Shown: positions 1 through 64,000 of the stretch, piece by piece
Layout: every line of letters begins with the position of its first letter
How positions within the stretch are numbered: the first letter of the stretch is position 1
Origin: Frankiaceae bacterium
Lineage (GTDB): Bacteria > Actinomycetota > Actinomycetes > BP-191
Assembly (NCBI GenBank): GCA_035536815.1
Contig: DATLNJ010000055.1
Coordinates: 923 to 64,922 of the forward strand
Length of the DNA stretch: 64,000 bases
Direction: 5' to 3'
Program-made: the position numbers and the translations under genes
Notes under the pieces: model-generated
Databases searched by the model: none
Seen by the model: only the letters and a program-made list of their open reading frames with translations
What the model was told of the DNA's origin: nothing

Positions 1-89
1 TCGGCCGCGTCGATCGCGGACCACAGCTCGGGCGGGAGGTCGCGCGCGCGGCGCGGGACGTGGGTGTCGGCGAGGACGACGGCGCGCAC
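1..89 (-). CDS. metallophosphoesterase-family protein, N-terminal fragment (gene runs off window start)
   Basis: Minus-strand GTG at 89 followed by VRAVVLADTHVPRRARDLPPELWSAIDAA, which looks like the D-x-H opening of YfcE-type phosphoesterases. The frame is open to the window edge. Confidence 0.4.
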   Translation of the reverse strand, partial: MRAVVLADTHVPRRARDLPPELWSAIDAA

Positions 90-148
90 GGCGCCATCCT
101 GCCCCGCGAGTGGCGCGGGGGAACGCGAGGGGGAACGCGCGCGGGGAC

Positions 149-592
149 CTACAGCGCGGCGCGCACCTCGTCGAGCGGGACGTTCGGCACGACGAAGTCG
201 GTGACGCCGTCGAGCCGGCCGCAGCCGACGCAGCGGACCGCGACGGCGACCCAGGTCACGGTGCTGCCGCTCTCGACGTGCAGGCCGCAGGCGACCTCGA
301 ACATCGACTGGCCGCAGGTCGTGCAGGCGTGCATCGGGGGGTGCGTCCAGCGCTCCTCGGAGTCGAGCAGGTGGTGCACCGAGCCGCAGGCGAGGCAGCG
401 GCGACGGGCGACCGCCTCGCCGGCGTCCGCCTCGACGTAGAACCACGTCATCGCGTCGTCGCCGTCGTGGGCCGGGTTGGCGCAGCGGGCGAGCAGCGTG
501 AGGTTCACCGACGGGCAGCCTTTGAGGCCCTCGAGCCACTGCCGGAGGTCGTCGCTGTCCTCGCCGAGCTCGCTCCCGGCCAGCTTCTGCAT
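149..592 (-). CDS. Cys-rich (3x CxxC) zinc-ribbon-like hypothetical protein
   Basis: ATG at 592 (MQKLAGSELGED...), 43 nt downstream of the helicase stop. Contains CLAC, CTTC and CVGC pairs. The longer 201-aa ORF start would overlap the helicase tail. Confidence 0.6.
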   Translation of the reverse strand: MQKLAGSELGEDSDDLRQWLEGLKGCPSVNLTLLARCANPAHDGDDAMTWFYVEADAGEAVARRRCLACGSVHHLLDSEERWTHPPMHACTTCGQSMFEVACGLHVESGSTVTWVAVAVRCVGCGRLDGVTDFVVPNVPLDEVRAAL

Positions 593-635
593 CGTCACGC
601 GTAGAGAGTCGGCAGCCGCGCCGGGCGTCTTGAGG

Positions 636-2132
636 TCAGCCCTCCGCGGCCGCCGTGCCGCCGCCACCCCGGCCGCGGCCGCCGCGCCGGCGGCGCCGCT
701 TGGGCGCGTCGCCCTCGGCAGCGTCGCTCGACGCCGGGACCGACGCTGGGACATCGCCGGGCTCGCCGACCCGGGTACGCCGCCGCGACCGGCTGCGGAC
801 CTGGACGCGGGCGAGCGGGTTGCCGTCCTGGTCGGCCGGCGCGTCGGCCGGCTTCGGCGTGGTCGGGCGGGAGCGCTTGTGCTTGCGCCCGGTCTCGCCG
901 ACGTCCTCCAGCTCCTCCGCGTCGAGGCCCGCGCGGGTGCGCTGGGCGCGCGGCAGGACTCCCTTCGCCTCCTTCGGGATGTCGAGCGCGTCGAAGAAGT
1001 GCGCCGACGACGAGTACGTCTCCGCGGGGTCGGGGAACGGCAGCGACAGCGCGGTGTTGATCGCCGCCCACTTCACCATGTCGTCCCAGTCCACGAACGT
1101 CACCGCGACACCGGACTCGCCCGCGCGGCCGGTGCGGCCGATGCGGTGCAGGTAGGTGTTCTCGTCGTCGGGGCACTGGTAGTTGACGACGTGCGTGACG
1201 CCGCCGATGTCGATGCCGCGCGCGGCCACGTCGGTCGCGACGAGCACGTCGATCTTCCCTGAGCGGAACGCCCTGAGCACCTGCTCGCGCGCGCCCTGGG
1301 CGAGGTCGCCGTGCACGGCGCCGGCCGCGAAACCGCGTTCGGCCAGCTCGGTGCCGACCTTGTCGCACAGGCGCTTGGTCCGGCAGAACACCATCGTCAG
1401 CCCGCGGCCCTCGGCCTGGAGCAGCCGGGCGAGCAGCTCGATCTTGTCGAGGTTGTGCGCGCGGAAGACGTGCTGTTGCGTGGTCGGGACCGTCTGCTCC
1501 TCGTGCGCCTCCTCGGCGCGGATGTGCATCGGCTGCTTCATGAACTTGCGGGCCATCGTGATGATCGGGCCGGGCATGGTGGCCGAGAACAGCAGCGTCT
1601 GCCGCCCGGTCTCCTGCGTCAGCGCCATGATCCGCTCGACGTCCGGCTGGAAGCCCAGGTCGAGCATCTCGTCGGCCTCGTCGAGCACGAGCATCCGCAC
1701 GTCGCCGAGCTTGAGGTGACCCTGGCGGGCCAGGTCGAGCAGCCGGCCGGGGGTGCCGACGACGATGTCGACGCCCTTGCGCAACGCCTCGAGCTGCGGC
1801 TCGAACGCCCGCCCGCCGTAGATGGCGGTAACGCGGACGCCGCGGTTGTGGCCGGCCTTGGTGAGGTCGCCGGCGACCTGGATGCACAGCTCGCGGGTCG
1901 GTACGACGACCAGCGCCTGGACGACGCCGCGGCCGAGCTCGATGCGGTCGAGCAGCGGGACGCCGAACGCCAGCGTCTTGCCGGTGCCGGTCCGCGCCTG
2001 GCCGATCAGGTCGGCGCCGGTGAGGGCGATGGGGATGGTGAGCTCCTGGATCGGGAACGCGTTCTCGATCCCGAGCGTCTGGAGCGCGGCTACGGTCTCG
2101 GGGGATGCCCCGAGCTCGGCGAACGTGGACAA
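636..2132 (-). CDS. rhlE: DEAD-box ATP-dependent RNA helicase
   Basis: Q-motif FPIQ, Walker A AQTGTGKT-like (ARTGTGKT), VLDEADEML (DEAD), SAT, HRIGRTGR. Basic Arg-rich C-terminal tail. Confidence 0.95.
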   Translation of the reverse strand: MSTFAELGASPETVAALQTLGIENAFPIQELTIPIALTGADLIGQARTGTGKTLAFGVPLLDRIELGRGVVQALVVVPTRELCIQVAGDLTKAGHNRGVRVTAIYGGRAFEPQLEALRKGVDIVVGTPGRLLDLARQGHLKLGDVRMLVLDEADEMLDLGFQPDVERIMALTQETGRQTLLFSATMPGPIITMARKFMKQPMHIRAEEAHEEQTVPTTQQHVFRAHNLDKIELLARLLQAEGRGLTMVFCRTKRLCDKVGTELAERGFAAGAVHGDLAQGAREQVLRAFRSGKIDVLVATDVAARGIDIGGVTHVVNYQCPDDENTYLHRIGRTGRAGESGVAVTFVDWDDMVKWAAINTALSLPFPDPAETYSSSAHFFDALDIPKEAKGVLPRAQRTRAGLDAEELEDVGETGRKHKRSRPTTPKPADAPADQDGNPLARVQVRSRSRRRTRVGEPGDVPASVPASSDAAEGDAPKRRRRRGGRGRGGGGTAAAEG

Positions 2133-2223
2133 GCAAGAGCCTTTCGACAGGCTCGGCCCCGCGGTGCGCCGGCTTGCTCCCGGTTGAAGAGTCCGGGGCG
2201 CGCGCTACCTGGGGCGAGCGGCG

Positions 2224-2244
2224 TTGGAGAGCGACCGTCTCCAA
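2224..2244 (-). promoter_or_regulatory. 7-bp perfect inverted repeat in the helicase 5' leader region
   Basis: TTGGAGA-gcgaccg-TCTCCAA read directly from the sequence, in the 206-bp divergent intergenic region. Function unknown. Confidence 0.2.
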
Positions 2245-2338
2245 GGCCGCTCCGCTCCGGCACGACGTACCGGCGCGTCGATCACTTCCAACGCCGAGTG
2301 TACGCGAACCCGTTCCGCCGGAGGAGGCTCTTGCGATC

Positions 2339-3706
2339 ATGCCCACCAGTCGTGTCGCGCTCCTCGCGCTCCTCGCCGTCGCGGCCGTCGGCCACGCGCC
2401 GCTCGCCGCCGCCGCGCCGCCCAGCACACCCACCGCCGTCGTCGCGATCGTGGACACCGGCATCGACCCGTACCACCCGGCGTTCAAGGACACCTCGCCG
2501 CGGGCGTACCGGCACCCGTCGACCTACCTGCCCGGGTACCCGCGCGACGCCGTCGCGCTGCGGCTCGGGAAGTCGTTCGCCGCGGACTGCGCGCGCATCT
2601 GGCGGCACGTCCGGGCGGGCAAGCTCTACTGGTTCCCAGGCACCAAGATCGTCGGCGCGTACTCGACCGACCTGGTGCAGAAGGACACCGCCTGCAAGCA
2701 GCCCGCGACCTACGACGTGCTCGGGCACGGCACCATGACCGCCTCGCGCGCCGCCGGCAACCGCTACGGCGCCTGCCCCGCGTGCCGCATCGTGGCCGTG
2801 CAGTTCCAGTACGACTACGGCCTCGTCAACAGCAGGGAGGCCGAGACGTCCGCGGTGGCCGCCGTGAGCTGGCCGGCCGCGAACGCCTCGTGGATCGACG
2901 CGCAGTCGAACTCGTGGGGCCCGCTGCCGGCGTACGACCCGACGGGCACCGCGGGGCTGTTCGCCGAGGGCGCCGCGCTCACCCGGGCGGTCGAGGCGGC
3001 GTCGCGCAAGCACCTGACGTTCTGGGCGACCGGCAACGGCCTGGGAAACTTCGGCGGCGTCCTCGGGCAGCCGACGACCGTCATCGCCCACTACACGCCG
3101 TCCGCGATCCGGGTCGGCGGGCACGACTCGGGCCAGGTCACGCTCTGGCCCGGCCTCTCCCCGCACTTCGTCGGCGACGCGTGCGACAACTGGGCCGCCG
3201 TCGCCGGCACCGCCAGGTACGAGGAGCGCGCCGGCGGCGGCACGTCGGCCGCGACGCCGTACGTCGCCGGCGGGGCGGCGGCGGCGTTGCTGCACGCCAG
3301 GACGCTCACCCGCGACACCCGGACCGGCGTGCGCGGCGACGTCGTCGCGAAGGGCCGCCGGACGAAGGCGGGCCCGCTCGCCGACGGCGTGCTGACGCTG
3401 GCCGAGTGGCGGACGGTGGCGGAACGGACCGCGACCGCGCGCCCGACGGCGCAGCCCGAGGACGGGCCGCCGTGCGACGTGGCGAGCCCGTACGCGCCGC
3501 TGCCCGTGCGGTGGGCGGACGTGCCGGCCGCCGCGCCGGCGTACCCGCTGGTCGGCTGGGGCGCCGTCGACCGGGCCGCCGTGGCGCGGGCCCGCGCGGT
3601 GCTCGCCGGGACGGTGCCGCTGCCCGCGCGGGCCGAGGAGGAGACGTTCTTCGCCGCCGACCGGCAGGTGCGCGAGGCGCTGCACACGGTCTACCGGGGC
3701 GCCTGA
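2339..3706 (+). CDS. secreted S8 (subtilisin-like) serine peptidase
   Basis: ATG at 2339 with a signal-like MPTSRVALLALLAVAAVGHAPLAAA. Asp motif VAIVDTGID, His motif GHGTMTAS, Ser motif GGTSAATPYVAG. Confidence 0.85.
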   Translation: MPTSRVALLALLAVAAVGHAPLAAAAPPSTPTAVVAIVDTGIDPYHPAFKDTSPRAYRHPSTYLPGYPRDAVALRLGKSFAADCARIWRHVRAGKLYWFPGTKIVGAYSTDLVQKDTACKQPATYDVLGHGTMTASRAAGNRYGACPACRIVAVQFQYDYGLVNSREAETSAVAAVSWPAANASWIDAQSNSWGPLPAYDPTGTAGLFAEGAALTRAVEAASRKHLTFWATGNGLGNFGGVLGQPTTVIAHYTPSAIRVGGHDSGQVTLWPGLSPHFVGDACDNWAAVAGTARYEERAGGGTSAATPYVAGGAAAALLHARTLTRDTRTGVRGDVVAKGRRTKAGPLADGVLTLAEWRTVAERTATARPTAQPEDGPPCDVASPYAPLPVRWADVPAAAPAYPLVGWGAVDRAAVARARAVLAGTVPLPARAEEETFFAADRQVREALHTVYRGA

Positions 3707-3770
3707 GCCGGTCCGCGCCGCGCGCCGCCGAGGGCGGCCCGATCCGGGCAATCCGGATGAACGGCTGCCC

Positions 3771-3809
3771 GGTGACCCTCTGTGGCTCTACTGTGTTCGG
3801 ACCGTCACC
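3771..3809 (+). promoter_or_regulatory. conserved leader inverted repeat GGTGAC-N27-GTCACC upstream of fibre gene 1
   Basis: Arms at 3771-3776 and 3804-3809, immediately 5' of the GGGAG RBS and the ATG at 3822. The same element precedes the paralogue at 6783-6821. Confidence 0.4.
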
Positions 3810-3821
3810 AGGGAGCCTTCG

Positions 3822-6749
3822 ATGCCCACTGCTCTCGGCCGTTTCGTCGTGCCTGCGATCGCGGTTGCCGCGGTCGCGCTGGGCACGCAGGCCGTCGTCG
3901 CCACGCCTACTGTGCCCGCGGCGTCGTCGCCGCAGGCCGTCGCGCCGTACGCCACGGTGTCGACCGGCACGAAGGCGGTGTTCGTGCCGGTGACGCAGCG
4001 CCGGGTGCTGAGCACGACGTCGATCTCGCCGACGTCGCCGCGCCGGGTGACGGTGGCCGGGGTGGCGGGGGTGCCGACGGATGCGCTGGCGGTGGTGGTG
4101 AACGTCGCCGCGGTGAAGCCGGCGAAGGCGGGTTTCCTGGTGGCGTACCCGAGCGGGGCGTCGCGGCCGCCGACGGTGTTCACGCTGACGTACGCCGCCG
4201 GGCAGGTCGACGAGAGCGTGGCGACGGTCAAGGTCGGCTCGCTGCGGCAGATCGTGGTCTACGCGTCGACGACGGCGCCGGTGGTGGTGGACGTGGTCGG
4301 CTACTACGTCAACCACAACCACGACGACGCGTACCTGACGAAGGCGCAGGCGCAGGGGCGGACCGCCGCCAACGCGTTCCTCTGCCCGACCGGGTCGCTC
4401 ATCAAGTCGGTCGCGGCGGACGGCGCGACGACCTGCGTGCAGGACGCGACCGGCCCGGTCAGCGGCGTCGGCGCGGGTCTGCTGCTCGACAACGGCGTGC
4501 TGACCGCGGAGCAGCGCCGCAGCGCGCCGAACGCGTTCACCTGCCCGGCGGGGCAGTACCTGCGCTCGGTCGCCGCGGACGGCACGCCGACCTGCGTCGT
4601 GGACGCGACGGGCGGCGGCGGCGGGTTCTCGATCGGCGAGGGCCTGCTGCTGGCCGACGGCGTGCTGTCGGCGGAGCAGGGCCGCAGCGCCACGAACGCG
4701 TTCACCTGCCAGACCGGGCAGGTGCTGCGTGCGGTCGCGAAGGACGGCGCGCCGACCTGCGTCGTCGACAAGGACACCGACACCACGTACTCGGCGGGCT
4801 TCGGGATGCTGCTCGTCGGCAACGTGTTCTCCGCCGAGCAGGGGCGCAGCGCGGTGAACGCGTTCACCTGCCCGGCGGGTCAGTACCTGCAGGCGGTGGC
4901 GAAGGACGGCGCGCCGACCTGCGTCGCGGACAAGGACACCGACACGAACACGACGTACGGCGCGGGCTTCGGCCTGCTGCTGACGGACGGGGTGTTCTCG
5001 GCGGAGCAGGGGCGGAGCGCGGCGAACGCGTTCACCTGCGCGGTCGGGCAGTACCTGCAGTCGGTGGCGAAGGACGGCGCGCCGGTGTGCGCGCTCGACA
5101 AGGACACCAACACGACGTACAGCGCGGGGGTCGGCCTGCTGCTCGCGAACGGCGTGTTCTCCGCCGACCGGAGCGCGGCCAACGCGTACACCTGCCCGAC
5201 CGGTCAGTACCTCCAGGCCGTCGCGGCGAACGGCGCGCCGACCTGCGCCGTCGAGCGGGACACGACGTACGCGGCCGGCGCGGGCCTGTCGCTGGCGAAC
5301 GGCACCTTCACCGCCGAGCAGCGGCGCAGCGTGCAGAACGCGTTCACCTGCCCGCCCGGGCAGTACCTGCGGGTGGTCGCGGCCGACGGCACGCCGACCT
5401 GCGCGGCGGACGTGGACACGAACACGACGTACTCCGCCGGCTTCGGGCTGCTGCTGGCCAACGGCGTCTTCTCGGCCGAGCAGGGCCGTAGCGCGGCCAA
5501 CGCGTTCACCTGCCCGGCCGGCCAGTACCTGCAGGTCGTGGCTTCGAACGGCGCCCCGACCTGCGCGGCGGACCGCGACACCGACACGAACACGACGTAC
5601 GAGGCCGGCCTCGGCCTGCTCCTCGAGGGCAACGTGTTCAGCGCCGAGCAGTCGCGCGCGACGAAGTTCCCGTTCTTCTGCGAGCCGGGCACCTTCATGC
5701 GCGAGGTCGCCAACGACGGCTTCACGACGTGCGACGCCGACCAGACGGGGCCGACGTACACGCCGGGATTCGGTATCGGCATCGACGGGACCACGATCTC
5801 CGCGCAGCAGGGGCGCAGCGCGGCCGGCGCGTTCACCTGCCCGGCCGGGCAGTACCTGCGGCACATCGCCGCCGACGGCGCGCCGACCTGCGTCGCCGAC
5901 GCGGACACCAACACGACGTACTCCGCCGGCTCCGGCCTGGCGCTGACCGGGACCACGTTCTCGCTCGCCGAGGGCACCAGCATCGTCCGCGTGAAGGGCG
6001 ACTCGGCCGACGCCGTGGCGAACGGCACCCGGCTGCGGTCCGCGATCGGCGCGCTGCCGTTCGCCGCCACGATGGCCCGCCCGATCGTCGTCGTGCTGTC
6101 GCCGGGGACGTACGAGCTCGCCGCGCAGACGAACCTGGTCATCCCGCCCTACGTGACGCTGGCCGGGTCGGGCCGGGAGGCGACCGTGCTCGTCGGGTCG
6201 TACGGCGCGGGCAGCGCGGGGCTGATCGAGCTGGGCAACGGCTCGGCGCTCGCGTCGCTCACGGTCAAGAACTCCGCCGGCGTCAACGGCGCGGTGGCGC
6301 CCGTCGTCGTGAACGGCGGGACGTCGCGGGTCTTCGACGTCGTCGGGACCGCGACCGCCACGGCCGCCGGCCCCACGGCGTTCGGCCTGGTGGTGTTCAG
6401 CGGCGGCACCGTGGTCGTCGAGCGGTCGACGTTCACCGCCACCGGTCCGAGCAGCGCTTACGGGCTCTACGCCGTCGCGGCGGTGCTGCGCGGCACCGGT
6501 GTCGAGGCGACCGCGACCAGCGGGACCGGCGCCGCGTACGGCGCGGCCGCGGGCTCCGCCGGCATCGTGGAGCTGTCCGGCGGCTCCCTCAAGGCGGCGA
6601 GCACGTCCACCGGCACCCCGTACGTCGCCGCCGAGATCGGCGGGTCGGACATCGTCCGGGTCGCGCACACGAAGCTCACCGGCGGGCTCCTCGGCACGCC
6701 CACGTGCGTCGGCGCGTACGACGAGGCGTTCGCGCCGCGGACCTGCTGA
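3822..6749 (+). CDS. secreted repeat protein (fibre/adhesin-like), paralogue 1, 975 aa
   Basis: Signal peptide MPTALGRFVVPAIAVAAVALGTQAVVA. An N-terminal beta-rich module is followed by 10 Cys-loop repeats (FTCPAGQYLxxVAxDGxPTC) alternating with TTYSAGxGLLLxNGVFSAEQGRS. The Gly/Ala/Thr-rich C-terminal module is beta-helix-like. GC3-rich codon usage. Confidence 0.85.
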   Translation: MPTALGRFVVPAIAVAAVALGTQAVVATPTVPAASSPQAVAPYATVSTGTKAVFVPVTQRRVLSTTSISPTSPRRVTVAGVAGVPTDALAVVVNVAAVKPAKAGFLVAYPSGASRPPTVFTLTYAAGQVDESVATVKVGSLRQIVVYASTTAPVVVDVVGYYVNHNHDDAYLTKAQAQGRTAANAFLCPTGSLIKSVAADGATTCVQDATGPVSGVGAGLLLDNGVLTAEQRRSAPNAFTCPAGQYLRSVAADGTPTCVVDATGGGGGFSIGEGLLLADGVLSAEQGRSATNAFTCQTGQVLRAVAKDGAPTCVVDKDTDTTYSAGFGMLLVGNVFSAEQGRSAVNAFTCPAGQYLQAVAKDGAPTCVADKDTDTNTTYGAGFGLLLTDGVFSAEQGRSAANAFTCAVGQYLQSVAKDGAPVCALDKDTNTTYSAGVGLLLANGVFSADRSAANAYTCPTGQYLQAVAANGAPTCAVERDTTYAAGAGLSLANGTFTAEQRRSVQNAFTCPPGQYLRVVAADGTPTCAADVDTNTTYSAGFGLLLANGVFSAEQGRSAANAFTCPAGQYLQVVASNGAPTCAADRDTDTNTTYEAGLGLLLEGNVFSAEQSRATKFPFFCEPGTFMREVANDGFTTCDADQTGPTYTPGFGIGIDGTTISAQQGRSAAGAFTCPAGQYLRHIAADGAPTCVADADTNTTYSAGSGLALTGTTFSLAEGTSIVRVKGDSADAVANGTRLRSAIGALPFAATMARPIVVVLSPGTYELAAQTNLVIPPYVTLAGSGREATVLVGSYGAGSAGLIELGNGSALASLTVKNSAGVNGAVAPVVVNGGTSRVFDVVGTATATAAGPTAFGLVVFSGGTVVVERSTFTATGPSSAYGLYAVAAVLRGTGVEATATSGTGAAYGAAAGSAGIVELSGGSLKAASTSTGTPYVAAEIGGSDIVRVAHTKLTGGLLGTPTCVGAYDEAFAPRTC
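4332..5975 (+). repeat. in-frame tandem coding repeats (~135-141 bp unit, 10 copies) inside fibre gene 1
   Basis: Ten occurrences of the C-x16-C module and the TTYSAG/GLLL module, counted in the translation. Boundaries are approximate. Confidence 0.8.
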
Positions 6750-6782
6750 CGCGAGGCGGGCATTTCCGTCGTTTCCCCGTCT

Positions 6783-6821
6783 GGTGACCGTCCGTGGCTC
6801 TACTGTGTGCGGACCGTCACC
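6783..6821 (+). promoter_or_regulatory. conserved leader inverted repeat GGTGAC-N27-GTCACC upstream of fibre gene 2
   Basis: The extended arms GGTGACCGTCCG / CGGACCGTCACC pair at 11 of 12 positions. The shared core gtggctctactgtgt(t/g)cggaccgtcacc is present in both copies. Confidence 0.4.
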
Positions 6822-6833
6822 GAGGGAGTCTCG

Positions 6834-9563
6834 ATGCCCATTGCTCTCGGCCGTTTCGTCGTGCCTGTGATCGCGGTTGCCGCGGTCGCGTTGGGCACGC
6901 AGGCCGTTGTCGCCACGCCTACCGTTCCGGCGGCGTCGTCGCCGCAGGCGGTGGCGCCGTTCGCCACGGTGTCGACCGGCACGAAGGCGGTGTTCGTGCC
7001 GGTGACGCAGCGCCGGGTGCTGAGCACGACGTCGATCTCGCCGACGGCGCCGCGCAAGGTGACGGTGGCGGGGGTGGCGGGGGTGCCGGCGGACGCGACC
7101 GCGGTGGTGGTGAACGTCGCGGCGGTGAAGCCGGCGAAGGCGGGCTTTCTGGTGGCGTACCCGTCGGGGACGTCGCGGCCGGCGACGGTGTTCACGCTGA
7201 CGTACGCGGCTGGGCAGGTCGACGAGAGCGTCGCGACGGTGAAGGTCGGGTCGTTGCGGCAGATCGTCGTCTACGCGTCGACGACGGCGCCGGTGGTGGT
7301 GGACGTGGTCGGCTACTACGTGAACCACAACCACGACGACGCGTATCTGACGAAGGCGCAGGCGCAGGGCCGCACCGCCGCCAACTCGTTCCTCTGCCCG
7401 ACGGGCTCGCTCATCAAGTCGGTCGCGGCCGACGGCGCGACGACCTGCGTGCAGGACGCCACCGGTCCGGTGAGCTCGGTGGGTGGCGGGCTGCTGCTCG
7501 ACAACGGGGTGTTGAGCGGGCAGGGCCGGAGCGCGGCGAACGCGTTCACCTGCCCCGCGGGGCAGTACCTGCGCTCAGTCGCCGCGGACGGCACCCCGAC
7601 CTGCGACGCGGACCAGCTCGGCGAGGCCGGCACGACGTACTCGGCGGGCTTCGGGATGCTGCTGGTCGGCAACGTGTTCTCGGCGGAGCAGGGGCGCAGC
7701 GCGGTCAACGCGTTCACCTGCCCGGCCGGCCAGTACCTCCAGGCGGTCGCCGCCAACGGCGCGCCGACGTGCGTGACGGACAAGGACACCGACACCGACA
7801 CGAATACGACGTACGGCGCGGGCTTCGGGCTGCTGCTGACGGACGGGGTGTTCTCGGCGGAGCAGGGTCGCAGCGCGGCGAGCGCGTTCACCTGCGCGGT
7901 GGGCCAGTACCTCCAGTCGGTGGCCGCTAACGGCGCCCCGACCTGCGCCCTCGACAAGGACACCAACACGACCTACAGCGCGGGCGTCGGCCTGTTGCTG
8001 AACAACGGCGTGTTCTCCGCCGACCGCAGCGCGATGAACGCCTACGCCTGCCCGACGGGCTACTACCTCCAGGCGATCGCGCCCAACGGCGCCCCGACCT
8101 GCGGCCTCGAGAGGGACACCAACACCACCTACAGTGCGGGCGTAGGGCTGCTGCTGAGCAACGGCGTCTTCTCCGCCGACCGCAGTGCCGTCAGCGCGTA
8201 CACCTGCCCGGCGGGTCAGTACCTGCAGGCGGTCGCCGCCAACGGCGCCCCGACCTGCGTGACCGACAAGGACACGACGTACGCCGCGGGCCCGGGCCTG
8301 TCGCTGGCGAACGGCACGTTCACCGCGGAGCAGCGGCGCAGCGTGCAGAACGCGTTCACCTGCCCGCCGGGTCAGTACCTGCGGGTCGTCGCGGCGGACG
8401 GCACGCCGACCTGCGCGGCCGACATGGACACCGACACGAACACGACGTACTCGGCCGGGTTCGGCCTGCTGCTGGCGAACGGCGTCTTCTCGGCGCAGCA
8501 GGGGCGCAGCGCGGCCAACGCGTTCACCTGCGGCATCGGCGAGTTCCTGCGCTCGGTCGCCGCCGACGGGACGCCGACCTGTGCCATCGACAAGGACACG
8601 ACGTACACCGCCGGCTCCGGCATCTCGATCACCGGCAGCACGATCTCCGCGCAGCAGTCGCGGACGGCGGCGAACGCGTTCACCTGCCCGGCCGGCCAGG
8701 CGCTGCGGGTCGTGGGCGCCGACGGCGCCCCGACCTGCGTGGCGGTGCCGGCGTACACGGCGGGTCCGGGCCTGACGCTGAACGGCAGCACGTTCAGCTC
8801 GTCGTACGGGCCGACCGTGATCCCGATCCGCGCGGACGGCACGCCCGCGCAGAACGGCACGGCGCTCCGCAACGCGATGACCGCGGTGACCGGCGCCACC
8901 GAGCAGACTCCGTACGTCCTGGCGCTGGCGCCGGGCACCTACGACCTCGGCGCCGGCTCCAGCCTCGCGGCGCTGACCATGAAGCCGTACGTCTCGGTCG
9001 TCGGCGCGGGCCGCGGGTTCACGACGATCACGGGAGGCGTCGTCAGCCAGTCCGGCGGCCTCGTCAACCTCGGCAACAACACGACGCTCTCCGGCGTCAC
9101 GGTGCGCAACGCGGTCCCGACCGGGGTGAGCTGGGCGACGGCGATCATGTCCAACGGCGCCAACACCGCCCGGCTGCTCGACGTGCACGGGTACGCGTCG
9201 CAAGACGGCGGCGAGACGTACGGGCTGCTCGCGTTCGCCGGCAGCAACATCTCGGTCGAGAACTCACAGTTCACCGTGGTCAACCCGACCGCGACCGGCA
9301 CCGGCATCTACTCGGTCACGAACGCCACGGTGCGGGCCCGCAACGTCGAGGTCAGCCACGGCGCGGTCAGTGGCTGGGCGCTGCGCGTCTCCAACGCCTC
9401 GCGCATCGAGTTCGCCGACGGTTACGCCAACGGCGCGGTCCACCGTGCCACCCCCGACTCGGTCGTCCACCTCATGCACAGCAAGGTCGACGGCGCCGTC
9501 ACGGGCGGGGTGCAGTGCTTCGGGACCTTCACCTCGGCGATGGCGGCCGCGACCTGCGCGTGA
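6834..9563 (+). CDS. secreted repeat protein (fibre/adhesin-like), paralogue 2, 909 aa
   Basis: ATG at 6834 is positionally equivalent to 3822 (GGGAG RBS). The first ~190 aa are nearly identical to paralogue 1. It has 9 Cys-loop repeats and a diverged beta-helix-like C-terminal module. Confidence 0.85.
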   Translation: MPIALGRFVVPVIAVAAVALGTQAVVATPTVPAASSPQAVAPFATVSTGTKAVFVPVTQRRVLSTTSISPTAPRKVTVAGVAGVPADATAVVVNVAAVKPAKAGFLVAYPSGTSRPATVFTLTYAAGQVDESVATVKVGSLRQIVVYASTTAPVVVDVVGYYVNHNHDDAYLTKAQAQGRTAANSFLCPTGSLIKSVAADGATTCVQDATGPVSSVGGGLLLDNGVLSGQGRSAANAFTCPAGQYLRSVAADGTPTCDADQLGEAGTTYSAGFGMLLVGNVFSAEQGRSAVNAFTCPAGQYLQAVAANGAPTCVTDKDTDTDTNTTYGAGFGLLLTDGVFSAEQGRSAASAFTCAVGQYLQSVAANGAPTCALDKDTNTTYSAGVGLLLNNGVFSADRSAMNAYACPTGYYLQAIAPNGAPTCGLERDTNTTYSAGVGLLLSNGVFSADRSAVSAYTCPAGQYLQAVAANGAPTCVTDKDTTYAAGPGLSLANGTFTAEQRRSVQNAFTCPPGQYLRVVAADGTPTCAADMDTDTNTTYSAGFGLLLANGVFSAQQGRSAANAFTCGIGEFLRSVAADGTPTCAIDKDTTYTAGSGISITGSTISAQQSRTAANAFTCPAGQALRVVGADGAPTCVAVPAYTAGPGLTLNGSTFSSSYGPTVIPIRADGTPAQNGTALRNAMTAVTGATEQTPYVLALAPGTYDLGAGSSLAALTMKPYVSVVGAGRGFTTITGGVVSQSGGLVNLGNNTTLSGVTVRNAVPTGVSWATAIMSNGANTARLLDVHGYASQDGGETYGLLAFAGSNISVENSQFTVVNPTATGTGIYSVTNATVRARNVEVSHGAVSGWALRVSNASRIEFADGYANGAVHRATPDSVVHLMHSKVDGAVTGGVQCFGTFTSAMAAATCA
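7344..8805 (+). repeat. in-frame tandem coding repeats (9 copies) inside fibre gene 2
   Basis: Nine C-x16-C modules counted in the translation. Boundaries are approximate. Confidence 0.8.
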
Positions 9564-9597
9564 CGGGACGGTCACGGCGCGGGGTAGCCTCCGCGCC

Positions 9598-10245
9598 GTG
9601 ACCGACACCAACCGCGAGGCCGTCGTCGAGCTGCTCGGGGCGCTGGCGTACGGCGAGCTGACGGCGTTCGAACGGCTCGCCACCGACTCGGCGATGGCGC
9701 CCACGCTGACCGACAAGGCGGCGCTGGCGGCGATGGCGGTGGCGGAGTTCCACCACCACGAGCGGCTGGTCGGGCGGCTGTCGGCGATGGGCGTGGACCC
9801 CGAGGAGGCGATGGCGCCGTTCGTCGACGCGCTCGACGAGTTCCACGCGATGACGGCGCCCAGCGACTGGTACGAGGGCTTGATCAAGGCGTACGTCGGC
9901 GACGGGCTGGCCGCCGACTTCTACCGGGAGATCGCGACGGTGCTGGACCCGGACACCCGCGACTTCGTGCTCGACGTGCTGGCCGACACGGGGCACTCGG
10001 CGTTCGCCGTCGACCGGGTCCGCGCCGCCATCGACGCCGACCCGGCCATCGCCGGCCGGCTGGCGCTCTGGGCACGGCGGCTGGTCGGCGAGGCGCTCAC
10101 GCAGGCGCAGCGAGTGGCCGTACGCAGGGACGCGCTCGCCAACCTCATCGTCGAGAGCGGCAACCTCGCCGAGATCGGCCGGATGCTCGCCCGGATCACC
10201 GACCGGCACAGCGAGCGGATGGTCGCATTGGGGCTTTCGGGGTAG
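9598..10245 (+). CDS. ferritin-like (MiaE-like fold) domain protein
   Basis: GTG at 9598, just after the fibre-2 stop. The sequence is helical, with E/H-rich AYGELTAFERL ... AEFHHHERL pairs typical of di-iron ferritin-like proteins. Confidence 0.7.
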   Translation: MTDTNREAVVELLGALAYGELTAFERLATDSAMAPTLTDKAALAAMAVAEFHHHERLVGRLSAMGVDPEEAMAPFVDALDEFHAMTAPSDWYEGLIKAYVGDGLAADFYREIATVLDPDTRDFVLDVLADTGHSAFAVDRVRAAIDADPAIAGRLALWARRLVGEALTQAQRVAVRRDALANLIVESGNLAEIGRMLARITDRHSERMVALGLSG

Positions 10246-10301
10246 CGGGCCGGTATTCGGTAGCATCCCGGCGTCACCTGGGCAGCGTGGAGAGGGACGG
10301 C

Positions 10302-10646
10302 ATGGGTCGCGCGTACGACGCGTGGAAGAAGGTCCGCGAGGCGTGGGTCACGGCCGACGCCGAGTCGCTGCTCGACGTGTACGCCGCGGACGGCGTGTAC
10401 CTCGAGGCGCTCAACCCGCCGCACGAGGGGCGGGAGATGATCCGCGGCTACCTCGACGACTTCCTCACCGCGCGCCCGAACGTCGAGATCACCGAGACGC
10501 GCGTGATCGACGGTGGCGATGCCGTCGCCGTCGAGTGGCTGCTGTCGTACGACCAGCCGACGCGCCGCGCGACGAACCTGCGCCGCTGCTCGATCCTCTC
10601 CGTCAACGATGCCGGCGAGGTCGTGTACCACCGCGACTACACGTAG
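10302..10646 (+). CDS. SnoaL-like / NTF2-fold protein
   Basis: ATG at 10302 follows GGAGAGGGA. An alternative in-frame GTG lies at 10287. The size (~115 aa) and the pattern VDGVYLE...GREMIRGYL...VAVEW fit the NTF2-like family. Confidence 0.7.
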   Translation: MGRAYDAWKKVREAWVTADAESLLDVYAADGVYLEALNPPHEGREMIRGYLDDFLTARPNVEITETRVIDGGDAVAVEWLLSYDQPTRRATNLRRCSILSVNDAGEVVYHRDYT

Positions 10647-10695
10647 CCGCACCGCACGCTCTTGTTCGTGTGTCGGCACCGGGGCATGTTCGTGT

Positions 10696-10719
10696 CGGCA
10701 CCGGGGCCGTCCGGTGCCG
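10696..10719. terminator. hairpin between convergent genes (CGGCACCGG-ggccgt-CCGGTGCCG)
   Basis: Perfect 9-bp stem read from the sequence. It lies between the stop at 10646 (+) and the stop at 10818 (-). There is no U-tract. Confidence 0.4.
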
Positions 10720-10817
10720 CTAGGGTCGCTGCGCTCCTTTAGACGCGGCACCGGACGGCCCCGGCGCCGCTCCCGTCCCCGCGCCGCTCGCCAAACCGCG
10801 CGCTCCGGTCCCCCCGC

Positions 10818-11042
10818 TCAGACGCGGCCGAAGCCGACTTTGCGGTCGTCGGGCTTCGCGACTTCGAGGTAGGCGATCTTGTCGACCGGGATCACCACGC
10901 GGTGGCCCTTCTCGTCCACCAGGCTGAACACGCCGCCGTCCACGAGGGCCTTGCTCAGCGCCTTCTCGACGTCCTCCGGCGACTTCTCGGTCTCCACGAC
11001 GAGCTCGCGGGGTGCGTACACCACGCCGATCTTGACCTCCAC
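10818..11042 (-). CDS. DUF3107-family protein (TB9.4-like)
   Basis: (M)EVKIGVVYAPRELVVETEKSPEDVEKAL...GHRVVIPVDKIAYLEV matches my recollection of the DUF3107 pattern. The second GTG (11042) sits 6 nt after GGAGG. Confidence 0.85.
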   Translation of the reverse strand: MEVKIGVVYAPRELVVETEKSPEDVEKALSKALVDGGVFSLVDEKGHRVVIPVDKIAYLEVAKPDDRKVGFGRV

Positions 11043-11255
11043 CACGTACCTCCGCGTCGTCGTCTCGCTGCTCGTCCCGAGGCTAGTCGATCCGCGCGCC
11101 GCGACGCTGCCCGGTACGCCGAGGGCGTAGCACTGCCCTGTCCGCCGCGGTACTGGCGAGGCGGGTGCGGGCCGGGCTACGGTCGGGGTCCCTACCTACG
11201 GCTGGCGCGCGGCGTCCAGCGGCCTCGCCCCGGCCCCTACCCGGAGAGGACCCCA

Positions 11256-11444
11256 GTGTCCAAGCGCACCCTGCGGCTCAAGAAGGAGTCGCTCACCCCG
11301 CTCGACAACGACAGCCTCGGCTCGGTCGTCGGCGGGATCAGCCTGCCCAGCCCGCAGTGCCTGCCGTACACGTTCCAGATCCCGTGCATCAACGACCTCA
11401 GCTTCGAGATCTGCCCGACGCTGCCCGTCGAGGACTGCCTCTGA
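11256..11444 (+). CDS. 62-aa RiPP/bacteriocin-like precursor peptide candidate (double-glycine leader, 4-Cys core)
   Basis: GGAGAGGA RBS lies 5 nt before the GTG at 11256. Leader is SKRTLRLKKESLTPLDNDSLGSVVGG and core is ISLPSPQCLPYTFQIPCINDLSFEICPTLPVEDCL. It lies inside a longer track ORF (10902..11444). Confidence 0.55.
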   Translation: MSKRTLRLKKESLTPLDNDSLGSVVGGISLPSPQCLPYTFQIPCINDLSFEICPTLPVEDCL

Positions 11445-11475
11445 CGGCCGCGCGCTGAGCCGCGAGCCCCCGGCG

Positions 11476-12123
11476 CTACGGCGTGCGGGGGCCGCGGGAC
11501 AGGCCGCGCCAGGCCAGGGAGACGAGCAGGTCCACCGCCCGCTCCTTCGACACGGAGCCGCCGGAGTTCAGCCACCAGCGGGCCGACACCTCGGCCAGCC
11601 CGGTGAGGCCGACGGAGAGCATCCGCGCCTCGGCCGCGCCGACGCCGGTGTCCTTCGCGATGGTGTCCGCGATGGCGTCGACGCAGGACCCGAGCGCGCG
11701 TTCGATCCGCTCGTTCACGGTGGGCTCGTTGCGCAGGTCGCTCTCGAACACCAGCCGGTACGCCGACCCCTTGGCGTCCACGAAGTCGAAGTACGTCGTG
11801 ATCGCGCCGCGGACGCGTTCCCTGTTGTCGTCCGTCGCGTCGAGCGCGGCCCGGATGCGGGTGACCAGGTCCTCGACCTGCGCGTCGAGCAGCGCGAGGT
11901 AGAGCTCCAGCTTGCTCGGGAAGTGCTGGTAGAGGACCGGCTTGCTGACGCCGGCATGCTCGGCGATCTCGTCCATCAACGTCGCGTGGTAGCCCTGCGC
12001 GACGAACACCTCGAGCGCCGCGTCGAGCAGCTGCGCGCGGCGCGCGTTACGGGGGAGGCGGCCGCCGCGGGGTGTCGCCGCGCGCTTGGCGGGGGTGGCG
12101 GGGCGGACCTGAGCGCGTGCCAT
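11476..12123 (-). CDS. TetR-family transcriptional regulator
   Basis: ATG at 12123 (MARAQV...). HTH region LLDAALEVFVAQGYHATLMDEIAEHAGVSKPVLYQHFPSK. Confidence 0.9.
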   Translation of the reverse strand: MARAQVRPATPAKRAATPRGGRLPRNARRAQLLDAALEVFVAQGYHATLMDEIAEHAGVSKPVLYQHFPSKLELYLALLDAQVEDLVTRIRAALDATDDNRERVRGAITTYFDFVDAKGSAYRLVFESDLRNEPTVNERIERALGSCVDAIADTIAKDTGVGAAEARMLSVGLTGLAEVSARWWLNSGGSVSKERAVDLLVSLAWRGLSRGPRTP

Positions 12124-12151
12124 CGTGCGTTCTCGCCTCCCTTGGTCGCGG

Positions 12152-12164
12152 AGCATCGTATGCT
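12152..12164. promoter_or_regulatory. candidate TetR operator palindrome AGCAT-cgt-ATGCT
   Basis: Perfect 5-3-5 inverted repeat in the 84-bp divergent TetR / acyl-CoA dehydrogenase intergenic region. Confidence 0.35.
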
Positions 12165-12207
12165 ACTCGTCGGTAACTTCCCGATGTCCCCCGCCCGGAG
12201 GCACCCC

Positions 12208-13416
12208 GTGACGTTCTCGCTCGCTTTCACCGAGGAGCAGGTTGCTACCCAGAAGTGGGCGCACGAGTTCGCTGAGCGGGAGATCCGGCCGGTCGCCGCG
12301 CACTACGACGAGACCGAGGACTTCCCGTGGCCGGTCGTCGAGAAGGCGCGTGAGGTCGGGCTGTACGGCCTCGACTACTACCAGATGGCCGGCTCCGACG
12401 AGAGCGGCCTCACCTCCGCGATCGTCTCCGAGGAGATGACCTGGGGGTGCGCCGGCATCACGCTGGCGATCTTCGGCACCGGCCTCGCGCTGGCCGGGCT
12501 GGCCGGCAACGGCACGCCGGAGCAGTTCGCGACGTGGGCGCCGAAGATGTTCGAGAAGGAGGACGGCTCGATCGCGCTCGGCGCGTTCGGCGTCACCGAG
12601 CCGGGCGCCGGCTCCGACGTCTCCTCGCTGCGGACCCGCGCGGAGAAGGTCGAGGGCGGCTGGCTGCTCAACGGCACCAAGGTCTTCATCACGAACGGCG
12701 GCATCGCCGACGTGCACGTCGTCGTCGCGACCGTCGACCCGGCGCTCGGGCACAAGGGGCAGGCGACGTTCGTCATCCCGCCCGGCACCGAGGGCTGCGC
12801 CGGTGGCAAGAAGGAGAAGAAGCTCGGCATCCGCGCCTCGCACACCGCCGAGGTCGTGCTGACCGACTGCTTCGTGCCGGACGACTGCCTGCTCGGCGGC
12901 GAGGACGTGCTGCGCCGCAAGATGGAGTCGGCCAAGACCGGCCAGTCCACCCGGAAGTCGGGCGCGCTGTCGACGTTCGAGGCGACCCGGCCGCTGGTCG
13001 GCGCGCAGGCGCTCGGCATCGCGCGGGCGGCGTTCGAGTTCTCGCGTGACTACGCGAAGGAGCGGATCGCGTTCGGCAAGCCGATCATCAGCAACCAGGG
13101 GATCGCGTTCAAGCTGGCCGACATGGCGATGGAGATCGACTGCGCCCGGCTGCTCGTGCACCGCGCCGCGTGGATGGGCCGCGCCGGGGTGCCGTTCAAG
13201 CAGGCCGAGGGCTCGATGTCGAAGCTCAAGGCCGGCGAGGTCGCGGTCAAGGTGACCGACGAGGCGATCCAGATCCTCGGCGGCTACGGCTACGTGAAGG
13301 ACTACCCGGTCGAGAAGTGGCACCGGGACTCGAAGATCTACACGATCTTCGAGGGGACGTCCGAGATCCAGCGGCTGGTCATCTCGCGCGCGGTGGCGGC
13401 GGCCTCCGGGTCGTAG
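12208..13416 (+). CDS. acyl-CoA dehydrogenase
   Basis: GTG at 12208 lies 6 nt after GGAGG; an alternative ATG lies at 12184. Typical ACAD blocks are present: GLYGL, FGVTEPGAGSD, WLLNGTKVFITNG, ILGGYGYVKDYPVEKWHRDSKIYTIFEGTSEIQR. Confidence 0.9.
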   Translation: MTFSLAFTEEQVATQKWAHEFAEREIRPVAAHYDETEDFPWPVVEKAREVGLYGLDYYQMAGSDESGLTSAIVSEEMTWGCAGITLAIFGTGLALAGLAGNGTPEQFATWAPKMFEKEDGSIALGAFGVTEPGAGSDVSSLRTRAEKVEGGWLLNGTKVFITNGGIADVHVVVATVDPALGHKGQATFVIPPGTEGCAGGKKEKKLGIRASHTAEVVLTDCFVPDDCLLGGEDVLRRKMESAKTGQSTRKSGALSTFEATRPLVGAQALGIARAAFEFSRDYAKERIAFGKPIISNQGIAFKLADMAMEIDCARLLVHRAAWMGRAGVPFKQAEGSMSKLKAGEVAVKVTDEAIQILGGYGYVKDYPVEKWHRDSKIYTIFEGTSEIQRLVISRAVAAASGS

Positions 13417-13437
13417 CCGCCGCCACCCCGCGGCGCG

Positions 13438-13959
13438 TCAGAGCGTGACGCGGACGTTCAGCAGGCAGCCGCCGAGCCAGAACGTCACCGGTCCGACGGA
13501 GGTCGGCGCGGTCGGCGCGCAGCCGATCGAGCTCGTGATCACCGGGACGTAGGGCACCTGGAGGAACAGCGAGAGCCCCGCGCCGCCAGGGATGCCCGGC
13601 GAGACGGTCGGGATGCCGCCGTAGACGGACGGGAAGCCGGTCGAGCTGATCCGCACGCCGTACTCCGGCAGCGTGATCGTCGCCAGCGTGGCGCCGGACG
13701 AAGAGACGAGCGCGCCGGGGACGATGAGGTACACGGTCTCGCAGGTCGGCAGGCAGACGTTGCCGAGCGGGACGCGGAATGCCCCGGTGCCGACGGGCCC
13801 GGCGACCGGAGTGCCGACGGGGATCGTCGTGGCCGTGGTGATGACGCAGACCAGGTCGCTGGACACGCACTGGTGGCTGGCGGCGGCCGGCGCCGCGGTC
13901 GCGGCGACCGTCCCGAGCGTGAACGTGAGGGTGGTCAGGGCCTTGGCAAGGATGCGCAC
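13438..13959 (-). CDS. small secreted Cys-containing hypothetical protein
   Basis: GTG at 13959 lies 6 nt after AGGAGG. Signal peptide VRILAKALTTLTFTLGTVAATAAPAAA. The mature part is Gly/Pro/Val/Thr-rich with 6 Cys. Confidence 0.6.
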   Translation of the reverse strand: MRILAKALTTLTFTLGTVAATAAPAAASHQCVSSDLVCVITTATTIPVGTPVAGPVGTGAFRVPLGNVCLPTCETVYLIVPGALVSSSGATLATITLPEYGVRISSTGFPSVYGGIPTVSPGIPGGAGLSLFLQVPYVPVITSSIGCAPTAPTSVGPVTFWLGGCLLNVRVTL

Positions 13960-14027
13960 GTGGTGCCTCCTGAGGGGGTAGGGAGGCACTGAGTCCACCA
14001 GTCGCGCGTGGGGCGCGGCAAGGGAGG

Positions 14028-15317
14028 TCAGTCGCCGGGCTGGCGTTGCGACCCGGCGGGCGTCCGCCGCCCGCGGAACCGGCTGGCGAGCCGGGACAGC
14101 AACGGCACCTTCTTCTTCGCGTTGTCGATCTCCACCGGCGTGCCGCGGAACTCCAGGTACACGATCTTCATCGCGCCGACGAACGGCACCGCGCACAGCG
14201 CGCCGACGACGCCCCCGGCCGCGACACCGATCAACGCCGCCGACATCGTCGCGGGCGGCGACAGCTTCACCGCCTGGCCGACGACCAGCGGCGACAGGAT
14301 GTTGTTCTCGAACTGCAGGTACAGGATGAAGAACACCGCGCAGAGCACGCCGGTCGTCGCGCTGTGCGTGAACCCCATGACGACGAACGGGATGCCGCCC
14401 GCCGCCCCGCCGATCTGCGGCACGAGGTCGAACACCATGACGTTCGCGGCCAGCAACGGCGTCAGCGGCACCTGCAGCACCAGCCCCGCGACCAGCGTGG
14501 CGAGCCCGGCGATCAGCGCGACGGTGATGGAGCCGGCGACGTAACGGCCGACGGCGGCGTACATGAGCTGCCCCACCCGCTGCGCGGTGGCGCGGCGGCG
14601 CCCGGGTACGAGCCGCGCACCGTGCTCGACCAGCCGCGGGCCGTCCACCAGCAGCCCGACCGCGAACAGCACGACGACCAGCGCGGCGCCCATGCCGGAC
14701 AGCGCGCCGCGGGCCGCGCCCGCGACCGGGCTGAGGTCGCCGGCCAGCCGGTCGGGGAGCGTCTGCACCCGCTTGAGCACGGTGTCCGGCACGCCCGCGT
14801 CGGCCAGCTTGTCGCCGACGAACGGCAGGTCCGCGAGCTGCCCGACCACCCGTGGCAGGTCCTCGCCGAGCGCCTGCGCCTGCTTCACCGCGGGCGGCAC
14901 GAGGATCACCGCGAGCACCGTCACGATGACCGCGAACGACGCGAAGACGATGCCGACGGCGTACGGGCGGCCGACCTTGAAGCGGCGTTCCGCGCTCTCC
15001 ACCAGCGGGTTGAGGGACAGCGCGAGCAACGTCCCGACGGCGAGCGCGGTCATCGTCCGCGGCGCCGAGCGGACGACCGCCGCGACGGCGAGCAGCGTCA
15101 CGAACGCCGCGCAGAACAGCAGCATCGTGCGGACGTCGAGGTCGACCAGCCGCGCGCCGTCGGGCGTCACGGCGGTGTCCGGAACGCCCGGCGCGGCGGT
15201 GTCCTCGTGCGGCTCCGTGGGTGCCGCCGCGGGAGCCTTGCGCGCGGCGCGGCGAGGAGGCGCGGCCTCGGCCGCGCCGTCCGGAGCGCGTTCGGCTGCG
15301 CGGCGCCGGGGCGGCAT
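14028..15317 (-). CDS. AI-2E family transporter (PerM/UPF0118)
   Basis: Multi-TM protein with the characteristic C-terminal block DLVPQIGGAAGGIPFVV...FFILYLQFENNILSPLVVGQAVKLSP. The N-terminal ~60 aa are low-complexity, so the start is uncertain. Confidence 0.8.
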   Translation of the reverse strand: MPPRRRAAERAPDGAAEAAPPRRAARKAPAAAPTEPHEDTAAPGVPDTAVTPDGARLVDLDVRTMLLFCAAFVTLLAVAAVVRSAPRTMTALAVGTLLALSLNPLVESAERRFKVGRPYAVGIVFASFAVIVTVLAVILVPPAVKQAQALGEDLPRVVGQLADLPFVGDKLADAGVPDTVLKRVQTLPDRLAGDLSPVAGAARGALSGMGAALVVVLFAVGLLVDGPRLVEHGARLVPGRRRATAQRVGQLMYAAVGRYVAGSITVALIAGLATLVAGLVLQVPLTPLLAANVMVFDLVPQIGGAAGGIPFVVMGFTHSATTGVLCAVFFILYLQFENNILSPLVVGQAVKLSPPATMSAALIGVAAGGVVGALCAVPFVGAMKIVYLEFRGTPVEIDNAKKKVPLLSRLASRFRGRRTPAGSQRQPGD

Positions 15318-15334
15318 GCCGCTACCGTAGCGCC

Positions 15335-16417
15335 ATGGCGGCGGCGAACCGGCCCGAGCGGCTGCGTGTCAGCAACCGGTCGGTGCTGGCGTTCGTCGCG
15401 CTGGTCGGGCTCACGCTGCTGCTGGTCCGCATGGCGTCAGCCGCCTCCCGGGTCATCGGCTGGATGCTCGTCGCCGCGGCCGTCGCCGGGCTGCTGCACC
15501 CGCTGGTCCGCAAGCTGGAACGCCGCGGCTGGCCGCGCGGCCGCGCGGTGCTCGTCATCGCGTTCAGCGGTTTGCTGCTCGTCGGCCTGACGACGTACCG
15601 CGTCGTGGACGACGTCGCCCGCGGCTCCGAACGGCTCCGCGAGGCCGCTCCCGACGCGGCCGAGAGCCTGGAGGAGAGCGAGCGTTTCGGCGAGGCCGCC
15701 ACGACGATCCGGCTGCGCGAGCGGACGGACACGTTCATGCGGGAGCTGCCGGCCCGGCTGCGCGGCGGGACACCGGCCGACGCGTTCCGCGCGGCCGCGA
15801 CCCGGGGCGTGGCGTTCCTCACGACCAGCGTGATGATGCTGTTCCTGCTGCTGCACGGGCCGAAGCTGGCCGAGGCCGGCTTCCGGCAGATCGCCGAACG
15901 CCGCCGCGCCGAGGTCGCGCGGGTGGCGCGGGCGGCGTACCGCAGGGCGTTCGGCTACGCCGCCGGCTCGATCGCGATGGCGCTGCTCGCGGCCTGGGTG
16001 TCGTACGCCGCGGCGTACGCCGCCGATGTGCCGGGCGCGGCGCCGCTGGCGTTGTGGGTCGGGCTGTGGGACCTGGTGCCGATCATCGGCGCGTTCGTGG
16101 GGGCGTTGCCGATCGTGCTGCTGGCCGCCGTCGAGGACCCGGCGAAGGGCGCGCTGCTCGCGGTGCTGTTCCTGGGCTACCAGCTCTTCGAGGACTTCGG
16201 GCTGCAGCCGCGGCTGGAGGGCCGCACGATGCGGCTCGGGCCGTTCCTCACGGTGGCTGCGGGGTTCGCCGGGCTTGAGGTACGCGGCCTGCCCGGCGCG
16301 CTGATCGCGGTGCTGGCGGTCGCGACGCTGGTCGCGGCGCTCGACGAGGTGACGCCGGAGGTGACGGCCGGCCCGCTGCCCGACCTGACGGCCGATGCGG
16401 CCGGTCAGCCCCGGTAG
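15335..16417 (+). CDS. AI-2E family transporter, divergent paralogue
   Basis: ATG at 15335. Blocks WDLVPIIGAFVGALPIVLLA...LFLGYQLFEDFGLQPRLEGRTMRLGP. Confidence 0.8.
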   Translation: MAAANRPERLRVSNRSVLAFVALVGLTLLLVRMASAASRVIGWMLVAAAVAGLLHPLVRKLERRGWPRGRAVLVIAFSGLLLVGLTTYRVVDDVARGSERLREAAPDAAESLEESERFGEAATTIRLRERTDTFMRELPARLRGGTPADAFRAAATRGVAFLTTSVMMLFLLLHGPKLAEAGFRQIAERRRAEVARVARAAYRRAFGYAAGSIAMALLAAWVSYAAAYAADVPGAAPLALWVGLWDLVPIIGAFVGALPIVLLAAVEDPAKGALLAVLFLGYQLFEDFGLQPRLEGRTMRLGPFLTVAAGFAGLEVRGLPGALIAVLAVATLVAALDEVTPEVTAGPLPDLTADAAGQPR

Positions 16418-16680
16418 TCGTCGTCCAGCTCGACCTCGTACGCCTGCTCCAGCGCGTCCGCCTCGGGCACGTCGTCCGGGATGGACCGGACGTGCCGCGG
16501 CGTCGCGGCGCCGTCGGTGCCCTGCGCCTGCTCGACGGCGTCCGCCTCGGGCACGTCGTCGGGCAGGTCGCGGGTGCGCACCGGGAGCGCGCCGGCGCCC
16601 TGCGCCTGCTCGACCGCGTCGGCCTCCGGCGTCTCGACGCCGACCTCCACCGGGTCGCCGGTGTGCGTGCTCTCGGTCAT
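16405..16680 (-). CDS. acidic 91-aa protein with three imperfect PDDVPEADAVEQAQ repeats
   Basis: ATG at 16680 is preceded by GGAGGAAG. There are three ~26-28 aa repeats. Its 3' end overlaps the convergent transporter gene by 13 nt. Confidence 0.55.
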   Translation of the reverse strand: MTESTHTGDPVEVGVETPEADAVEQAQGAGALPVRTRDLPDDVPEADAVEQAQGTDGAATPRHVRSIPDDVPEADALEQAYEVELDDDYRG

Positions 16681-16767
16681 CGGGCTTCCTCCGGAGGGGC
16701 GGGTACGTGCCGCGATCTTCCCGCGCCACGGGGGCACCGACGCAAACCGGCCGGTGCCGGACAACGC

Positions 16768-16800
16768 GACGACCGCCCAGCCGGGTGCGGGGCGGTCGTC
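16768..16800 (-). terminator. 11-bp stem hairpin downstream of the 16826 gene
   Basis: GACGACCGCCC-(11 nt)-GGGCGGTCGTC read from the sequence. No clear U-tract. Confidence 0.4.
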
Positions 16801-16825
16801 GATGACGGCGGAGGTCTGTACGGCG

Positions 16826-17089
16826 TTACGAGCCGCGGCCGTCCAGCTCGCGGCTGCCTTCGCGGGTGCGCAGGGGGTCCGGCTCGGTCCGCTTGGGGAA
16901 CCGGCGCGAGTACTCGGCCTCCAGCTCGAGCATCCGCTCGGTGTGGGTCTGGAGCGCGTCGGCGGAGCTGGTCAGGAACGTGTGGTGCCGCGTCTCGTGC
17001 AGGTGCTCGAGCTCGCGTTCCAGCGTCGCGTCGTCGAGCTCGCTTCCCGGGATACCCGCCTGAGTGCTCGTCGCCATCCGCTCCTCCAT
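16826..17089 (-). CDS. small helical hypothetical protein (DUF6158-like by recollection)
   Basis: MEERMATSTQAGIPGSELDDATLERELEHLHETRHHTFLTSSADALQTHTERMLELEAEYSRRFP. The start is either 17089 or 17077. Confidence 0.55.
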   Translation of the reverse strand: MEERMATSTQAGIPGSELDDATLERELEHLHETRHHTFLTSSADALQTHTERMLELEAEYSRRFPKRTEPDPLRTREGSRELDGRGS

Positions 17090-17147
17090 CGCCGTCGCGT
17101 GTGCTGATCGGGGCGTACCCGCGAGACGCGCGGGTATGCGGGGCGCC

Positions 17148-17807
17148 ATGACGCGCTGGGGAGTCCTGTTCGACGTAGACGGGACGCTGGTCGACAGCAA
17201 CTACCTGCACATCGTCGCGTGGCTGCGCGCGTTCCGGTCGGCCGGCTACGCCGACGTCACGGCGGCGCAGGTGCACCGCTGCGTCGGCATGGGTGGCGAG
17301 CTGCTGCTGGAGACGCTGGTCGGTTCCGTGGACGAGGCCGCGAAGAAGGGCCACAGCGTCGAGTACGAACGGCTCTGGCCCGAGCTGCGGCCGTTCCCCG
17401 GCGCGGTGGACCTGCTGCGCGAGGTACGCCGGCGCGGTGGCGCCGCGGTGCTCGCGACGTCGGCGACCGAGGAGGAGGCCGGCGCGCTGCGCAAGGCGCT
17501 CGACTGCGACGACGTCATCACGGCGATCACGTCGTCCGCCGACGTCGAGGAGGCCAAGCCGAACCCCGACATCTTCCGGACCGCGCTCGACAAGAGCGGG
17601 ATCGACCCCGCGCGCTGCGTCGTCGTCGGCGACACCGTCTACGACGTCGAGGCCGCGACGCGCGCCGGGCTGCGCTGCGTCGGCGTGCTCACCGGCGGCA
17701 TCTCCCGCGCCGAGCTGGCCGAGGCCGGCGCGGTCGAGGTCTACGAGAGCGTGGCCGCGCTGCTCGCGGCGTTCGATCAGTCGCCGCTCGGCGCGCTCTC
17801 CGGCTGA
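17148..17807 (+). CDS. HAD-superfamily hydrolase (phosphatase-like)
   Basis: Motif I LFDVDGTLVDS. Motif II is a Ser/Thr in ATSATEEE. Motif III/IV KPNPD ... VVVGDTVYDVEAA. An alternative ATG lies at 17136. Confidence 0.85.
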   Translation: MTRWGVLFDVDGTLVDSNYLHIVAWLRAFRSAGYADVTAAQVHRCVGMGGELLLETLVGSVDEAAKKGHSVEYERLWPELRPFPGAVDLLREVRRRGGAAVLATSATEEEAGALRKALDCDDVITAITSSADVEEAKPNPDIFRTALDKSGIDPARCVVVGDTVYDVEAATRAGLRCVGVLTGGISRAELAEAGAVEVYESVAALLAAFDQSPLGALSG

Positions 17808-19297
17808 CGCGCCGCCAGGTCGTCCACCGCCGGCCCCTGGAGCACGTGCCCGTCCACGTCGAACCGCGACCCGTGGCACGGGCAGTCCCAGCTCTTCTCG
17901 CCGCCGTTCCAGCTCACGATGCAGCCCAGGTGTGTGCAGCGCGCGGACACCGCGTGCACCACGCCGTCGTCGTCGCGGTACGCCGCCGTCTTGGCCGGCC
18001 CCGTACCGATGACCGCCGCCTCGCCCGGCTCCAGCTCGTCCACCGACCCGACGTCGCCGGGGGCGAGGTAGCCGCCGACCAGCTCCTTGGCGACCGCGGC
18101 GTTCTCCTTCACGAACGTCTTCAGCTTCGTGAACGCCGGCTTCGTCCGCTGCGGGTCGTACACCTCGGCCCACCGGTTCTCGACGCCCGTGATGAGGTCG
18201 GCGAGCAGCAGACCGGACATGGTGCCGTTCGTCATGCCCCACGCCCCGAACGCCGTCGCGACCCAGAGGTGGTCCGCCCCCGGGCGGAACCGACCGATGA
18301 ACGGCACCCGGTCGGTGGAGGTGTAGTCCTGCGTCGACCAGCGGTGCGTGAAATCCGTGACGCCGAAGCGTTCGCGGGTCCAGGCTTCGAGGCGGTCGTA
18401 GCGCTCGTCCGTGTCGTCCGCGCGGCCGGTCGGGTGCCCCTCGCCACCGACGATGAGCAGCAGCCCGTCGCCGTCCTCGGTGACCCGGATCGAGTGCGTC
18501 GGCGACTCGGTGGACAGGAACATCCCGTCCAGCGCGCCCTGCGGCAGCCGCGCGGCGACGACGTAGTCACGGATCGGGAACTGCCGCGCGAAGTACATGC
18601 CGCGGTCGAGGAACGGGATGTGCGTCGCGACGACGACGTCGCGCGCGCGGATCGGCCCTTTGTCCGTGGTGACGAGGCACGGGTCGCCCTCGTCCACGTC
18701 CAGGGCGCGGGTGTCCTCCAGCAGGTGGCTGCCGTCGCCCTGGATCGTGTCCGCGATCGCCAGCAGGTACTTGCGCGGGTGGAACCGTGCCTGGTCGTCA
18801 TAGCGGATCGCGCCCGCGACCGGGTACGGCAGCGGCGTATCGGTGACGTATGACACCGGCAGCCCGAGGCCGCGCGCGGCGTCCGCCTCCTGCCGCAACG
18901 AGCCGGTCTCCGTCTCGTCCTCGGTGTAGATGTACGACGGCGTCCGGACCAGGTCGCAGTCGATGCCCTGCTCCGCGCTGACCCGGGCGATGTGCTCGAT
19001 CGCCGCCTGCTGCGAGTCGGCGTAGAGGCGGGCCTTCTCCTCGCCGAACTTCTGCACGAGGTGGCCGTAGATCTGCCCGTGGCTCGACGTCACCTTGGCC
19101 GTCGTGTTGCCGGTGACACCCTCGAGGATGCGCGCGGCCTCCACGACGGCGACGGTGCGGCCGGCCGCCTTGAGCGCGGCGGCGGCGTTCAGGCCGGCGA
19201 TGCCGCCGCCGAGGACGGCGACGTCGACGGTGAGCTCCGCGGGGGACGGCTCGTAGGTGCCGGCAGGCGTGGACGCGATCCAGTACGACTGGTTCAT
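17777..19297 (-). CDS. FAD-dependent oxidoreductase fused to a C-terminal Rieske [2Fe-2S] domain
   Basis: Dinucleotide fold VAVLGGGIAGLNAA. Rieske motifs CTHLGC ... CPCHGS. Confidence 0.9.
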   Translation of the reverse strand: MNQSYWIASTPAGTYEPSPAELTVDVAVLGGGIAGLNAAAALKAAGRTVAVVEAARILEGVTGNTTAKVTSSHGQIYGHLVQKFGEEKARLYADSQQAAIEHIARVSAEQGIDCDLVRTPSYIYTEDETETGSLRQEADAARGLGLPVSYVTDTPLPYPVAGAIRYDDQARFHPRKYLLAIADTIQGDGSHLLEDTRALDVDEGDPCLVTTDKGPIRARDVVVATHIPFLDRGMYFARQFPIRDYVVAARLPQGALDGMFLSTESPTHSIRVTEDGDGLLLIVGGEGHPTGRADDTDERYDRLEAWTRERFGVTDFTHRWSTQDYTSTDRVPFIGRFRPGADHLWVATAFGAWGMTNGTMSGLLLADLITGVENRWAEVYDPQRTKPAFTKLKTFVKENAAVAKELVGGYLAPGDVGSVDELEPGEAAVIGTGPAKTAAYRDDDGVVHAVSARCTHLGCIVSWNGGEKSWDCPCHGSRFDVDGHVLQGPAVDDLAARQPESAPSGD

Positions 19298-19333
19298 GCG
19301 GGCCAACTACCACCACGTGTCTATGGTGAAACC

Positions 19334-19864
19334 GTGCCTGCGATAGAGGTCGTGCGCGGCGACCTGACGGCGCAGGCCGTGGACGCCGTCGTGAACGCCG
19401 CCAACTCCTCGCTGCTCGGCGGCGGCGGCGTGGACGGCGCGCTCCACCGGGCCGGCGGCCCGGCGATCCTGGCCGAGTGCCGGGCGTTGCGGGCGGCGCG
19501 CTACCCGGACGGGCTGCCGGCGGGCTCGGCGGTGGCGACCACCGCCGGCGACCTCCCCGCCAGGTGGGTGATCCACACGGTCGGGCCGGTGTACGCGGCG
19601 CACGACGACCCGGCGGCGTTGCTGCGCGCCTGCCACCTGTCGTCGCTACGGGTGGCGGACGAGCTCGGCGCGACGTCGGTGGCGTTCCCGGCCATCTCGT
19701 GCGGCGTCTACGGCTACCCGCCGCGCGAGGCGGCGCCGGTGGCGGTGGCGGCGGTGCGCGCCGCGGAGACGCGGGTCGAGGTGGTGCGCTTCGTGCTGTT
19801 CGGCGACGAGACGTACGACGCGTTCAGCGCCGTGTCCCTCGGCGGCGGGTCGGATACGTCATGA
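19334..19864 (+). CDS. macro-domain protein (O-acetyl-ADP-ribose deacetylase-like)
   Basis: GTG at 19334. DAVVNAANSSLLGGGGVDGALHRAGG ... VIHTVGP ... SVAFPAISCGVYGYP. Confidence 0.9.
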   Translation: MPAIEVVRGDLTAQAVDAVVNAANSSLLGGGGVDGALHRAGGPAILAECRALRAARYPDGLPAGSAVATTAGDLPARWVIHTVGPVYAAHDDPAALLRACHLSSLRVADELGATSVAFPAISCGVYGYPPREAAPVAVAAVRAAETRVEVVRFVLFGDETYDAFSAVSLGGGSDTS

Positions 19865-20050
19865 CTCCGCGAGCTCGCGCCGACGCAGGCGCACGAGCTT
19901 GATTGCTTCGTTCTCCGCGTGGTCGAACCCGGCCCGCAGTGCGCGCTGCCGATCGGGCGCCAGAGACGCGAGCTCGGCCTGAGCTCGTTCGATCTCCGCC
20001 TGCAATGCTTCGGCGTTCGCCACCGCCGCGGCTCGTTCCGAACCGGTCAC
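19859..20050 (-). CDS. 63-aa coiled-coil protein translationally coupled to the deaminase gene
   Basis: GTG at 20050 overlaps the upstream TGA (GTGA), and GGGAGG lies 6 nt upstream. Helical heptad-like AAVANAEALQAEIERAQAELASL. Confidence 0.55.
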   Translation of the reverse strand: MTGSERAAAVANAEALQAEIERAQAELASLAPDRQRALRAGFDHAENEAIKLVRLRRRELAES

Positions 20051-21672
20051 GACGTGCCTCCCTTGGGTCGCGTACGCTGCGCCGGCGACGTGGGGGAAGA
20101 CCGACGGGACGTCGTGCGTCGTGTTGCCGACGATGGCGTCCCAGCCGCACCGGTGCTCACCTTAGCCATGTTGTCCTGGCGGTGTGACAGATTCGGGGGA
20201 CGCCCCGCGGAGCGACTGGCCGTGAAGGCGCCGAGAGCACTCAGTTCGCGGACCGCAACACCGTGGGGCTCCATGAACGGGTCGACCTTCGGGATGGCTG
20301 AGGCCCGTTCGGCTTCGCCCCACGGGCGTCTCGCTCCGGTGACGTCCTTGCGGTCGACCGTCACCGAGAACAGCGCGGCGTAGCGACGCGGGGCGATGCC
20401 GGTGAAGGGGTGGAACGACGCGCCCACCGCGGCGCCATACATCGACTCCGCCCGGCTCTTCGGGTAGGGCGCGAGGTACGTCACAGTCAGGCCGAGCGCC
20501 ACAAGATGCCGCGCGCAGTGGTGGCACGGAAAGGCCGTGACGAACATCGTCGTCCCCGCGATAGCCGCCCGACCGCGCAGCGCAGCCAGCAGCGCGTTCA
20601 TCTCGGCATGGACCGGTCTCTGGAACTCGATCAGCCCGCGGAGTCGCGACTGACGAAGCGGTCCGTTCAGCAACTCGTTCGCGAACTCGTCAGGGTCGGC
20701 GCCGAGGGCGGCTCGCGCGCGGTCGGCGAGCACGTCCGGCGGAAGCGACGCGAGCGTGTCGACGAGCAGCTCGGTGATGTCGATCAGGCTTGCGTCGAAA
20801 GTCGGAGCCGCACCGGCCTCAGGATGCGCGTTGTGTCCAAGCCCGACGACGTCGCCTGCCGCGGTTACCAGCGCGGCGCCCACCTTCAAACCGAGTTCGG
20901 ATGACCGCGTGCTCGCGATCTCCGCGACACTCATGCTGAACTCGGCGACGGTCGGCTGGCGGGCCCGCGGGCTGTCGAACAACAGGTCGACCACGCTCGT
21001 CACCTGCTGGGGCACATCGCGTTCGAGGTCGATGAAGACGTCCGCCATCGGAAACGCGAGGAGTGTGTTCTGGCCGAGTTCGTCGCGTTCGCGCAGGTCC
21101 CGCTCGATCAGCCTGGAGACGATCGAGCCGACATCTTGCGACGAGGCGCGCCGAAGCTTGATCTTGGCGTTCAGCTCCGTGGTCCGTCTCTCGATGCTTG
21201 CCTGTAACGAAACGACCACGAAGTGGTCGCCGTAGAGCCGGCGCAGATGGGTGATCTCGGCGGGACGCTTCAAGGAGTCGAGCAGATACGCGGTACGGGG
21301 CAGCGGGACACTCGCAGCGGCAGCGTCATCCTCGATGCCGCGCGCCGCGTTGCCCAGGCGCCGGATGCCCCTCATCGCCGCGACGCCAAGCAGCGCGACT
21401 GCGGAGCCGGTCTTCGATTCGTTGCAGAGGCGGTCGCCCTCGTCCATCAGCGCAGCGACTCGGTCCTCCTCGTGCCGCGTCGGGACGTCCTCGCCACGAC
21501 GCAACGCCTCGTTGCGGAGAAGGTCACTCAACTTTACGTCGTGGACTGCGTAGCGATACGAGGTGAGCGCTGCCCTCAGCGCGTCTTTGAACTCCTCGTC
21601 GGGCGTGCCGACCGGACGCACGACGCCGAACACCAGTTCCGGCCCAACGTCGGCGGTCGTCCCCGCTTCCAC
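20047..21672 (-). CDS. two-domain deaminase: degenerate P-loop-kinase-like N-domain + cytidine/dCMP-deaminase zinc domain (AvcD / anti-phage dCTP deaminase-like)
   Basis: N-terminus PELVFGVVRPVGT (Walker-A-like, no Lys). Deaminase signature HAEMNAL ... FPCHHCARHL. At 541 aa it is similar in size to the defence deaminases as I recall them. GC is locally reduced. Confidence 0.8.
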   Translation of the reverse strand: MEAGTTADVGPELVFGVVRPVGTPDEEFKDALRAALTSYRYAVHDVKLSDLLRNEALRRGEDVPTRHEEDRVAALMDEGDRLCNESKTGSAVALLGVAAMRGIRRLGNAARGIEDDAAAASVPLPRTAYLLDSLKRPAEITHLRRLYGDHFVVVSLQASIERRTTELNAKIKLRRASSQDVGSIVSRLIERDLRERDELGQNTLLAFPMADVFIDLERDVPQQVTSVVDLLFDSPRARQPTVAEFSMSVAEIASTRSSELGLKVGAALVTAAGDVVGLGHNAHPEAGAAPTFDASLIDITELLVDTLASLPPDVLADRARAALGADPDEFANELLNGPLRQSRLRGLIEFQRPVHAEMNALLAALRGRAAIAGTTMFVTAFPCHHCARHLVALGLTVTYLAPYPKSRAESMYGAAVGASFHPFTGIAPRRYAALFSVTVDRKDVTGARRPWGEAERASAIPKVDPFMEPHGVAVRELSALGAFTASRSAGRPPNLSHRQDNMAKVSTGAAGTPSSATRRTTSRRSSPTSPAQRTRPKGGTS

Positions 21673-21756
21673 GCGCCCCCCTGATTTCGCGGCTCAGTCC
21701 AGAAAGGAAAGCACGGTCGCACTGCGGTCGACCGTATTTGTGCGCGTGTCGGAACG

Positions 21757-22677
21757 TCAGCTCAGCGTCTTCGGCAGCTTCTGCTTGACGGTCAGCACCG
21801 GCGCGAACAGGTCGCCGACCTCCTCGGCCCGCTTCAGCGCCTCGTGCGCTTCGAACGTGATCGACGCCACGTCGTCCGTCTCCGCGCAGTGCGCGACCTC
21901 GTCCCACGTCACCGGCATCGACACGGTCGGCCGCGACTTCGCGCGCAGCGAGTACACGCAGGACGTCGTCTTGCTGTCGACGTTCTGGCTCCAGTCCACC
22001 AGGATCTTGCCGACCCGCAGCTCCTTCTTCTGCCGCGAGACGACGAGGTCCGGGTCCTCCTTCTCCAGCAGCAGGGCGACGTTCTTCGCGAACGGCGTCG
22101 TGGTGTCGTACGTCACGGACGGCTGGTTCAGCGGGACGTAGACCTGCAGGCCCTTGCTGCCGGAGACCTTCGCGTAGCAGTCGAGGCCGTTGCGGTCGAA
22201 CAGCTCCTTGAGCCGCAGCCCGACGACGCAGCACTCGTGCAGGTCGGCGGGCGCGCCGGGGTCGAGGTCGAAGACGACCATCGTCGGCTTCTGCGGCGTC
22301 TTGGCCAGCGCCATCGTCGTGTGCAGCTCGAGGTCCGCGAGGTTCGCGACCCAGACGAGCGCGGCGACGCCGTCGATGACGACGTAGTCGATGTCGCGGT
22401 CGTTGCTGTCGCTGTAGATCGGCGTCGTCTTGATCCAGTCCGGGCGGTGCTTCGGCGCCTGCTTCTCGAAGAAGAACGGCTGGTCCACGCCGTTCGGGTA
22501 GCGCTTCAACGTCAGCGGCCGGCCCTTGAGGTGGGGGAGCAGGACCGGCGCGATCCTCGAGTAGTAGTCGATGACCTCGGCCTTGGTGAACCCGACCTCC
22601 GGGTACAGGACCTTGTCGAGGTTCGACAGCGTGAGCTGCTTGCCCGCAACGGTGACGGCGACCTTCGACTCGGCCAT
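21757..22677 (-). CDS. ligD: LigD polymerase/primase domain protein (NHEJ)
   Basis: ATG at 22677 overlaps the upstream TGA (ATGA). KQLTLSNLDKVLYPEVGFTKAEVIDYY...RYPNG...FFEK...DLDP...SGSKGLQVYVPL are LigD-Pol hallmarks. Confidence 0.9.
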   Translation of the reverse strand: MAESKVAVTVAGKQLTLSNLDKVLYPEVGFTKAEVIDYYSRIAPVLLPHLKGRPLTLKRYPNGVDQPFFFEKQAPKHRPDWIKTTPIYSDSNDRDIDYVVIDGVAALVWVANLADLELHTTMALAKTPQKPTMVVFDLDPGAPADLHECCVVGLRLKELFDRNGLDCYAKVSGSKGLQVYVPLNQPSVTYDTTTPFAKNVALLLEKEDPDLVVSRQKKELRVGKILVDWSQNVDSKTTSCVYSLRAKSRPTVSMPVTWDEVAHCAETDDVASITFEAHEALKRAEEVGDLFAPVLTVKQKLPKTLS

Positions 22678-24119
22678 CAGGCGGTCTCCTCGCGGACGAC
22701 GTCGGTCGCGTGCTTGTCGTCGCGCAGCCCCTTGTACGACGGGTGCCGCAGCTTGCCGTCGCGGGTCCACTCGGCGAACTCCACCTCGACCACGAGCGTC
22801 GGCTCGGCGTAGGTCGACTTCTTGGCGTACGCCGTCGGGACCTTGTCCACGAACGGGCTCTCCTTGCGCGCCAGCGGCTTCAGCGTCTTCTCCAGGTCGA
22901 GCAGCGTCTTGCCGGTGAAGCCGGTGCCGACGTGGCCGGCGTAGCGCAGCCCGGTGTCGTCGTAGTAGCCGACGAGCAGGCTGCCGAGGTGACCCGCGCG
23001 GGCTCCCTCGCCCTTCGTCCAGCCGCCGACGACCAGCTCCTGGCGGCGGATGTTCTTCAGCTTGCGCCAGTGGTCGACGCGCTTGCCCGGGTGGTACGCG
23101 CCGTCGAGGCGCTTGGCCATGATCCCCTCGAAGCCGCGCTCGATGCCGGCCGCCTGTACGGCCGCGCCCTCGCCGGGGAAGTACGGCGGCGTCTGCCACG
23201 ACGGGCCGTTGAGGTCTAGCGCTTCGAGCAGCACGCGGCGTTCGCGGTACGGCAGCTTCGTGACGTCGCGGCCGTCCACGTAGAGCAGGTCGAAGACGAG
23301 GAAGACGACCGGGTACGTCTTCGCGGCGCGCTTCACCGCGTCGCCGGTGAGCTTCATCCGCTGCTGGAGCAGGCCGAAGTCGCTGCGGCCGTCCGCGTCG
23401 AACACCACCAGCTCGCCGTCGAGCACCAGCCGGGTGCTGCCGACCGCCTTGCCCAGCTCGATCAGCTCCGGGTACGAGCCGGTGATGTCGAGCAGGTTGC
23501 GGCTCTGCGCCGTCGCGCGCCCGCCCTCGACATAGACGATCGCGCGGACGCCGTCCCACTTGAACTCGAAGCCCCACTCCTCCGGCTTGGCCGGCAGGGC
23601 CGACCCGGTGGTCGCGAGCATCGGTACGACCTTCGCCGGCATCGGCGCGAAGTCCGGGTCGGTCGGCGGTGTCATGCGGCGGACCATCCAGTTCTTGCCC
23701 TCCGTCTGGAACAGCACGTACTCGCCCTCGACCCGCTTGCCGTGCAGGACGACCTTGATCTTGCGGTCCTCCCACTCCTCGACCTCGTACGTGCCCTGGT
23801 CCCAGAGCATGACCTTGCCGCCGCCGTACTGGCCCTTCGGGATCTCGCCCTCGAAGTCGAAGTAGTCGAGCGGGTGGTCCTCGGTGTGTACCGCGAGGTG
23901 GTTCTCGCCGGGCGTGACAGGCAGCCCCTTCGGGACCGCCCACGACACCAGCACGCCGTCGCGTTCCAGCCGGAAGTCCCAGTGCAGCGCGGTCGCGTGG
24001 TGCTCCTGGATCACGAACCGCTGCTTCGTCCTCCGCGGCCTGCGCTTCTTCGCGCCGAACGGCTCCGGCGTCGCGCGCTCGTCGCGCATGCGTTCGTAGG
24101 TGCTGAGCTTCCCTGGCAC
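22677..24119 (-). CDS. ligD: LigD phosphoesterase + ATP-dependent DNA ligase domains (NHEJ)
   Basis: PE domain FVIQEHHATALHWDFRLE...GGG. Ligase adenylation motif FEFKWDGVRA, plus later motifs EGIMAKR and WRKLK. Confidence 0.9.
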   Translation of the reverse strand: MPGKLSTYERMRDERATPEPFGAKKRRPRRTKQRFVIQEHHATALHWDFRLERDGVLVSWAVPKGLPVTPGENHLAVHTEDHPLDYFDFEGEIPKGQYGGGKVMLWDQGTYEVEEWEDRKIKVVLHGKRVEGEYVLFQTEGKNWMVRRMTPPTDPDFAPMPAKVVPMLATTGSALPAKPEEWGFEFKWDGVRAIVYVEGGRATAQSRNLLDITGSYPELIELGKAVGSTRLVLDGELVVFDADGRSDFGLLQQRMKLTGDAVKRAAKTYPVVFLVFDLLYVDGRDVTKLPYRERRVLLEALDLNGPSWQTPPYFPGEGAAVQAAGIERGFEGIMAKRLDGAYHPGKRVDHWRKLKNIRRQELVVGGWTKGEGARAGHLGSLLVGYYDDTGLRYAGHVGTGFTGKTLLDLEKTLKPLARKESPFVDKVPTAYAKKSTYAEPTLVVEVEFAEWTRDGKLRHPSYKGLRDDKHATDVVREETA

Positions 24120-24178
24120 GCCGTCGGTCCTACCCCCGCCGGCGGCGGGTCAAGAACGCCGTGGCAGTATCCGGCGGC

Positions 24179-25207
24179 ATGACGCGTACCGGCCTCGCCC
24201 TGCCGTTGAACCTGCTTCTCCCCGTCGCCGGCCAGGCCGATGTCGCGCGCCGCGCGGAGGCGCTCGGCTACTCCACGGTGTGGGCCGCGGAGGCCGGGAC
24301 CAACGACGCGTTCGGGCTGCTCACCGCGTGCGCCGCGGTGACGTCACGGGTGCGGCTGGCGACCGGCGTGCTGCCGATCTTCACGCGGACGCCGGCGTTG
24401 ATGGCGCAGTCGGCGGCGACGTTGCAGGACTACTCGGGCGGCCGCTTCGCGCTCGGCATCGGCGTCTCGTCGGAGACCATCGTGCGGCGCTGGAACGGCG
24501 TGCCGTACGACCGTCCCCTGGAGCGGATGCGCGAGTACGTCCCGATCGTGCGCCGGCTGCTGACGTGGGAGAAGGTCAGCCACGACTCCGACCTCTACCC
24601 GGTGGACGGCTACCGGCTGCTGCTCAACGTCCCGTCGCCGCCGCCCCCGATCCTCGTCGGCGCGCTGAACCCGGGGATGCTCCGGCTGGCCGGCGAGGTC
24701 TCGGACGGCGCGTTGCTCAACTGGATCGGCGCCCCCGCCGTGCCTGCCGCGCTGGCGGCGGTCGCCGAGGGGGCGGGCGGCTCGCCCCGGCAGAACGCGG
24801 TCTTCGTCCGCGTCTGCGTCACCCCTGACGTCGAGGCCGCGCGCGCGTGGGCCCGGCGCGAGGTCATGGGCTACGTCATCGTCCCGGCGTACCGCCGCGC
24901 GTTCGGCACCCAGGGGTGGGGCACGGTGTGCGCGGACGCGATGGCGCTGTGGGACTCGGGCGACCGCAAGGGCGCGGCGGCGTCGTTGCCGGACGAGTTC
25001 GTGGACTCGCTCTGTCTCGCCGGGCCTGCGGACGAGGTGCGGGCGCGGTTCGACGAGTTCCGCGCGGCCGGTGTGGACGAGCCGGTGGCGTTCCTGTTCA
25101 GCGGGCAGCGCGAGGTGCCGGCGATCGTCGCGGAGCTGGAGGCGACGATGGCCGCGCTCGCGCCGGGCGCTCCCGACGCGCCGGACACACCCGACGCGCC
25201 CGCGTAG
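24179..25207 (+). CDS. LLM-class (luciferase-like) flavin/F420-dependent oxidoreductase
   Basis: AEALGYSTVWAAEAGTNDAF...RFALGIGVSS...ILVGALNPGMLRLAGEVSDGALLNW. Confidence 0.8.
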   Translation: MTRTGLALPLNLLLPVAGQADVARRAEALGYSTVWAAEAGTNDAFGLLTACAAVTSRVRLATGVLPIFTRTPALMAQSAATLQDYSGGRFALGIGVSSETIVRRWNGVPYDRPLERMREYVPIVRRLLTWEKVSHDSDLYPVDGYRLLLNVPSPPPPILVGALNPGMLRLAGEVSDGALLNWIGAPAVPAALAAVAEGAGGSPRQNAVFVRVCVTPDVEAARAWARREVMGYVIVPAYRRAFGTQGWGTVCADAMALWDSGDRKGAAASLPDEFVDSLCLAGPADEVRARFDEFRAAGVDEPVAFLFSGQREVPAIVAELEATMAALAPGAPDAPDTPDAPA

Positions 25208-25285
25208 TCCACAGGCCCGGAGTCTTCGTCCACAGATTCGCCCCGGCGCCGCCACTGGGCGCCGCGCGCGGGCAGCGTTGTCGGC

Positions 25286-25876
25286 ATGAGTCGCGTCCGT
25301 CTCTCGCTCGCCGCCGCGCTGCTGGTGCTCGCGGCGTACGTCGGGCTGCGCGCCCACCTGCGCCCGGACCCGTACGCCACGCTCGCCCGGCCCGCCGTCC
25401 TCGCGCCGCCGCGCTCCGCGGCGCCGTCCGCGCCGGCGCGACCGCCGTCAGTGCCGTCGTCGTCAGCGTCGCCGTCGGCGGCGCCACCGTCGTCCGCCGC
25501 CCTGCGCGCCACGCTGCGCGCGCTCGACCGCGCCCGCGCGGCGGGCTTCGCCGACCCGGTCGGCGCCGACCCGGACGCATGGGCCGCGCGGTCGTGCGCC
25601 TGCCGCGCCGAGGACGTACGCCGCCTGCGCGACCTTGCGGCCCGCGGCCTCGCGCTGCGCGGCCACCGCGCTGAGCTGCTGCGCGTCGAGCTGGTCCGGG
25701 CCGGGCCGGCGTCGGCCCGCGTCGCCGTGACCGACCGGCTCGGCGGGTACGCCGCCGTGGACGCCCGCGGCCGCACCGTCGCTCGCTGGCCGGCGTCGCC
25801 CGAGCGGCGCTGGCTGGTGACCCTCGTCCGCGTGGACGGCCGGTGGCTGCTCGGCGCCGTCGCGCGGGCGCCGTGA
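25286..25876 (+). CDS. membrane-anchored hypothetical protein
   Basis: N-terminal TM segment LSLAAALLVLAAYVGL, a Pro/Ser/Ala linker, then a ~110-aa C-terminal domain. Composition is borderline for a real gene. Confidence 0.45.
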   Translation: MSRVRLSLAAALLVLAAYVGLRAHLRPDPYATLARPAVLAPPRSAAPSAPARPPSVPSSSASPSAAPPSSAALRATLRALDRARAAGFADPVGADPDAWAARSCACRAEDVRRLRDLAARGLALRGHRAELLRVELVRAGPASARVAVTDRLGGYAAVDARGRTVARWPASPERRWLVTLVRVDGRWLLGAVARAP

Positions 25877-25965
25877 CGGCGTGGCGTGGAAAAGTGACGC
25901 CGCGGGTAGCACCATGATCAGGACAGGCGCGTGCCCACCGCGCCACCTGCTCGAAGGGGCTGCGC

Positions 25966-26907
25966 GTGCGATCGATCTGGAAGGGCGCGATCTCCTTCGG
26001 CCTGGTCTCGATCCCGGTCAAGCTGTACTCGGCGACCGAGGAGCGCGACATCGCGTTCCGCCAGGTGCACCGCGAGGACGGCGGCCGCATCCGCTACCAG
26101 CGCGTCTGCACCTCGTGCGACAAGGAGGTGTCGTACGCCGACATCGCCAAGGGCTACGAGATGCCGGACGGCAGCATCGTCGTCCTGACCGACGAGGACT
26201 TCGAGAACGTCCCCATCACGAGCAACCGGATGATCGACGTCATCCAGTTCGTGCCGATGGAGGAGCTCGACCCGATCTACTTCAGCAAGTCGTACTACCT
26301 CGAGCCGGAGAAGGCGGGCGTCAAGCCGTACGTGCTGCTCGCCCGCGCCCTCGAGGAGTCCGGCAAGGTGGCGGTGGTGAAGGTCGCGCTGCGGCAGCGC
26401 GAGGCGCTCGCGGCGGTCCGGGTGCGCGACGGCGTGTTCGTGCTGGAGACCATGCTCTGGCCGGACGAGGTGCGCGAGCCGCAGTTCGGGTTCATGGACG
26501 ACGACGTCGAGGTCCGCCCGCAGGAGCTGGCGATGGCCGGGACGCTGATCGACAGCCTGTCCGGGGAGTTCGACCCGAACGAGCACCACGACTCGTACCG
26601 CGTCGCGCTGGAGGAGGTCATCGACGCAAAGGTCGCCGGGCACGAGATCGTCGCCCCCGCGGTGCGCGCCGAGGAGGGCGCCTCGGTGGTCGACCTCATG
26701 GCGGCGTTGCGGGCGAGCGTGGACGCGGCGAAGGCCGGCCGGGTCGGCGGCGCGGCCGCCGAGCGCAGCGAGCAGGCGGCCGGGAAGAAGCCGGCCAAGG
26801 GCGCGAAGAAGGCGGCGGCCAAGCCGGCCGCGAAGGCGGCGAAGCCCGCGAAGAAGGCGGCGGCGAAGAAGCCGGCCAAGAAGGCGGCCGCCCGCAAGTC
26901 CGCCTGA
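25966..26907 (+). CDS. ku: Ku protein (NHEJ) with Lys/Ala-rich C-terminal tail
   Basis: (M)RSIWKGAISFGLVSIPVKLYSAT...YQRV...SKSYYLEP. The tail is KKPAKGAKKAAAKPAAKAAKPAKKAAAKKPAKKAAARK. Confidence 0.95.
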   Translation: MRSIWKGAISFGLVSIPVKLYSATEERDIAFRQVHREDGGRIRYQRVCTSCDKEVSYADIAKGYEMPDGSIVVLTDEDFENVPITSNRMIDVIQFVPMEELDPIYFSKSYYLEPEKAGVKPYVLLARALEESGKVAVVKVALRQREALAAVRVRDGVFVLETMLWPDEVREPQFGFMDDDVEVRPQELAMAGTLIDSLSGEFDPNEHHDSYRVALEEVIDAKVAGHEIVAPAVRAEEGASVVDLMAALRASVDAAKAGRVGGAAAERSEQAAGKKPAKGAKKAAAKPAAKAAKPAKKAAAKKPAKKAAARKSA

Positions 26908-27140
26908 GCCCGCGCGGCGACCGGTCCGCGCGCGGCGAGGCAGGTCGCCCGGCGCGCAGGCCGGTCGCCGCCGCCGGGACGGACCGCGACGGCGAACCAC
27001 CCGCGCGACACGTGGCGGTGCCGCGCGTTACCTCTCGGTAGGTCCGGCCGTTGCCGCGGTCCGGGCCGGGCTCAAGTTCGAGGGGCGAACTGCCGAGACT
27101 TCCCGAAGGCGCTCGCCTGACCCCTGCCCGAAAGGCCCGG

Positions 27141-27791
27141 ATGACCGTGATCGACTACGGGGAGCTCGTCGCGGCGCTGCGCGCCGTGCCGGGCGTCGCC
27201 GACGCGGACGTCGCCCCCGACGGCGACGGCGGACTCGGCCTGCTCCGGCTCGGTCTGGCCCCCGGCTACGACGAGATCCAGGTCGCGACGACGGTCGGGC
27301 GGCTGCTGCGCGAACGGTTCGGGCTCGGCGTGGACGCCGAGCACGTCCAGCTCGTCGAGGACGCGGCGTCCCCGATGGCGCCGGTTGCGGCCGGCGCGCC
27401 CCCGCAGTCGCGCCCGGCGATCGAGCGGATGCACGTGGTCTCCGAAGGCACGGACGTCGCGGTCAGCGTGACGCTCGGGTTCGGCGGCCGCAGCTTCGTC
27501 GGGGAGGCCGAGGGGCCGGCGACGCAGCCCGGCGTGAACCGCGCGGTCGCCCTGGCGACGTTGCGCTCGGTCGAGGGGCTGGTGGACGCCCGGGCGAAGT
27601 TCGAGCTCGACCACCTCGAGGTCACGCAGACCGGCGACGTACGCACCGCGGTCGCCGTGGTCTCGATGGTCACCCCCGGCGGCAGCGAGCGCCTCACCGG
27701 CGCCGCGCTCGTCCGGGAGGACGTACGGCAGGCGGTCATCCGCGCGACGCTCGACGGCCTCAACCGCCGGATCGCCGCGCTCCTGCGCTGA
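27141..27791 (+). CDS. conserved-looking hypothetical protein
   Basis: ATG at 27141. Good GC3 codon usage and a non-repetitive sequence. I do not recognise the family. Confidence 0.55.
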   Translation: MTVIDYGELVAALRAVPGVADADVAPDGDGGLGLLRLGLAPGYDEIQVATTVGRLLRERFGLGVDAEHVQLVEDAASPMAPVAAGAPPQSRPAIERMHVVSEGTDVAVSVTLGFGGRSFVGEAEGPATQPGVNRAVALATLRSVEGLVDARAKFELDHLEVTQTGDVRTAVAVVSMVTPGGSERLTGAALVREDVRQAVIRATLDGLNRRIAALLR

Positions 27792-27801
27792 CGCGGCCGG
27801 G

Positions 27802-28707
27802 CTACCGGGGGTCCGCGCCGCCGCCGACGCGGCCCGCCTGCGGGTCGGTGGGCGGAGGCTTGTTCGACCGCTGCCACCGTTCGAAGTCGCGGGTCGGCTC
27901 GCTTGGCGGGTACGTCCCGCCGTCCAGCAGCGTCCGGTTGCCGAGCGGCTCGCGCAGGGTGACCGGGTACGGCGCCTCCGGCGCGGTCGGGCAGGTGCCT
28001 GGCTTCTCGCGCACCAGGAACGTCACGGTGACGGTGGTGGGGCCGTACTCGACCAGCGGCGGCTCGATCCGGCCCGTCGGCGGCTGGCCGCTCGCGCACT
28101 CCATCTCGGTGACCATGGCGGTGAACGTCGTGTCGTCCGGCCGCACCGGGCCCTCGGGACGCCAGATTCCGGCGCTCTGCCCCCGCGGTGGCGCGAGGTA
28201 CGGACGGCACGGCGCCACGGAGCCGGCCAGCCGCCACTCGCCCTCCACCAGGGCGAAGTACCGGACGTGCGCGAGCTCCGGTGCCGCGTAGAGCACCTCG
28301 GAACCGGTCCGGACCAGCTCGCGCCATCCGGTCGCCGGGACGCGCGGCTGCGCGCCGGGCCGTGCGACGTGCGCGCGGAGGGCTGCGGCGGCGGGGTCGG
28401 CTCCGTTCTCGGCGCCGGTCTCCGCGCGAAGGTTGCCGGCCGGGAACACCGGGCCGACGCCGCACGAGAGGGGCGCGCCGGTCCCCGCCGGCGCGGCCGG
28501 CTCGAGGTGACGGCCGGCCCGCTCCGACCACGGCCCCCGCGCCACGACGGTCACGCCGGCCGCCGTCACCGCGGTCGCCAGCGCGGTCGCGAGCGCGAGG
28601 CGTTGCCGGCGGGACCGCCGGCGCCGGTACAGGCCAGGGAACGCCGGCACGGCGGCCGGCCGGAACGCCGCAACCTCCGCCTCGACGGCGGTACGCAGGT
28701 CAGACAC
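27802..28707 (-). CDS. single-pass membrane protein co-transcribed with an ECF sigma factor (anti-sigma candidate)
   Basis: GTG at 28707 overlaps the sigma gene by 8 nt. TM segment LALATALATAVTAAGVTVV. No HxxxCxxC zinc anti-sigma motif was seen. Confidence 0.55.
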   Translation of the reverse strand: MSDLRTAVEAEVAAFRPAAVPAFPGLYRRRRSRRQRLALATALATAVTAAGVTVVARGPWSERAGRHLEPAAPAGTGAPLSCGVGPVFPAGNLRAETGAENGADPAAAALRAHVARPGAQPRVPATGWRELVRTGSEVLYAAPELAHVRYFALVEGEWRLAGSVAPCRPYLAPPRGQSAGIWRPEGPVRPDDTTFTAMVTEMECASGQPPTGRIEPPLVEYGPTTVTVTFLVREKPGTCPTAPEAPYPVTLREPLGNRTLLDGGTYPPSEPTRDFERWQRSNKPPPTDPQAGRVGGGADPR

Positions 28708-29200
28708 GGTCCGCCTCCTCGCGGAGCAGGGGCGCGAGCGTGGCGCGAGCGCGGGACAGCCGCGACTTCACGGTCCCCACGGGGACGCCGAGCTGGTCGG
28801 CGATCGCGACGAGCGGGAGCCCGGTCTCCTGCAGGACGACCACCGCCCGCTGGTCGCGCGGCAGCGCCGCCAGCGCGCGGCGCAGGTCGACGCCGTCCAC
28901 GCCAGGGGGCGGCTGGTCGGACGGCGGCGACAGCCGGGCCAGCGCGCGGAGGTCGTTACGGAGCTTGCGGCGGCGGTTGCTGACGAAGCCCAGCGCCACC
29001 TTGCGCACCCAGGCCTCGGGGTCGTCGTACGCCGCGACGCGGGACCACTGCCCGAGCAGCCGCACGAACGCGTCCTGCACAGCCTCCTCGGCGGCGTCCC
29101 TGTCCTGCGCGATCGCGCCGACGACGCCGACCAGGCGTGCGTACGACTGCGCGTAGAACGCCGCGAGGTCGGCGTCCGGCGCGTCCGCGCGGGGGTCCAT
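28700..29200 (-). CDS. ECF (sigma-70 family) RNA polymerase sigma factor
   Basis: Region 2 DAAEEAVQDAFVRL...PEAWVRKVA. Region 4 LPRDQRAVVVL...IADQLGVPVGTVKSRLSRAR. An alternative GTG lies at 29218. Confidence 0.85.
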   Translation of the reverse strand: MDPRADAPDADLAAFYAQSYARLVGVVGAIAQDRDAAEEAVQDAFVRLLGQWSRVAAYDDPEAWVRKVALGFVSNRRRKLRNDLRALARLSPPSDQPPPGVDGVDLRRALAALPRDQRAVVVLQETGLPLVAIADQLGVPVGTVKSRLSRARATLAPLLREEADRV

Positions 29201-29281
29201 GCCCGTAACCCCCCTCACCCGGCCCGGCGGTTCCCGCCCGGATGATCCCGCGCCGGCGAGCGCGGGCGCGGCGAGGAGCCG

Positions 29282-30340
29282 TTACGCCAGCACGGAGACG
29301 TCGGAGACCCGCACCGAGGCACCGCGCTTGCTCACCAGCCCGCTGAGCGAGTGCAGCGCGCTCCGCGTCACCGAGATCGTGATGGCGTTGCGGAAGTTCC
29401 GGGTGGAGGACGGCAGCGGCAGCGTCGCCGTGACGAACCGGCCGCCGCTCGGGACGGTCACGGTGCCGAGCACGACGTGGCTGCCGAGCTCGCGGCGGAT
29501 GCCGACCACGACCCGGACCGATCGCCCGGTGTCGGTGACCGACGACAGCTTCACGCGGATCGCGGAGGCGTGCCGCAGGTCGAGGGAGTCGCGGAGCCGC
29601 AGCTGCGCGCCGCCACCGGTGCCGAGCCGCGTCTCGCGCACCGCGAACCGCACGCTCTGGTCGCCCGCCCCGGGGACCGGGAAGTACGGGCCGCCGGTCA
29701 CGATGCCGGTGCCGGAGCGGACCAGCATGACTCGCGGGTCCCAGCCGTTCTCGAACGTCGCGAGCGCCAGCGGGCTCGTCGGCGTCCGCACGTCGCCGAG
29801 ACCGCCGACCGCGGCGCGGCGGGTGCGCCCGTACGCCGTCGAGTACCGGTCGACGAAGACCTGCGTGTTGTAGCCGGAGCCGTCCGGCCGCTCGACCCAG
29901 CCGATGCCGAGGTAGCGCACGGAGCGGTCGAGGATGTTCGCGCGGTGGCTCGGCGAGTTCATGTACGCCTGGAACAGCGAGGCGGCGTCCCAGCCGCGGC
30001 CGACGTTCTCGGAGACGGCGCGCCAGTCGCCCGACCCGTGCCCCTCGACGCCCGCGACGAGCGCGGGGTTGTGGTACAGCGTGTTCTTGCTCGCCTGGTT
30101 CATCGCCCACGCGCGGGCCAGGTCGGTCGTCCCCGGCGCGACGGTCAGCGCCGGGATGCCGCGGCTGGTGCGCGCGTGGTTGATGAGGGTCGTCAGCCGG
30201 GCCTCGACGGCGTTCAGCCGTACGCCGTGCATCGACGTGAACGCCGCGGCGTTCGACGGCACGGCGACGTGCGCCACGGTCGTGACGGCGGCGGTCGCGA
30301 GGACGGCGGCGAGGCGGCGGAGGTGCTTGGCGTGCGGCAT
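29282..30340 (-). CDS. secreted CAP/SCP/PR-1 domain protein with C-terminal extension
   Basis: ATG at 30340 with a signal peptide. CAP-like LINHARTSRGIPAL...YHNP...SENVG...MNSPSHRANIL...LGIG. Confidence 0.75.
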   Translation of the reverse strand: MPHAKHLRRLAAVLATAAVTTVAHVAVPSNAAAFTSMHGVRLNAVEARLTTLINHARTSRGIPALTVAPGTTDLARAWAMNQASKNTLYHNPALVAGVEGHGSGDWRAVSENVGRGWDAASLFQAYMNSPSHRANILDRSVRYLGIGWVERPDGSGYNTQVFVDRYSTAYGRTRRAAVGGLGDVRTPTSPLALATFENGWDPRVMLVRSGTGIVTGGPYFPVPGAGDQSVRFAVRETRLGTGGGAQLRLRDSLDLRHASAIRVKLSSVTDTGRSVRVVVGIRRELGSHVVLGTVTVPSGGRFVTATLPLPSSTRNFRNAITISVTRSALHSLSGLVSKRGASVRVSDVSVLA

Positions 30341-30437
30341 GCCTGACTCATCGGGCCGTTCGCGCCGTTCCTTGCTCACCCGTTCGGGTGTGTCTTCGGC
30401 GCTACTTTGGGGCAACCGCCGGGTACCGTGGACGACG

Positions 30438-31394
30438 ATGCAGCAGACCGCGCGACCCGGCTACGGCGTGCTCCCCGAGGCGGGTGAGCCGCCGGTCCCG
30501 GCATGGCCCGGCCGCACCGTCGACGTCGGCGGGCGGGCGATCTACGTGCGCCGCGCCGGGACGCCGGGCGCGCCGGCGGCGGTGTTCGTGCACGGCCTCG
30601 GCGGCTCGTCCACCAACTGGACAGATGTGATGGCGCTGCTCGGCGGCCGGCTGGACGAGCACGCGCCCGACCTGCCCGGCCACGGCCGGTCCGGCCCGCC
30701 CCGCGACGGCCGCTACACCCTCGACACGCACGCGAGCGCTGTCGTGGACTACATCCGCGGCCTCGGGTGCGGCCCGGTGCACCTGTTCGGCAACAGCCTG
30801 GGCGGCGCGGTCGCCATCCGGGTAGCCGCCGAGCACCCCGAGCTGGTCACGACCCTGACGCTCGTCTCGCCGGCCCTGCCGCAGTACCGGCTGCGCCGCC
30901 AGAACGACCCCCGCCTCGGCCTGCTTCTGGTGCCCGGGCTGTCGCGCATCGTCGACCGCGAGCGGGACCGCTCGGGCGCGCAGCGGATCGCGGAGGACGT
31001 GCTGCGGCTGTGCTCGTACGACGTCGCCGTCTTCCACCCCGACCGGGTGGCCGAGGCGGTGGCCGACGTCCGTCGCCGGCGCGGCCTCCCGTGGGCGGGC
31101 GAGTCGCTCGCGCTGTCGCTGCGCGGGCTGGTGCGCGCGTACTTCGAGCCGGGCCCGCGCAACCTGTGGCGGCAGCTCGGGCAGGTCCTGGTGCCGACGC
31201 TCGTCGTCTGGGGCACGCACGACCGGCTGGTGCCGTACAAGCTCGGCGCGGTCGCGGCCCGCCGCCTGCGCAACGGCCGCCTGCTCGTCCTCGACGACGC
31301 CGGCCACATCGCCCAGATGGAACGCCCCCAGGCCGTGGCCGACGCGGTCCACCGCCTGCTCGACGAGGCCGCCGGCGTCCGGGCGTCGGCGTGA
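30438..31394 (+). CDS. alpha/beta-fold hydrolase
   Basis: HGLGGSSTNW, nucleophile elbow GNSLGG, and C-terminal DDAGHIAQME. Confidence 0.85.
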   Translation: MQQTARPGYGVLPEAGEPPVPAWPGRTVDVGGRAIYVRRAGTPGAPAAVFVHGLGGSSTNWTDVMALLGGRLDEHAPDLPGHGRSGPPRDGRYTLDTHASAVVDYIRGLGCGPVHLFGNSLGGAVAIRVAAEHPELVTTLTLVSPALPQYRLRRQNDPRLGLLLVPGLSRIVDRERDRSGAQRIAEDVLRLCSYDVAVFHPDRVAEAVADVRRRRGLPWAGESLALSLRGLVRAYFEPGPRNLWRQLGQVLVPTLVVWGTHDRLVPYKLGAVAARRLRNGRLLVLDDAGHIAQMERPQAVADAVHRLLDEAAGVRASA

Positions 31395-32194
31395 CCCGGT
31401 ACCGGCTCACCCGCCGCGGCAAGTTGCTGCTGCACACGTTCCCGCTTTTCTTGGTCATGTCCACGGGCGTCACCGTCGCGGTGGACCGGCTGTCCACGGA
31501 GTCCGCCACCGCCCGGGTCGCCGAGCGCGCGCCGGACGCCGCCCCGGTCGTGACGACGCCCCCGGCGCGACCGGCGACGCCGCGCGCGACGCCGTCCGCG
31601 ACGCCCAGCCCCAAGCCGAAGCCGACCCCGAAGCCGACGCCGACCGCGCGGCCCACGCGGGCGCCGTTCTACGGCACCGGCGTCCTCGCGGTCGTCCCCG
31701 GCAGCAGCGCGGTGCACGGCCGGGGGCCGCTGCGCCGGTTCTCCGTCGAGGTCGAGGCGGGGCTGGGGGAGTCGCCGGCGGCGTTCGCGGCGGCGGTCGA
31801 ACGGGTGCTGTTCGACGAACGCAGCTGGGGCGGCGGCGGGCGGCTGGCGTTCCAGCGGGTGTCCAGCGGCCCGGTGGCGTTCCGCGTGGTGCTCGCCGCG
31901 CCCGCCACGACCGACCGGCTCTGCCGCCCGCTGGACACCGGCGGCTCGCTGTCCTGCTACATGAACGGCCGCGCGATCCTCAACGCGATGCGCTGGTTCA
32001 ACGGCGCGAACGCCTACGCCGGCGACCTGGCCAGCTACCGGACGTACATGGTCAACCACGAGGTCGGCCATGCCCTCGGCCACGGCCACCGGTTCTACTG
32101 CGGCGCCGGCGGGCTGGCTCCGGTGATGATCCAGCAGACGAAGGGCCTGCGCGGCTGCGGCCGCAATCCCTGGCCGCTCGCCGAGGAACGTTAG
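31391..32194 (+). CDS. DUF3152-like putative zinc metallopeptidase
   Basis: GTG at 31391 overlaps the upstream stop (GTGA). A TM segment and Pro/Thr/Lys linker are followed by HEVGHALGHGH (HExxH). Confidence 0.75.
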   Translation: MTRYRLTRRGKLLLHTFPLFLVMSTGVTVAVDRLSTESATARVAERAPDAAPVVTTPPARPATPRATPSATPSPKPKPTPKPTPTARPTRAPFYGTGVLAVVPGSSAVHGRGPLRRFSVEVEAGLGESPAAFAAAVERVLFDERSWGGGGRLAFQRVSSGPVAFRVVLAAPATTDRLCRPLDTGGSLSCYMNGRAILNAMRWFNGANAYAGDLASYRTYMVNHEVGHALGHGHRFYCGAGGLAPVMIQQTKGLRGCGRNPWPLAEER

Positions 32195-32294
32195 GGAACC
32201 GCCAGCCCATTGCGCGCGCCTGCCCCCCTCAGGGGCGGTCGAGCGGGATACTGGCGGCGCCCTTTTCAGCCCGTCTGCACCCGCGGGAGACGTC

Positions 32295-34472
32295 GTGGAC
32301 GATCCGTACGGCAGCTCCGGTTCGGAAGCGCCGCCGCCGTACCTCGGTGGCGCGCAGCCGCCCGGCATCTCGGAGCGGATGCAGGCGCTGATGTCGCGCG
32401 CCGAGCAGGAGATCGCCGAGCAGCGGCAGCTCCAGGCGCTGGTCGGCGAGGTACGGCACTCGCTGACGCAGATCCAGGAGGAGATCCGGCACGCGGCCGG
32501 CGCGCACACGCTGGAGATCGTGCGCGGCGAGGTCACCGGCCTCGGCGCCGAGGTCCGCGGCGCGACGACCATGCTCGGGGAACGCCTCGAGGCCGTCGTC
32601 CGCGCGGTCGGAGCCAGCGCGCAGGTCATGCAGGGCGTGGGCCAGCAGCTCGACCGGATCACCGAGCTGCTCAACCACCAGCAGCAGCAGATCGGCGCCC
32701 TCACCAGCGCCGTCGCGCAACAGCGGGACGTCCTCGGCGCGCTGCCGGAGACCGTCGCCGCCCGCGCGGGTGCCGCCGTCGGCGAGGTCCGCAACGACGT
32801 CGCGAACGTTGCCGCGTCCCTGACCGCCGTCCGCGACACCGTCACGACTCAGCTCGGCACCGTGGGCGACCGCGTCGCCACCGAGGTGGCCGAGTTGCGT
32901 ACCGGGGTGACGGCCGAGGTCAGCGGCGTCGGCGACCGCGTCGCCACCGCGGTGGCCGGGCTGCGTACCGGGGTGGCGGCCGAGGTCAGCGGCGTCGCCG
33001 ACCGCGTCGCCACCGAGGTGGCCGGGCTGCGTTCGACGGTCACCTCGGAGCTCACCGCCGCCACCGACCGGGTCGCCGCGGACGTGGCCGGCGTGCGGCA
33101 GGGCGTCACGGCCGAGGTCGGCGGCGTTACCGGCGACCTGGAGACGTTGCGGGGCGACCTGGCGGCGCTGCGCCAGCAGCTGCACGGCGTCGTGGGCGAG
33201 CTGCGTACCGACTCCGCGACGTCGATCGCGGCGCTGTCCCAGCACATCGACTCGGCCGTGCTCGCGCTGGCGGAGGCGCTGCTGCGACCGCGCGGCCACG
33301 GCGCGGCCGACGACGGCGGGGCGGCCGCAGCGGTCGCGGCGGTGGCGAGCGGCACCGGCAGCACGCCGCCGTGGGCGGGCGCGGCGACGCGCACCGGCGA
33401 CGACAGCCCGGCCGTCGAGGACGGCGGGGGAGCGGCTGCGGGCGAGGCGGCAGGCGAGAGTGCGGGCGCGAGCGCCGCCGAGCCGGAGCCCGAGCCCGCG
33501 CCCGAGCCCGCGCCGGAGCCGGAGCCGGAGCCAGAGCCGGAGGAGCCCGCCGCAGTCGAGGCGGCGCCCGGGATCGCGGACGCGGAGGACGAGACCGCCG
33601 GGACCGGGGAGGCGACGGACACGAGCGCTGCGATCGACGCCGGCCGCGCCGACGACACGGCCGGCGAGACCACGACCGCCGACCCCTACGCGACCGACGC
33701 CGCCGACGAGCCGGCGGGCACGGACGTGACCGACGCGCCGGGCGGCACCGACGAGTACCCGACCGCCTCGCCGCACGAGCCGGCCGCCGACGACACCACT
33801 GACGACCCCGCCGCCGGCGAGGAGCAGCCGTACGCCGACTCGGACGTCGAGACCGCGGTCGCGCCGGCCGAGGTGCCGGAGGTGGAAGCGCCCGGCGCCG
33901 ACGCGACGGACACCGCGCCGCCGGCCGAGACCGAGGCCGGTCCCGAGACCGACGCGGCGGCCGAGCCGCCGGACGCCGCCGCGGACGGCTGGGGCGCGCC
34001 GGCGAGCGCCGAGCCGCCGGCCCCCGAGCCGCCGACCGCCGACCCGCCGAACGTTGCGACACCTACGCCCGTACCCGACACCCCTGCCGCGCCGGCCGAC
34101 GAGGCTCCGGCACCCTCCGCCGCGCCCGAGCCGTCCGAGCCGTCCGAGCCGTCCGAGCCGTCCGAGCCGCCCGCGCCGCCGGAGCCGGACACCGGGCCCG
34201 AGGCGCCGGACACCCCGCCGGACCGCGACGAGGTGCCGCTCGACTGGCCGGACGAGGAGCCGGCGCCGCCCACGGCGGCCTTCGAGACGGCGTTCGAGAC
34301 CGCGTCGGAGACCCCCGAGCCCGCCCCCGAGCCGCAACCCGCGGAGCTCGGCCCGCCCGCCAACTGGGGCTGGGACGGCCCGTCCACGCCGCCGCAGCCC
34401 GAGCCCCCGGCCGAGCCGGACGAGCCCGAGCAGTCGCAGAAGCGCCGCCCCTGGTGGCGACCCGGCGGCTGA
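32295..34472 (+). CDS. 725-aa coiled-coil / apolipoprotein-like repeat protein with acidic Pro/Glu/Ala-rich disordered tail
   Basis: GTG at 32295 follows GGGAGA. Strong GC3 bias. Contains 22-aa helical repeats GDRVATEVAELRTGVTAEVSGV x3. The C-terminal ~380 aa are P/E/A/D/T-rich. Confidence 0.7.
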   Translation: MDDPYGSSGSEAPPPYLGGAQPPGISERMQALMSRAEQEIAEQRQLQALVGEVRHSLTQIQEEIRHAAGAHTLEIVRGEVTGLGAEVRGATTMLGERLEAVVRAVGASAQVMQGVGQQLDRITELLNHQQQQIGALTSAVAQQRDVLGALPETVAARAGAAVGEVRNDVANVAASLTAVRDTVTTQLGTVGDRVATEVAELRTGVTAEVSGVGDRVATAVAGLRTGVAAEVSGVADRVATEVAGLRSTVTSELTAATDRVAADVAGVRQGVTAEVGGVTGDLETLRGDLAALRQQLHGVVGELRTDSATSIAALSQHIDSAVLALAEALLRPRGHGAADDGGAAAAVAAVASGTGSTPPWAGAATRTGDDSPAVEDGGGAAAGEAAGESAGASAAEPEPEPAPEPAPEPEPEPEPEEPAAVEAAPGIADAEDETAGTGEATDTSAAIDAGRADDTAGETTTADPYATDAADEPAGTDVTDAPGGTDEYPTASPHEPAADDTTDDPAAGEEQPYADSDVETAVAPAEVPEVEAPGADATDTAPPAETEAGPETDAAAEPPDAAADGWGAPASAEPPAPEPPTADPPNVATPTPVPDTPAAPADEAPAPSAAPEPSEPSEPSEPSEPPAPPEPDTGPEAPDTPPDRDEVPLDWPDEEPAPPTAAFETAFETASETPEPAPEPQPAELGPPANWGWDGPSTPPQPEPPAEPDEPEQSQKRRPWWRPGG
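32865..33062 (+). repeat. 66-bp x3 in-frame tandem repeat
   Basis: Units begin at 32865, 32931 and 32997 (ggcgaccgcgtcgccacc...). Confidence 0.8.
34128..34169 (+). repeat. 9-bp microsatellite (gagccgtcc)x4 plus a partial unit, encoding EPSEPSEPSEPSEP
   Basis: Read directly from the sequence. Confidence 0.9.
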
Positions 34473-34487
34473 CGCCCCCAGACGACG

Positions 34488-34526
34488 ACGAACGGCCCGG
34501 CGGAGACTTCCCGCCGGGCCGTTCGT
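34488..34526. terminator. bidirectional hairpin terminator (perfect 16-bp stem)
   Basis: ACGAACGGCCCGGCGG-agacttc-CCGCCGGGCCGTTCGT between the convergent stops at 34472 (+) and 34542 (-). Confidence 0.7.
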
Positions 34527-34541
34527 ACGTGGTGGTGAGGG

Positions 34542-34712
34542 CTACTTGAAGGCGTCCTTGACCTTCTCGCCGGCCTGCTTGAGGTTGCCGGACATCTCGT
34601 CCTTCTTGCCCTCGGCCTGCATGGACTCGTCCCCGGTCCAGTCGCCGACCTTCTCCTTCATCGACCCGGTGCTCTCCTGGGTCTTGTTCTTGAGCTTGTC
34701 GTCGAGGCCCAT
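34542..34712 (-). CDS. CsbD-family stress protein
   Basis: MGLDDKLKNKTQESTGSMKEKVGDWTGDESMQAEGKKDEMSGNLKQAGEKVKDAFK. AAGGA RBS. Confidence 0.85.
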   Translation of the reverse strand: MGLDDKLKNKTQESTGSMKEKVGDWTGDESMQAEGKKDEMSGNLKQAGEKVKDAFK

Positions 34713-34840
34713 CGGTGGTCCTTTCACTCGTCGATCACCTGCTCTGGATATGCCCGGGAGGGGCGCAGGTAACCTGCGGCGGGGAATCAGGCGCGCCGGC
34801 GCGCGGTTTCCCGAAGACGCATCCGGAAGAACCGGAAACC

Positions 34841-36031
34841 GTGAGCAAGGAGCCTCCGTTGGCGCTGCCCCCCCTCGTCGAGCCCGCCGCCGAGCTGTCC
34901 AGGGACGAGATCCGCCGGTACTCGCGGCACCTGATCATCCCGGACGTCGGCATGGACGGGCAGCGGCGCCTGAAGAACGCCAGGGTGCTCGCGGTCGGCG
35001 CCGGCGGCCTCGGCAGCCCGACGCTGATGTACCTCGCCGCGGCGGGCGTGGGCACGCTCGGCATCGTCGACTTCGACGTCGTGGACGAGACCAACCTGCA
35101 GCGGCAGATCATCCACGGCCAGGCCGACGTGGGCCGTCCGAAGGCGGTCAGCGCGAAGGAGTCGATCGAGCAGATCAACCCTTACGTCGAGGTCGTCCTG
35201 CACCAGGAGCGGCTCGACTCCTCGAACGCCATCGGGATCGTCAGCCAGTACGACCTCGTGGTCGACGGCACCGACAACTTCGCCACCCGCTACCTCGTCA
35301 ACGACGCCTGCGTGCTCGCCGGGAAGCCGTACGTCTGGGGCTCGATCTTCCGGTTCGACGGGCAGGCGAGCGTGTTCTGGGCCGAGCACGGACCGTGCTA
35401 CCGCTGCCTCTACCCGGAGCCGCCGCCGCCCGGCATGGTCCCCTCCTGCGCCGAGGGCGGCGTCCTCGGCGTGCTCTGCGGCACGATCGGCTCGATCCAG
35501 ACCACCGAGGCGATCAAGGTGCTGACCGGCATCGGGGAGCCCTTGGTGGGGACGTTGATGATCTACGACGCCCTGGCGATGGAGTTCCGTACCGTCCGGG
35601 CCCGCAAGGACCCCGAGTGCCCGCTGTGCGGCAAGAACGCCACGATCACCGAGCTGATCGACTACGAGGCGTTCTGCGGCGTGGTGTCGGACGCCGCCGT
35701 CGAGGCGGCGGCCGAGGCGAGCGTGACGGCGCCGGAGCTGCAGGCGATGTTCGACCGTGGCGAGGAGTTCCTGCTGGTGGACGTCCGCGAGCCGGGCGAG
35801 CACGAGATCGTGCGCATCCCCGGGTCGGTGCTGATCCCGAAGGGCGACCTGCCGGCCCGGCTGGCCGAGCTGCCGCAGGACAAGCCGGTCCTCGTGTACT
35901 GCAAGACCGGCATCCGGTCCGCGGAGGCGCTGGCGCTGCTCAAGGGCGCCGGCTTCGCGACCGCGAAGCACGTGCAGGGCGGCGTCACGGCCTGGGCGCA
36001 CCAGGTCGACCCGAGCCTGCCGACGTACTAG
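34841..36031 (+). CDS. moeZ: adenylyltransferase/sulfurtransferase MoeZ (ThiF/MoeB E1-like domain + rhodanese domain)
   Basis: RYSRHLIIPDVGMDGQ, GAGGLGSP, CxxC pairs CYRC and CPLC, and a C-terminal rhodanese domain with VYCKTGIRS. Confidence 0.9.
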   Translation: MSKEPPLALPPLVEPAAELSRDEIRRYSRHLIIPDVGMDGQRRLKNARVLAVGAGGLGSPTLMYLAAAGVGTLGIVDFDVVDETNLQRQIIHGQADVGRPKAVSAKESIEQINPYVEVVLHQERLDSSNAIGIVSQYDLVVDGTDNFATRYLVNDACVLAGKPYVWGSIFRFDGQASVFWAEHGPCYRCLYPEPPPPGMVPSCAEGGVLGVLCGTIGSIQTTEAIKVLTGIGEPLVGTLMIYDALAMEFRTVRARKDPECPLCGKNATITELIDYEAFCGVVSDAAVEAAAEASVTAPELQAMFDRGEEFLLVDVREPGEHEIVRIPGSVLIPKGDLPARLAELPQDKPVLVYCKTGIRSAEALALLKGAGFATAKHVQGGVTAWAHQVDPSLPTY

Positions 36032-36038
36032 CGCGCCG

Positions 36039-36500
36039 GTGGCGGACCCGGCGGACCCGGCGGACCCGGCCGTCCCGGCGGCGGAGGCGGCCGCGATCCG
36101 GCGCAGCCGGTGGGTGAACCCGCTGTTCCTCCAGCCGCTCACGCTGGCGGTCGCGTTCGTCCTGTGGGACGACGTCGCCACCGCTGCGTCCAGCACCCGC
36201 GCGGCCGCGCTCGTCGTCGCGGCGGTCGCGGCGGCCGGCGCGGTCCCCGCCGGGTACCGCGGGCAGTACCGCACGCACGAGAACGGCTTCAACTCCGGGC
36301 CGCGGCTGACCCGCGGCGCCCGGTCGTCCTTCGTCTGGTTCGTGCTGGCCTCCGGCGCGGCGTACCGGATCCTGCCGCTGGTGCCGAAGGCGGCGCTGCT
36401 CGGGTTCTGCGCCGGCTACCTCCAGGGCGCCGTGGTGGGCACCCAGGTCGTGTACGCGCGGCTGCTCAGCCGCGCCCGTACGGCCGCCGGCGGGGCGTAG
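36039..36500 (+). CDS. putative membrane protein
   Basis: GTG at 36039. Several hydrophobic segments. The 5' end carries a (gcggacccg)x3 repeat at 36042-36068. Coding status is uncertain. Confidence 0.4.
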   Translation: MADPADPADPAVPAAEAAAIRRSRWVNPLFLQPLTLAVAFVLWDDVATAASSTRAAALVVAAVAAAGAVPAGYRGQYRTHENGFNSGPRLTRGARSSFVWFVLASGAAYRILPLVPKAALLGFCAGYLQGAVVGTQVVYARLLSRARTAAGGA

Positions 36501-36653
36501 CGGAAGCATTTCGTCCGGTTTGTCGTTGTACGGACTACACGCGCGCGCCATCCGGGCAGGTCCCGGTGCCGTTCGCGCCGAAGATCGCCCGCCAGGCCCG
36601 GACCGGGGACGCGCCGGGGCCCCCGTTGCACGCCGACCGAAGCAGGAGCCTTC

Positions 36654-38765
36654 GTGCGCCGAACGTCGCTCATCGCCGCCCTCGCCGCCTCTCTCGCCGT
36701 CCCGTCGTTCGCCGGCGCCGACCCCGGCAACGGGAACGGCAACGGGAACAAGCCCGAGCAGCCGGTCTTCACCGGCGCCCGCGCCGCCTCGCCGGTCGTG
36801 CTGACCGGCGCGCAGCTGCCCGACTGGTCGCGGCTGTCCGCGCAGGGCCTCGGCAAGCCGTACCCCTCGGGCGCGATGACGACCGGCGACGCGGTGCGGC
36901 ACGCGCACAACGGCCAGCTCACGGTCCCGCCGGACGTCCGCACCGGCGTACCGGTGGACGAGATCGCGGCGTACCGCTGGAACGGCAAGAAGCTGGTCGA
37001 GGTGCCGGTCCAGGTCGACCAGCGCTTCCCGTACTTCCTCGCCAACGGCCGCTCGGACTTCTCGACGTACTCCGGCACCGACGAGGAGCTGACGTACGCC
37101 TGGGCGCCGGACGCGCACGCGACCGGCGAGGAGGCGTGGAAGAAGGCGTTCGGCGACTGCTTCGCCCGCTACGCCACGCCCGAGGAGAACGCCGCCCTCC
37201 CGGCGCACGTGAACCCCGCGCCGGCCGGCTCCCTCGACACGCTCGGCTACACCGGCGCGATGCAGGACCCGGTCGCGACGCTGGACGACGACGACGAGAT
37301 CGTCGTCATGGCCCGCGACGCCGGTCCGGCCGCGCCGGCCGGCACCCCCGCGCCGAAGAACGCGATCGGCGGCGGCCAGGCGGTCAAGGTCGCCGACCCG
37401 CTCGCGCCGGGCACGACGGCGTACGTCTACCTGTTCCGCACGGCGACCGGCTCGTCGTTCACCGCCGCCACGTCGCCGTACGTCCAGCTGACGCGCGACG
37501 CGAACGCCGACGAGTGGATCGACCGGCACTCGTTCGCGCCCGACGACCCGGAGAAGCTCGGCACGAGCAACACCGGTTACGGCCCGAACCTCCCCGGCAC
37601 GGTCTGCCGCACCGACCCGCGCAACGACGGCCGCATCACGGCCCTCGACGGCGAGTCGCGCGCGTCGACGGACCGGTTCCCGCGCGACGGGATGACGGTC
37701 ACGACGCCGACGTACCAGACGACCGCGACCGGCCGCTGGATGGTCCGCGACTTCCGCGTCACCAGGCCGGGCGCCGAGTACGACTTCGGCCCGGACCTGG
37801 TCTCCCGGTGGAAGGGCCGCGCGTTCCAGCAGAGCCCGGACTCGACGATCTCGGTCGTCGGCTTCGAGGACGAGCAGGTCAACTGGGAGGCCAACTCGGT
37901 CCTCCTCGGCTGGCGGGCCGGCCCGGTCCGCGCCATCCGCGAGACCTGGGGCGCCGACTCGGGCACCAACGTCACCAAGACCGAGCTCTACTACCGCGAC
38001 GCCGACGTCTACAACTACCACGTGCGCGTGCACCCGATCCCGCCGGACGGCCTCTACACGTCCTGGAACTACAACCCGGGCGCGGTGAGCACGTACTACA
38101 CGCTGGCCCGCCCGGCCGGCGTGCCGGTGGACGGCGTCAACGACGACGGGTTCCAGATCGACGAGGACCCGGTCCGCGGCGAGCCCGCGTTCTTCGACAC
38201 CTGCGACCCGACGCTCGACGTCTGCTCCCCGCTGAACCGCCCCGAGCAGGTGGCCGGCCCGAACGGCGGCCTGGTCTACCAGTTCGAGCTGACGACGCCG
38301 CCGACCGGCCTGGCCGGCAACTTCAGCGCGGTGCCGTACTACCGCGACGACGCCTGCCTCGACGACGGCACGGGCGACACCCCTGTACCGCGGCCGTGGC
38401 CGGGCGAGGCGTCGACCGACAGCCGCGTGAAGCAGGGCTACGTCGACTACTGGAAGGCCAACGGCGCGCCGGCCGACCTCACCTACGCCGACCTGAAGTG
38501 CGACCCGGCCGCCGACCCGGCGACGACGCCGGCCTGGCAGCGGACGCCGTTCGCCGGCGCCTTCGGCCAGCACGGCCTGCACTTCTTCGTCACGCAGGAC
38601 AGCGACAACGCGTTCCTGCCGAAGCCGACGACGGAGCTCAACGGCCAGCAGTGGCGGTTCGCGGTGCCGATGGACACCGCGCGCAACGTGCTCCTCGACT
38701 ACAGCCCGAACGTCAGCGCCAAGCTGACGCCGGTCGTGACGCCGTTCGGCCTGCCCGCGCTGTAG
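36654..38765 (+). CDS. 703-aa secreted protein of unknown function
   Basis: AGGAG RBS, GTG at 36654, signal peptide MRRTSLIAALAASLAVPSFAGA, then GNGNGNGN. The sequence is complex and non-repetitive with good codon bias. I do not recognise the family. Confidence 0.8.
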   Translation: MRRTSLIAALAASLAVPSFAGADPGNGNGNGNKPEQPVFTGARAASPVVLTGAQLPDWSRLSAQGLGKPYPSGAMTTGDAVRHAHNGQLTVPPDVRTGVPVDEIAAYRWNGKKLVEVPVQVDQRFPYFLANGRSDFSTYSGTDEELTYAWAPDAHATGEEAWKKAFGDCFARYATPEENAALPAHVNPAPAGSLDTLGYTGAMQDPVATLDDDDEIVVMARDAGPAAPAGTPAPKNAIGGGQAVKVADPLAPGTTAYVYLFRTATGSSFTAATSPYVQLTRDANADEWIDRHSFAPDDPEKLGTSNTGYGPNLPGTVCRTDPRNDGRITALDGESRASTDRFPRDGMTVTTPTYQTTATGRWMVRDFRVTRPGAEYDFGPDLVSRWKGRAFQQSPDSTISVVGFEDEQVNWEANSVLLGWRAGPVRAIRETWGADSGTNVTKTELYYRDADVYNYHVRVHPIPPDGLYTSWNYNPGAVSTYYTLARPAGVPVDGVNDDGFQIDEDPVRGEPAFFDTCDPTLDVCSPLNRPEQVAGPNGGLVYQFELTTPPTGLAGNFSAVPYYRDDACLDDGTGDTPVPRPWPGEASTDSRVKQGYVDYWKANGAPADLTYADLKCDPAADPATTPAWQRTPFAGAFGQHGLHFFVTQDSDNAFLPKPTTELNGQQWRFAVPMDTARNVLLDYSPNVSAKLTPVVTPFGLPAL

Positions 38766-39076
38766 TGCGGGCCGGGCCGACGGAGTTCGGGGACCTCGTC
38801 CTCGAGGTCGTCGAACGGATCCCGCGCGGCCGAGTGATGTCGTACGGCGACATCGCGGAGTACCTCGGCCGCGGGGGACCCCGGGCGGTGGGGACGGCGC
38901 TGGCCAGATGGGGCGGCGGCGTCCCGTGGTACCGCGTGGTGACCAGCGACGGCCGCCCCAACCCGTCGGCGCCGGACGAGGCGGCGGCCCGGCTGCGGCG
39001 CGAGCGGGTGCCGTTCCGCGGGGAGCGGGTGGACATGCGGGCGGCCCGCTGGGACGGCCAGGACAGCCGAACGTAG
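38765..39076 (+). CDS. alkyltransferase-like (ATL) protein, MGMT DNA-binding fold without catalytic Cys
   Basis: GTG at 38765 overlaps the upstream TAG by 1 nt. RIPRGRVMSYGDIAEYLG ... VPWYRVV, where MGMT has PCHRV (Cys replaced by Trp). Confidence 0.8.
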   Translation: MRAGPTEFGDLVLEVVERIPRGRVMSYGDIAEYLGRGGPRAVGTALARWGGGVPWYRVVTSDGRPNPSAPDEAAARLRRERVPFRGERVDMRAARWDGQDSRT

Positions 39077-39159
39077 CCGTCGCGCCACACAGGTCCGTGC
39101 GACGAATCGGCCGAAACGTCGTTGCACCGGCAACACCCGCTCGCGTCAGGAGTTCCGTC

Positions 39160-40980
39160 TTGCGCACTCCGTCCCGCCTGGCGGCCGTCCTGGCCACCGC
39201 CGCGGCCCTCGTCGCCGTCCCCTCCGCCGCCTCCGCCGTACCGGCCGATCCCGCGGCCGCCGTCGAGCCCACCTCGCGTGGCGAAGCCGTCGTCGGCTTC
39301 GTCGCCCTCCCCCTCGGCCTCTCCGCCGGCAGCACGCTGCGCGGGTACCCCGTCGTGCGCACCGACGCCGGCGGCGCGTTCGCGGTCGTCGCCGCGACCG
39401 ACGCCGCCGCCCTGCGCCGCGACCTCGCCGGCCTGCCCGGGCTGCGTTACGTCGAGGACAACGTCACCAAGGTGTCGCTGGCCACGCCGAACGACCCGAG
39501 CTACACCAGCACGCAGTACGGCCCGCAGATGATGGGCGCGCCGGCCGCGTGGGACCGCGGCTACGGCTCCGCGTCCGTCGTCGTGTCCGTGATCGACACG
39601 GGCATCCGGCGTACCCACCAGGACATCACCGCGAGCCGCGTCCTCGGCGGCTACGACTACGTGAACAACGACAGCGACCCGGCCGACGACTGCGACCACG
39701 GCACCCACGTGTCCGGCACGGTCGCCGCGACCACCAACAACGGCATCGGCGTCGCGGGCATGAGCCAGGCGACGATCCTGCCGTACAAGGTGCTCGACCG
39801 CCCCGACCTGCTCGGCCGGTGCAGCGGCTCCGCGGCCAACATCGCCTCGGCGATCCGCGCGGCCGCCGACAACGGCGCGAAGATCATCTCGATGAGCATC
39901 GGCGGCCCCGGCTCGACCGTCGAGCGCGACGCCGTGCAGTACGCGTACGCCAAGGGCGCCATCCTCGTCGCCGCCTCCGGCAACGGCGGCTCCAACAACG
40001 GCGTCGACTTCCCGGCCGCGTACCCGGAGGTCGTCGCGGTCGCCGCGCTGGACCGCAACAAGGTCCGCGCGTCGTACTCCGACGGCGGCCCCGCGGTCGA
40101 CATCGCCGCGCCGGGCTCCGACGTCATCTCCACGATCGACAACAGCGACTCGGCGTACGGCACCATGTCCGGCACCTCGATGGCGACGCCGCACGTGTCC
40201 GGCGCGCTCGCGCTGGCGCTGTCCTGCGCGCCCGGTGTCTCCCGTACGACGCTGATCAACGCCCTCTACTCGACCGCCGAGGACCTCGGCACCGCCGGGC
40301 GCGACGACATCTACGGCAACGGCCTCGCCCGCGTGGACCGGCTGGTGTCGAACGTCTGCGGCACCGGCGGGACGACCAACAACCCGCCGACGGCGTCGTT
40401 CACGCACACGGCGTCGGGCCTGACGGTGTCGGTCGACGCGGCCGGCTCCTCCGACCCGGACGGTGACGCGCTCACGTACTCGTGGACGTTCGGCGACGGC
40501 GCCACGGCGACCGGCCGCACCGCCTCGCGCACCTACGCGGCGGCGGGGACGTACACCATCGGCCTCACGGTGTCCGACGGCCGCGGCGGGTCCGCGTCCA
40601 CGTCGAAGACCGTGACGGTGTCGACCACGAGCGACCCCGACCCCTCGACGCCGAACCTCACCAGCGGCCAGGCGGTCAGCGTCACGCTCTCCGGCGCCGG
40701 CGACGAGAAGTTCTTCAAGATCGCCGTGCCGGCGGGCAAGTCGCAGCTGCGGGTCGCGATGACCGGGCCGGCCTGCGGGCTGCTCGGCTGCACGTTCGAC
40801 GCCGACCTGTACACGCGGCTCGCCGCGCGGCCGACCGACACGGTGTACACGTGCCGGCCGTTCCAGTCCGGGTCCAACGAGACCTGCACGCACACGGCTC
40901 CGGCCAGCGGCTACTGGTACGTGCGGGTGGACGCGTACACCGGCAGCGGCACCGTGAACCTCACGGCCACGGTTTCGTAG
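39160..40980 (+). CDS. secreted S8 peptidase with PKD and pre-peptidase C-terminal (PPC-like) domains
   Basis: AGGAG lies 7 nt before the TTG at 39160, followed by a signal peptide. Catalytic motifs VSVIDTGI, DHGTHVSGT, GTSMATPHVSG. PKD-like DPDGDALTYSWTFGDG...GTYTIGLTVSD. Confidence 0.9.
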   Translation: MRTPSRLAAVLATAAALVAVPSAASAVPADPAAAVEPTSRGEAVVGFVALPLGLSAGSTLRGYPVVRTDAGGAFAVVAATDAAALRRDLAGLPGLRYVEDNVTKVSLATPNDPSYTSTQYGPQMMGAPAAWDRGYGSASVVVSVIDTGIRRTHQDITASRVLGGYDYVNNDSDPADDCDHGTHVSGTVAATTNNGIGVAGMSQATILPYKVLDRPDLLGRCSGSAANIASAIRAAADNGAKIISMSIGGPGSTVERDAVQYAYAKGAILVAASGNGGSNNGVDFPAAYPEVVAVAALDRNKVRASYSDGGPAVDIAAPGSDVISTIDNSDSAYGTMSGTSMATPHVSGALALALSCAPGVSRTTLINALYSTAEDLGTAGRDDIYGNGLARVDRLVSNVCGTGGTTNNPPTASFTHTASGLTVSVDAAGSSDPDGDALTYSWTFGDGATATGRTASRTYAAAGTYTIGLTVSDGRGGSASTSKTVTVSTTSDPDPSTPNLTSGQAVSVTLSGAGDEKFFKIAVPAGKSQLRVAMTGPACGLLGCTFDADLYTRLAARPTDTVYTCRPFQSGSNETCTHTAPASGYWYVRVDAYTGSGTVNLTATVS

Positions 40981-41078
40981 CCGAGAAGAAAACTCGCTGG
41001 GTCTCCCCGGCAGGTGGTCGGCCCGGCGTGGCGAATTCCGTCCCGCCTGTGCCGACCAACCTTCCGGGGAGATCTCCC

Positions 41079-41354
41079 GTGTCCGTGCTCGCTCAGCTCG
41101 AACGCCTCGACCACCGCCTCGCCGGCATGCCGGAGACCGCGTACGTCTTCGAGGCGCGCAAGTTCCGCCTGCGCATCGCGGTGCTCGCGCTGATGACGCT
41201 CGTGGCGCTCCTCAGCACCTTCGAGACCCCGGCCGGGTGGCTGGTCGTGGCCCTCGCCGTCGGCACCGCCGGCAAGACCGTGCTCGACCGGCGCGGCCAG
41301 CGCGGCGCGTCGGCCGGCGCCGCGTCGGAGGCCGGTCGCTGGTACGAGCGCTGA
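41079..41354 (+). CDS. small membrane protein candidate
   Basis: GGGGAG RBS, GTG at 41079. Two hydrophobic segments (IAVLALMTLVALL, WLVVALAVGTAG). Confidence 0.35.
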   Translation: MSVLAQLERLDHRLAGMPETAYVFEARKFRLRIAVLALMTLVALLSTFETPAGWLVVALAVGTAGKTVLDRRGQRGASAGAASEAGRWYER

Positions 41355-41393
41355 GCCGTACCTCCCGCGGTCCCGCTCCTCCCCCCGCCGTTC

Positions 41394-41416
41394 TTGTCAC
41401 ACCCCTCTGATGGGAT
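41394..41416 (+). promoter_or_regulatory. RecA-NDp-like (PafBC-type) DNA-damage promoter candidate upstream of adnA
   Basis: TTGTCAcac-N8-TGGGAT compared with the published motif tTGTCRgtg-N8-TAnnnT, with identical spacing. It lies 34 nt upstream of the adnA GTG. Confidence 0.4.
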
Positions 41417-41449
41417 GAAGGTCGTCCAGACCCGCAGCCCGGAACGGGG

Positions 41450-44400
41450 GTGAGCACCGTGGCCGACCTCGGCGCGCCGGCGTACCGGCTCGTCCGCACC
41501 GCGCCGCCGCCGCCGTTCGTCCCCGACCTCGACGACGCGCAGGACCGTGTCGTCACCCACGCCGGCGGGCCGCTGCTCGTCCTCGCCGGCCCCGGCACCG
41601 GCAAGACGACGACGCTGGTCGAGGCGGTCGTCAACCGCGTGGACCGCGGCCTCGACCCCGAGCAGGTGCTGGTCCTCACGTTCTCCCGCAAGGCCGCCGA
41701 CGAGCTGCGCGGCCGGATCACCGCCCGGCTCGGGCGGACCGTGACCTCGCCCGCGGCGTGGACGTTCCACTCGTTCTGCTTCGCGCTCGTGCGGGCGTAC
41801 GCGTTTCCCGGCGAGGACCCGCCCCGGCTGCTGTCCGGCGCCGAGCGCGACGTGCGGGTCCGCGAGCTGCTGGCCGGCAACGCCGACGGCGTCGGCACCG
41901 CGTGGCCGGAGTCGTTGCGGCCCGCGCTGCGCACGCTGGGGTTCGCGCGCGAGGTCGCCGACCTGCTCGACCGCGCGCGCGAGCGCGGGCTGTCCGGCCC
42001 CGACCTGACCCATCTCGGCTTCGCGACCGGGCGGGACGCGTGGGTCACCACGGGCGAGTTCATGGAGGAGTACCTCGACGTCCTCGACCTGCGCGGCGAG
42101 GTCGACTACGCCGGGCTGGTCTCGCGCGCCCGCGGCGTGCTGTCCGACCCCGAGGCGCTGGCCGAGGTGCGGGCGCGGTACGCCGCCGTCTTCGTGGACG
42201 AGTACCAGGACACCGACCCGTCCCAGGAGGCGCTGCTCCAGCTGCTGGCCGGCGACGGGCGCGACCTGGTCGTGGTCGGCGACCCCGACCAGTCCATCTA
42301 TGCGTTCCGCGGCGCCGACGTCAGCGGCATCCTCGAGTTCCCCACCCGGTTCCCGACGCCGTCGGGCGAGCGGGCGCCGACGGTGACGCTGCGGGTGTCG
42401 CGGCGGGCGGGGGCGGCGTTGCTGGCGCCGTCCCGCGCGGTGGCCGCCCGGCTGCCCGCGCCGGGGCTGCCGGCGGACGTCGTGCGGGCGCACCGCGACC
42501 TCGTACCGGCGGCGGGTCTCTCGGTCGGAGACGCGACGCCGGACGGCGCGGGCAACGGCGACTCCGCGCCGGACAGCCTGGGCGGCGCCGACTCCGCGCC
42601 GGACGGTACGGGCGGCGGCGTCCCGGCGCCCGACGGCCCCACGCCCGGCGGCCCGGCGCCCGAGATCTGCCTGTTCCCGACGGTGGCCGAGGAGGTCGCG
42701 GCCATCGCCGACCGGCTGCGCCGCGCCCACCTCTACGACGGCCTGCCCTGGTCCTCGATGGCCGTCCTCGTGCGGTGCGGGGTGCGCAGCATCCCGGTGC
42801 TGCGGCGCGCGTTCGCGCAGGCGGGCGTACCGGTGGGCGTCGCCGCCGACGAGGTGCCGGTCGCGCGCGACCCGGCGGTGGCGCCGTTGCTCGCCGCGCT
42901 GCGCGTCGTGGACGACCCGGCCGCGCTCGACGCCGACACCGCGCACCTGCTGCTGCTCTCCCCGCTCGCCAACGCCCTCCCCAGCGGCCTGCGCGTCCTC
43001 GGTCGCCGGCTGCGCGCGCTCGCGCGGGCGGCGGGGGAGACGTTCCCGCCGCCGAGCACCGAGCTGATCCGCGCCGCGCTCGCCGACCGCCGTGACCTCT
43101 CCACCATCGAGGACTGGGCCGCCGACCCGGTACGCCGCCTCGGCCGCCTGCTCGACAAGGCGCGCGCCGCGCTCGACGCGGGCGGCACGCCGGAGGAGGC
43201 CCTGTGGACCCTCTGGCACGACAGCGGGTGGGCCCGCCGGCTGGAGCGGGCGGCCACCTCCGGTGGCAACGGCGCGCGGCAGGCCGACCGTGACCTCGAC
43301 GCCGTCCTCGCGCTGTTCAACGCCGCCGCCCGCCTGGAGGAACGCGAGCCGCGGGCCGGCGTGACCACGCTGCTCGGCGAGCTGGAGGCGCAGCAACTGC
43401 CCGCCTCCGCCCACGAGGAGCGGCCCGCCGCCGCCGACACCGTCCGGCTGCTCACCGCCCACCGGTCCAAAGGCCTGGAGTGGGATCTCGTCGTGGTGGC
43501 CGGCGTGCAGGACGGCATCTGGCCGGACCTGCGGCGCAGCTCGTCGCTGCTCGACGCCGACCTCGTCGGCACGCACGGGCCGCGCCCGCCGGTCACGCCG
43601 GCTCAGCTGCTCGCCGACGAGCGCCGGCTGTTCTACGTCGCCCTCACCCGGGCCCGGCGGCGGCTCGTCGTCACCGCGGTGCAGTCCCTCGACGACGCCG
43701 GCGACCGGCCTAGCCGGTTCCTCGACGAGCTCGGCATCCCCGTTCCGACCGTCGCCGCGCTGGCGGGGACCGAGCTGCTCGCCCGCGGCTCGCTCGTCGC
43801 CCGGCTGCGCCGCGCGGTCCGCGAGCAGGAGCCGCCGCTGGCGGCGGCTGCCGCGCGGCGGCTCGCCGCCCTGGCCGCGCTCGCCGACGCCGACGGCGCG
43901 CCGCTGTTCCCCGGCGCCGACCCCGAGGCTTGGTGGGGCGTCCGCGACCGTACGCCGGGCGCGGCCCCGCTGCGCGACCCCGAGCTGCCGCTCGTCCTGT
44001 CGCCGTCGGCGCTGAAGGCGTTCGAGGAGTGCCCGCTGCGCTGGTTCCTCGAACGCGAGGCGCGCGCCCGCGGCGCCCAGGGCGCGGCCCAGGGGTTCGG
44101 CGTCGTCGTGCACGCGCTCGCGCAACTCGTCAGCGACGGCGTGCTGCCGCCCGACCGCGACGCGCTGCTGGCCCGGCTGGACACCGTCTGGCCGTCGCTC
44201 GGCTTCGAGGCGCCGTGGCACGGCGCCGCCGAACGCCGCGAGGCCGAGCAGACCATCGACCGGCTGCTCGCCTGGCTGCGCAACCGGGGCGACCGCGCGT
44301 TCGTGGCGGCGGAGGCGTCGTTCACCGCCGAGCTCGGCGGCGTCGTGCTGCGCGGCTCCGCCGACCGGCTGGAGGTCGACGCCGACGGCCACGTGCACGT

Positions 44401-44758
44401 CGTCGACTTCAAGACCGGCCGCACGCCGGTCTCCACCGCCGCCGCCGCAGAGGACGCGCAGCTCGGCGCGTACCAGCTCGCCGTCCGCGCCGGCGGGTTC
44501 GAGACGCTGCCCGGCGACGCGGCGGCGGGCGGCGCCGAGCTGGTCTACCTCCGCAAGGGGACCGCGGCCGGCCTCCCGACCACCCGGCGGCAGCCCGCGC
44601 TGCCGGACGCCGAGACGTTCATGGACGAGCTGGTCGCGCACACGGAGCGGGCGGTGCGCGCCGAGGAGTTCCCCGCCCGGCCGAACGAGCGCTGCGGCAG
44701 CTGCGACTTCCGCGGCGCCTGCCCCGCGCAGGCGGCCGGCCGGCAGGTGGTCCCGTGA
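41450..44758 (+). CDS. adnA: helicase-nuclease subunit AdnA-like (UvrD-like motor + RecB-type nuclease with Fe-S Cys set)
   Basis: Walker A AGPGTGKTT, DEYQD, nuclease VVDFKTGR. Cys pattern ECPLRW ... CGSCDFRGAC (C...CxxCx5C). Confidence 0.8.
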   Translation: MSTVADLGAPAYRLVRTAPPPPFVPDLDDAQDRVVTHAGGPLLVLAGPGTGKTTTLVEAVVNRVDRGLDPEQVLVLTFSRKAADELRGRITARLGRTVTSPAAWTFHSFCFALVRAYAFPGEDPPRLLSGAERDVRVRELLAGNADGVGTAWPESLRPALRTLGFAREVADLLDRARERGLSGPDLTHLGFATGRDAWVTTGEFMEEYLDVLDLRGEVDYAGLVSRARGVLSDPEALAEVRARYAAVFVDEYQDTDPSQEALLQLLAGDGRDLVVVGDPDQSIYAFRGADVSGILEFPTRFPTPSGERAPTVTLRVSRRAGAALLAPSRAVAARLPAPGLPADVVRAHRDLVPAAGLSVGDATPDGAGNGDSAPDSLGGADSAPDGTGGGVPAPDGPTPGGPAPEICLFPTVAEEVAAIADRLRRAHLYDGLPWSSMAVLVRCGVRSIPVLRRAFAQAGVPVGVAADEVPVARDPAVAPLLAALRVVDDPAALDADTAHLLLLSPLANALPSGLRVLGRRLRALARAAGETFPPPSTELIRAALADRRDLSTIEDWAADPVRRLGRLLDKARAALDAGGTPEEALWTLWHDSGWARRLERAATSGGNGARQADRDLDAVLALFNAAARLEEREPRAGVTTLLGELEAQQLPASAHEERPAAADTVRLLTAHRSKGLEWDLVVVAGVQDGIWPDLRRSSSLLDADLVGTHGPRPPVTPAQLLADERRLFYVALTRARRRLVVTAVQSLDDAGDRPSRFLDELGIPVPTVAALAGTELLARGSLVARLRRAVREQEPPLAAAAARRLAALAALADADGAPLFPGADPEAWWGVRDRTPGAAPLRDPELPLVLSPSALKAFEECPLRWFLEREARARGAQGAAQGFGVVVHALAQLVSDGVLPPDRDALLARLDTVWPSLGFEAPWHGAAERREAEQTIDRLLAWLRNRGDRAFVAAEASFTAELGGVVLRGSADRLEVDADGHVHVVDFKTGRTPVSTAAAAEDAQLGAYQLAVRAGGFETLPGDAAAGGAELVYLRKGTAAGLPTTRRQPALPDAETFMDELVAHTERAVRAEEFPARPNERCGSCDFRGACPAQAAGRQVVP

Positions 44759-44795
44759 CCCCGCCTCCCGTGACCTCGCCTCCGGGAGCCGCGCC

Positions 44796-47700
44796 GTGAG
44801 GGTCGAGCCGGAGCCGACCGGCGCCTACCTGTGCGAGCTGCTCGACCGGCCGTTCACCCGCGAGCAGCTCGACGTCGCGACACACCCGATGTCGTCGCTC
44901 CTCGTCGTGGCCGGCGCCGGGTCCGGCAAGACCGCGGTGATGGCTGCGCGGGTCGTGCACCTCGTGGCGTTCCACCAGGTGCCGCCGTCGCGGGTGCTCG
45001 GCCTCACCTTCACGAACAAGGCGGCCGCCGAGCTGGCCGAACGCGTCCGCACCGCGCTGCACGCGCTGGCCGGCTGGGGCTGGGAGGCGGAGCTGCTGGA
45101 GGACGACCAGCCGACGGTGGCGACGTACCACGCCTACGCCGCCGCGCTGGTCCGCGACCACGCCCTGCGGATCGGCCGCGAGCCGCAGAGCGAGCTGCTC
45201 ACCGAGGCGACCCGCTGGCAGCTCGCGTCGCGGGTGGTGCGTACGGCGCCCGGCCCGTTCGGGTACCTCACCTGGCAGCCGTCCACAGTCACCGCCAAGG
45301 TCCTCGCGCTCGACGCCGAGCTGTCCGAGCACCTCGTCCCACCCGCGGCGGTCGCGGCCGTTGACACCGACCTCGTGAGAGAGGCGGAGGCGGCGCCGAA
45401 GCAGGTCAAGGACGTCACCACGGCGGCCGACACGGCTCGCGCGCGCGACGAGCTGCTGACGCTGGTCGCGGCGTACCGCGCCCGCAAGGCCGCGCTCGAC
45501 CTCATCGACTTCGGCGACCAGGTCGCGCTCGCGACGCAGATCGCCGAACGCGCCCCCGAGGTCGGCGCCGTCGAACGCGAGCGGTACGCCGCCGTGCTGC
45601 TCGACGAGTACCAGGACACCGGGGTCGCCCAACGCCGCCTGCTCTGCGCGCTGTTCAAGGGCCACCCCGTCACCGCCGTCGGCGACCCGAACCAAGCCAT
45701 CTACGGCTGGCGCGGCGCGTCCGTCGGCAACCTCGCCCGGTTCCCCGAGCACTTCGCGCCCGCGGCCGGCGCCACCGCCGCGACCGGCGCGGCGGTCCGC
45801 GAGACGGCCGGCGACGCCGCGCCCCCGCCGGACCTCGTGCCCACCCGCCAGCTCATGACCAGCTTCCGCTGCGGACCGCGCATCCTCACCGTGGCGGGCG
45901 CCCTGGCCGCCCCGCTCGCCACCTCGCCCGCCGCCGCGCGCCGCCCACCCGTGGACGTGCGCCCGCTCGCCCCGACCGAGGACTGCGCGGACGACCAGGT
46001 CCGCGTCGCGCTGCTGCCTGACGTCGAAGCCGAGGCGCGCTGGGTCGCCCGCACGATCAAGGAGGCGCTGGACGAGCACGGGCTGACGCCGGGCGCCGCC
46101 GCCGTCCTCGTCCGCCGCCGCACCGACTTCTCGCTGCTGCACCGCGAGCTGGTCGACGCCGGCCTGCCGGTCGAGGTCGTCGGCCTCGGCGGGCTGCTGG
46201 AGATGCCCGAGGTCGCCGACGTCGTCGCCACCCTGCGCGTCCTCGCCGACCCGGTCGCGAACCCCGCGCTGATCCGCCTGCTCACCGGCGCCCGCTGGCG
46301 CATCGGCGCGCGCGACCTCGCCGCGCTCGGCCGCCGCGCGTACCGGCTCGCCACCTGGCTCCCCGGCGGCGAGGAGGCCCCCGGCCGGCCGGTCGACCCG
46401 GTCGCCGCCGCGGCCGCCGGGGTGGACCCGAGCGAGGTGGTCTCGCTGATCGACGGCCTGGAGTCGCTCGGCGATCCGGCCGCGTACAGCGAGGAGGCGT
46501 ACGACCGCCTGCGCGCGCTGCGCGCCGAGCTGCACGCGATCCGCGGCAAGATCGGCCAGCCGGTCGTGGACGTCGTGGCCGAGGTCATCGCCAGGACCGG
46601 CCTCGACGTCGAGATCGAGGCGCAGCCCGCCGACCTCGCCGCGGCCCGCGCCGCCAACCTCGCGGCGTTCCTCGACCACGCCGCCCACTTCAACGGCCTC
46701 GACGGCGAGTCCGACCTGCCCGCGTTCCTCGCCTACCTCGACGCCGCCGCCGACGCGGAGAACGGCCTCGACGTCGGCGGCGTCTCCGCGACCAACACGG
46801 TGAAGCTGCTCACCGTCCACAAGGCCAAGGGCCTGGAGTGGCCGGTGGTGGCGGTGCCCGGGCTGGTCGAGAAGGTGTTCCCGTCCGAGCAGGGCCGGCC
46901 GCGCTGGACCAGCCGGGCCGAGGTGCTGCCGTACCGGCTGCGCGGCGACGCCGAGGACCTCCCACCCGACCCCGGGTGGACGACGGCCGGGCTGAAGGCG
47001 TTCAAGGAGGACTGCTCGGCGGAGTCCGCCGACGAGGAACGCCGCCTCGGCTACGTCGCCGTCACCCGCGCCCGCAGCCTGCTGCTGCTGTCCGGCTACT
47101 GGTGGGGCGCGACCCGCCAGCAGGTCTGCGGGCCGTCCACGCTGCTGCTGGAGGCGCGGGACAGCGGCGTGGCCACCGAGGCGGTCTGGGAGGACGCGCC
47201 CGAGGACGACGCCGCCAACCCGGTCCGCTCCGAGCGGGACCGCCCGGTGCCCTGGCCCCCGCCGCCCGACCCGGACGCGCACGCCGAACGCGCCCGCGCC
47301 GCCGCGCTCGTCCGCGCCGCGATGGCCGGCGCGCTGGCCGCGCCCGAGCTGACCGGTGGCGCCGCCCGCCGCGCCGCCGAGTGGGACCGCGAGGCGGAGA
47401 TTCTCACCGTCGAGGCGCGGACCGCGCGGGCCGGCGTCCGCGACGTCCCGCTGCCCGCCCGGCTCACCGCCAGCCAGGTCGTGCTGCTCGGCGAGGACCC
47501 GGACGAGCTGGCCCGCCGCCTGGCCCGGCCGGTGCCGCTGCCGCCGCTGCGCGCGTCCCGGCGCGGCACCCGCTTCCACAAGTGGGTCGAGGAGCTCTGG
47601 GCCCAACGCCCCCTGCTCGGCGACGACGAGCTGCCCGGCGCCGCCGACGGTCCGGCGCTGGACGACGAGGCGCTGGCCGAGCTGCAACGCCGCTTCCTCT

Positions 47701-48059
47701 CTTCGCCGTACGGCACCCGCCGGCCGCACGCGATCGAGGCGCCGTTCGAGCTCGTCGTCGGCGGCCGGACGATTCGCGGCCGGATCGACGCCGTCTACCG
47801 CGACGACGCGGGCCGGTACGACGTCGTGGACTTCAAGACCGGCGAGGTGCCGCGCGACTTCGCGGCGGCGTCGTTGCAGCTCGCCGTCTACCGGCTCGCC
47901 TGGGCCGGCATCGCCGGCGTGGACCCGGCCGAGGTCACCGCCGGCTTCCTCTACGTCCGCACCGGCCTGCTCAAGCGCCCCGAGCGCCTGCTCGACGCCG
48001 GCGAGCTGGCCGCGCTGCTGTCCGGCCCCGCTGTCGGCGCGCAAGGCGCGCTGTTCTGA
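44796..48059 (+). CDS. adnB: helicase-nuclease subunit AdnB-like (UvrD-like motor + RecB-type nuclease, no Fe-S cysteines)
   Basis: Walker A AGAGSGKTA, DEYQDT, TVHKAKGLEW, nuclease RIDAVY...VVDFKTGE. Confidence 0.8.
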   Translation: MRVEPEPTGAYLCELLDRPFTREQLDVATHPMSSLLVVAGAGSGKTAVMAARVVHLVAFHQVPPSRVLGLTFTNKAAAELAERVRTALHALAGWGWEAELLEDDQPTVATYHAYAAALVRDHALRIGREPQSELLTEATRWQLASRVVRTAPGPFGYLTWQPSTVTAKVLALDAELSEHLVPPAAVAAVDTDLVREAEAAPKQVKDVTTAADTARARDELLTLVAAYRARKAALDLIDFGDQVALATQIAERAPEVGAVERERYAAVLLDEYQDTGVAQRRLLCALFKGHPVTAVGDPNQAIYGWRGASVGNLARFPEHFAPAAGATAATGAAVRETAGDAAPPPDLVPTRQLMTSFRCGPRILTVAGALAAPLATSPAAARRPPVDVRPLAPTEDCADDQVRVALLPDVEAEARWVARTIKEALDEHGLTPGAAAVLVRRRTDFSLLHRELVDAGLPVEVVGLGGLLEMPEVADVVATLRVLADPVANPALIRLLTGARWRIGARDLAALGRRAYRLATWLPGGEEAPGRPVDPVAAAAAGVDPSEVVSLIDGLESLGDPAAYSEEAYDRLRALRAELHAIRGKIGQPVVDVVAEVIARTGLDVEIEAQPADLAAARAANLAAFLDHAAHFNGLDGESDLPAFLAYLDAAADAENGLDVGGVSATNTVKLLTVHKAKGLEWPVVAVPGLVEKVFPSEQGRPRWTSRAEVLPYRLRGDAEDLPPDPGWTTAGLKAFKEDCSAESADEERRLGYVAVTRARSLLLLSGYWWGATRQQVCGPSTLLLEARDSGVATEAVWEDAPEDDAANPVRSERDRPVPWPPPPDPDAHAERARAAALVRAAMAGALAAPELTGGAARRAAEWDREAEILTVEARTARAGVRDVPLPARLTASQVVLLGEDPDELARRLARPVPLPPLRASRRGTRFHKWVEELWAQRPLLGDDELPGAADGPALDDEALAELQRRFLSSPYGTRRPHAIEAPFELVVGGRTIRGRIDAVYRDDAGRYDVVDFKTGEVPRDFAAASLQLAVYRLAWAGIAGVDPAEVTAGFLYVRTGLLKRPERLLDAGELAALLSGPAVGAQGALF

Positions 48060-48094
48060 ATGTCCGCCCCTCACCCCCTCGAAGGAGAACTCTC

Positions 48095-48523
48095 GTGAAC
48101 GCCTCCCGCCCCCTCCTCGCCTCCGTCCTCACCGCTGCGGCGCTGGCCGCTCCCGCGGCCGCCGCCCCGCCCGAGATCGGCCAGGACCTCGTCTACCGGG
48201 TGCTCGCGAGCCACCCCGACGGCGGGCTGCACGCCGGCTGCGTGTTCCGCCCGGACCGCTGGACCGCCGACTACGGCCCGACGTACGTCGACGGCTTCGC
48301 CTACGGCGGCGGCGTCCAGCACACCGGCATCACCTGCCGCATCTACTCGTGGGGCCAGCTCGCCGGGGAGGCGTCCGCAGACGCGAACGGCCCGGTGGCG
48401 ACCATCGACAGCGCCCGGCTGGCGCCGGTCGCCGCCCGCCCGTACATCACCGTCTGCGTCGAGGCGTGGACGCAGTACGTCGCCGACTACGGCCAGACCG
48501 TCGCGAACTGCGTCACGCCGTGA
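48095..48523 (+). CDS. small secreted hypothetical protein
   Basis: GAAGGAG RBS, GTG at 48095, signal peptide LLASVLTAAALAAPAAAA. Four Cys in the mature part. Confidence 0.55.
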   Translation: MNASRPLLASVLTAAALAAPAAAAPPEIGQDLVYRVLASHPDGGLHAGCVFRPDRWTADYGPTYVDGFAYGGGVQHTGITCRIYSWGQLAGEASADANGPVATIDSARLAPVAARPYITVCVEAWTQYVADYGQTVANCVTP

Positions 48524-48632
48524 TCACCCGTTAGGCCGGTTGCTTCGGGCGAAATGCCCCGAACGCTCCAGATCGGCACTCCGGACGGCCGACACCACAC
48601 GGAGACCAGCCGCCGACCAGCCTGGAGCCCTC

Positions 48633-50267
48633 ATGACCCGCGCCGCCATCCGCGCCGCCGGCGTCGCGCTGACCGCCGCGCTGCTCGCCGGGGCGCCCGC
48701 CGCCCCGGCGGACGCCGCGGTCAGCCTCACCACCAAGCTGCTCACCTGGGGCGTCATCGGGCTGGACAGCAACAACGTCAACACCGGGCCGGCGCTGTTC
48801 CCGGTCGGCGCCCGGGTCTGCAACACCGGCAGCACCGCCGCCACCGGGCTCACCGCCCGCTTCGTGTGGGACAGCAGCAACCCGTACCTCAACGTCTCCG
48901 GCCCCGCGTCGCTTCCGCTGCCGACCCTCGCCGCCGGCGCGTGCCGCGACGCGTACTTCAACGTCGCCGTCACCCGGACCAGCGCGGCGTACCTCACGGC
49001 GCGCCGGTTCCACATCACGTTCAGCGGCGGCGGCGCGACCCGCTCGACGCCGGTGCGCGAGCTGTACGTCGAGAAGCTCATCTCGCAGAACCGCAACGAG
49101 GTCCTGGGCATCAGCGGCCCGGCCACGATGGTGCTCGGCGAGTCGTACGCGATCACCGTCAGCTCGGAGACCGCGCCCGGCGGCTACGAGCAGGTGGAGA
49201 CGTTCCTCACGCTGCCGACGTCGATCTTCCGGATCGACTCCGTCACGTCGACCGCGAGCGCCGGCGCCTCGCCGGTCAGCCAGCCGTACCTCGACGCCTG
49301 CAACTGGGAGGACGACCCCACCGACCCGGACTACCGGGACTGCCTCGGCACCGGCAAGGCCGGCGGCGCGATGACGACGACGTACCGCGTGACCGTCGTC
49401 GGGCTCGGCAGCGGCACGTCCACCACGCTGGTCTACGACTTCTCGGGGTCCAGCTACCACTACAACACCGACTACGGCGACGCCCCGAACCTCTACACCT
49501 GGCAGACGGTCGCGCCCGACCTGACCGTGACGAAGGCGCACGCGCCGGCCGAGTTCGCCGACGGCGGGACCGGCACGTTCACGCTGACCGTCCGCAACGA
49601 GGGCGCGGCCGCCACCACCGAGCCGATCACGCTCGTCGACACGCTGCCCGCCGGCCTCACCTACGTCTCGGCGTCCGGCGGCCGCTTCACCTGCTCGGCC
49701 GCCGGCCGGGTCGTCACCTGCGTCCGGTCCGCCGCGCTCGCGCCGGGCGCCGCGGCGGTCGTCACGGTCACCGTTCGCGCCGACGTCGCCGCCACGACCA
49801 CCGTCACCAACGTCGTCACGGTCGCGACGCCCAACGACCCGGACCTCACCGACAACCGCGACACCGACACCGTGCGCGTCGTAGTCCCGCCGGCCACCAC
49901 GCCGGGCACCCCCACCACCGACCCCGGCACCGCGCCCGGCACCGCCGACCCGGACACCACGGCGCCGGGCACGCCCGGCAGCGGCGACTCCGGCGCGCTC
50001 CCGCGCACCCCCGGCGGCGCCGCGCCTGGTACCGCCGCCGGCCCCGGCGCGCCCGGCGCCCCGAACATCCCGGGCGCTCCCGGCGGGCCGGCCCAGCCGC
50101 TCCCGACCGGCCCGCTGGCGAAGACCGGCGCGGAGTCGGGCAGCGCGCTGCGGCTGGCGTTCTGGCTGGTCGTCGCGGGCGTGCTGCTGGTCGAGCTCGG
50201 CGTGCCGGGCCCGCGCCTGGTGCCCGAGCTGGCCCGCCGCCGCGCCACCCGCCGCCGTACCCGGTAG
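48633..50267 (+). CDS. cell-wall-anchored surface protein (DUF11-like repeat; LAxTG sortase signal)
   Basis: Signal peptide, then a DUF11-like block PDLTVTKAH...FTLTVRNEGAA...TLVDTLPAGLTYVS...TNVVTV. Pro/Gly/Thr linker. LAKTG + hydrophobic segment + RRRATRRRTR tail. Confidence 0.8.
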   Translation: MTRAAIRAAGVALTAALLAGAPAAPADAAVSLTTKLLTWGVIGLDSNNVNTGPALFPVGARVCNTGSTAATGLTARFVWDSSNPYLNVSGPASLPLPTLAAGACRDAYFNVAVTRTSAAYLTARRFHITFSGGGATRSTPVRELYVEKLISQNRNEVLGISGPATMVLGESYAITVSSETAPGGYEQVETFLTLPTSIFRIDSVTSTASAGASPVSQPYLDACNWEDDPTDPDYRDCLGTGKAGGAMTTTYRVTVVGLGSGTSTTLVYDFSGSSYHYNTDYGDAPNLYTWQTVAPDLTVTKAHAPAEFADGGTGTFTLTVRNEGAAATTEPITLVDTLPAGLTYVSASGGRFTCSAAGRVVTCVRSAALAPGAAAVVTVTVRADVAATTTVTNVVTVATPNDPDLTDNRDTDTVRVVVPPATTPGTPTTDPGTAPGTADPDTTAPGTPGSGDSGALPRTPGGAAPGTAAGPGAPGAPNIPGAPGGPAQPLPTGPLAKTGAESGSALRLAFWLVVAGVLLVELGVPGPRLVPELARRRATRRRTR

Positions 50268-50269
50268 CG

Positions 50270-51349
50270 CTACGGCTCGAGGTTGGTGCAGCCGCGCAAC
50301 GCCGTCCAACGGTCCTTCGCGACCCGCGCCGACGAGCCGGACAGCGGGTGCGGCACGCCGCCGCGGATCTCGGCCGGCGCCCAGTCGTACGAGTCCACCC
50401 GCTGCCCGGTCACCTTCACGGTCAGCACACCGGTCTGCGCGCCGAGGCCCGGGCGGGCGTAGAAGACGAAGTTGCCGAGGCCGTACGCGACGAACGTGTC
50501 GTCGAGCATCCCGGCGCCGAGCAGCACGTGCGCGTGCGCGCCGACGACGATGTCCGCGCCCGCCTTCGACAGCTTCGCCGCGATGTCGTACTGGCGGTCG
50601 ATCGGGCAGGCGCTGCGCTCGCGCCCCCAGTGCAGGTAGACGACGACGGTGTCCGACGTCTCGCGCGCCGCCCGCACCGCCGCGAGCAGCTCCGCCTCCT
50701 GGTACGCCGACGCCATCCCCGGCTTGTCCGGCCCGGCGGTCCACGCCGACGCGAGGTTGGAGTCGAGCACGTGGCTGGCGCCGAGAAACGCCAGCCGCTG
50801 CCCGTTGACGGTCGTCCGCCACGGCGCGAACGCCTGCCGCGCGTTCAGGCCGACGCCGACCACAGGGAACTTCGCCGCGCCCGCCGCCGCGAGCGAGTCG
50901 CGCAGGCCGGTGACGCCGTAGTCCAGGCCGTGGTTGTTCGCCATCGACACGACGTCCACGCCGGCCCGCCGCAACGCGCCGAACGCCGACGCCGGCGCCC
51001 GGAACGTGTACGCCTTGGGCGCCGGCTCGCCGCGCCCGGTGATCGCGCTCTCCAGGTTCACCATCGTCACGTCGGCGTTCGACAGCAGCGGCGTGATCGG
51101 CGCCAGCCCGCCGGACAGCGCCGAGCGCGACGCGCCCTCGAAGTGCACGTCGCCGCCGAACGCGATCGTCACGCTCTTGCCGCTGCCGAGCGGACCGCGG
51201 GTGGGCGACGGCGGCGCCGGCGGCGACGTCGACACGACGGGAGCCGACGACGACACCGGCGGCGTCGTGGGGGAGGGCGCCGTCGCCGGCGAGCCCTCCC
51301 GGCACGCGACGAGCGCGAGCATGCCGACGACGGCGAACGACTTACGCAT
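50270..51349 (-). CDS. CapA-family (PGA-synthesis/metallophosphatase-like) lipoprotein
   Basis: Lipobox LALVAC. FGGDVHF...VNLE...ANNHGLDYG...HWG...VVGAHAHV. Confidence 0.85.
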   Translation of the reverse strand: MRKSFAVVGMLALVACREGSPATAPSPTTPPVSSSAPVVSTSPPAPPSPTRGPLGSGKSVTIAFGGDVHFEGASRSALSGGLAPITPLLSNADVTMVNLESAITGRGEPAPKAYTFRAPASAFGALRRAGVDVVSMANNHGLDYGVTGLRDSLAAAGAAKFPVVGVGLNARQAFAPWRTTVNGQRLAFLGASHVLDSNLASAWTAGPDKPGMASAYQEAELLAAVRAARETSDTVVVYLHWGRERSACPIDRQYDIAAKLSKAGADIVVGAHAHVLLGAGMLDDTFVAYGLGNFVFYARPGLGAQTGVLTVKVTGQRVDSYDWAPAEIRGGVPHPLSGSSARVAKDRWTALRGCTNLEP

Positions 51350-51359
51350 GTGCCCCACC

Positions 51360-51989
51360 CTAGATGTCCGTCCGGGCGCTCAGCGCGTCCGGCAGCTCGG
51401 CCAGCGAGTCGATCCGCACGTCGGCCGACGCCGCCTCCGGCCAGGCCGCGTGCACGTACCCCCACGGCCCGCGGCGCAGGAACACCGCCGTCATCCCCGC
51501 CGCCTTCGCGGGCAGCACGTCGTTGTCCACGCGGTCGCCGACGTACGCGATTTCCGACACCGGCAGCCCGGCGGCCGCCGCCACCCGCGCGAAGAACGCC
51601 GGGTCCGGCTTCTCCACGCCCCACGCCGCCGACGACGCCACGACGTCGAGGTCGAGCCCCAACGACGCCATCAGCCGTTCCGACACGTCCGGCGGCTGGT
51701 TGCCGGAGACGCCGACGAGGTAGCCGGCCGCCTTCAGCGCGCGCAGGCACGGCACCGCGTCGGGGTAGAGGTCGGCAGGCCCGATGGCGTGCGGCGACTC
51801 GCCGATCGACTCCGGGTCCGAGCCGAAGTAGCGGAAGACGTCCTTGTGGTGCGCGCGGCGCTCGATCACCGCCCCTAAAGCCCCCATGAACGTCAGCGGC
51901 GGCACGCCGTATACCTCCGCCCACGCCCGCCACACCGCGTCCTCGCAGACGAGCGTCTCGCCGACGTCGAAGAACACCGCCCGGATCAC
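51360..51989 (-). CDS. HAD-superfamily hydrolase
   Basis: GTG at 51989 overlaps the upstream TGA (GTGA). FFDVGETLV ... VSGNQ ... KPDPAFF ... YVGDRVDNDV. Confidence 0.8.
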   Translation of the reverse strand: MIRAVFFDVGETLVCEDAVWRAWAEVYGVPPLTFMGALGAVIERRAHHKDVFRYFGSDPESIGESPHAIGPADLYPDAVPCLRALKAAGYLVGVSGNQPPDVSERLMASLGLDLDVVASSAAWGVEKPDPAFFARVAAAAGLPVSEIAYVGDRVDNDVLPAKAAGMTAVFLRRGPWGYVHAAWPEAASADVRIDSLAELPDALSARTDI

Positions 51990-52750
51990 GTCACCTCCAC
52001 GACGACCGCCCGGTGGTCGGACAGCGCCATCTCGCGGATCTCGTACGACGTCGAGGCGAACTCCAGCCCGGGCGACGCGAGCACGTGGTCGAGCTGCGCG
52101 TGCGGCGCGTGCGCGGGGAACGTCCCGCCGCGGGCCAGGCAGCGCCAGTGCGCGAACAGCCGCGGCAGCTGGCCGGGGATGTTGAGGTCGCCCATGAGGA
52201 CGTACGGGCCGGGGAGCCGGCGTAGCTGCGCGACGACCCGGCGCAGCTGCCAGGCGTTCCACGCCGGGACGAACGACAGGTGCGTGGCCGCGACCGTGAC
52301 TTCGCCGAACGGCGCCCGCACCCGCGCGCACACGGCGACCCGCGGCTCGTCGCCGATCCACCGCCAGCGCCGGCTGCCGGGCACCGGCATCGGCAGTCCC
52401 ACCTTCGGCGCCTGCGGCAGCCGCAGCACCCGCCACGACGTCACCGGCAGCCGCGAGAACAACGCGATGCCGTACGCCGGCCCGCCCGGGTCCGCCTCCG
52501 ACGCCGGCCGCCACGTCTCGCCCGGCGTGCCGTACAGCGCGGGCACGAACCGGTAGTCCACGGCGCCGATCGCGTCGGCCACCGCCGCCGCCTGGTCCAC
52601 GGACTCGGACCGGGTCAGGCAGCGGTCCACCTCCTGCAGCCCGAGCACGTCGGCGTCGAGCGACTTGCAGCACTGCGCCAGCCGCGCGACGTCGGCCTCT
52701 CCGTCGGAGGGCGCGCGGCCGGACAGAACGTTCCAGGTGACGATCCTCAT
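51986..52750 (-). CDS. endonuclease/exonuclease/phosphatase (EEP) family protein
   Basis: ATG at 52750 overlaps the upstream TGA. WNVL...LGLQEV...GDLN...SDHRAV. Confidence 0.85.
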   Translation of the reverse strand: MRIVTWNVLSGRAPSDGEADVARLAQCCKSLDADVLGLQEVDRCLTRSESVDQAAAVADAIGAVDYRFVPALYGTPGETWRPASEADPGGPAYGIALFSRLPVTSWRVLRLPQAPKVGLPMPVPGSRRWRWIGDEPRVAVCARVRAPFGEVTVAATHLSFVPAWNAWQLRRVVAQLRRLPGPYVLMGDLNIPGQLPRLFAHWRCLARGGTFPAHAPHAQLDHVLASPGLEFASTSYEIREMALSDHRAVVVEVT

Positions 52751-53580
52751 CGCACCGGCACCAGGCGGGCGAGCTGGCGGCGGACGTAGGACCCGAGGTC
52801 GTTGTCCATCCCGTAGAGAACGGCGTGCACGGGTTGCACGGTGGCATGCGCGACCGCGCGCCGCCACAACGACTCGACGTCCACGCCGGCCGGTGACCGG
52901 TACTCCGCGAACGCCTCCCGCGCCGCCGCGGGCCCCAGGCACTGCACCCACCAGGTCAGGTCCATCGCCGGGTCGCCGACGTGCGCGTCGGTCCAGTCCA
53001 GGACGCCGGTCAGCCGGCCGCCGTCGACGAGCAGGTTCGACTCGCCGAGGTCGCCGTGGATGACGCACTCCATGGGCACCGGCTCGCGCAGCGTGGCGAA
53101 CGCCTCCCGCAACGCCTCCACCGCCTCCCACGGCAGCAGCGGCACCACCTCCGCCGTCGCCCGCCGGACCAGCAGGTCGAGGTCCAGCTTGCCCGGCGCG
53201 GCCAGCCCCACGGCCACCGCGTCGGTGGCGTCCACCCGGTGCAGCGCGTGCAGGAACGGCACGACGTCCGGCGCCAGCGCCGCCGGGTCGTCGCAGGTAG
53301 CCGGCCGGCCGGGCAGCCGCGGGTAGGCGCCGTAGACGGTGCCGTCCGCCAGCCTGTGCAGCTCCAGCGCCGGCACCGCCACCGGCAGCCGCGGCGCGAG
53401 CAGCGCGAGCAGCCGGCGTTCGACCTTGAGCACCTCGGCGACGGCCGGCCGCCGCGGCACCCGGAACACCACCGCGCCGGTGTCCACGACGACGTAGTCC
53501 CAGCCGGTGTCGACGACGGCGGCCCGGGCGAAGTCCATGCCCGGGTGCGCCGCCGCCAGGTCGGCCAGGTCCACGGTCAT
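52747..53580 (-). CDS. APH/ChoK-family phosphotransferase (kinase-like)
   Basis: ATG at 53580 overlaps the upstream TGA. Catalytic loop IHGDLGESNLL and DWTDAHVGDPAMD. Confidence 0.85.
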   Translation of the reverse strand: MTVDLADLAAAHPGMDFARAAVVDTGWDYVVVDTGAVVFRVPRRPAVAEVLKVERRLLALLAPRLPVAVPALELHRLADGTVYGAYPRLPGRPATCDDPAALAPDVVPFLHALHRVDATDAVAVGLAAPGKLDLDLLVRRATAEVVPLLPWEAVEALREAFATLREPVPMECVIHGDLGESNLLVDGGRLTGVLDWTDAHVGDPAMDLTWWVQCLGPAAAREAFAEYRSPAGVDVESLWRRAVAHATVQPVHAVLYGMDNDLGSYVRRQLARLVPVR

Positions 53581-54965
53581 GCCGCGAGCGACCCCGCGAC
53601 GTCGAGCAGCTCGGCACGCGACAGGTCGCCGGACACCGTCACGACCAGGGTGCCGGTCAGCGCCCAGACGTGCGGCGCGGTGCCCTGCGCGTTGACGACC
53701 AGCTCGGCCCGCTCGGCGCCCGCCAGCGCGCCGCCGAGCGTCACGCGCTCGGGCCGGTCCACGATGCCCTCGCCGGAGCCCATCGGGTCGTACCACTCGC
53801 CGGGGAGTTGCCGCCGGGTCGTGACGAGCACCGTCGCGAACCCGCGCCGGTACGCCAGCGACACGACGTCCCGCGAGTCGGGGTTCAGCCCCTCGGGGCC
53901 GGTGTGGCCGCCCCGCTTCGCCACCGCGACCTCGGCCAGCTCGAAGCCCTCGGGGAGGGTGCGCGGGACCAGCGGGGCGTACCCGGCCCGCGCCTCGACC
54001 TCAGTCAGCGGCACCCGCCGGAAGCCCTCGTCGGTGCGGCTCACGGTGACGCCGGCCGGCAGGTCGAGGTCGAACGCCGCGCGGTCGGCCTCGCCACCGG
54101 TGGTCAGCCCCTCGATGGTGATCTCGCGGATCGTGCGGCCGTTCCGCGACTCGACGACGCGCACCGGCAACGCGGTCTCCCGGTCGATCGTGGCGGCGAT
54201 GTGGTCGATCGCCTGGTCGCCGGCGGAGTCCTGCGGCTGCGCGTCGGCTTCCAGCAGCCAGGCCGGGCGGCCCTCGTAGGTGACCTCCGGAGCCGGCCCG
54301 GTGGACCCGGCGCGCAACGTCGCCGCCAGGCTGGTGCGCAGGACCCACGCCATCGGGCCCTGGTCCGGCGTCTGCACCGGCGCCAGCCCGGTCCGCACGC
54401 CGGCCGACGGCGGGGAGGCGGCGGCCGGGCCGGGGAGCCAGTAGCCCTCCTCGACACCGCGGGTGGCGTCGTACGCGATCACGTTCACCTCTCCGCGCGC
54501 CGTGGTGGTCTCCAGGCGTAGGTCCCCCGAGGCGGTCGCGATGAACGTCGTCCGGTCACCGGGTCCCGCCGCGTCGCGGAAGACGAGCGTGCCGCGCAGG
54601 GTGCGGGCCTCGGCGAACGCGGCGTTCACCCGGCTCGCCACCTCGGCGGCGGTCGCCGGGCGCGGTGCCAGCGGGCCGTTCTCGGTGCCGAGCCCGCCGC
54701 CGAGCGCGACGGCCAGCACCGCCACGGCCGCGGCGACCGTGGTGAGCCGCAGCGCGTGGCGGCGAAAGGCGCTGCGGCGCGACGCCAGCGGCACGACGAC
54801 GCCGTCGCCGCGCTCGGCCGGTGCCTCCGGCGCCTCGGCCGGCGCGGCCGCCTCCTCCGCGTGCAGCCGCGCCGTGAGGTCGGTCCAGAAGTCCGGCGCG
54901 TGGTCGGGGACGTCCAGCCCCTCCAGTGCCGCGGCGACCTGCGGGTCGCGGACGGTGTCGTTCAT
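53577..54965 (-). CDS. anti-sigma-factor candidate: single-pass membrane protein with ~350-aa extracytoplasmic domain
   Basis: ATG at 54965 overlaps the sigma gene TGA. TM segment LTTVAAAVAVLAVALGGGLG. I cannot name the extracytoplasmic domain. Confidence 0.65.
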   Translation of the reverse strand: MNDTVRDPQVAAALEGLDVPDHAPDFWTDLTARLHAEEAAAPAEAPEAPAERGDGVVVPLASRRSAFRRHALRLTTVAAAVAVLAVALGGGLGTENGPLAPRPATAAEVASRVNAAFAEARTLRGTLVFRDAAGPGDRTTFIATASGDLRLETTTARGEVNVIAYDATRGVEEGYWLPGPAAASPPSAGVRTGLAPVQTPDQGPMAWVLRTSLAATLRAGSTGPAPEVTYEGRPAWLLEADAQPQDSAGDQAIDHIAATIDRETALPVRVVESRNGRTIREITIEGLTTGGEADRAAFDLDLPAGVTVSRTDEGFRRVPLTEVEARAGYAPLVPRTLPEGFELAEVAVAKRGGHTGPEGLNPDSRDVVSLAYRRGFATVLVTTRRQLPGEWYDPMGSGEGIVDRPERVTLGGALAGAERAELVVNAQGTAPHVWALTGTLVVTVSGDLSRAELLDVAGSLAA

Positions 54966-55537
54966 CGGGCGTTCCCTTCACTGAGGATGCGGCGCAGCGC
55001 GGCGCGGCCGCGGCTGACGCGCGAGCCGACCGTGCCGGCGCCGGCGCCGAGCACCGCGCCGGCGGCGGCGTAGTCCATGCCGTGCAGGTCGACGAGCAGG
55101 ATCGCGGCGCGCTGCTCGACCGGTAACGCGTCGAGAGCGGCGGCGATGTCGCCGCGCAGCGCGACCTGCTCGCCGGGCTCCGGCGCCGGGTCGGGCATCG
55201 CCTCGTCCAGCTCGGCCGGCTGCCAGCGGCCGTTCTTGCGCAGCTCGTCCAGGCAGGCGTTGTACGCGATCCGGTACAGCCAGGTCGCGGGGCTCGACTC
55301 GCCCCGGAACGACGCCCGCGCCCGGAACGCCTTGAGGTAGACCTCCTGCAGGACGTCGTCCATCAGGTCGCGGTTGCCGACCATCCGGTAGACGAGCGAC
55401 CGGAGCAGCCGGTCGTGCTCCTTGAGCATGGCCACGAACGCGTCCGCGTCCATGGCGTCGGGTGGTGGCGCCGCGCGCTCCAGCGTGGGTGTCATGTCCG
55501 GTTGGACGGACGGCTCGGGCGGATCCTTGCGTGCCAC
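54962..55537 (-). CDS. ECF (sigma-70 family) RNA polymerase sigma factor
   Basis: Region 2 DDVLQEVYLKAF...PATWLYRIAYNACLD. Region 4 LPVEQRAAILLVDLHGMDYAAAGAVLGAGAGTVGSRVSRGR. Confidence 0.9.
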   Translation of the reverse strand: MARKDPPEPSVQPDMTPTLERAAPPPDAMDADAFVAMLKEHDRLLRSLVYRMVGNRDLMDDVLQEVYLKAFRARASFRGESSPATWLYRIAYNACLDELRKNGRWQPAELDEAMPDPAPEPGEQVALRGDIAAALDALPVEQRAAILLVDLHGMDYAAAGAVLGAGAGTVGSRVSRGRAALRRILSEGNAR

Positions 55538-55561
55538 ATCGAGACCCTAGGCTCTGGGGCC

Positions 55562-56938
55562 ATGACCTCCGTGCGCGACTACGTCGCCGCCCACACCGAC
55601 CGCCTCTACGCCGACCTCGACGAGTGGTTGCGGATCCCCTCCATCTCCGCGGCGCCGGAGCATCGTGACGACGTACGCCGCTCCGCCGAGTGGGCCGCGC
55701 AGGCGCTGCGCCGGGTCGGGTTCACCACGGAGATCCTGGAGACCGACAACGGCGGCCACCCGGCCGTGTACGCCGAGCGGCTGGTGTCGCCGGACGCGCC
55801 CACCGTCGTGATCTACGGCCACCACGACGTGCAGCCGGTGGACCCGCTGGAGCTGTGGGAGACGCCGCCGTTCGAGCCGACCGTGCGCGGCGACGACCTC
55901 TACGCGCGCGGCGCCGTGGACGACAAGGGGCAGGTGCTGTTCCACCTGCTCGGGCTCGAGGCCGCGCTGGCGGCGTACGGCGAGCTCGGCGTCAACCTCA
56001 AGGTGCTGGTCGAGGGCGAGGAGGAGATCGGCTCGCCGAACTTCCCCGCGCTGCTGCGGCGCGAGCGCGAGCGGCTGCGCTGCGACGTCGTGGTCGTCAG
56101 CGACACCGGCATGTTCGACAAGGACACGCCGTCCATGTGCATCGGCATGCGCGGACTCGTCTACTGCCAGGTCGACCTGTACGGACCCCGCGTCGACTTG
56201 CACTCGGGGTCGTTCGGCGGCGGCGTGCCCAACCCCGCGACCGAGATCGCCCGGCTCTGCGCGGCGCTGCACGACGCGGATCGGCACGTCACGATCCCCG
56301 GCTTCTACGACCGCGTCGTCCCGCTGTCGGACCGCGAACGGGAGCTGATGGCGGCGCTGCCGTTCGACGAGGAGGCGTGGCTGCGCGACGCGACCTCGAC
56401 GGCGACCCTCGGCGAGGCCGGCTACTCGACCCTCGAACGCGTCGGCGCGCGTCCCACCGCCGAGGTCAACGGCATCTGGGGCGGCTATACCGGCGCCGGC
56501 CAGAAGACGATCATCCCCGCCGAGGCGCACGCGAAGATCTCGTTCCGGCTGGTCGCCGACCAGGAGCCTGCGGAGGTCGAGGCGGCGCTCCGGGCGTGGG
56601 TCGCGGACCGGCTGCCCGCGGGGCTGCGGCACGACATCACGTTCTACGGCGGCGGCGTGCGCCCGTGCCTCACGCCGCTCGACCACCCTGCCGTGCAGGC
56701 CGCGACGACGGCGATGGAGGAGGCGTTCGGGACCCGGGTGCTCTACACGCGCGAGGGCGGCTCCGGTCCGGAGGCGGACCTGGCCGAGATACTCGAAGCG
56801 CCCGTGGTGTTCCTCGGCGTCGGGCTGCCGGACGACCGCATCCACTCGCCGAACGAGAAGGTGCACCTGCCGTACCTCGTGAAGGGCGCGGAGGCCGCGG
56901 CGTACCTCTGGCGCGAGCTGGCGAACCTGCGCCGCTAG
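55562..56938 (+). CDS. M20-family dipeptidase
   Basis: IPSISA...VVIYGHHDVQPV...RGAVDDKGQ...EGEEEIGS...HSPNE. Confidence 0.9.
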   Translation: MTSVRDYVAAHTDRLYADLDEWLRIPSISAAPEHRDDVRRSAEWAAQALRRVGFTTEILETDNGGHPAVYAERLVSPDAPTVVIYGHHDVQPVDPLELWETPPFEPTVRGDDLYARGAVDDKGQVLFHLLGLEAALAAYGELGVNLKVLVEGEEEIGSPNFPALLRRERERLRCDVVVVSDTGMFDKDTPSMCIGMRGLVYCQVDLYGPRVDLHSGSFGGGVPNPATEIARLCAALHDADRHVTIPGFYDRVVPLSDRERELMAALPFDEEAWLRDATSTATLGEAGYSTLERVGARPTAEVNGIWGGYTGAGQKTIIPAEAHAKISFRLVADQEPAEVEAALRAWVADRLPAGLRHDITFYGGGVRPCLTPLDHPAVQAATTAMEEAFGTRVLYTREGGSGPEADLAEILEAPVVFLGVGLPDDRIHSPNEKVHLPYLVKGAEAAAYLWRELANLRR

Positions 56939-57243
56939 TTGACCTGCGTGATGGCGTAGCCGACCGCGGCCACGCCGACCAGCGAGGCGGCAGCGACGAC
57001 GGCGGCCTTCGGCTTCACCGCCGCTCCCAGCGCGGCGGTGCCGATGCCCGCGGCGATCAGCGCGACGGCATACGCGATCTCGCGTTGGCGCTCGGCCGTG
57101 TCCGGGTCGCACCCGACTCCGGCGTCCGGCTCGCACGCCATGCCGATGATGAACCCGAAGAACGCCCCGACCGCGCACACCAGCGCGACCAGGATCAGGA
57201 CGACGATCCCAGCGGCGGACCGCCGCTGCACCCCCGGTTCCAT
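56935..57243 (-). CDS. small Cys-containing membrane protein
   Basis: ATG at 57243. Three hydrophobic segments. Loop CEPDAGVGCDPD. Confidence 0.5.
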   Translation of the reverse strand: MEPGVQRRSAAGIVVLILVALVCAVGAFFGFIIGMACEPDAGVGCDPDTAERQREIAYAVALIAAGIGTAALGAAVKPKAAVVAAASLVGVAAVGYAITQVN

Positions 57244-57275
57244 GCGCGGCACGCTACGCGCGCGGCGGCCCGGTG

Positions 57276-57602
57276 TCAGCCCTCGATGGACGACACGCCG
57301 AGCAGCGCGACGGCGGCGCCGATCGCCGCGACAAGCAGCACGAAGTTGCGGCGCGGCAGCACCGCGCCGCCGAGCGCGGCGCCGGAGCACCCAGCCGCGA
57401 CCACGCTGGCGGCATAGGCGGCGACGTTCTCGCCGGAGAAGCCGTCCGTGCAGAACCCGCCCGTGTCGTGGCAGGCGCCGAGCATCGCGAGCACCAGCGA
57501 CGCCCCTCCGCAGACCGCCGCGAGCACCAGGAGGGCGAGCACCTCGACGACGGTCCGCTGCGGTCGTTCGGGGGGCGGCCAATGCCCGTACGGAGCGGTC
57601 AC
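57276..57602 (-). CDS. small Cys-containing membrane protein (similar topology to the 56935 gene)
   Basis: GTG at 57602. Three hydrophobic segments. Loop CHDTGGFCTDG. Confidence 0.5.
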   Translation of the reverse strand: MTAPYGHWPPPERPQRTVVEVLALLVLAAVCGGASLVLAMLGACHDTGGFCTDGFSGENVAAYAASVVAAGCSGAALGGAVLPRRNFVLLVAAIGAAVALLGVSSIEG

Positions 57603-57648
57603 CCAGCGGCCCCGCAGGTCAGCAGCAGCCCCGGCCCGACACGCGCCA

Positions 57649-58479
57649 CTACGGCGCGCGCAGCTCGTCGGGCAGGTCCACCGGCTGCGTCGCCGAGCGG
57701 ACCACGTCGCGGGACAGGTCGTGCACCCGCCGCCCGCCGCGCCTGGCGACTTTGCGCAGCCGTTCGAACGCGTCGCGCGGCGGGACCCGGAGCCGTTCGG
57801 AGAGCACGCCGATCGCCTGCTCGACCGTCACCCGCGCCGCCAGGGCGTGCTCGAGCTGCGTCACGGCCGTCCGCAGCTTCGCCAGCTCGTCGGCCGGCGG
57901 GTCGCCGCGGTCCGGGCGGGTACCGGGGTCCAGGTCGGCCTGCAGCAGGTCGGCCAGCACCATGGCGGTCGTCAGGTCGTCGCCGGGGTCGCCGGTCTCG
58001 CCGACGTGCCAGCCGTCCGGCGTCCGGCGGATGACGACGCCCGTCGCGTCGTCGCCCGGCAGGTGCGCGGCGATGATGCCGGCCAGCTCGCGCAGGACGC
58101 CCACGGTGGCGGCGTCGACGCTGACGTTGCGCCGGTCGATGCCGCAAAGCGTGCCGAAGACCGCGCCGTCCGCACGGCGGATCGGGACGCCGACGTACGA
58201 CGCGATGCCGAGCTGTTCCCTGACCGGCGCGTCGATGTAGTGGTCGTCGCGCGCGGCGTCCGCGGTCGTGCACGGCGCGCCGCCGAGCATCCGGTGGCAG
58301 AACGAGTCCGTGCGCTCGCTCTCCATGCCCTCGTCCAGCCCGGGCATCGAGCCGTGCACCCGGTCGAACCGGAACGTGTCGTCGTCCAGGCCGCCGATGA
58401 AGACGACCTCCATCCCGAGCAACGTCGCGGCCGTCGACAGCGCGGCGTCGACCGCTGGGTGCCGCAACGAGCCCGTCAT
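57649..58479 (-). CDS. GAF + ANTAR domain RNA-binding regulator
   Basis: N-terminal GAF-like domain (SYVGVPI...GTLCGID). C-terminal ANTAR LEHALAARVTVEQAIGVLSERLRVPPRDAFERLRKVARRGGRRVHDL. Confidence 0.85.
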   Translation of the reverse strand: MTGSLRHPAVDAALSTAATLLGMEVVFIGGLDDDTFRFDRVHGSMPGLDEGMESERTDSFCHRMLGGAPCTTADAARDDHYIDAPVREQLGIASYVGVPIRRADGAVFGTLCGIDRRNVSVDAATVGVLRELAGIIAAHLPGDDATGVVIRRTPDGWHVGETGDPGDDLTTAMVLADLLQADLDPGTRPDRGDPPADELAKLRTAVTQLEHALAARVTVEQAIGVLSERLRVPPRDAFERLRKVARRGGRRVHDLSRDVVRSATQPVDLPDELRAP

Positions 58480-58528
58480 GGGCCCATCGTCCCCTACGGG
58501 ACCGATCTACGACACCCGGGACGCGCCG

Positions 58529-58774
58529 TCAGGCCGACCGGCGCAGCTCGGCGACGATCTCCCCGGGGCTCGGGTTGGTCAGCGCGAGGCCGCTGGGGAA
58601 GCGCAGCGTGGGGACGGTGCGGTTGCCTCCGTTGACGGTCATGACGAACTCCGCCGCCTCCGGGTCGTCCTCGATGTTCACCTCGCGGTACGCGATGCCC
58701 TCGCGGTCCATGAACCGCTTCAGCCGCACGCAGTAGCCGCACCACGTGGTGGTGAACATCACCAGCTCGTCCAT
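58529..58774 (-). CDS. mycoredoxin / NrdH-like glutaredoxin
   Basis: 81 aa, active site WCGYC, with VPTL later in the sequence. Confidence 0.85.
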   Translation of the reverse strand: MDELVMFTTTWCGYCVRLKRFMDREGIAYREVNIEDDPEAAEFVMTVNGGNRTVPTLRFPSGLALTNPSPGEIVAELRRSA

Positions 58775-58881
58775 CCGCGCCTCCGTCCGGGCGCTCCAAC
58801 GCTACCGACGCGCAGGGCATTTCCGCGCCGCCCGCCGTTACACGTTGCCTCGCGGGAAGACTTCCGCGCCCTCCGGCGGTT

Positions 58882-58904
58882 TCGTCACAGCGGCCTGCGA
58901 GACT
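58882..58904 (+). promoter_or_regulatory. weak RecA-NDp-like element / promoter candidate for a leaderless uvrD2 transcript
   Basis: TCGTCAcag-N8-GAGACT has the same geometry as the adnA element. The -10-like hexamer ends 7 nt before the ATG at 58912. Confidence 0.2.
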
Positions 58905-58911
58905 CGTCCGC

Positions 58912-60897
58912 ATGCACCCGGACGACGTTCTCGCGCGGCTCGACGCCGAGCAGGGCGCGGCCGTGCGCGCGGTCCGCGGTCCGGTGTGCATCCTCGCCGG
59001 CGCCGGCACCGGCAAGACCCGCACCATCACGCACCGCATCGCGTACGCCGTGCTGTGCGGCACCGTGGCGCCCGAGCACGTCCTCGCGGTGACGTTCACC
59101 GCCCGGGCGGCGGGGGAGCTGCGCGGCCGGCTGCGCGACCTCGGCGTCGAGCGGGTGCAGGCGCGGACGTTCCACGCCGCCGCGCTGCGCCAGCTCACGT
59201 ACTTCTGGCCGCGGGTCGTCGGCGGCGACCCGCCTCGCGTTCTCGAGTCGAAGTTCTCGCTGGTCGGCAGCGCCGCGTCCCGCGCCCGCCAGCAGCTCTC
59301 CGGCCCGGAGCTGCGCGACGTCGTCGCGGAGATCGAGTGGGCGAAGGCACGGCTCGTCTCGCCGGCGGCGTACGAGGCCGCGGCCGCCGCGCTGCACCGC
59401 GCGCCGGTCGTCCCCGCGCCGGTCCTCGCCGACATCTACACGCAGTACGAGGCGGCCAAGACCCGCACCGGGATGGTCGACTTCGACGACATCCTCATGC
59501 TCACCGCCGCGGCCATCGAGGAGCACGAGGACGTCGCCGAGGAGGTGCGCCGCCGTTACCGGTACTTCGTCGTGGACGAGTACCAGGACGTCTCGCCGCT
59601 CCAGCAGCGCCTGCTCGACGCGTGGGTAGGCGACCGCGACGACGTGTGCGTCGTGGGCGACGACGACCAGACGATCTACTCGTTCACCGGCGCCTCCCGC
59701 GACTACCTGCTCGGCTTCCCCTCGCGCTACCCGGGGACGGTCGTCGTCCGGCTCACCCGCGACTACCGGTCCACGCCGCAGGTGGTCGGCCTGGCCAACC
59801 GCGTGCTCGCCGGGGCGAAGCGGCTGGTCGCGCAGCTGCCGGACGGTCCGGCGCCGGTGTTCCAGCAGCACGACGACGAGCCGGCCGAGGCGGCGTGGGT
59901 CGCGGCGCGGATCAGGTCGCTGCTCGACTCCGGCGTCCCGGCCGGCGAGATCGCCGTGCTGTACCGCGTCAACGCGCAGAGCGAGGCGTACGAAGCCGCG
60001 CTCGCCGCGGCCGGCGTCCCGTACGTCATCCGCGGCGGCGAGCGGTACTTCGACCGCCGCGAGGTGCGCGAGGCGATGCTCGCGCTGCGGGTCGCGGCCC
60101 GGTCGGAGGGCGGGTCCGAGGAGGACGCTGCGGTCGGGGTAGCCCTGCCGGTCGCGGTGCGCGCCGCGCTCGGCGAGGTCGGCTGGTTGCCCGAGGAGCC
60201 GGCGCAGAAGGCGGGCGCGACGCGCGACCGGTGGGAGGCACTGACGGCGCTCGCCGGGCTCGCCGACGAGGCCGCCGCGCGGCCCACGCCGCCGTCGTTC
60301 GAGGAGTTCGTCGCCGAGCTCGAACAGCGCGCCGCCGACCAGCACGTGCCGTCGGTCGCCGGCGTGACGCTCGCGTCGTTGCACGCCGCGAAGGGCCTGG
60401 AGTGGGACGCGGTGTTCCTCGTCGGGGTGGTGGACGGGACGTTGCCGATCCAGCACGCGGTGACGCCCGAGGAGGTCGAGGAGGAGCGCCGGCTGCTCTA
60501 CGTCGGCATCACCCGCGCCCGCCGGCACGTGTCCGTGTCGTGGGCGTACGCACGGCAGCCGGGCGGGCGGCGTAGCCGGCGGGTCAGCCGCTTCCTCGAA
60601 GGGATCGTGCCGGGCTCAGCCGTCCCTGCGCCCAAGCCGAAGGCCGCGCGCGACGCCGCGCGGGCCGACCTGTCGCCGGAGGAGCAGGCGCTGTTCGACC
60701 GGCTGCGCGACTGGCGGCGGGAGACCGCGGCGGCGCTGGGGCAGCCGGCGTACTGCGTGTTCACCGACGCGACGTTGTCGGCCATCTCGCGCGCCAGGCC
60801 GGCGGCGAGCGCGGACCTCGCGCGGCTGCCCGGGGTCGGCGCGACGAAGCTGGACAAGTTCGGCGACGACGTGCTCGCCGTCGTGGCCGCCGGCTGA
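58912..60897 (+). CDS. uvrD2: UvrD2-type DNA helicase with C-terminal HRDC domain
   Basis: AGAGTGKTR, DEYQD, HAAKGLEW. HRDC LFDRLRDWRRETAAALGQPAYCVFTDATLSAI...LPGVGATKLDKFG. Confidence 0.9.
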   Translation: MHPDDVLARLDAEQGAAVRAVRGPVCILAGAGTGKTRTITHRIAYAVLCGTVAPEHVLAVTFTARAAGELRGRLRDLGVERVQARTFHAAALRQLTYFWPRVVGGDPPRVLESKFSLVGSAASRARQQLSGPELRDVVAEIEWAKARLVSPAAYEAAAAALHRAPVVPAPVLADIYTQYEAAKTRTGMVDFDDILMLTAAAIEEHEDVAEEVRRRYRYFVVDEYQDVSPLQQRLLDAWVGDRDDVCVVGDDDQTIYSFTGASRDYLLGFPSRYPGTVVVRLTRDYRSTPQVVGLANRVLAGAKRLVAQLPDGPAPVFQQHDDEPAEAAWVAARIRSLLDSGVPAGEIAVLYRVNAQSEAYEAALAAAGVPYVIRGGERYFDRREVREAMLALRVAARSEGGSEEDAAVGVALPVAVRAALGEVGWLPEEPAQKAGATRDRWEALTALAGLADEAAARPTPPSFEEFVAELEQRAADQHVPSVAGVTLASLHAAKGLEWDAVFLVGVVDGTLPIQHAVTPEEVEEERRLLYVGITRARRHVSVSWAYARQPGGRRSRRVSRFLEGIVPGSAVPAPKPKAARDAARADLSPEEQALFDRLRDWRRETAAALGQPAYCVFTDATLSAISRARPAASADLARLPGVGATKLDKFGDDVLAVVAAG

Positions 60898-60950
60898 GGG
60901 CTTGGCGGGGCTCGCTTGTTGCGGATTGGTAACACCCGGCGCGGCCCGCG

Positions 60951-60989
60951 ATAAATCCGTTGCGCACTCCAGGACGGCCCCTCTATCTT
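60951..60989 (+). promoter_or_regulatory. whiB7-type promoter: AT-rich box ATAAAT, 3 bp, -35 TTGCGC, 18-nt spacer, -10 TATCTT
   Basis: Read from the sequence. The AT-rich element sits 3 bp upstream of the -35, the arrangement described for WhiB7 autoregulated promoters. Confidence 0.5.
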
Positions 60990-61038
60990 CCGTCGGACAC
61001 GCCGCACGACTACGCGCGAGACCGGAAGGAGGTGCCCA

Positions 61039-61239
61039 GTGGTGAAGAACGACACCCGGAACGCGATCCGCGAGGACCGCGCGCTGACGGCTGCCCACCT
61101 GGGTGCCGGCCTGCCCGCGTCCTGCGCGCCGACCGCCACGAGCAAGACCACGGGCATGTCCCTCGTCTCGTTCGCCGGCGTCCCGGCGTACGTCGCGGAC
61201 CAGGGGTCCCACCCGCCTCGAGGAAGCTCGCCTGTCTAG
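61039..61239 (+). CDS. leader uORF of the whiB7 attenuator (66 codons)
   Basis: GGAAGGAGG lies 5-8 nt before GTG-GTG at 61039/61042. The TAG stop sits in the loop of a hairpin just 5' of the terminator. Confidence 0.45.
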   Translation: MVKNDTRNAIREDRALTAAHLGAGLPASCAPTATSKTTGMSLVSFAGVPAYVADQGSHPPRGSSPV

Positions 61240-61258
61240 CAGGCAGCGTGCCCCTCGA

Positions 61259-61301
61259 GGCCGCGGACTCCGGAACCCGGAGACCGCGGCCTTTCTCTTT
61301 T
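61259..61301 (+). terminator. intrinsic (attenuator) terminator in the whiB7 leader
   Basis: GGCCGCGGaCTCCGG-aac-CCGGAGaCCGCGGCC followed by TTTCTCTTTT, 35 nt upstream of the whiB7 ATG. Confidence 0.75.
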
Positions 61302-61335
61302 CCCGGCGACAAGTCACAAGGAGGTGACCTCGCAC

Positions 61336-61605
61336 ATGTTCGACCTCATCGAGGCGGGTGTCGGCACCGCCGACCTCCCGTGCTGGAGCTACGACCCCGA
61401 GCTCTTCTTCGCGGAGACCCCGGCGGACGTGGAGTACGCGAAGTCGATCTGCACGGACTGCCCGATCAAGGCGGACTGCCTGGCCGGGGCGCTCGAGCGG
61501 CGTGAGCCGTGGGGTGTCTGGGGCGGGGAGCTGTTCATCCAGGGCGTCGTGGTTCCGCGAAAGCGTCCGCGTGGCCGCCCGCGCAAGGAGGACGTCGCCG
61601 CATGA
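61336..61605 (+). CDS. whiB7: WhiB7-type WhiB-like Fe-S transcription factor with C-terminal AT-hook
   Basis: Cys set C-x23-CxxC-x5-C, EPWGVWGGE, AT-hook RKRPRGRPRK. AAGGAGG RBS. An alternative GTG lies at 61324. Confidence 0.9.
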   Translation: MFDLIEAGVGTADLPCWSYDPELFFAETPADVEYAKSICTDCPIKADCLAGALERREPWGVWGGELFIQGVVVPRKRPRGRPRKEDVAA

Positions 61606-61814
61606 CCGGTCCGACCAACCACACCAAGACCACCACCAGGGAGAACACCATGTTGCTGCTCCATGAAGAGCTCGCGCGCAGTCATCAGCTGCGCCTGCTC
61701 TCGCAGTCCCGGCGCGAGTCTCGCGTCGCCAGGCTCGCCGCCGCACGGCGCTGGGCCCGGCGTGCCGAGGCCGCCGGCCGGCGCGCTCGCGCCGCGTCGC
61801 TTGCCGTCTGGTGA
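61602..61814 (+). CDS. 70-aa Arg-rich helical ORF translationally coupled to whiB7
   Basis: The ATG overlaps the whiB7 TGA (ATGA). AAGGAGG lies 10 nt upstream. It is followed by a strong hairpin. Composition is borderline. Confidence 0.4.
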   Translation: MTGPTNHTKTTTRENTMLLLHEELARSHQLRLLSQSRRESRVARLAAARRWARRAEAAGRRARAASLAVW

Positions 61815-61833
61815 GCCACTACGAGAAGCCGCG

Positions 61834-61869
61834 AAGGCCCGGTTCCGTCGTCCGACGGTGCCGGGCCTT
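61834..61869 (+). terminator. compound hairpin after the whiB7 operon
   Basis: AAGGCCCGG-tt-CCGTCG-tc-CGACGG-tg-CCGGGCCTT, then tcgcgtt (poor U-tract). Confidence 0.5.
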
Positions 61870-61900
61870 TCGCGTTGGCAGGGGGCCCGGACGTAACGAA

Positions 61901-61928
61901 CGGCCCGGCACCTTCCGGTGCCGGGCCG
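61901..61928 (+). other. perfect 12-bp stem hairpin CGGCCCGGCACC-ttcc-GGTGCCGGGCCG
   Basis: Read from the sequence, in the non-coding region downstream of whiB7. Confidence 0.5.
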
Positions 61929-61965
61929 CCCGCGTTCCCCCGCGAGCCCCTCGCAAGGGCCGGCG

Positions 61966-62035
61966 CCCGGCGTCCCCCTCAGAACGCACGTGCGCCTCGG
62001 CGCGGCGGGCGAACCCGGTGTCCCCCTCAGAACAC
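61966..62035 (+). repeat. two 22-nt direct repeats CCCGG(c/t)GTCCCCCTCAGAAC(g/a)C, 48 bp apart
   Basis: Copies at 61966-61987 and 62014-62035, read from the sequence. Confidence 0.8.
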
Positions 62036-62070
62036 CGCTCTGCCCTTCGGCGAGCCCGTAGGCTCGCGTC

Positions 62071-63546
62071 GTGCCGCGACCTGGTAGAGCCCTCGGCGGG
62101 CCGGGAGGTTCGCTGAACTCCCCGAGGGGAAACGGTCAGCTCGCCACGGCGCGCGAAGTGCTCTGCGGCGAGGGTCTCACGCACGTGGTCGACCTGGTGG
62201 CGAGTTGCCAAGAACAGGTCGTCACCGTCGAGAACTCCGCCGGGTCCGTGCGATATTCGCGCACCGCGCCGTACGACGTGATCGAGACCGCCGGCGCCGA
62301 CCCGCTCGCGAACGAGGACCCGTTCGCGTTCGCCTACCCGGACGCCGAGCCCGCCGCGCCGGTCGCCGGGGCGAACGCCTACCCGTTCGGGCGGGAACGG
62401 CTCGCCGGCCTGTTCGACGACCCGCGCGCGCCGGACCTCGTCGTCGTGCACACGGCCGGTCACTACTGGCCGGAGCGCGGTGGCCACCTCGGCGAGCACG
62501 GGTCGCTCGACGCGGTGCAGTCGCGGGCGCCGTTGCTGCTGTCCGGTGCCGGCGTCACCGCGCGCGGCGTCGTCGACGACGTGGCGCGGACCGTGGACGT
62601 CGGCCCGACGCTGGCCCACCTGGCCGGCGGTGCGATGCCGGCGGCAACCGGCCGGCCACTCGCCGCGCACTGCGGTCCGGGCGCGCGGCACGTCGTCGGC
62701 CTGCTCTGGGACGGCGTCAACGCGTCGTCGCTGCTCTCGCTCGCGCTGTCGGGGGAGCTGCCGAACGTCGCGCGGCTGCTCGACCGCGGCGCCGCCCTGC
62801 GCGGCGGTGCCGTCGCGGAGTTCCCGTCCGTCACGTTGGCGAACCACACCTCCGCGCTGACCGGCGTCGGCCCCGGGCGGCACGGCATCCTCCACAACGC
62901 GTTCTACGACCGCGCCACCGGCGAGCGGTGCGTCCCGAACGACGAGACGACCTGGCACCGCGCCTGCGACTGGCTGCGGCCGGGGGTGGTGACGTTGTGG
63001 GAGGCGTTGCCGGGGCGGCGTACCGCGTGCGTCAACGAACCCGTGGATCGCGGCGCCGGGTACTCGACGTTCGGGCTGGTCCGCGAACAGGAAACCGGCG
63101 ACGGGGCGCGCGGCTTGTCTTCGGCGCTGCCCGACCCGACGGCCGACCCGCACGCGTCGCGGTCGTGGGTGGCCGACCCCGGCTACGCGTGGGGCACGTC
63201 GGTCGACGCGCTCGGGCTGCAGCAGGTGCTCGCGCTGTGGAGCGACCCGGCCACCCGGCCGGACGTCATGTGGTGGAACACCACGCTCACCGACACCGCG
63301 CACCACCTCGGCGGGCCGCACTCCGAGGTCGCCGTGGCGTCGTTGCGCGACACCGACCGGCGGCTCGGGACGTTCCTCGACCTCGTGGACCGGCTCGGGC
63401 TCACCGACGAGGTGGCGGTGCTGCTGACCAGCGACCACGGGTCGGAGGCGGCCGACCCCTCGTGCCGCGGGGACTGGGACGAGGCGCTGCGCGCGGCGGG
63501 CGTCGAGTTCCGCGACGAGGCGTACGGCTTCGTCTACCTCGGCTGA
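62071..63546 (+). CDS. alkaline-phosphatase-superfamily protein (nucleotide pyrophosphatase/phosphodiesterase-like)
   Basis: LLWDGVN...FPSVTLANHTSALTGVGPGRHGILHN ... LLTSDHGSE. The N-terminal ~150 aa are unusual and the start codon is not secure (a later start is possible). Confidence 0.7.
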   Translation: MPRPGRALGGPGGSLNSPRGNGQLATAREVLCGEGLTHVVDLVASCQEQVVTVENSAGSVRYSRTAPYDVIETAGADPLANEDPFAFAYPDAEPAAPVAGANAYPFGRERLAGLFDDPRAPDLVVVHTAGHYWPERGGHLGEHGSLDAVQSRAPLLLSGAGVTARGVVDDVARTVDVGPTLAHLAGGAMPAATGRPLAAHCGPGARHVVGLLWDGVNASSLLSLALSGELPNVARLLDRGAALRGGAVAEFPSVTLANHTSALTGVGPGRHGILHNAFYDRATGERCVPNDETTWHRACDWLRPGVVTLWEALPGRRTACVNEPVDRGAGYSTFGLVREQETGDGARGLSSALPDPTADPHASRSWVADPGYAWGTSVDALGLQQVLALWSDPATRPDVMWWNTTLTDTAHHLGGPHSEVAVASLRDTDRRLGTFLDLVDRLGLTDEVAVLLTSDHGSEAADPSCRGDWDEALRAAGVEFRDEAYGFVYLG

Positions 63547-63573
63547 GCGCGGGGGGGGGCGTAGCGTCGGGGC

Positions 63574-63741
63574 GTGGCTGACGCGGCGTACTGCACGTGG
63601 TGCGGCAAGCAGGCCCCGGACGGTGCCCCGCCGACGTGGACCGTGCAGTCGAGCGAACGCGGCGTTCAGGTGCTGTGCGAGGACTGCACGCGCGCGAACC
63701 TGCGGTCCATCGAGGCGAACCTCAGCACCGACTACTGGTAG
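63574..63741 (+). CDS. 55-aa zinc-ribbon-like small protein candidate
   Basis: GTG at 63574. CTWCG ... CEDC (two CxxC pairs). Below the ORF-track length cutoff. Weak RBS. Confidence 0.4.
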   Translation: MADAAYCTWCGKQAPDGAPPTWTVQSSERGVQVLCEDCTRANLRSIEANLSTDYW

Positions 63742-63745
63742 CCGG

Positions 63746-64000
63746 TCAGCCCGCGCCGGGCTTCTCGCGGGTGCGGCGGGCCGCGGGCTTGGCCGGCTCG
63801 GCCCGCTTGGCCGGTTCGGCCGGTTTGGCGGGTTCGGCCGGTTTGGCGGCCTTGGCCGGCTTCGCGGGCGTGGCTGCGGCGGCGCGCTTCGCGGCGGTGC
63901 GGGCCGGCGCGGTGGCTGGCGCCGCCTTCGACGCTCCCCTGCGGGCCGGCGCCTTCGTCCGCGCGCTCGTCGCCCGAGCGGTCACCTGCCCCGCGTCGCC
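63746..64000 (-). CDS. Lys/Ala/Pro-rich basic protein or C-terminal tail (frame open to window end)
   Basis: AKPAKAAKPAEPAKPAEPAKRAEPAKPAARR repeats. There is no stop between 63985 and the window edge, so the gene may be longer. Confidence 0.45.
   Translation of the reverse strand, partial: GDAGQVTARATSARTKAPARRGASKAAPATAPARTAAKRAAAATPAKPAKAAKPAEPAKPAEPAKRAEPAKPAARRTREKPGAG

What the first reader, a model, noticed from the sequence alone, without database searches (positions are those of the whole stretch)
3771..9563. Tandem pair of giant secreted fibre-like proteins built from a composite Cys-loop / TTYSAG-GLLL repeat
Two co-oriented paralogues (975 and 909 aa) share the same layout:
- A Sec signal peptide.
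- A ~150-aa beta-rich N-module (VFVPVTQRRVLSTTS...VVDVVGYYV).
- 10 versus 9 copies of a ~45-47 aa unit.
- A ~250-aa Gly/Ala/Thr-rich module that reads like a right-handed beta-helix (PGTYEL...VTLAGSGREATVL) and ends in a conserved Cys pair.

Each repeat unit is NTTYSAG-G-LLL-NGVFSAEQGRSA followed by NAFTCPxGQYLxxVAxxGxPTC. The two Cys in this unit are always 17 residues apart.

The TYxAGxGLxL half recalls phage tail-fibre or trimeric-adhesin stalk repeats. I cannot name a family with this strict alternation with a putative disulfide-loop module. An apparently active S8 protease (2339-3706) sits directly upstream on the same strand.
Basis: partly seen in the sequence, partly recalled or inferred. 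Interest (0 to 1): 0.7.

Follow-up and report, generated by a model that had tools for sequence, protein, structure and literature searches.

The report
Tandem trimeric surface fibres with swappable tips
Two neighbouring genes of a soil Frankiaceae bacterium encode long secreted fibre proteins that most likely act as three-chain surface fibres, with a shared base, a previously undescribed disulfide-containing repeat stalk and two different sugar-binding tips, resembling the adhesive fibres of phages and predatory bacteria.

Summary
ORFs 3822-6749 (975 aa) and 6834-9563 (909 aa) share one layout: signal peptide, ~125-aa beta-sandwich, 10 versus 9 C-x16-C loops in a composite repeat, then a ~260-aa module ending in a Cys pair. 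The unit is 52-58 aa, not 45-47.

AlphaFold2 and Foldseek show the C-module is a right-handed beta-helix, like tailspikes and pectate lyases. The hits assigned to the N-domain are homotrimeric jelly-rolls.

The case for a homotrimeric fibre is indirect:
- The N-domain occurs as exactly three tandem copies in 57 other actinobacterial exoproteins, but once per fibre chain.
- An Ilumatobacteraceae homologue joins the same N-domain and tip by a collagen triple helix.
- Elsewhere the repeat shares chains with collagen, Peptidase_S74, a UspA1 head and C1q-like tips.

The repeat has no Pfam, NCBIfam or PDB match, yet hits 5,843 protein clusters. The locus is syntenic in Frankiaceae, with 4-10 loops, one or two fibres and zero to two S8 proteases. 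A and B share a 95%-identical base (recent gene conversion) but their tips are 34% identical.

Verdict: a new variant of mosaic trimeric adhesin fibres, closest in design to Bdellovibrio MAT fibres.

The parts
2339..3706 (+). Secreted S8 (subtilisin-family) protease without a pro-domain; an orthologous but facultative neighbour of the fibre genes
   Evidence: Pfam PF00082 E=4e-17. D39/H130/S303 motifs and a signal peptide. Orthologues (54-69% id) sit at the same position in L009 (one copy) and L001 (two copies), and are absent in L004 and L007.
3789..3821 (+). Putative own promoter -10 (TACTGT, 3789-3794) and leader with RBS AGGGAG (3810-3815) of fibre A
   Evidence: The invariant alignment columns (T78, A79, T83) spell TAnnnT across 7 upstream regions from 5 genomes; sequence. 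Promoter function is inferred from the actinobacterial -10 consensus (own knowledge).
3822..3902 (+). Fibre A signal peptide (about aa 1-27)
   Evidence: Arg7 followed by the hydrophobic 12-mer VVPAIAVAAVAL (mean KD 2.7) and AVVA|TP; heuristic only.
3942..4361 (+). Fibre A N-terminal base domain (aa 41-180; beta-sandwich core 52-165), one copy per chain
   Evidence: AF2 pLDDT ~83-92. Foldseek hits of ~115-150 columns are to trimeric jelly-rolls. The same domain occurs as 3 tandem copies in 57 other proteins.
4362..5966 (+). Fibre A stalk: 10 C-x16-C loops in composite 52-58-aa units, plus a terminal half-unit
   Evidence: AF2 draws each Cys loop and each TTYxAGxGLxL element as a beta-hairpin with low pLDDT.
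5967..6746 (+). Fibre A tip (A-type): right-handed beta-helix ending in C962-x12-C975
   Evidence: AF2 pLDDT ~88-96. Foldseek hits: AlgE4/6, pectin methylesterases, GH87, RbmB, tailspikes. 74% identical to the tips of P0004 and P0005.
6801..6833 (+). Putative promoter -10 (TACTGT, 6801-6806) and leader with RBS GAGGGAG (6822-6828) of fibre B
6834..6914 (+). Fibre B signal peptide (about aa 1-27)
6954..7373 (+). Fibre B N-terminal base domain (aa 41-180)
   Evidence: N-part 95% identical to A; DNA 89-97% identical over 6846-7445 versus 3834-4433.
7374..8813 (+). Fibre B stalk: 9 C-x16-C loops plus a terminal half-unit
8814..9560 (+). Fibre B tip (B-type): beta-helix ending in C895-x12-C908
   Evidence: 34% identical to the A tip, 75% to P0012, and 47-55% to the single-copy orthologues.

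Best explanation
A and B are secreted proteins that each assemble into a homotrimeric cell-surface fibre with three parts.

1. **Base.** One jelly-roll domain per chain. Three chains together rebuild the three-lobed module that many other actinobacterial exoenzymes carry as three tandem copies. This module probably holds the fibre on the cell envelope non-covalently.
2. **Stalk.** It is made of 9-10 composite units. Each unit has a TTYxAGxGLxLxGxxFS hairpin, a short Q-x-R linker and a C-x16-C hairpin that is presumably disulfide-stapled. Stalk length is tuned by gain and loss of units.
3. **Tip.** A distal right-handed beta-helix, tailspike-like, that binds (less likely cleaves) a polysaccharide.

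The two paralogues keep the same base through gene conversion but carry two old, divergent tip types. The cell therefore displays two specificities on one scaffold.

**Shown:** domain anatomy, folds of the two end modules, repeat family size, synteny, repeat-number variation, mosaic identity pattern, and a collagen-stalk homologue.

**Inferred:** trimer state, disulfides, polarity (N = base), envelope anchoring and glycan binding.
For: **Trimer state**
- The N-domain is present as exactly 3 back-to-back copies in 57 proteins and once in all 13 fibres.
- The 3-copy protein P0060 folds with pLDDT 85.6 and pTM 0.78. It hits the single-chain C1q head, a three-jelly-roll pseudo-trimer.
- The ~120-column hits of the fibre A model are homotrimeric jelly-rolls: Bd2133 MAT tip 8ok3 (TMt 0.60), BclA, Bc2L-C-nt and the KHP40 cement protein.
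- Ilumatobacteraceae locus L011 has three tandem paralogues with the same N-domain and the same tip (ending TCVGAYDENY...C), joined by a collagen GXY stalk (Pfam Collagen 3e-9).
- The composite repeat shares a chain with Collagen plus Fibrinogen_C (P0040), COLFI/Fibrinogen_C (P0018), CTHRC1_C (P0022), and Peptidase_S74 plus a UspA1 head (P0105), and with phage Collar.
- The stalk does not fold as a monomer.

**Tip**
- It has a beta-helix fold.
- Only ~30 invariant residues remain, mostly structural.
- There are two ancient tip types.

**Base and anchor**
- The N-part is conserved and homogenised while the tips diverge.
- Partner enzymes of the triple module include sortase, mycosin-like S8, CHAP, amidase, SpoIID, M15, GH10 and GH43.

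**Chromosomal, not phage**
- The locus is syntenic in 5 contig types, between a DEAD helicase and a ferritin-like/SnoaL/TetR/ACAD block.
- GC matches the flanks.
Against: - No multimer prediction or experiment was possible, so the trimer is indirect.
- I could not inspect coordinates. The pseudo-threefold packing of the triple module, and which region of the A model matched the jelly-rolls, are inferred from pTM and alignment lengths.
- The TM-score to single-chain C1q was low (0.2).
- There was no sequence match to phage genomes or to the solved MAT fragments.
- No sortase signal or known wall-binding domain is present, so surface retention is conjecture.
- Right-handed beta-helices are often monomeric enzymes.
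- The organism is an uncultured MAG, so there are no expression data.
Confidence: 0.6

Rival explanations
1. Monomeric secreted polysaccharide-active enzymes. The beta-helix is a catalytic lyase, esterase or epimerase; the repeat region is an extended spacer; the N-domain is a carbohydrate-binding module aimed at the substrate rather than the cell's own wall.
For: - The best Foldseek hits of the tip are enzymes: AlgE4/6, pectin methylesterase, GH87, RbmB, PL6.
- The triple N-module is also fused to GH10 and GH43 enzymes.
- P0006 scores 25.5 bits on Pect-lyase_RHGA_epim.
Against: - No acidic residue on the beta-helix body is invariant across 12 orthologues.
- The Pfam hit is below its cut-off (25.5 versus 27).
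- A collagen stalk in the L011 homologues forces a trimer.
- The 1-versus-3 copy-number rule is unexplained by a monomer.
Confidence: 0.15
2. A structural nap on spores or hyphae, like the BclA collagen-like filaments of the Bacillus exosporium. Its role would be surface hydrophobicity or protection rather than specific adhesion.
For: - Collagen-stalk homologues exist.
- A jelly-roll domain resembles BclA.
- The genes are chromosomal, syntenic and look housekeeping-like.
Against: Two divergent tip types maintained side by side in two genomes, with fast tip divergence, suggest ligand specificity. In BclA the jelly-roll is the distal C-terminal domain, not the N-terminal one.
Confidence: 0.12
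3. Reversed polarity. The beta-helix end sits at the cell, and the N-terminal jelly-roll trimer is the distal lectin head, as in TNF/C1q-headed fibres.
For: Known trimeric jelly-roll lectins and heads (Bc2L-C-nt, C1q, BclA, MAT TNF-like tips) are ligand-binding ends.
Against: The N-part is the conserved, homogenised end and the C-part the variable end. The same N-module is attached to dozens of unrelated enzymes, including wall enzymes. That fits a generic anchor better than a specific head.
Confidence: 0.08
4. Remnant prophage or tailocin tail-fibre genes.
For: Fibre-like build with a tailspike-like tip. BFVD hits include phage tail fibre, tailspike and pectate-lyase proteins.
Against: - There are no phage genes nearby.
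- The chromosomal slot is the same in at least 4 Frankiaceae lineages.
- GC equals the flanks.
- A Sec signal peptide is present.
- There is no tblastn hit in 50,697 phage genomes or in IMG/VR.
Confidence: 0.03

Closest known systems
Bdellovibrio bacteriovorus MAT (mosaic adhesive trimer) fibres (Caulton et al. 2024, PMC10769870)
   Same: - Same order of parts: signal peptide, conserved beta-rich N-domain of ~130 aa, long fibre, variable C-terminal tip.
- Paralogues share the fibre but carry swapped tips: Bd2133/Bd1334 are 75% identical and then diverge, and A/B are 95% and then 34%.
- The Bd2133 tip is a Foldseek hit.
- Some composite-repeat proteins end in Peptidase_S74, like S74-type MATs.
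   Different: - The host is a Gram-positive actinobacterium, not a predator.
- The N-domain is a different, actinobacterial domain, unlike the QGxLxD-type domain of most composite-repeat proteins.
- The stalk is the composite Cys-loop repeat rather than a trimeric beta-helix.
- The MAT capping-loop motif and S74 are absent.
- There is no sequence hit to the solved MAT fragments.
Phage tailspikes and pectate-lyase-superfamily depolymerases (e.g. Dettilon gp208, K2-2 TSP, P22-type)
   Same: A right-handed parallel beta-helix at the distal end of a trimeric stalk, with a glycan-recognition role.
   Different: The gene is cellular, Sec-secreted and chromosomal. There is no particle-binding domain, no conserved catalytic acids and no sequence similarity to phage genomes.
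Bacterial collagen-like fibres (BclA of Bacillus; C1q-like heads)
   Same: A trimeric stalk combined with a jelly-roll domain. Direct homologues in Ilumatobacteraceae use a collagen GXY stalk between the same end modules.
   Different: The window's proteins have no GXY run. The jelly-roll is N-terminal, and the tip is a beta-helix.
Three-repeat wall anchors (3x SLH, 3x CWB2), as an analogy for the N-domain only
   Same: Exactly three tandem copies, at either end of many unrelated exoproteins (35 C-terminal, 18 N-terminal). In SLH and CWB2 such triplets form a pseudo-trimer that binds a wall polymer (own knowledge).
   Different: The fold is unrelated (jelly-roll beta-sandwich). Wall binding is untested here.
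Triple beta-spiral shafts (adenovirus fibre, reovirus sigma1)
   Same: The xGxGLxLxGxxFS motif resembles the shaft repeat, from memory. There are weak BFVD hits to adenovirus fibres (prob 0.44-0.60).
   Different: This was not tested rigorously. Those hits rest on the low-confidence stalk, and beta-spiral repeats lack the Cys loop.

Membership tests
MAT superfamily (Bdellovibrio) | MAT-type conserved N-terminal beta-rich domain after the signal peptide | tested here: inconclusive
   A ~125-aa beta-rich N-domain is present. It differs from the QGxLxD-type N-domain of most composite-repeat proteins. No Bdellovibrio N-domain sequence was available for comparison.
MAT superfamily (Bdellovibrio) | Trimerisation along the whole fibre | not testable with these tools
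   Only monomer AF2 was available.
MAT superfamily (Bdellovibrio) | Mosaic, swappable C-terminal tips on a conserved fibre | tested here: met
   N-part 95% identical versus tip 34%. A-type and B-type tips recur in L009.
MAT superfamily (Bdellovibrio) | Beta-helix capping-loop motif V-G-G/N-pi-x-x-P-x-x-x-L | tested here: not met
   The regex finds none in A or B.
Peptidase_S74-terminated tail fibres | C-terminal intramolecular chaperone with the SDxxxK motif | tested here: not met
   No Pfam PF13884 hit and no SDxxxK. It is present in distant repeat-bearing relatives.
Right-handed parallel beta-helix (pectate-lyase-like) superfamily | Beta-helix fold of the C-module | tested here: met
   AF2 pLDDT ~90. 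Foldseek prob ~1.0 to AlgE4/6, PME (TMt 0.47-0.53), GH87 and tailspikes. The sequence models are sub-threshold: Beta_helix E=0.79, PF12708 25.5 versus 27 bits.
Right-handed parallel beta-helix enzymes | Conserved catalytic acidic or basic residues on the helix face | tested here: inconclusive
   Across 12 orthologues only 1 Asp (in the N-cap), 3 Arg and 2 Tyr are invariant. No known active-site motif was recognised.
Bacterial collagen-like proteins | Gly-X-Y triple-helix repeats | tested here: not met
   No run of 5 or more GXY triplets in A or B. It is met in the L011 homologues.
Trimeric autotransporter adhesins | C-terminal beta-barrel membrane anchor; YadA-type head/stalk | tested here: not met
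   No Pfam hit. The protein ends in the Cys pair, and the organism is a Gram-positive lineage.
Sortase-anchored surface proteins | C-terminal LPXTG signal, hydrophobic segment and charged tail | tested here: not met
   The only regex match (LALTG, A residue 706) is internal. There is no C-terminal TM segment.
Triple beta-spiral fibres | 15-residue shaft repeat forming a trimeric beta-spiral | not testable with these tools
   A trimer model or a solved structure is needed. Only weak BFVD hits exist.
Subtilases (S8), upstream gene | S8 domain with the Asp-His-Ser triad | tested here: met
   PF00082 E=4e-17; D39TG, H130GT, GTS303.

The most novel reading that the evidence does not exclude
The locus exposes two undescribed building blocks of bacterial surface architecture.

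1. A jelly-roll domain works as a three-lobed, non-covalent envelope anchor of Actinomycetota. It is supplied either as three tandem copies on monomeric exoenzymes or as one copy on each chain of a trimer.
2. A disulfide-stapled ~55-aa composite repeat forms a new kind of trimeric stalk. It is interchangeable with collagen and is used by thousands of mosaic fibres, named so far in Actinomycetota, Myxococcota (including Bradymonadia) and Chloroflexota (Anaerolineae).

If so, MAT-like tip-swapping adhesin fibres would be a general bacterial strategy and not a speciality of predators.
Probability: 0.35. Interest if true: 0.75.

Novelty: new variant of a known kind. Interest (0 to 1): 0.58.

Why it matters
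Trimeric fibres with exchangeable tips are how phages and Bdellovibrio recognise cell surfaces. This locus suggests that non-predatory Gram-positive soil actinobacteria build the same kind of device from different parts.

- **Unmodelled family.** The stalk repeat matches 5,843 protein clusters but has no family model, no name and no structure, so a single structure would annotate thousands of proteins.
- **Candidate wall anchor.** The 1-versus-3 copy rule for the N-domain gives a testable candidate for a missing non-covalent wall-anchoring module in Actinomycetota.
- **Natural experiment.** The A/B pair has a conserved base, variable tips and variable stalk length. It shows how adhesin specificity and reach evolve.

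Tried and rejected
- **Family scans.** Pfam, NCBIfam and PHROGs scans and PDB sequence searches on A and B gave only sub-threshold noise, such as Amastin, DUF4333 and an N-acetylornithine deacetylase fragment. A repeat-unit profile and P0007 against PDB gave nothing.
- **Module searches.** Homologue searches with the C- and N-modules alone returned almost nothing. The tool appears to be length-matched. I used local jackhmmer on the proteins already fetched instead.
- **Genome survey.** With full-length A it used over-specific patterns and gave only 3 loci.
- **Phage origin.** tblastn of the stalk against 50,697 phage genomes gave no match. IMG/VR with P0007 gave none.
- **Fold search of P0060.** Its FN3 domain swamped the search, so the fold of the triple module rests on one low-TM hit plus the hits of the fibre A model.
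- **PF27501.** This newer Pfam entry is precomputed on P0007, P0013 and P0044. I rejected it as a model of the repeat because it is absent from near-pure repeat proteins.
- **Other negatives.** The listing of cluster members gave almost no taxonomy. Rfam and tRNA scans of the window were empty. The sigma-70 and terminator scan was uninformative in this 74% GC DNA. P0001 was not on record for a contig look-up.
Full report
**1. What is there**

The window is 72-79% GC and matches a Frankiaceae MAG (proteins VNA20_07350 and VNA20_07355). On the + strand lie three genes:
- a secreted S8 protease, 2339-3706;
- fibre A, 3822-6749, 975 aa;
- fibre B, 6834-9563, 909 aa.

A and B are 61% identical overall. 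Each has the following, in order:
- an N-terminal signal-like segment, with no functional sortase signal and no second TM segment;
- a beta-rich N-domain, aa ~41-180;
- 10 (A) or 9 (B) C-x16-C loops embedded in a tandem repeat with a 156-162-nt period, that is 52-58 aa per unit;
- a terminal half-unit;
- a ~260-aa C-module ending in C-x12-C.

The unit consensus across taxa is xxDxDTxTTYxAGxGLxLxGTTFSAxxxxQxRxAxxTCxAGQxLRxIAADGxPTC. Y, G, G, C, G and C are invariant.

**2. Known families**

None of these recognises the repeat or the N-domain:
- Pfam;
- NCBIfam;
- PHROGs;
- PDB sequences, searched with single sequences and with a 32-unit profile.

An exhaustive HMMER search of 1.84 billion representatives with the unit profile found 5,843 proteins at E<=1e-3, 2,186 at E<=1e-10 and 405 at E<=1e-30. 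Most match the whole unit. Some 2-4-kaa giants match only the TTYxAGxGL half. Other proteins use the Cys loop alone (P0040, P0031). The repeat is thus a large, unnamed family in which the composite form is the commonest. The taxa named by sources are:
- Frankiaceae;
- Myxococcales/Myxococcota;
- Bradymonadia;
- Anaerolineae;
- one Thermoplasmatota-binned MAG.

**3. Structure**

*Monomer AF2 of full-length A* (16-sequence alignment):
- The N-domain (52-165) is confident, pLDDT ~90.
- The C-module (720-975) is confident, pLDDT ~90.
- The stalk has low confidence (pLDDT 25-63). Every Cys loop and every TTYxAGxGLxL element is drawn as a beta-hairpin. There is no globular fold.

*Foldseek against PDB*:
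- The C-module matches right-handed beta-helices with probability ~1.0. These are AlgE4/6, pectin methylesterases (TMt up to 0.53), GH87, RbmB, PL6 and phage tailspikes.
- A second set of hits, ~115-150 columns long, matches homotrimeric jelly-rolls. These are the Bd2133 MAT tip 8ok3 (TMt 0.60), BclA, the Bc2L-C N-terminal lectin and the KHP40 cement trimer.
- I assign the second set to the N-domain from the alignment lengths. The tool does not report query ranges.

*Foldseek against BFVD* agrees on tailspike and pectate-lyase proteins. Its long alignments to phage collagen, C1q and S74 fibres and to adenovirus fibres rest on the low-confidence stalk, so I give them little weight.

**4. Evidence that the proteins are trimers**

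(a) Local jackhmmer over the fetched proteins shows a copy-number rule for the N-domain. It occurs as exactly three back-to-back copies (linkers of 0-5 aa) in 57 unrelated multidomain proteins, 35 at the C-terminus and 18 at the N-terminus. It occurs once in each of the 13 fibre proteins.

(b) A three-copy protein, P0060, folds with pLDDT 85.6 and pTM 0.78, which implies one rigid body. It hits the single-chain C1q head across ~411 columns, although the TM-score is low.

(c) Ilumatobacteraceae locus L011 has three tandem paralogues. Each has a signal peptide, one N-domain, a collagen Gly-X-Y stalk of different length (Pfam Collagen 3.3e-9) and a beta-helix tip. The tip ends in TCVGAYDENY...C, the same terminal motif as A's TCVGAYDEAFAPRTC. 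BLASTP against A gives 3e-8 for the tip, 4e-6 for the N-domain and 1e-4 for the C-end. The composite stalk is therefore interchangeable with an obligate triple helix.

(d) In other phyla the same repeat shares a chain with known trimer modules:
- Collagen plus Fibrinogen_C;
- COLFI;
- CTHRC1_C (C1q-like);
- Peptidase_S74;
- phage Collar;
- a UspA1 head (5e-9).

**5. Evolution of the locus**

The fibre gene sits in the same chromosomal slot in several Frankiaceae lineages, between a DEAD-box helicase (- strand) and a ferritin-fold/SnoaL/DUF3107/TetR/acyl-CoA dehydrogenase block. The content of the slot varies:

| Locus | Content |
|---|---|
| Window | S8 + A (10 loops) + B (9 loops) |
| L009 | S8 + A-type (4 loops) + B-type (5 loops) |
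| L001/L002 | S8 + S8 + B-type (6 loops) |
| L004-6 | B-type only (5 loops) |
| L007/8 | B-type only (7 loops) |

- The S8 genes are orthologous (54-69% identical) and distinct from the window's other S8. They are a facultative partner.
- Tips fall into two old types. A-type tips are 74-82% identical to each other. B-type tips are 47-75% identical to each other. A-type versus B-type is 34-38%.
- In the window the N-parts of A and B are 95% identical. DNA identity is 89-97% over 3834-4433 versus 6846-7445 and falls to 50-60% in the tips.
- In L009 the two N-parts are only 61% identical. This indicates a recent gene-conversion event in the window's genome.
- Both genes carry a conserved leader in which the invariant alignment columns spell TAnnnT ~30 nt upstream of the ATG, across 7 upstream regions. 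This fits separate sigma-A promoters (inference).

**6. Function**

Twelve tips share only ~30 invariant residues, mostly Gly, Leu, Val and Cys. No conserved acidic pair lies on the helix body. This favours binding over catalysis, but only weakly.

The triple N-module is fused to many exoenzymes:
- wall-acting enzymes: class E sortase, mycosin-like S8, CHAP, amidase_2, M15 and SpoIID;
- glycosidases: GH10 and GH43.

By analogy with 3x SLH and 3x CWB2 anchors (own knowledge), I infer a non-covalent envelope anchor. That places the N-terminus at the cell and the variable tip distal, as proposed for MAT fibres (PMC10769870). Actinobacteria are known to form disulfides in exported proteins (own knowledge), and all Cys counts here are even.

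**7. Comparison and verdict**

The closest known system by design is the Bdellovibrio MAT family, which has a conserved N-domain, a long trimeric fibre and swappable tips. Membership is not established for three reasons:
- The MAT capping-loop motif and S74 are absent.
- The N-domain is a different domain.
- There is no sequence link to the solved MAT parts.

The genes are not a prophage remnant. The evidence is the synteny, a GC content matching the flanks, the signal peptide and the lack of phage hits.

I rate it a new variant of a known kind, with moderate-to-good interest. An unannotated, structure-less stalk repeat of thousands of members, a candidate new actinobacterial anchor module and a clean tip-swapping pair are all directly testable.

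Noticed in passing
window 3942-4361 and 6954-7373; proteins P0026-P0109: The fibre N-domain is an unnamed ~120-aa domain (no Pfam or NCBIfam model). It occurs as exactly three tandem copies at the N- or C-terminus of 57 diverse actinobacterial exoproteins, including PD40, RCC1, CAP, FN3, S8, sortase, CHAP, amidase, SpoIID, GH10 and GH43. It may be a new wall-anchoring or lectin module.
   Followed up: partly
L011 3364-8593 (Ilumatobacteraceae MAG CBDDKF010000006.1): There are three tandem paralogues with near-identical N-parts, collagen GXY stalks of different length and divergent beta-helix tips. The first copy (3364-5008) is split over two frames, which could be a frameshift, a pseudogene or an assembly error.
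   Followed up: partly
window 3765-3821 and 6777-6833: Both fibre genes have a near-identical ~55-nt leader. It carries a GGTGAC...GTCACC inverted repeat, a TACTGT (TAnnnT) element and a strong RBS. The TAnnnT and RBS are conserved upstream of orthologues in four other contigs. The inverted repeat is specific to the window's two copies.
   Followed up: partly
window 3834-4433 versus 6846-7445: A gene-conversion tract. DNA is 89-97% identical between A and B across the signal peptide, N-domain and first Cys loops. It falls to 50-60% in the tips. The equivalent pair in L009 is not homogenised (61% aa identity).
   Followed up: yes
window 20047-23943 (- strand): A lower-GC patch (0.68-0.69 versus ~0.74). 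It holds a 728-aa ORF with a C-terminal LigD primase-polymerase domain and a 541-aa ORF with a cytidine/dCMP deaminase zinc-binding domain.
   Followed up: no
window 48531-51889: Long overlapping ORFs on both strands (1111 aa on +, 924 aa on -) have no Pfam match at 1e-5. The coding strand and identity are unresolved. The strongest negative GC skew of the window (-0.15) is here.
   Followed up: no
window 38908-48059 (+ strand): A second, unrelated S8 protease with PKD and PPC domains lies at 38908-40980. An AdnA/AdnB-like pair of UvrD-helicase/PD-(D/E)XK nuclease genes lies at 41450-44758 and 44796-48059. An ORF ending in an Ogt (6-O-methylguanine methyltransferase) DNA-binding domain lies at 36110-39076.
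   Followed up: no
proteins P0117, P0118, P0120, P0124, P0136, P0155, P0172, P0195: Giant (2,200-4,240 aa) metagenomic proteins match only the TTYxAGxGL half of the unit, in up to 40 stretches. One is labelled 'DUF2345 family' by its source. The two halves of the composite unit are therefore separable modules.
   Followed up: no
protein P0121: A 1,613-aa protein with 16 composite units is attributed to a Candidatus Thermoplasmatota archaeon MAG. This is either an archaeal occurrence or a binning error.
   Followed up: no
window 5940-5990 and 8790-8840 (start of the tips): An invariant 'GD', usually within (R/K)GD, immediately follows the terminal half-unit, and an invariant 'NGT.L' follows that, in all 12 Frankiaceae orthologues. 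Their significance is unknown.
   Followed up: no

What the first reader, a model, noticed from the sequence alone, without database searches (positions are those of the whole stretch)
11241..11444. Orphan RiPP/bacteriocin-like precursor: double-glycine leader and a 35-aa core with four Ser/Thr...Cys segments
A strong RBS (GGAGAGGA, 5-nt spacer) precedes a 62-codon ORF hidden inside a longer track ORF.

- **Leader:** SKRTLRLKKESLTPLDNDSLGSVVGG has the L-x-x-L...VxGG look of double-glycine leaders.
- **Core:** it splits into four segments, each ending in Cys and each with a Ser/Thr 3-6 residues upstream (ISLPSPQC / LPYTFQIPC / INDLSFEIC / PTLPVEDC). This is the N-to-C Ser/Thr-Cys pairing expected for four lanthionine rings, although disulfides are equally possible.
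- **Context:** no LanM/LanKC, C39-peptidase ABC exporter or other maturase is nearby. The gene sits between DUF3107 and TetR core genes.
Basis: partly seen in the sequence, partly recalled or inferred. Interest (0 to 1): 0.65.

Follow-up and report, generated by a model that had tools for sequence, protein, structure and literature searches.

The report
Orphan double-glycine RiPP precursor gene
A real 62-codon gene in a soil Frankiaceae genome encodes what looks like the precursor of a secreted, cysteine-cross-linked peptide, one of more than 200 such peptides that always lie far from any processing enzyme, so how they are matured is still unknown.

Summary
GTG 11256..11444 (+) follows GGAGAGGA and encodes 62 aa, with GC3 of 98%. 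The reading frame is conserved in relatives, including 3n indels and synonymous Cys codon changes.

About 30 close homologues keep the GG site, the leader leucines, four Cys and four Ser/Thr. The leader fits LxLxKx5L...GG, the motif of Bacteroidetes class I lanthipeptides. Its best family match is NF038153 at 17 bits, below the cutoff of 22; about 13 of 77 relatives reach roughly that score.

The gene belongs to a superfamily of over 200 peptides from uncultured soil Mycobacteriales and Frankiaceae. Leaders are conserved, cores are hypervariable, and many share the motif [ST]F[DE]xCPTxPxxxC. They occur singly, as here, or in tandem arrays of up to at least 35 genes beside mshC. The same MAG carries at least two more paralogues.

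No maturase or C39 exporter was found in the 64-kb window or in any of the other contexts examined.

Cys counts are as often odd as even, and Ser+Thr is at least equal to Cys in 194 of 206 peptides. This favours thioethers over disulfides.

Best reading: a precursor processed in trans, probably lanthipeptide-like. The chemistry is unproven.

The parts
11177..11183 (+). Conserved CTACnGT block (TACGGT here), about 73 nt upstream of the start. It is a possible -10 element (actinobacterial TAnnnT type) for the peptide gene.
   Evidence: Invariant columns in the 5-locus intergenic alignment. The consensus sigma-70 scan found nothing. Promoter function is inferred only.
11243..11250 (+). Shine-Dalgarno sequence GGAGAGGA, 5 nt before the GTG start.
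   Evidence: The GGAGAGGA/GGAAAGGA block and its spacing to the start codon are conserved in L002-L005.
11256..11444 (+). Precursor peptide gene: 62 aa plus stop, GTG start.
   Evidence: GC3 is 98%, and GC1 exceeds GC2. There are 7 close and about 30 family homologues. dN/dS is 0.4-0.8 with invariant scaffold residues. It is present as a called gene, 'hypothetical protein VNA20_07375', in a Frankiaceae MAG.
11256..11336 (+). Leader peptide, residues 1-27: L6-x-L8-x-K10-x5-L16 ... L21-x2-V24-V25-G26-G27. The predicted cleavage site is after G27.
   Evidence: NF038153 lant_leader_L1a matches residues 6-27 at 17 bits (cutoff 22). L6, L8, L13 and L16 are invariant, and K10, E11, L21, V24, G26 and G27 are >=90% conserved. 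The motif is described for class I LanAs in PMC7268733.
11337..11441 (+). Core peptide, residues 28-62 (35 aa, net charge -4). Conserved Ser/Thr-Cys pairs are S29/C35, T39/C44, S49/C53 and T55/C61.
   Evidence: Alignments A1-A4. AlphaFold2 gives no confident fold (pLDDT 51.6).
11400..11438 (+). Family hallmark motif S49-F-E-I-C53-P-T55-L-P-V-E-D-C61, i.e. [ST]F[DE]x(1-2)C-P-(xx)-T-[LIV]-P-x3-C.
   Evidence: E51, C53, T55, P57 and C61 are invariant in 31 close relatives. The motif regex is found in 107 of 206 superfamily peptides, including the L015 and L017 arrays.
11460..11497 (.). GC-rich hairpin between and over the convergent 3' ends of the peptide gene and the TetR gene. It is a possible bidirectional, I-shaped terminator.
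   Evidence: Minimum free energy is -38 kcal/mol for 11440-11500, with z = -1.84 against shuffles, which is marginal. There is no T-tail. Function is inferred.

Best explanation
The ORF is a genuine, translated small gene. It encodes the precursor of an exported, cysteine-cross-linked ribosomal peptide (RiPP).

**Proposed mechanism**
1. The 27-residue leader (LxLxKx5L...VVGG) is the handle for the modifying enzyme(s) and for a peptidase-containing ABC exporter, which cleaves after Gly27.
2. The 35-residue anionic core is cross-linked through its four conserved Cys.
3. The most likely chemistry is dehydration of S29, T39, S49 and T55, followed by Michael addition of C35, C44, C53 and C61. This would give four (methyl)lanthionine rings. 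The last two (S49-C53 and T55-C61) form a fixed C-terminal double-ring motif shared by the family.
4. The maturase and exporter are encoded elsewhere in the genome. They presumably serve many scattered, hypervariable precursors, a prochlorosin-like one-enzyme, many-substrates arrangement.

**Shown versus inferred**
- Shown: the gene is real and conserved, the leader family, the conserved residues, the orphan status, and the multi-copy hypervariable superfamily.
- Inferred: translation in vivo, export, cleavage site, any modification, lanthionine chemistry, and the trans-acting enzyme.

**Confidence by layer:** real gene about 0.95; GG-leader exported-peptide precursor about 0.75; lanthionine-type thioethers about 0.4. 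The overall figure of 0.55 is for 'trans-processed, Cys-cross-linked GG-leader RiPP precursor, lanthionine the leading candidate'.
For: **Coding**
- GC3 is 98% with GC1 > GC2.
- The RBS is conserved.
- Homologues at 70-84% identity keep the frame through 3n indels.
- Invariant Cys show synonymous TGC/TGT changes.
- Antisense frames are interrupted in relatives.

**Leader**
- NF038153 (class I lanthipeptide leader) is the only NCBIfam hit.
- It matches 29 of 31 close relatives at E<1. About 13 of 77 reach roughly its cutoff, against 1 of 77 for the rSAM-target model TIGR04149.
- NCBI names relative P0025 'class I lanthipeptide', and PF28317 Lant_leader_dom is precomputed on several relatives.
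- The leader fits the LxLxKx5L + GG motif that Walker et al. report for class I LanAs with C39 proteases (PMC7268733).

**Core**
- C35, C44, C53, C61, S29, T39, S/T49 and T55 are conserved.
- The hallmark [ST]F[DE]xCPTxPxxxC motif recurs across contexts.

**RiPP-like population genetics**
- There are 1-3 tandem paralogues at this locus type.
- Arrays elsewhere hold 8, 5 and at least 35 genes.
- Two more paralogues are in the same MAG (VNA20_00810 and VNA20_00815).
- dN is 2-5 times that of the flanking genes, on a fixed scaffold.

**Thioether rather than disulfide**
- Cys parity is 102 even to 104 odd.
- Ser+Thr >= Cys in 194 of 206 peptides.
- There is no confident autonomous fold.

**Precedent for distant precursors**
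- Prochlorosin precursors are encoded far from their LanM (PMC7268733; PMC10783134).
- Lanthipeptide protease genes can be unclustered (PMC8960859).
Against: - No LanB/LanC/LanM/LanKC/LanL, radical SAM, YcaO or C39-ABC gene was found in the 64-kb window.
- None was found within +-10 kb of homologues in L007 or L015/L016, nor in the 10 kb upstream of the asked gene in L017, whose contig ends about 3.8 kb downstream of it.
- So not one family member has been seen next to a maturase, and co-occurrence with any enzyme is untested.
- The window peptide is below NF038153's curated cutoff (17 vs 22 bits).
- This leader type is shared by other RiPP classes: TIGR04149 hits 7 of 31 close relatives at E<1.
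- The core is anionic, which is unusual for antibacterial lantibiotics.
- Conserved N46, D47, E51 and E59 next to Cys could instead be acceptor sites for other chemistry.
- dN/dS of 0.4-0.8 is only weakly purifying.
- There is no expression or peptide evidence.
Confidence: 0.55

Rival explanations
1. It is a RiPP precursor, but with a different cysteine chemistry. A radical-SAM enzyme could make sactionine or ranthipeptide thioethers to the conserved Asn/Asp/Glu or Thr, or another Cys-directed maturase could act. In either case the enzyme acts in trans on the same leader.
For: - The leader also resembles TIGR04149 (rSAM-modified GG peptides): 7 of 31 relatives at E<1, best 4.9e-4.
- N46, D47, E51 and E59 lie 1-3 residues from Cys and are invariant or nearly so.
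- Odd Cys counts fit any one-Cys-one-link chemistry.
- No LanBC has been seen near any member.
Against: - NF038153 outscores TIGR04149 throughout: about 13 vs 1 of 77 near the cutoff.
- Four hydroxyl residues are conserved N-terminal to each Cys at lanthionine-like spacings (i+4 to i+6).
- No radical SAM gene lies in the window or the other loci.
Confidence: 0.2
2. It is an unmodified double-glycine-leader bacteriocin or signalling peptide (class II-like). It would be cleaved and exported by an unlinked C39 ABC transporter and stabilised only by two disulfide bonds formed outside the cell.
For: - It has four Cys, an even number, as do all its closest type-A orthologues.
- No maturase is found in any context.
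- There is a weak Bacteriocin_IIc hit on relative P0025 (E 0.034).
- The GG leader has the canonical hydrophobic positions.
Against: - Family Cys counts are odd in 104 of 206 peptides.
- Four Ser/Thr are as conserved as the Cys.
- AlphaFold2 finds no compact disulfide fold (pLDDT 51.6, pTM 0.14).
- No exporter is nearby either, so absence of linkage does not favour this model in particular.
Confidence: 0.15
3. It is an intracellular small Cys-rich protein (metal-binding, redox or regulatory) tied to its conserved core-genome neighbourhood. The 'leader' would then be just an N-terminal amphipathic segment.
For: - Synteny between DUF3107 and the FasR-like TetR is stable in at least five loci.
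- No exporter is nearby.
- The core is anionic.
- Type-B paralogues carry CxxC...CxxC and give weak RING/zinc-finger hits (4 of 77, best E 5e-4).
Against: - The same family sits in unrelated neighbourhoods (SDR/MerR, ACAD, AsnC, mshC).
- It forms hypervariable tandem arrays of up to at least 35 genes. This is not how housekeeping proteins behave.
- The leader is homologous to curated RiPP leader models.
- No fold is predicted.
Confidence: 0.07
4. It is not a gene. It would be a chance open frame in a 74% GC intergenic region, conserved only as DNA (a regulatory region or UTR of the neighbours).
For: - Open frames are common at this GC content. Two other frames over the same span are also open in the window.
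- dN/dS is fairly high.
Against: - GC3 is 98% against 72% just upstream.
- Protein homologues occur in unrelated loci where the flanking DNA is unrelated.
- Codon-sized indels, a conserved RBS and start, and synonymous changes at invariant Cys all point to coding.
- Independent gene callers called it in several assemblies.
Confidence: 0.02

Closest known systems
Class I lanthipeptide precursors with the LxLxKx5L...GG leader (NCBIfam NF038153 lant_leader_L1a, Pfam PF28317; Bacteroidetes LanAs such as the pinensin type; Walker et al. 2020, PMC7268733)
   Same: - The leader architecture and motif are the same, with a GG end.
- This is the best-scoring known family for the window peptide and its relatives.
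- The core is rich in Ser/Thr and Cys, with Ser/Thr N-terminal to Cys.
   Different: - The host is actinobacterial (Frankiaceae/Mycobacteriales), not Bacteroidetes.
- The window peptide is below the curated cutoff.
- No LanB, LanC or C39 transporter is clustered with it, here or at any homologous locus seen.
- The core motif [ST]F[DE]xCPTxPxxxC was not found in the searchable literature.
Prochlorosins / ProcM system of marine picocyanobacteria (class II, Nif11 leader)
   Same: - There are many precursor genes per genome, with a conserved leader and hypervariable Cys/Ser/Thr-rich cores.
- Many lie far from the single synthetase.
- The leader ends in GG.
   Different: - The leader family differs (not Nif11).
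- The synthetase is unknown here.
- The phylum and habitat differ.
- This family keeps a fixed C-terminal motif.
- Tandem arrays reach at least 35 genes.
Class II double-glycine-leader bacteriocins exported by C39 peptidase-ABC transporters (PCATs)
   Same: - A GG cleavage motif with hydrophobic residues at -4, -7, -12 and -15.
- A small size of about 60 aa.
- The core could be disulfide-bridged.
   Different: - No transporter or immunity gene is adjacent.
- The core is anionic.
- Cys parity in the family is random.
- Ser/Thr residues are conserved.
TIGR04149 GG-leader targets of radical SAM maturases (CFB group) and ranthipeptides
   Same: - A similar LxLxKE..L...GG leader.
- A Cys-rich core with nearby acidic residues.
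   Different: - The HMM support is weaker.
- No rSAM gene is nearby.
- The hydroxyl-Cys pairing is conserved.

Membership tests
Class I lanthipeptide precursor, L1a leader type (NF038153 / PF28317) | The leader HMM scores at or above the curated cutoff (22 bits). | tested here: not met
   The window peptide scores 17 bits, E 0.0049. Among relatives, 29 of 31 match at E<1, and about 13 of 77 reach E<=1.5e-4, which I estimated to correspond to the 22-bit cutoff. P0025 is named 'class I lanthipeptide' by NCBI.
Class I lanthipeptide precursor, L1a leader type (NF038153 / PF28317) | An LxLxKx5L leader motif ending in Gly-Gly. | tested here: met
   L6-R-L8-K-K10-ESLTP-L16 ... G26-G27. These positions are invariant or >=90% conserved in the family.
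Class I lanthipeptide precursor, L1a leader type (NF038153 / PF28317) | The core has Ser/Thr donors and Cys acceptors, and they are conserved. | tested here: met
   The pairs are S29/C35, T39/C44, S/T49/C53 and T55/C61. Ser+Thr >= Cys in 194 of 206 relatives.
Class I lanthipeptide precursor, L1a leader type (NF038153 / PF28317) | LanB dehydratase and LanC cyclase are encoded with the precursor. | tested here: not met
   None is in the 64-kb window. None is within 10 kb of homologues in L007 or L015/L016, nor in the sequenced part of L017 (10 kb upstream, about 3.8 kb downstream to the contig end). The rest of the genome could not be searched.
Class I lanthipeptide precursor, L1a leader type (NF038153 / PF28317) | Dehydrated residues and (methyl)lanthionine rings are present in the mature peptide. 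| not testable with these tools
   This needs MS or NMR. The predicted core mass is 3907.88 Da unmodified and 3835.84 Da after 4 dehydrations.
Double-glycine leader peptides processed by C39 peptidase ABC transporters | GG (or GA/GS) at -2/-1, with hydrophobic residues at -4, -7, -12 and -15. | tested here: met
   V24 (-4), L21 (-7), L16 (-12), L13 (-15), G26-G27. Family leader ends are GG in 152, GA in 45 and AG in 7 of 206. The positional consensus is taken from my own knowledge of the family.
Double-glycine leader peptides processed by C39 peptidase ABC transporters | A cognate C39-ABC exporter gene lies nearby. | tested here: not met
   No ABC transporter or Peptidase_C39 hit was found on any of the 52 gene products scanned in the window.
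Prochlorosin-like one-enzyme, many-precursor system | Several precursors per genome, with a shared leader and hypervariable cores, some far from the enzyme. | tested here: met
   The same MAG carries P0001 (VNA20_07375), P0074 (VNA20_00810) and P0103 (VNA20_00815). Related contigs carry arrays of 3, 5, 8 and at least 35 genes.
Prochlorosin-like one-enzyme, many-precursor system | A Nif11-type leader and a ProcM-type LanM. | tested here: not met
   No Nif11/NHLP family hit was found. No LanM is in the window. The rest of the genome is not testable.
TIGR04149 rSAM-modified GG-leader RiPPs | An HMM match and an adjacent radical SAM maturase. | tested here: not met
   The window peptide has no hit. 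Relatives match in 7 of 31 at E<1 and 1 of 77 at E<=1.5e-4. No radical SAM gene lies in the window.
Disulfide-only class II bacteriocin | An even number of Cys conserved as pairs, with a foldable disulfide core. | tested here: inconclusive
   The window peptide and its type-A orthologues have 4 Cys. The wider family is 102 even to 104 odd. AlphaFold2 gives pLDDT 51.6.

The most novel reading that the evidence does not exclude
Uncultured soil Mycobacteriales and Frankiaceae may run an actinobacterial counterpart of the prochlorosin system.

- One unlinked, substrate-tolerant maturase would process dozens of scattered, hypervariable precursors. It could be a class I LanB/LanC pair using an LxLxKx5L-GG leader, or an undescribed Cys-directed enzyme.
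- All these precursors would carry a fixed C-terminal double-ring 'anchor', [ST]F[DE]xC-PT-xPxxxC.
- The window gene would be a conserved single-copy outpost of that library, sitting in the DUF3107/FasR core region.
Probability: 0.35. Interest if true: 0.75.

Novelty: new variant of a known kind. Interest (0 to 1): 0.55.

Why it matters
If the reading is right, this gene marks a large, undescribed library of RiPP precursors in uncultured soil actinobacteria.

- The library holds over 200 non-redundant peptides, with up to at least 35 genes in one array.
- Cluster-based genome mining (antiSMASH and RODEO style, which looks within a few genes of a maturase) would miss it, because the precursors are never next to their enzymes.
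- It would extend the 'one promiscuous enzyme, many substrates' logic of prochlorosins to Actinobacteria, and possibly to class I machinery.
- It would offer a natural scaffold (fixed C-terminal rings, variable N-terminal part) for peptide engineering.
- For annotation, it shows that 'hypothetical protein' ORFs of about 60 aa in GC-rich core regions can be real precursor genes.

Tried and rejected
- **Rfam, whole window:** no RNA family, so the region is not a known RNA.
- **Pfam on the peptide:** no hit.
- **PDB profile search:** no hit.
- **AlphaFold2 with a 23-sequence alignment:** no confident fold. This neither proves nor excludes a disulfide mini-protein.
- **Profile search of 1.8 billion representatives:** it returned large repeat proteins as top hits (P0033, P0034, P0042). 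Inspection showed cadherin- or Calx-like repeats without Cys, that is, summed spurious matches to 'VVGGxS'. Rejected.
- **Genome-contig scan:** only one locus, L007. A first attempt with the broad alignment failed for lack of a conserved stretch.
- **Metagenome-contig scan:** three loci, two of them false positives inside unrelated proteins (L012, L013).
- **Viral contigs pattern scan:** one false positive inside a GGDEF/EAL protein.
- **tblastn against plasmids:** nothing.
- **Literature string searches:** searches for the core motif and the LxLxKx5L motif found only Walker et al. 2020. Their supplementary precursor table, stored truncated, has no member with this core.
- **Labionin (class III SxxSxxC) reading of S29-x2-S32-x2-C35:** rejected because S32 is not conserved (N or Q in orthologues).
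- **Mersacidin-type TxS/TxEC lipid II motif:** not present, since Glu is two residues before Cys, not adjacent.
- **C-terminal AviCys:** rejected because the last residue is Leu/Val/Ile, not Cys.
- **AdnAB as LanM-sized candidates (41450-48059):** they are UvrD/PD-(D/E)XK helicase-nucleases.
- **S8 subtilases as LanP:** two are present (2105-3706 and 38908-40980) but no link could be shown.
- **Contig of the NCBI-named 'class I lanthipeptide' P0025:** it could not be fetched.
Full report
**1. What is in the sequence**

The window has 74% G+C. At 11243-11250 lies GGAGAGGA, followed by a 5-nt spacer and GTG at 11256. The frame stays open to TGA at 11442-11444. It encodes (M)SKRTLRLKKESLTPLDNDSLGSVVGG | ISLPSPQCLPYTFQIPCINDLSFEICPTLPVEDCL.

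The mechanical ORF list shows it as the tail of a 180-aa ORF, 10902-11444. Codon-position composition changes exactly at the GTG. Upstream, GC1/2/3 is .89/.57/.72, the mirror image of the DUF3107 gene on the other strand.

**2. It is a real gene**

A search of 5.8 billion proteins found the identical protein annotated as 'hypothetical protein VNA20_07375' in a Frankiaceae MAG. It also found six homologues of 70-84% identity. Adding tandem paralogues and searching with a profile raised this to about 30 close relatives.

Evidence that selection acts on the protein:
- In the syntenic loci (L002-L006) the frame is kept through codon-sized indels.
- The RBS and start region is conserved, identical in L003 and L004 and slightly varied in L002 and L005.
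- Invariant Cys show synonymous TGC/TGT differences.
- The antisense frame that shares third positions picks up stop codons in relatives.
- Clear homologues occur where the flanking DNA is unrelated: SDR-peptide-MerR-AhcY in L007, L008 and L011, and beside an acyl-CoA dehydrogenase in L009.

So conservation belongs to the peptide, not to a neighbour's regulatory DNA.

Pairwise dN/dS is 0.4-0.8, with dN of 0.11-0.24. For the adjacent DUF3107 and TetR genes in the same genome pairs, dN/dS is 0.08-0.25 and dN is 0.03-0.12. The gene evolves fast on a fixed scaffold. With GC3 near 100%, dS is compressed, so these ratios are upper bounds.

**3. Anatomy of the family**

- **Leader positions:** L6, L8, L13 and L16 are invariant. 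R4, K10, E11, L21, V24, G26 and G27 are >=90% conserved.
- **Core positions:** E51, C53, T55, P57 and C61 are invariant. T39, N46, D47, F50, P54 and E59 are >=90% conserved. C35, C44, S29 and S/T49 are conserved within the type-A and type-B subfamilies.
- **Leader motif:** the leader reads L-x-L-x-K-x5-L ... GG. Walker et al. report this motif for class I LanAs of Bacteroidetes that are clustered with C39 proteases (PMC7268733).
- **Double-glycine pattern:** hydrophobic residues sit at -4, -7, -12 and -15. This is the classic double-glycine leader pattern, a point from my own knowledge.
- **Family models:** the only NCBIfam hit is NF038153 'lant_leader_L1a, class I lanthipeptide' at 17 bits, below the curated cutoff of 22. 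It matches 29 of 31 close relatives at E<1. About 13 of 77 wider relatives reach E<=1.5e-4, which I estimated to be roughly the cutoff score. Only 1 of 77 does so for the rSAM-target model TIGR04149.
- **Existing annotation:** NCBI already names one relative (P0025) 'class I lanthipeptide'. Several carry precomputed Pfam PF28317 'Lant_leader_dom'.

**4. A much larger superfamily, always without enzymes**

A profile search of 1.8 billion representatives and a third word-index search gave 504 proteins at E<=0.1. They share the leader but have very diverse Cys/Ser/Thr-rich cores.

Their genes occur in these arrangements:
- Singly or as 2-3 tandem copies at this locus type.
- As an 8-gene array after an AsnC regulator (L014).
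- As 5 genes after mshC (L015/L016).
- As at least 35 consecutive small genes on both sides of mshC, running off a contig end (L017).

Many carry the same C-terminal motif as the window peptide, [ST]-F-[DE]-x(1-2)-C-P-(xx)-T-[LIV]-P-x3-C. It was found in 107 of 206 non-redundant peptides. Here it spans S49 to C61, at 11400-11438.

The MAG that holds the window has at least two more paralogues on another contig (VNA20_00810 and VNA20_00815).

Pfam scans of 52 of the ~57 called gene products across the 64-kb window found no LanB, LanC, LanM, LanKC/L, radical SAM, YcaO, ABC transporter or C39 peptidase; five small ORFs (61-108 aa) were not scanned. The neighbours are core genes known from mycobacterial synteny: a DEAD helicase, a MiaE-like ferritin-fold protein, SnoaL, DUF3107, a FasR-like TetR, an acyl-CoA dehydrogenase, AI-2E transporters, Ku/LigD, MoeB-like ThiF and AdnAB. 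The L007 and L015 loci have 10 kb on each side. L017 has 10 kb upstream but ends about 3.8 kb downstream of the asked gene, at the contig end. None of them shows a maturase.

**5. Which chemistry?**

Three observations bear on disulfides versus thioethers:
- Cys counts in 206 non-redundant cores are 102 even and 104 odd, and Ser+Thr >= Cys in 194. Disulfide-stabilised secreted peptides would be expected to keep even numbers.
- The hydroxyl residues 4-6 positions N-terminal to each conserved Cys are as conserved as the Cys themselves.
- AlphaFold2 with the family alignment gives no confident fold (pLDDT 51.6, pTM 0.14).

These favour one-Cys-one-link thioethers, and the leader model points to class I lanthipeptide machinery.

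The leader type is not exclusive to lanthipeptides, as the TIGR04149 hits show. Conserved N46, D47, E51 and E59 next to Cys leave room for radical-SAM thioethers or other chemistry. The core is anionic: -4 here, with a family mean of -2.1.

**6. Most likely mechanism (inferred)**

1. The 62-aa prepeptide is made from its own RBS. A conserved CTACnGT block at 11177-11183 may be its -10 element.
2. The leader is bound by an unlinked maturase, which dehydrates S29, T39, S49 and T55.
3. C35, C44, C53 and C61 then close four rings. The last two form the family's fixed C-terminal unit.
4. A PCAT cleaves after G27 and exports the 35-mer.

The scatter of precursors, the conserved leader and the hypervariable cores parallel the prochlorosin/ProcM arrangement. 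There, precursors lie far from a single promiscuous synthetase (PMC7268733; PMC10783134). Unclustered lanthipeptide proteases are also documented (PMC8960859).

None of the enzymatic steps is shown here.

**7. Comparison and novelty**

The peptide works like a class I, L1a-leader LanA, but it fails two membership tests: the HMM cutoff and clustered LanBC. I therefore do not file it as a member.

It resembles prochlorosins in genome organisation but not in leader family. I found no paper with the core motif strings or the array architecture.

I rate it a new variant of a known kind. The gene itself is a modest find. The superfamily it reveals is the interesting part.

**8. Limits**

- The rest of the MAG could not be read.
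- Most related contigs are short.
- The central question, which enzyme acts if any, remains open.

Noticed in passing
L017 4837-13980 (ENA ERZ1758341 NM_gr_Scaff09635988): At least 35 consecutive 50-78-aa genes lie on both sides of mshC: 7 upstream and 28 downstream, running off the contig end. All have the same leader and most have the [ST]F[DE]xCPTxPxxxC motif. This is one of the largest tandem precursor arrays I know of. No enzyme lies in the 10 kb upstream.
   Followed up: partly
window 20047-21672 (-): A 541-aa protein matches the PADLOC dCTP-deaminase anti-phage defence model (E 2e-102) and Pfam dCMP_cyt_deam_1. Its GC is 68% and GC3 is .82, against 74% and about .96 for the window. It is likely a horizontally acquired AvcD-like defence gene.
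   Followed up: partly
window 3822-6749 (+) and 6807-9563 (+): These are two tandem paralogues (975 and 918 aa, 61-63% identical). At least the 918-aa copy has eight repeats, spaced about 55 aa apart, each holding a Cys pair (CPxGQYLxxVAAxGxPTC). They have no meaningful Pfam or NCBIfam family. An ortholog fragment is in L003. They are probably secreted or surface repeat proteins of unknown function.
   Followed up: partly
window 2105-3706 (+); L015 287-1843 (-): An atypical S8 subtilase with no NCBIfam match lies about 7.5 kb from the peptide gene. It is 30% identical over 351 aa to an S8 that lies about 8 kb from the L015 precursor array. This could be a coincidence or an unclustered LanP-like leader protease. 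It was not tested.
   Followed up: partly
window 11077-11093 and 11115-11129: Two islands in the DUF3107/peptide intergenic region are conserved in five loci. One is the 17-nt block CCGAGGCTAGTCGATCC, invariant in all five, just upstream of the DUF3107 start. The other is the palindrome TACGCC-N3-GGCGTA, with one substitution in two loci; it is a candidate operator for a dimeric regulator, with the adjacent FasR-like TetR an obvious suspect.
   Followed up: partly
L002 1866-2066, L003 2795-2980, L005 1108-1305; window 11445-11475: Relatives carry a second, 'type B' paralogue (mostly 6 Cys, CxxC...CxxC) immediately downstream of the type-A gene. The window has lost it, or never had it, and only 31 nt separate the peptide stop from the TetR stop. 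L004 has about 250 nt of ORF-less DNA at that position, possibly a decayed copy.
   Followed up: partly
L009 2321-3120: Two overlapping genes lie directly upstream of a three-precursor array. They encode paralogous 135- and 131-aa proteins that appear to have hydrophobic N-terminal segments (not tested with a TM predictor) and a shared C-terminal 'VRLVVDGRxIxLxAPV...PDPAFEEKxATIxRY' region. They have no Pfam family. An immunity or accessory role is possible.
   Followed up: no
window 21757-26907 and 41450-48059: The window holds an NHEJ module (LigD primase-polymerase, LigD ligase/phosphoesterase and Ku) and an AdnA/AdnB-type helicase-nuclease pair. This fits mycobacterial-type core synteny and shows the ~1100-aa ORFs are not LanM.
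   Followed up: yes
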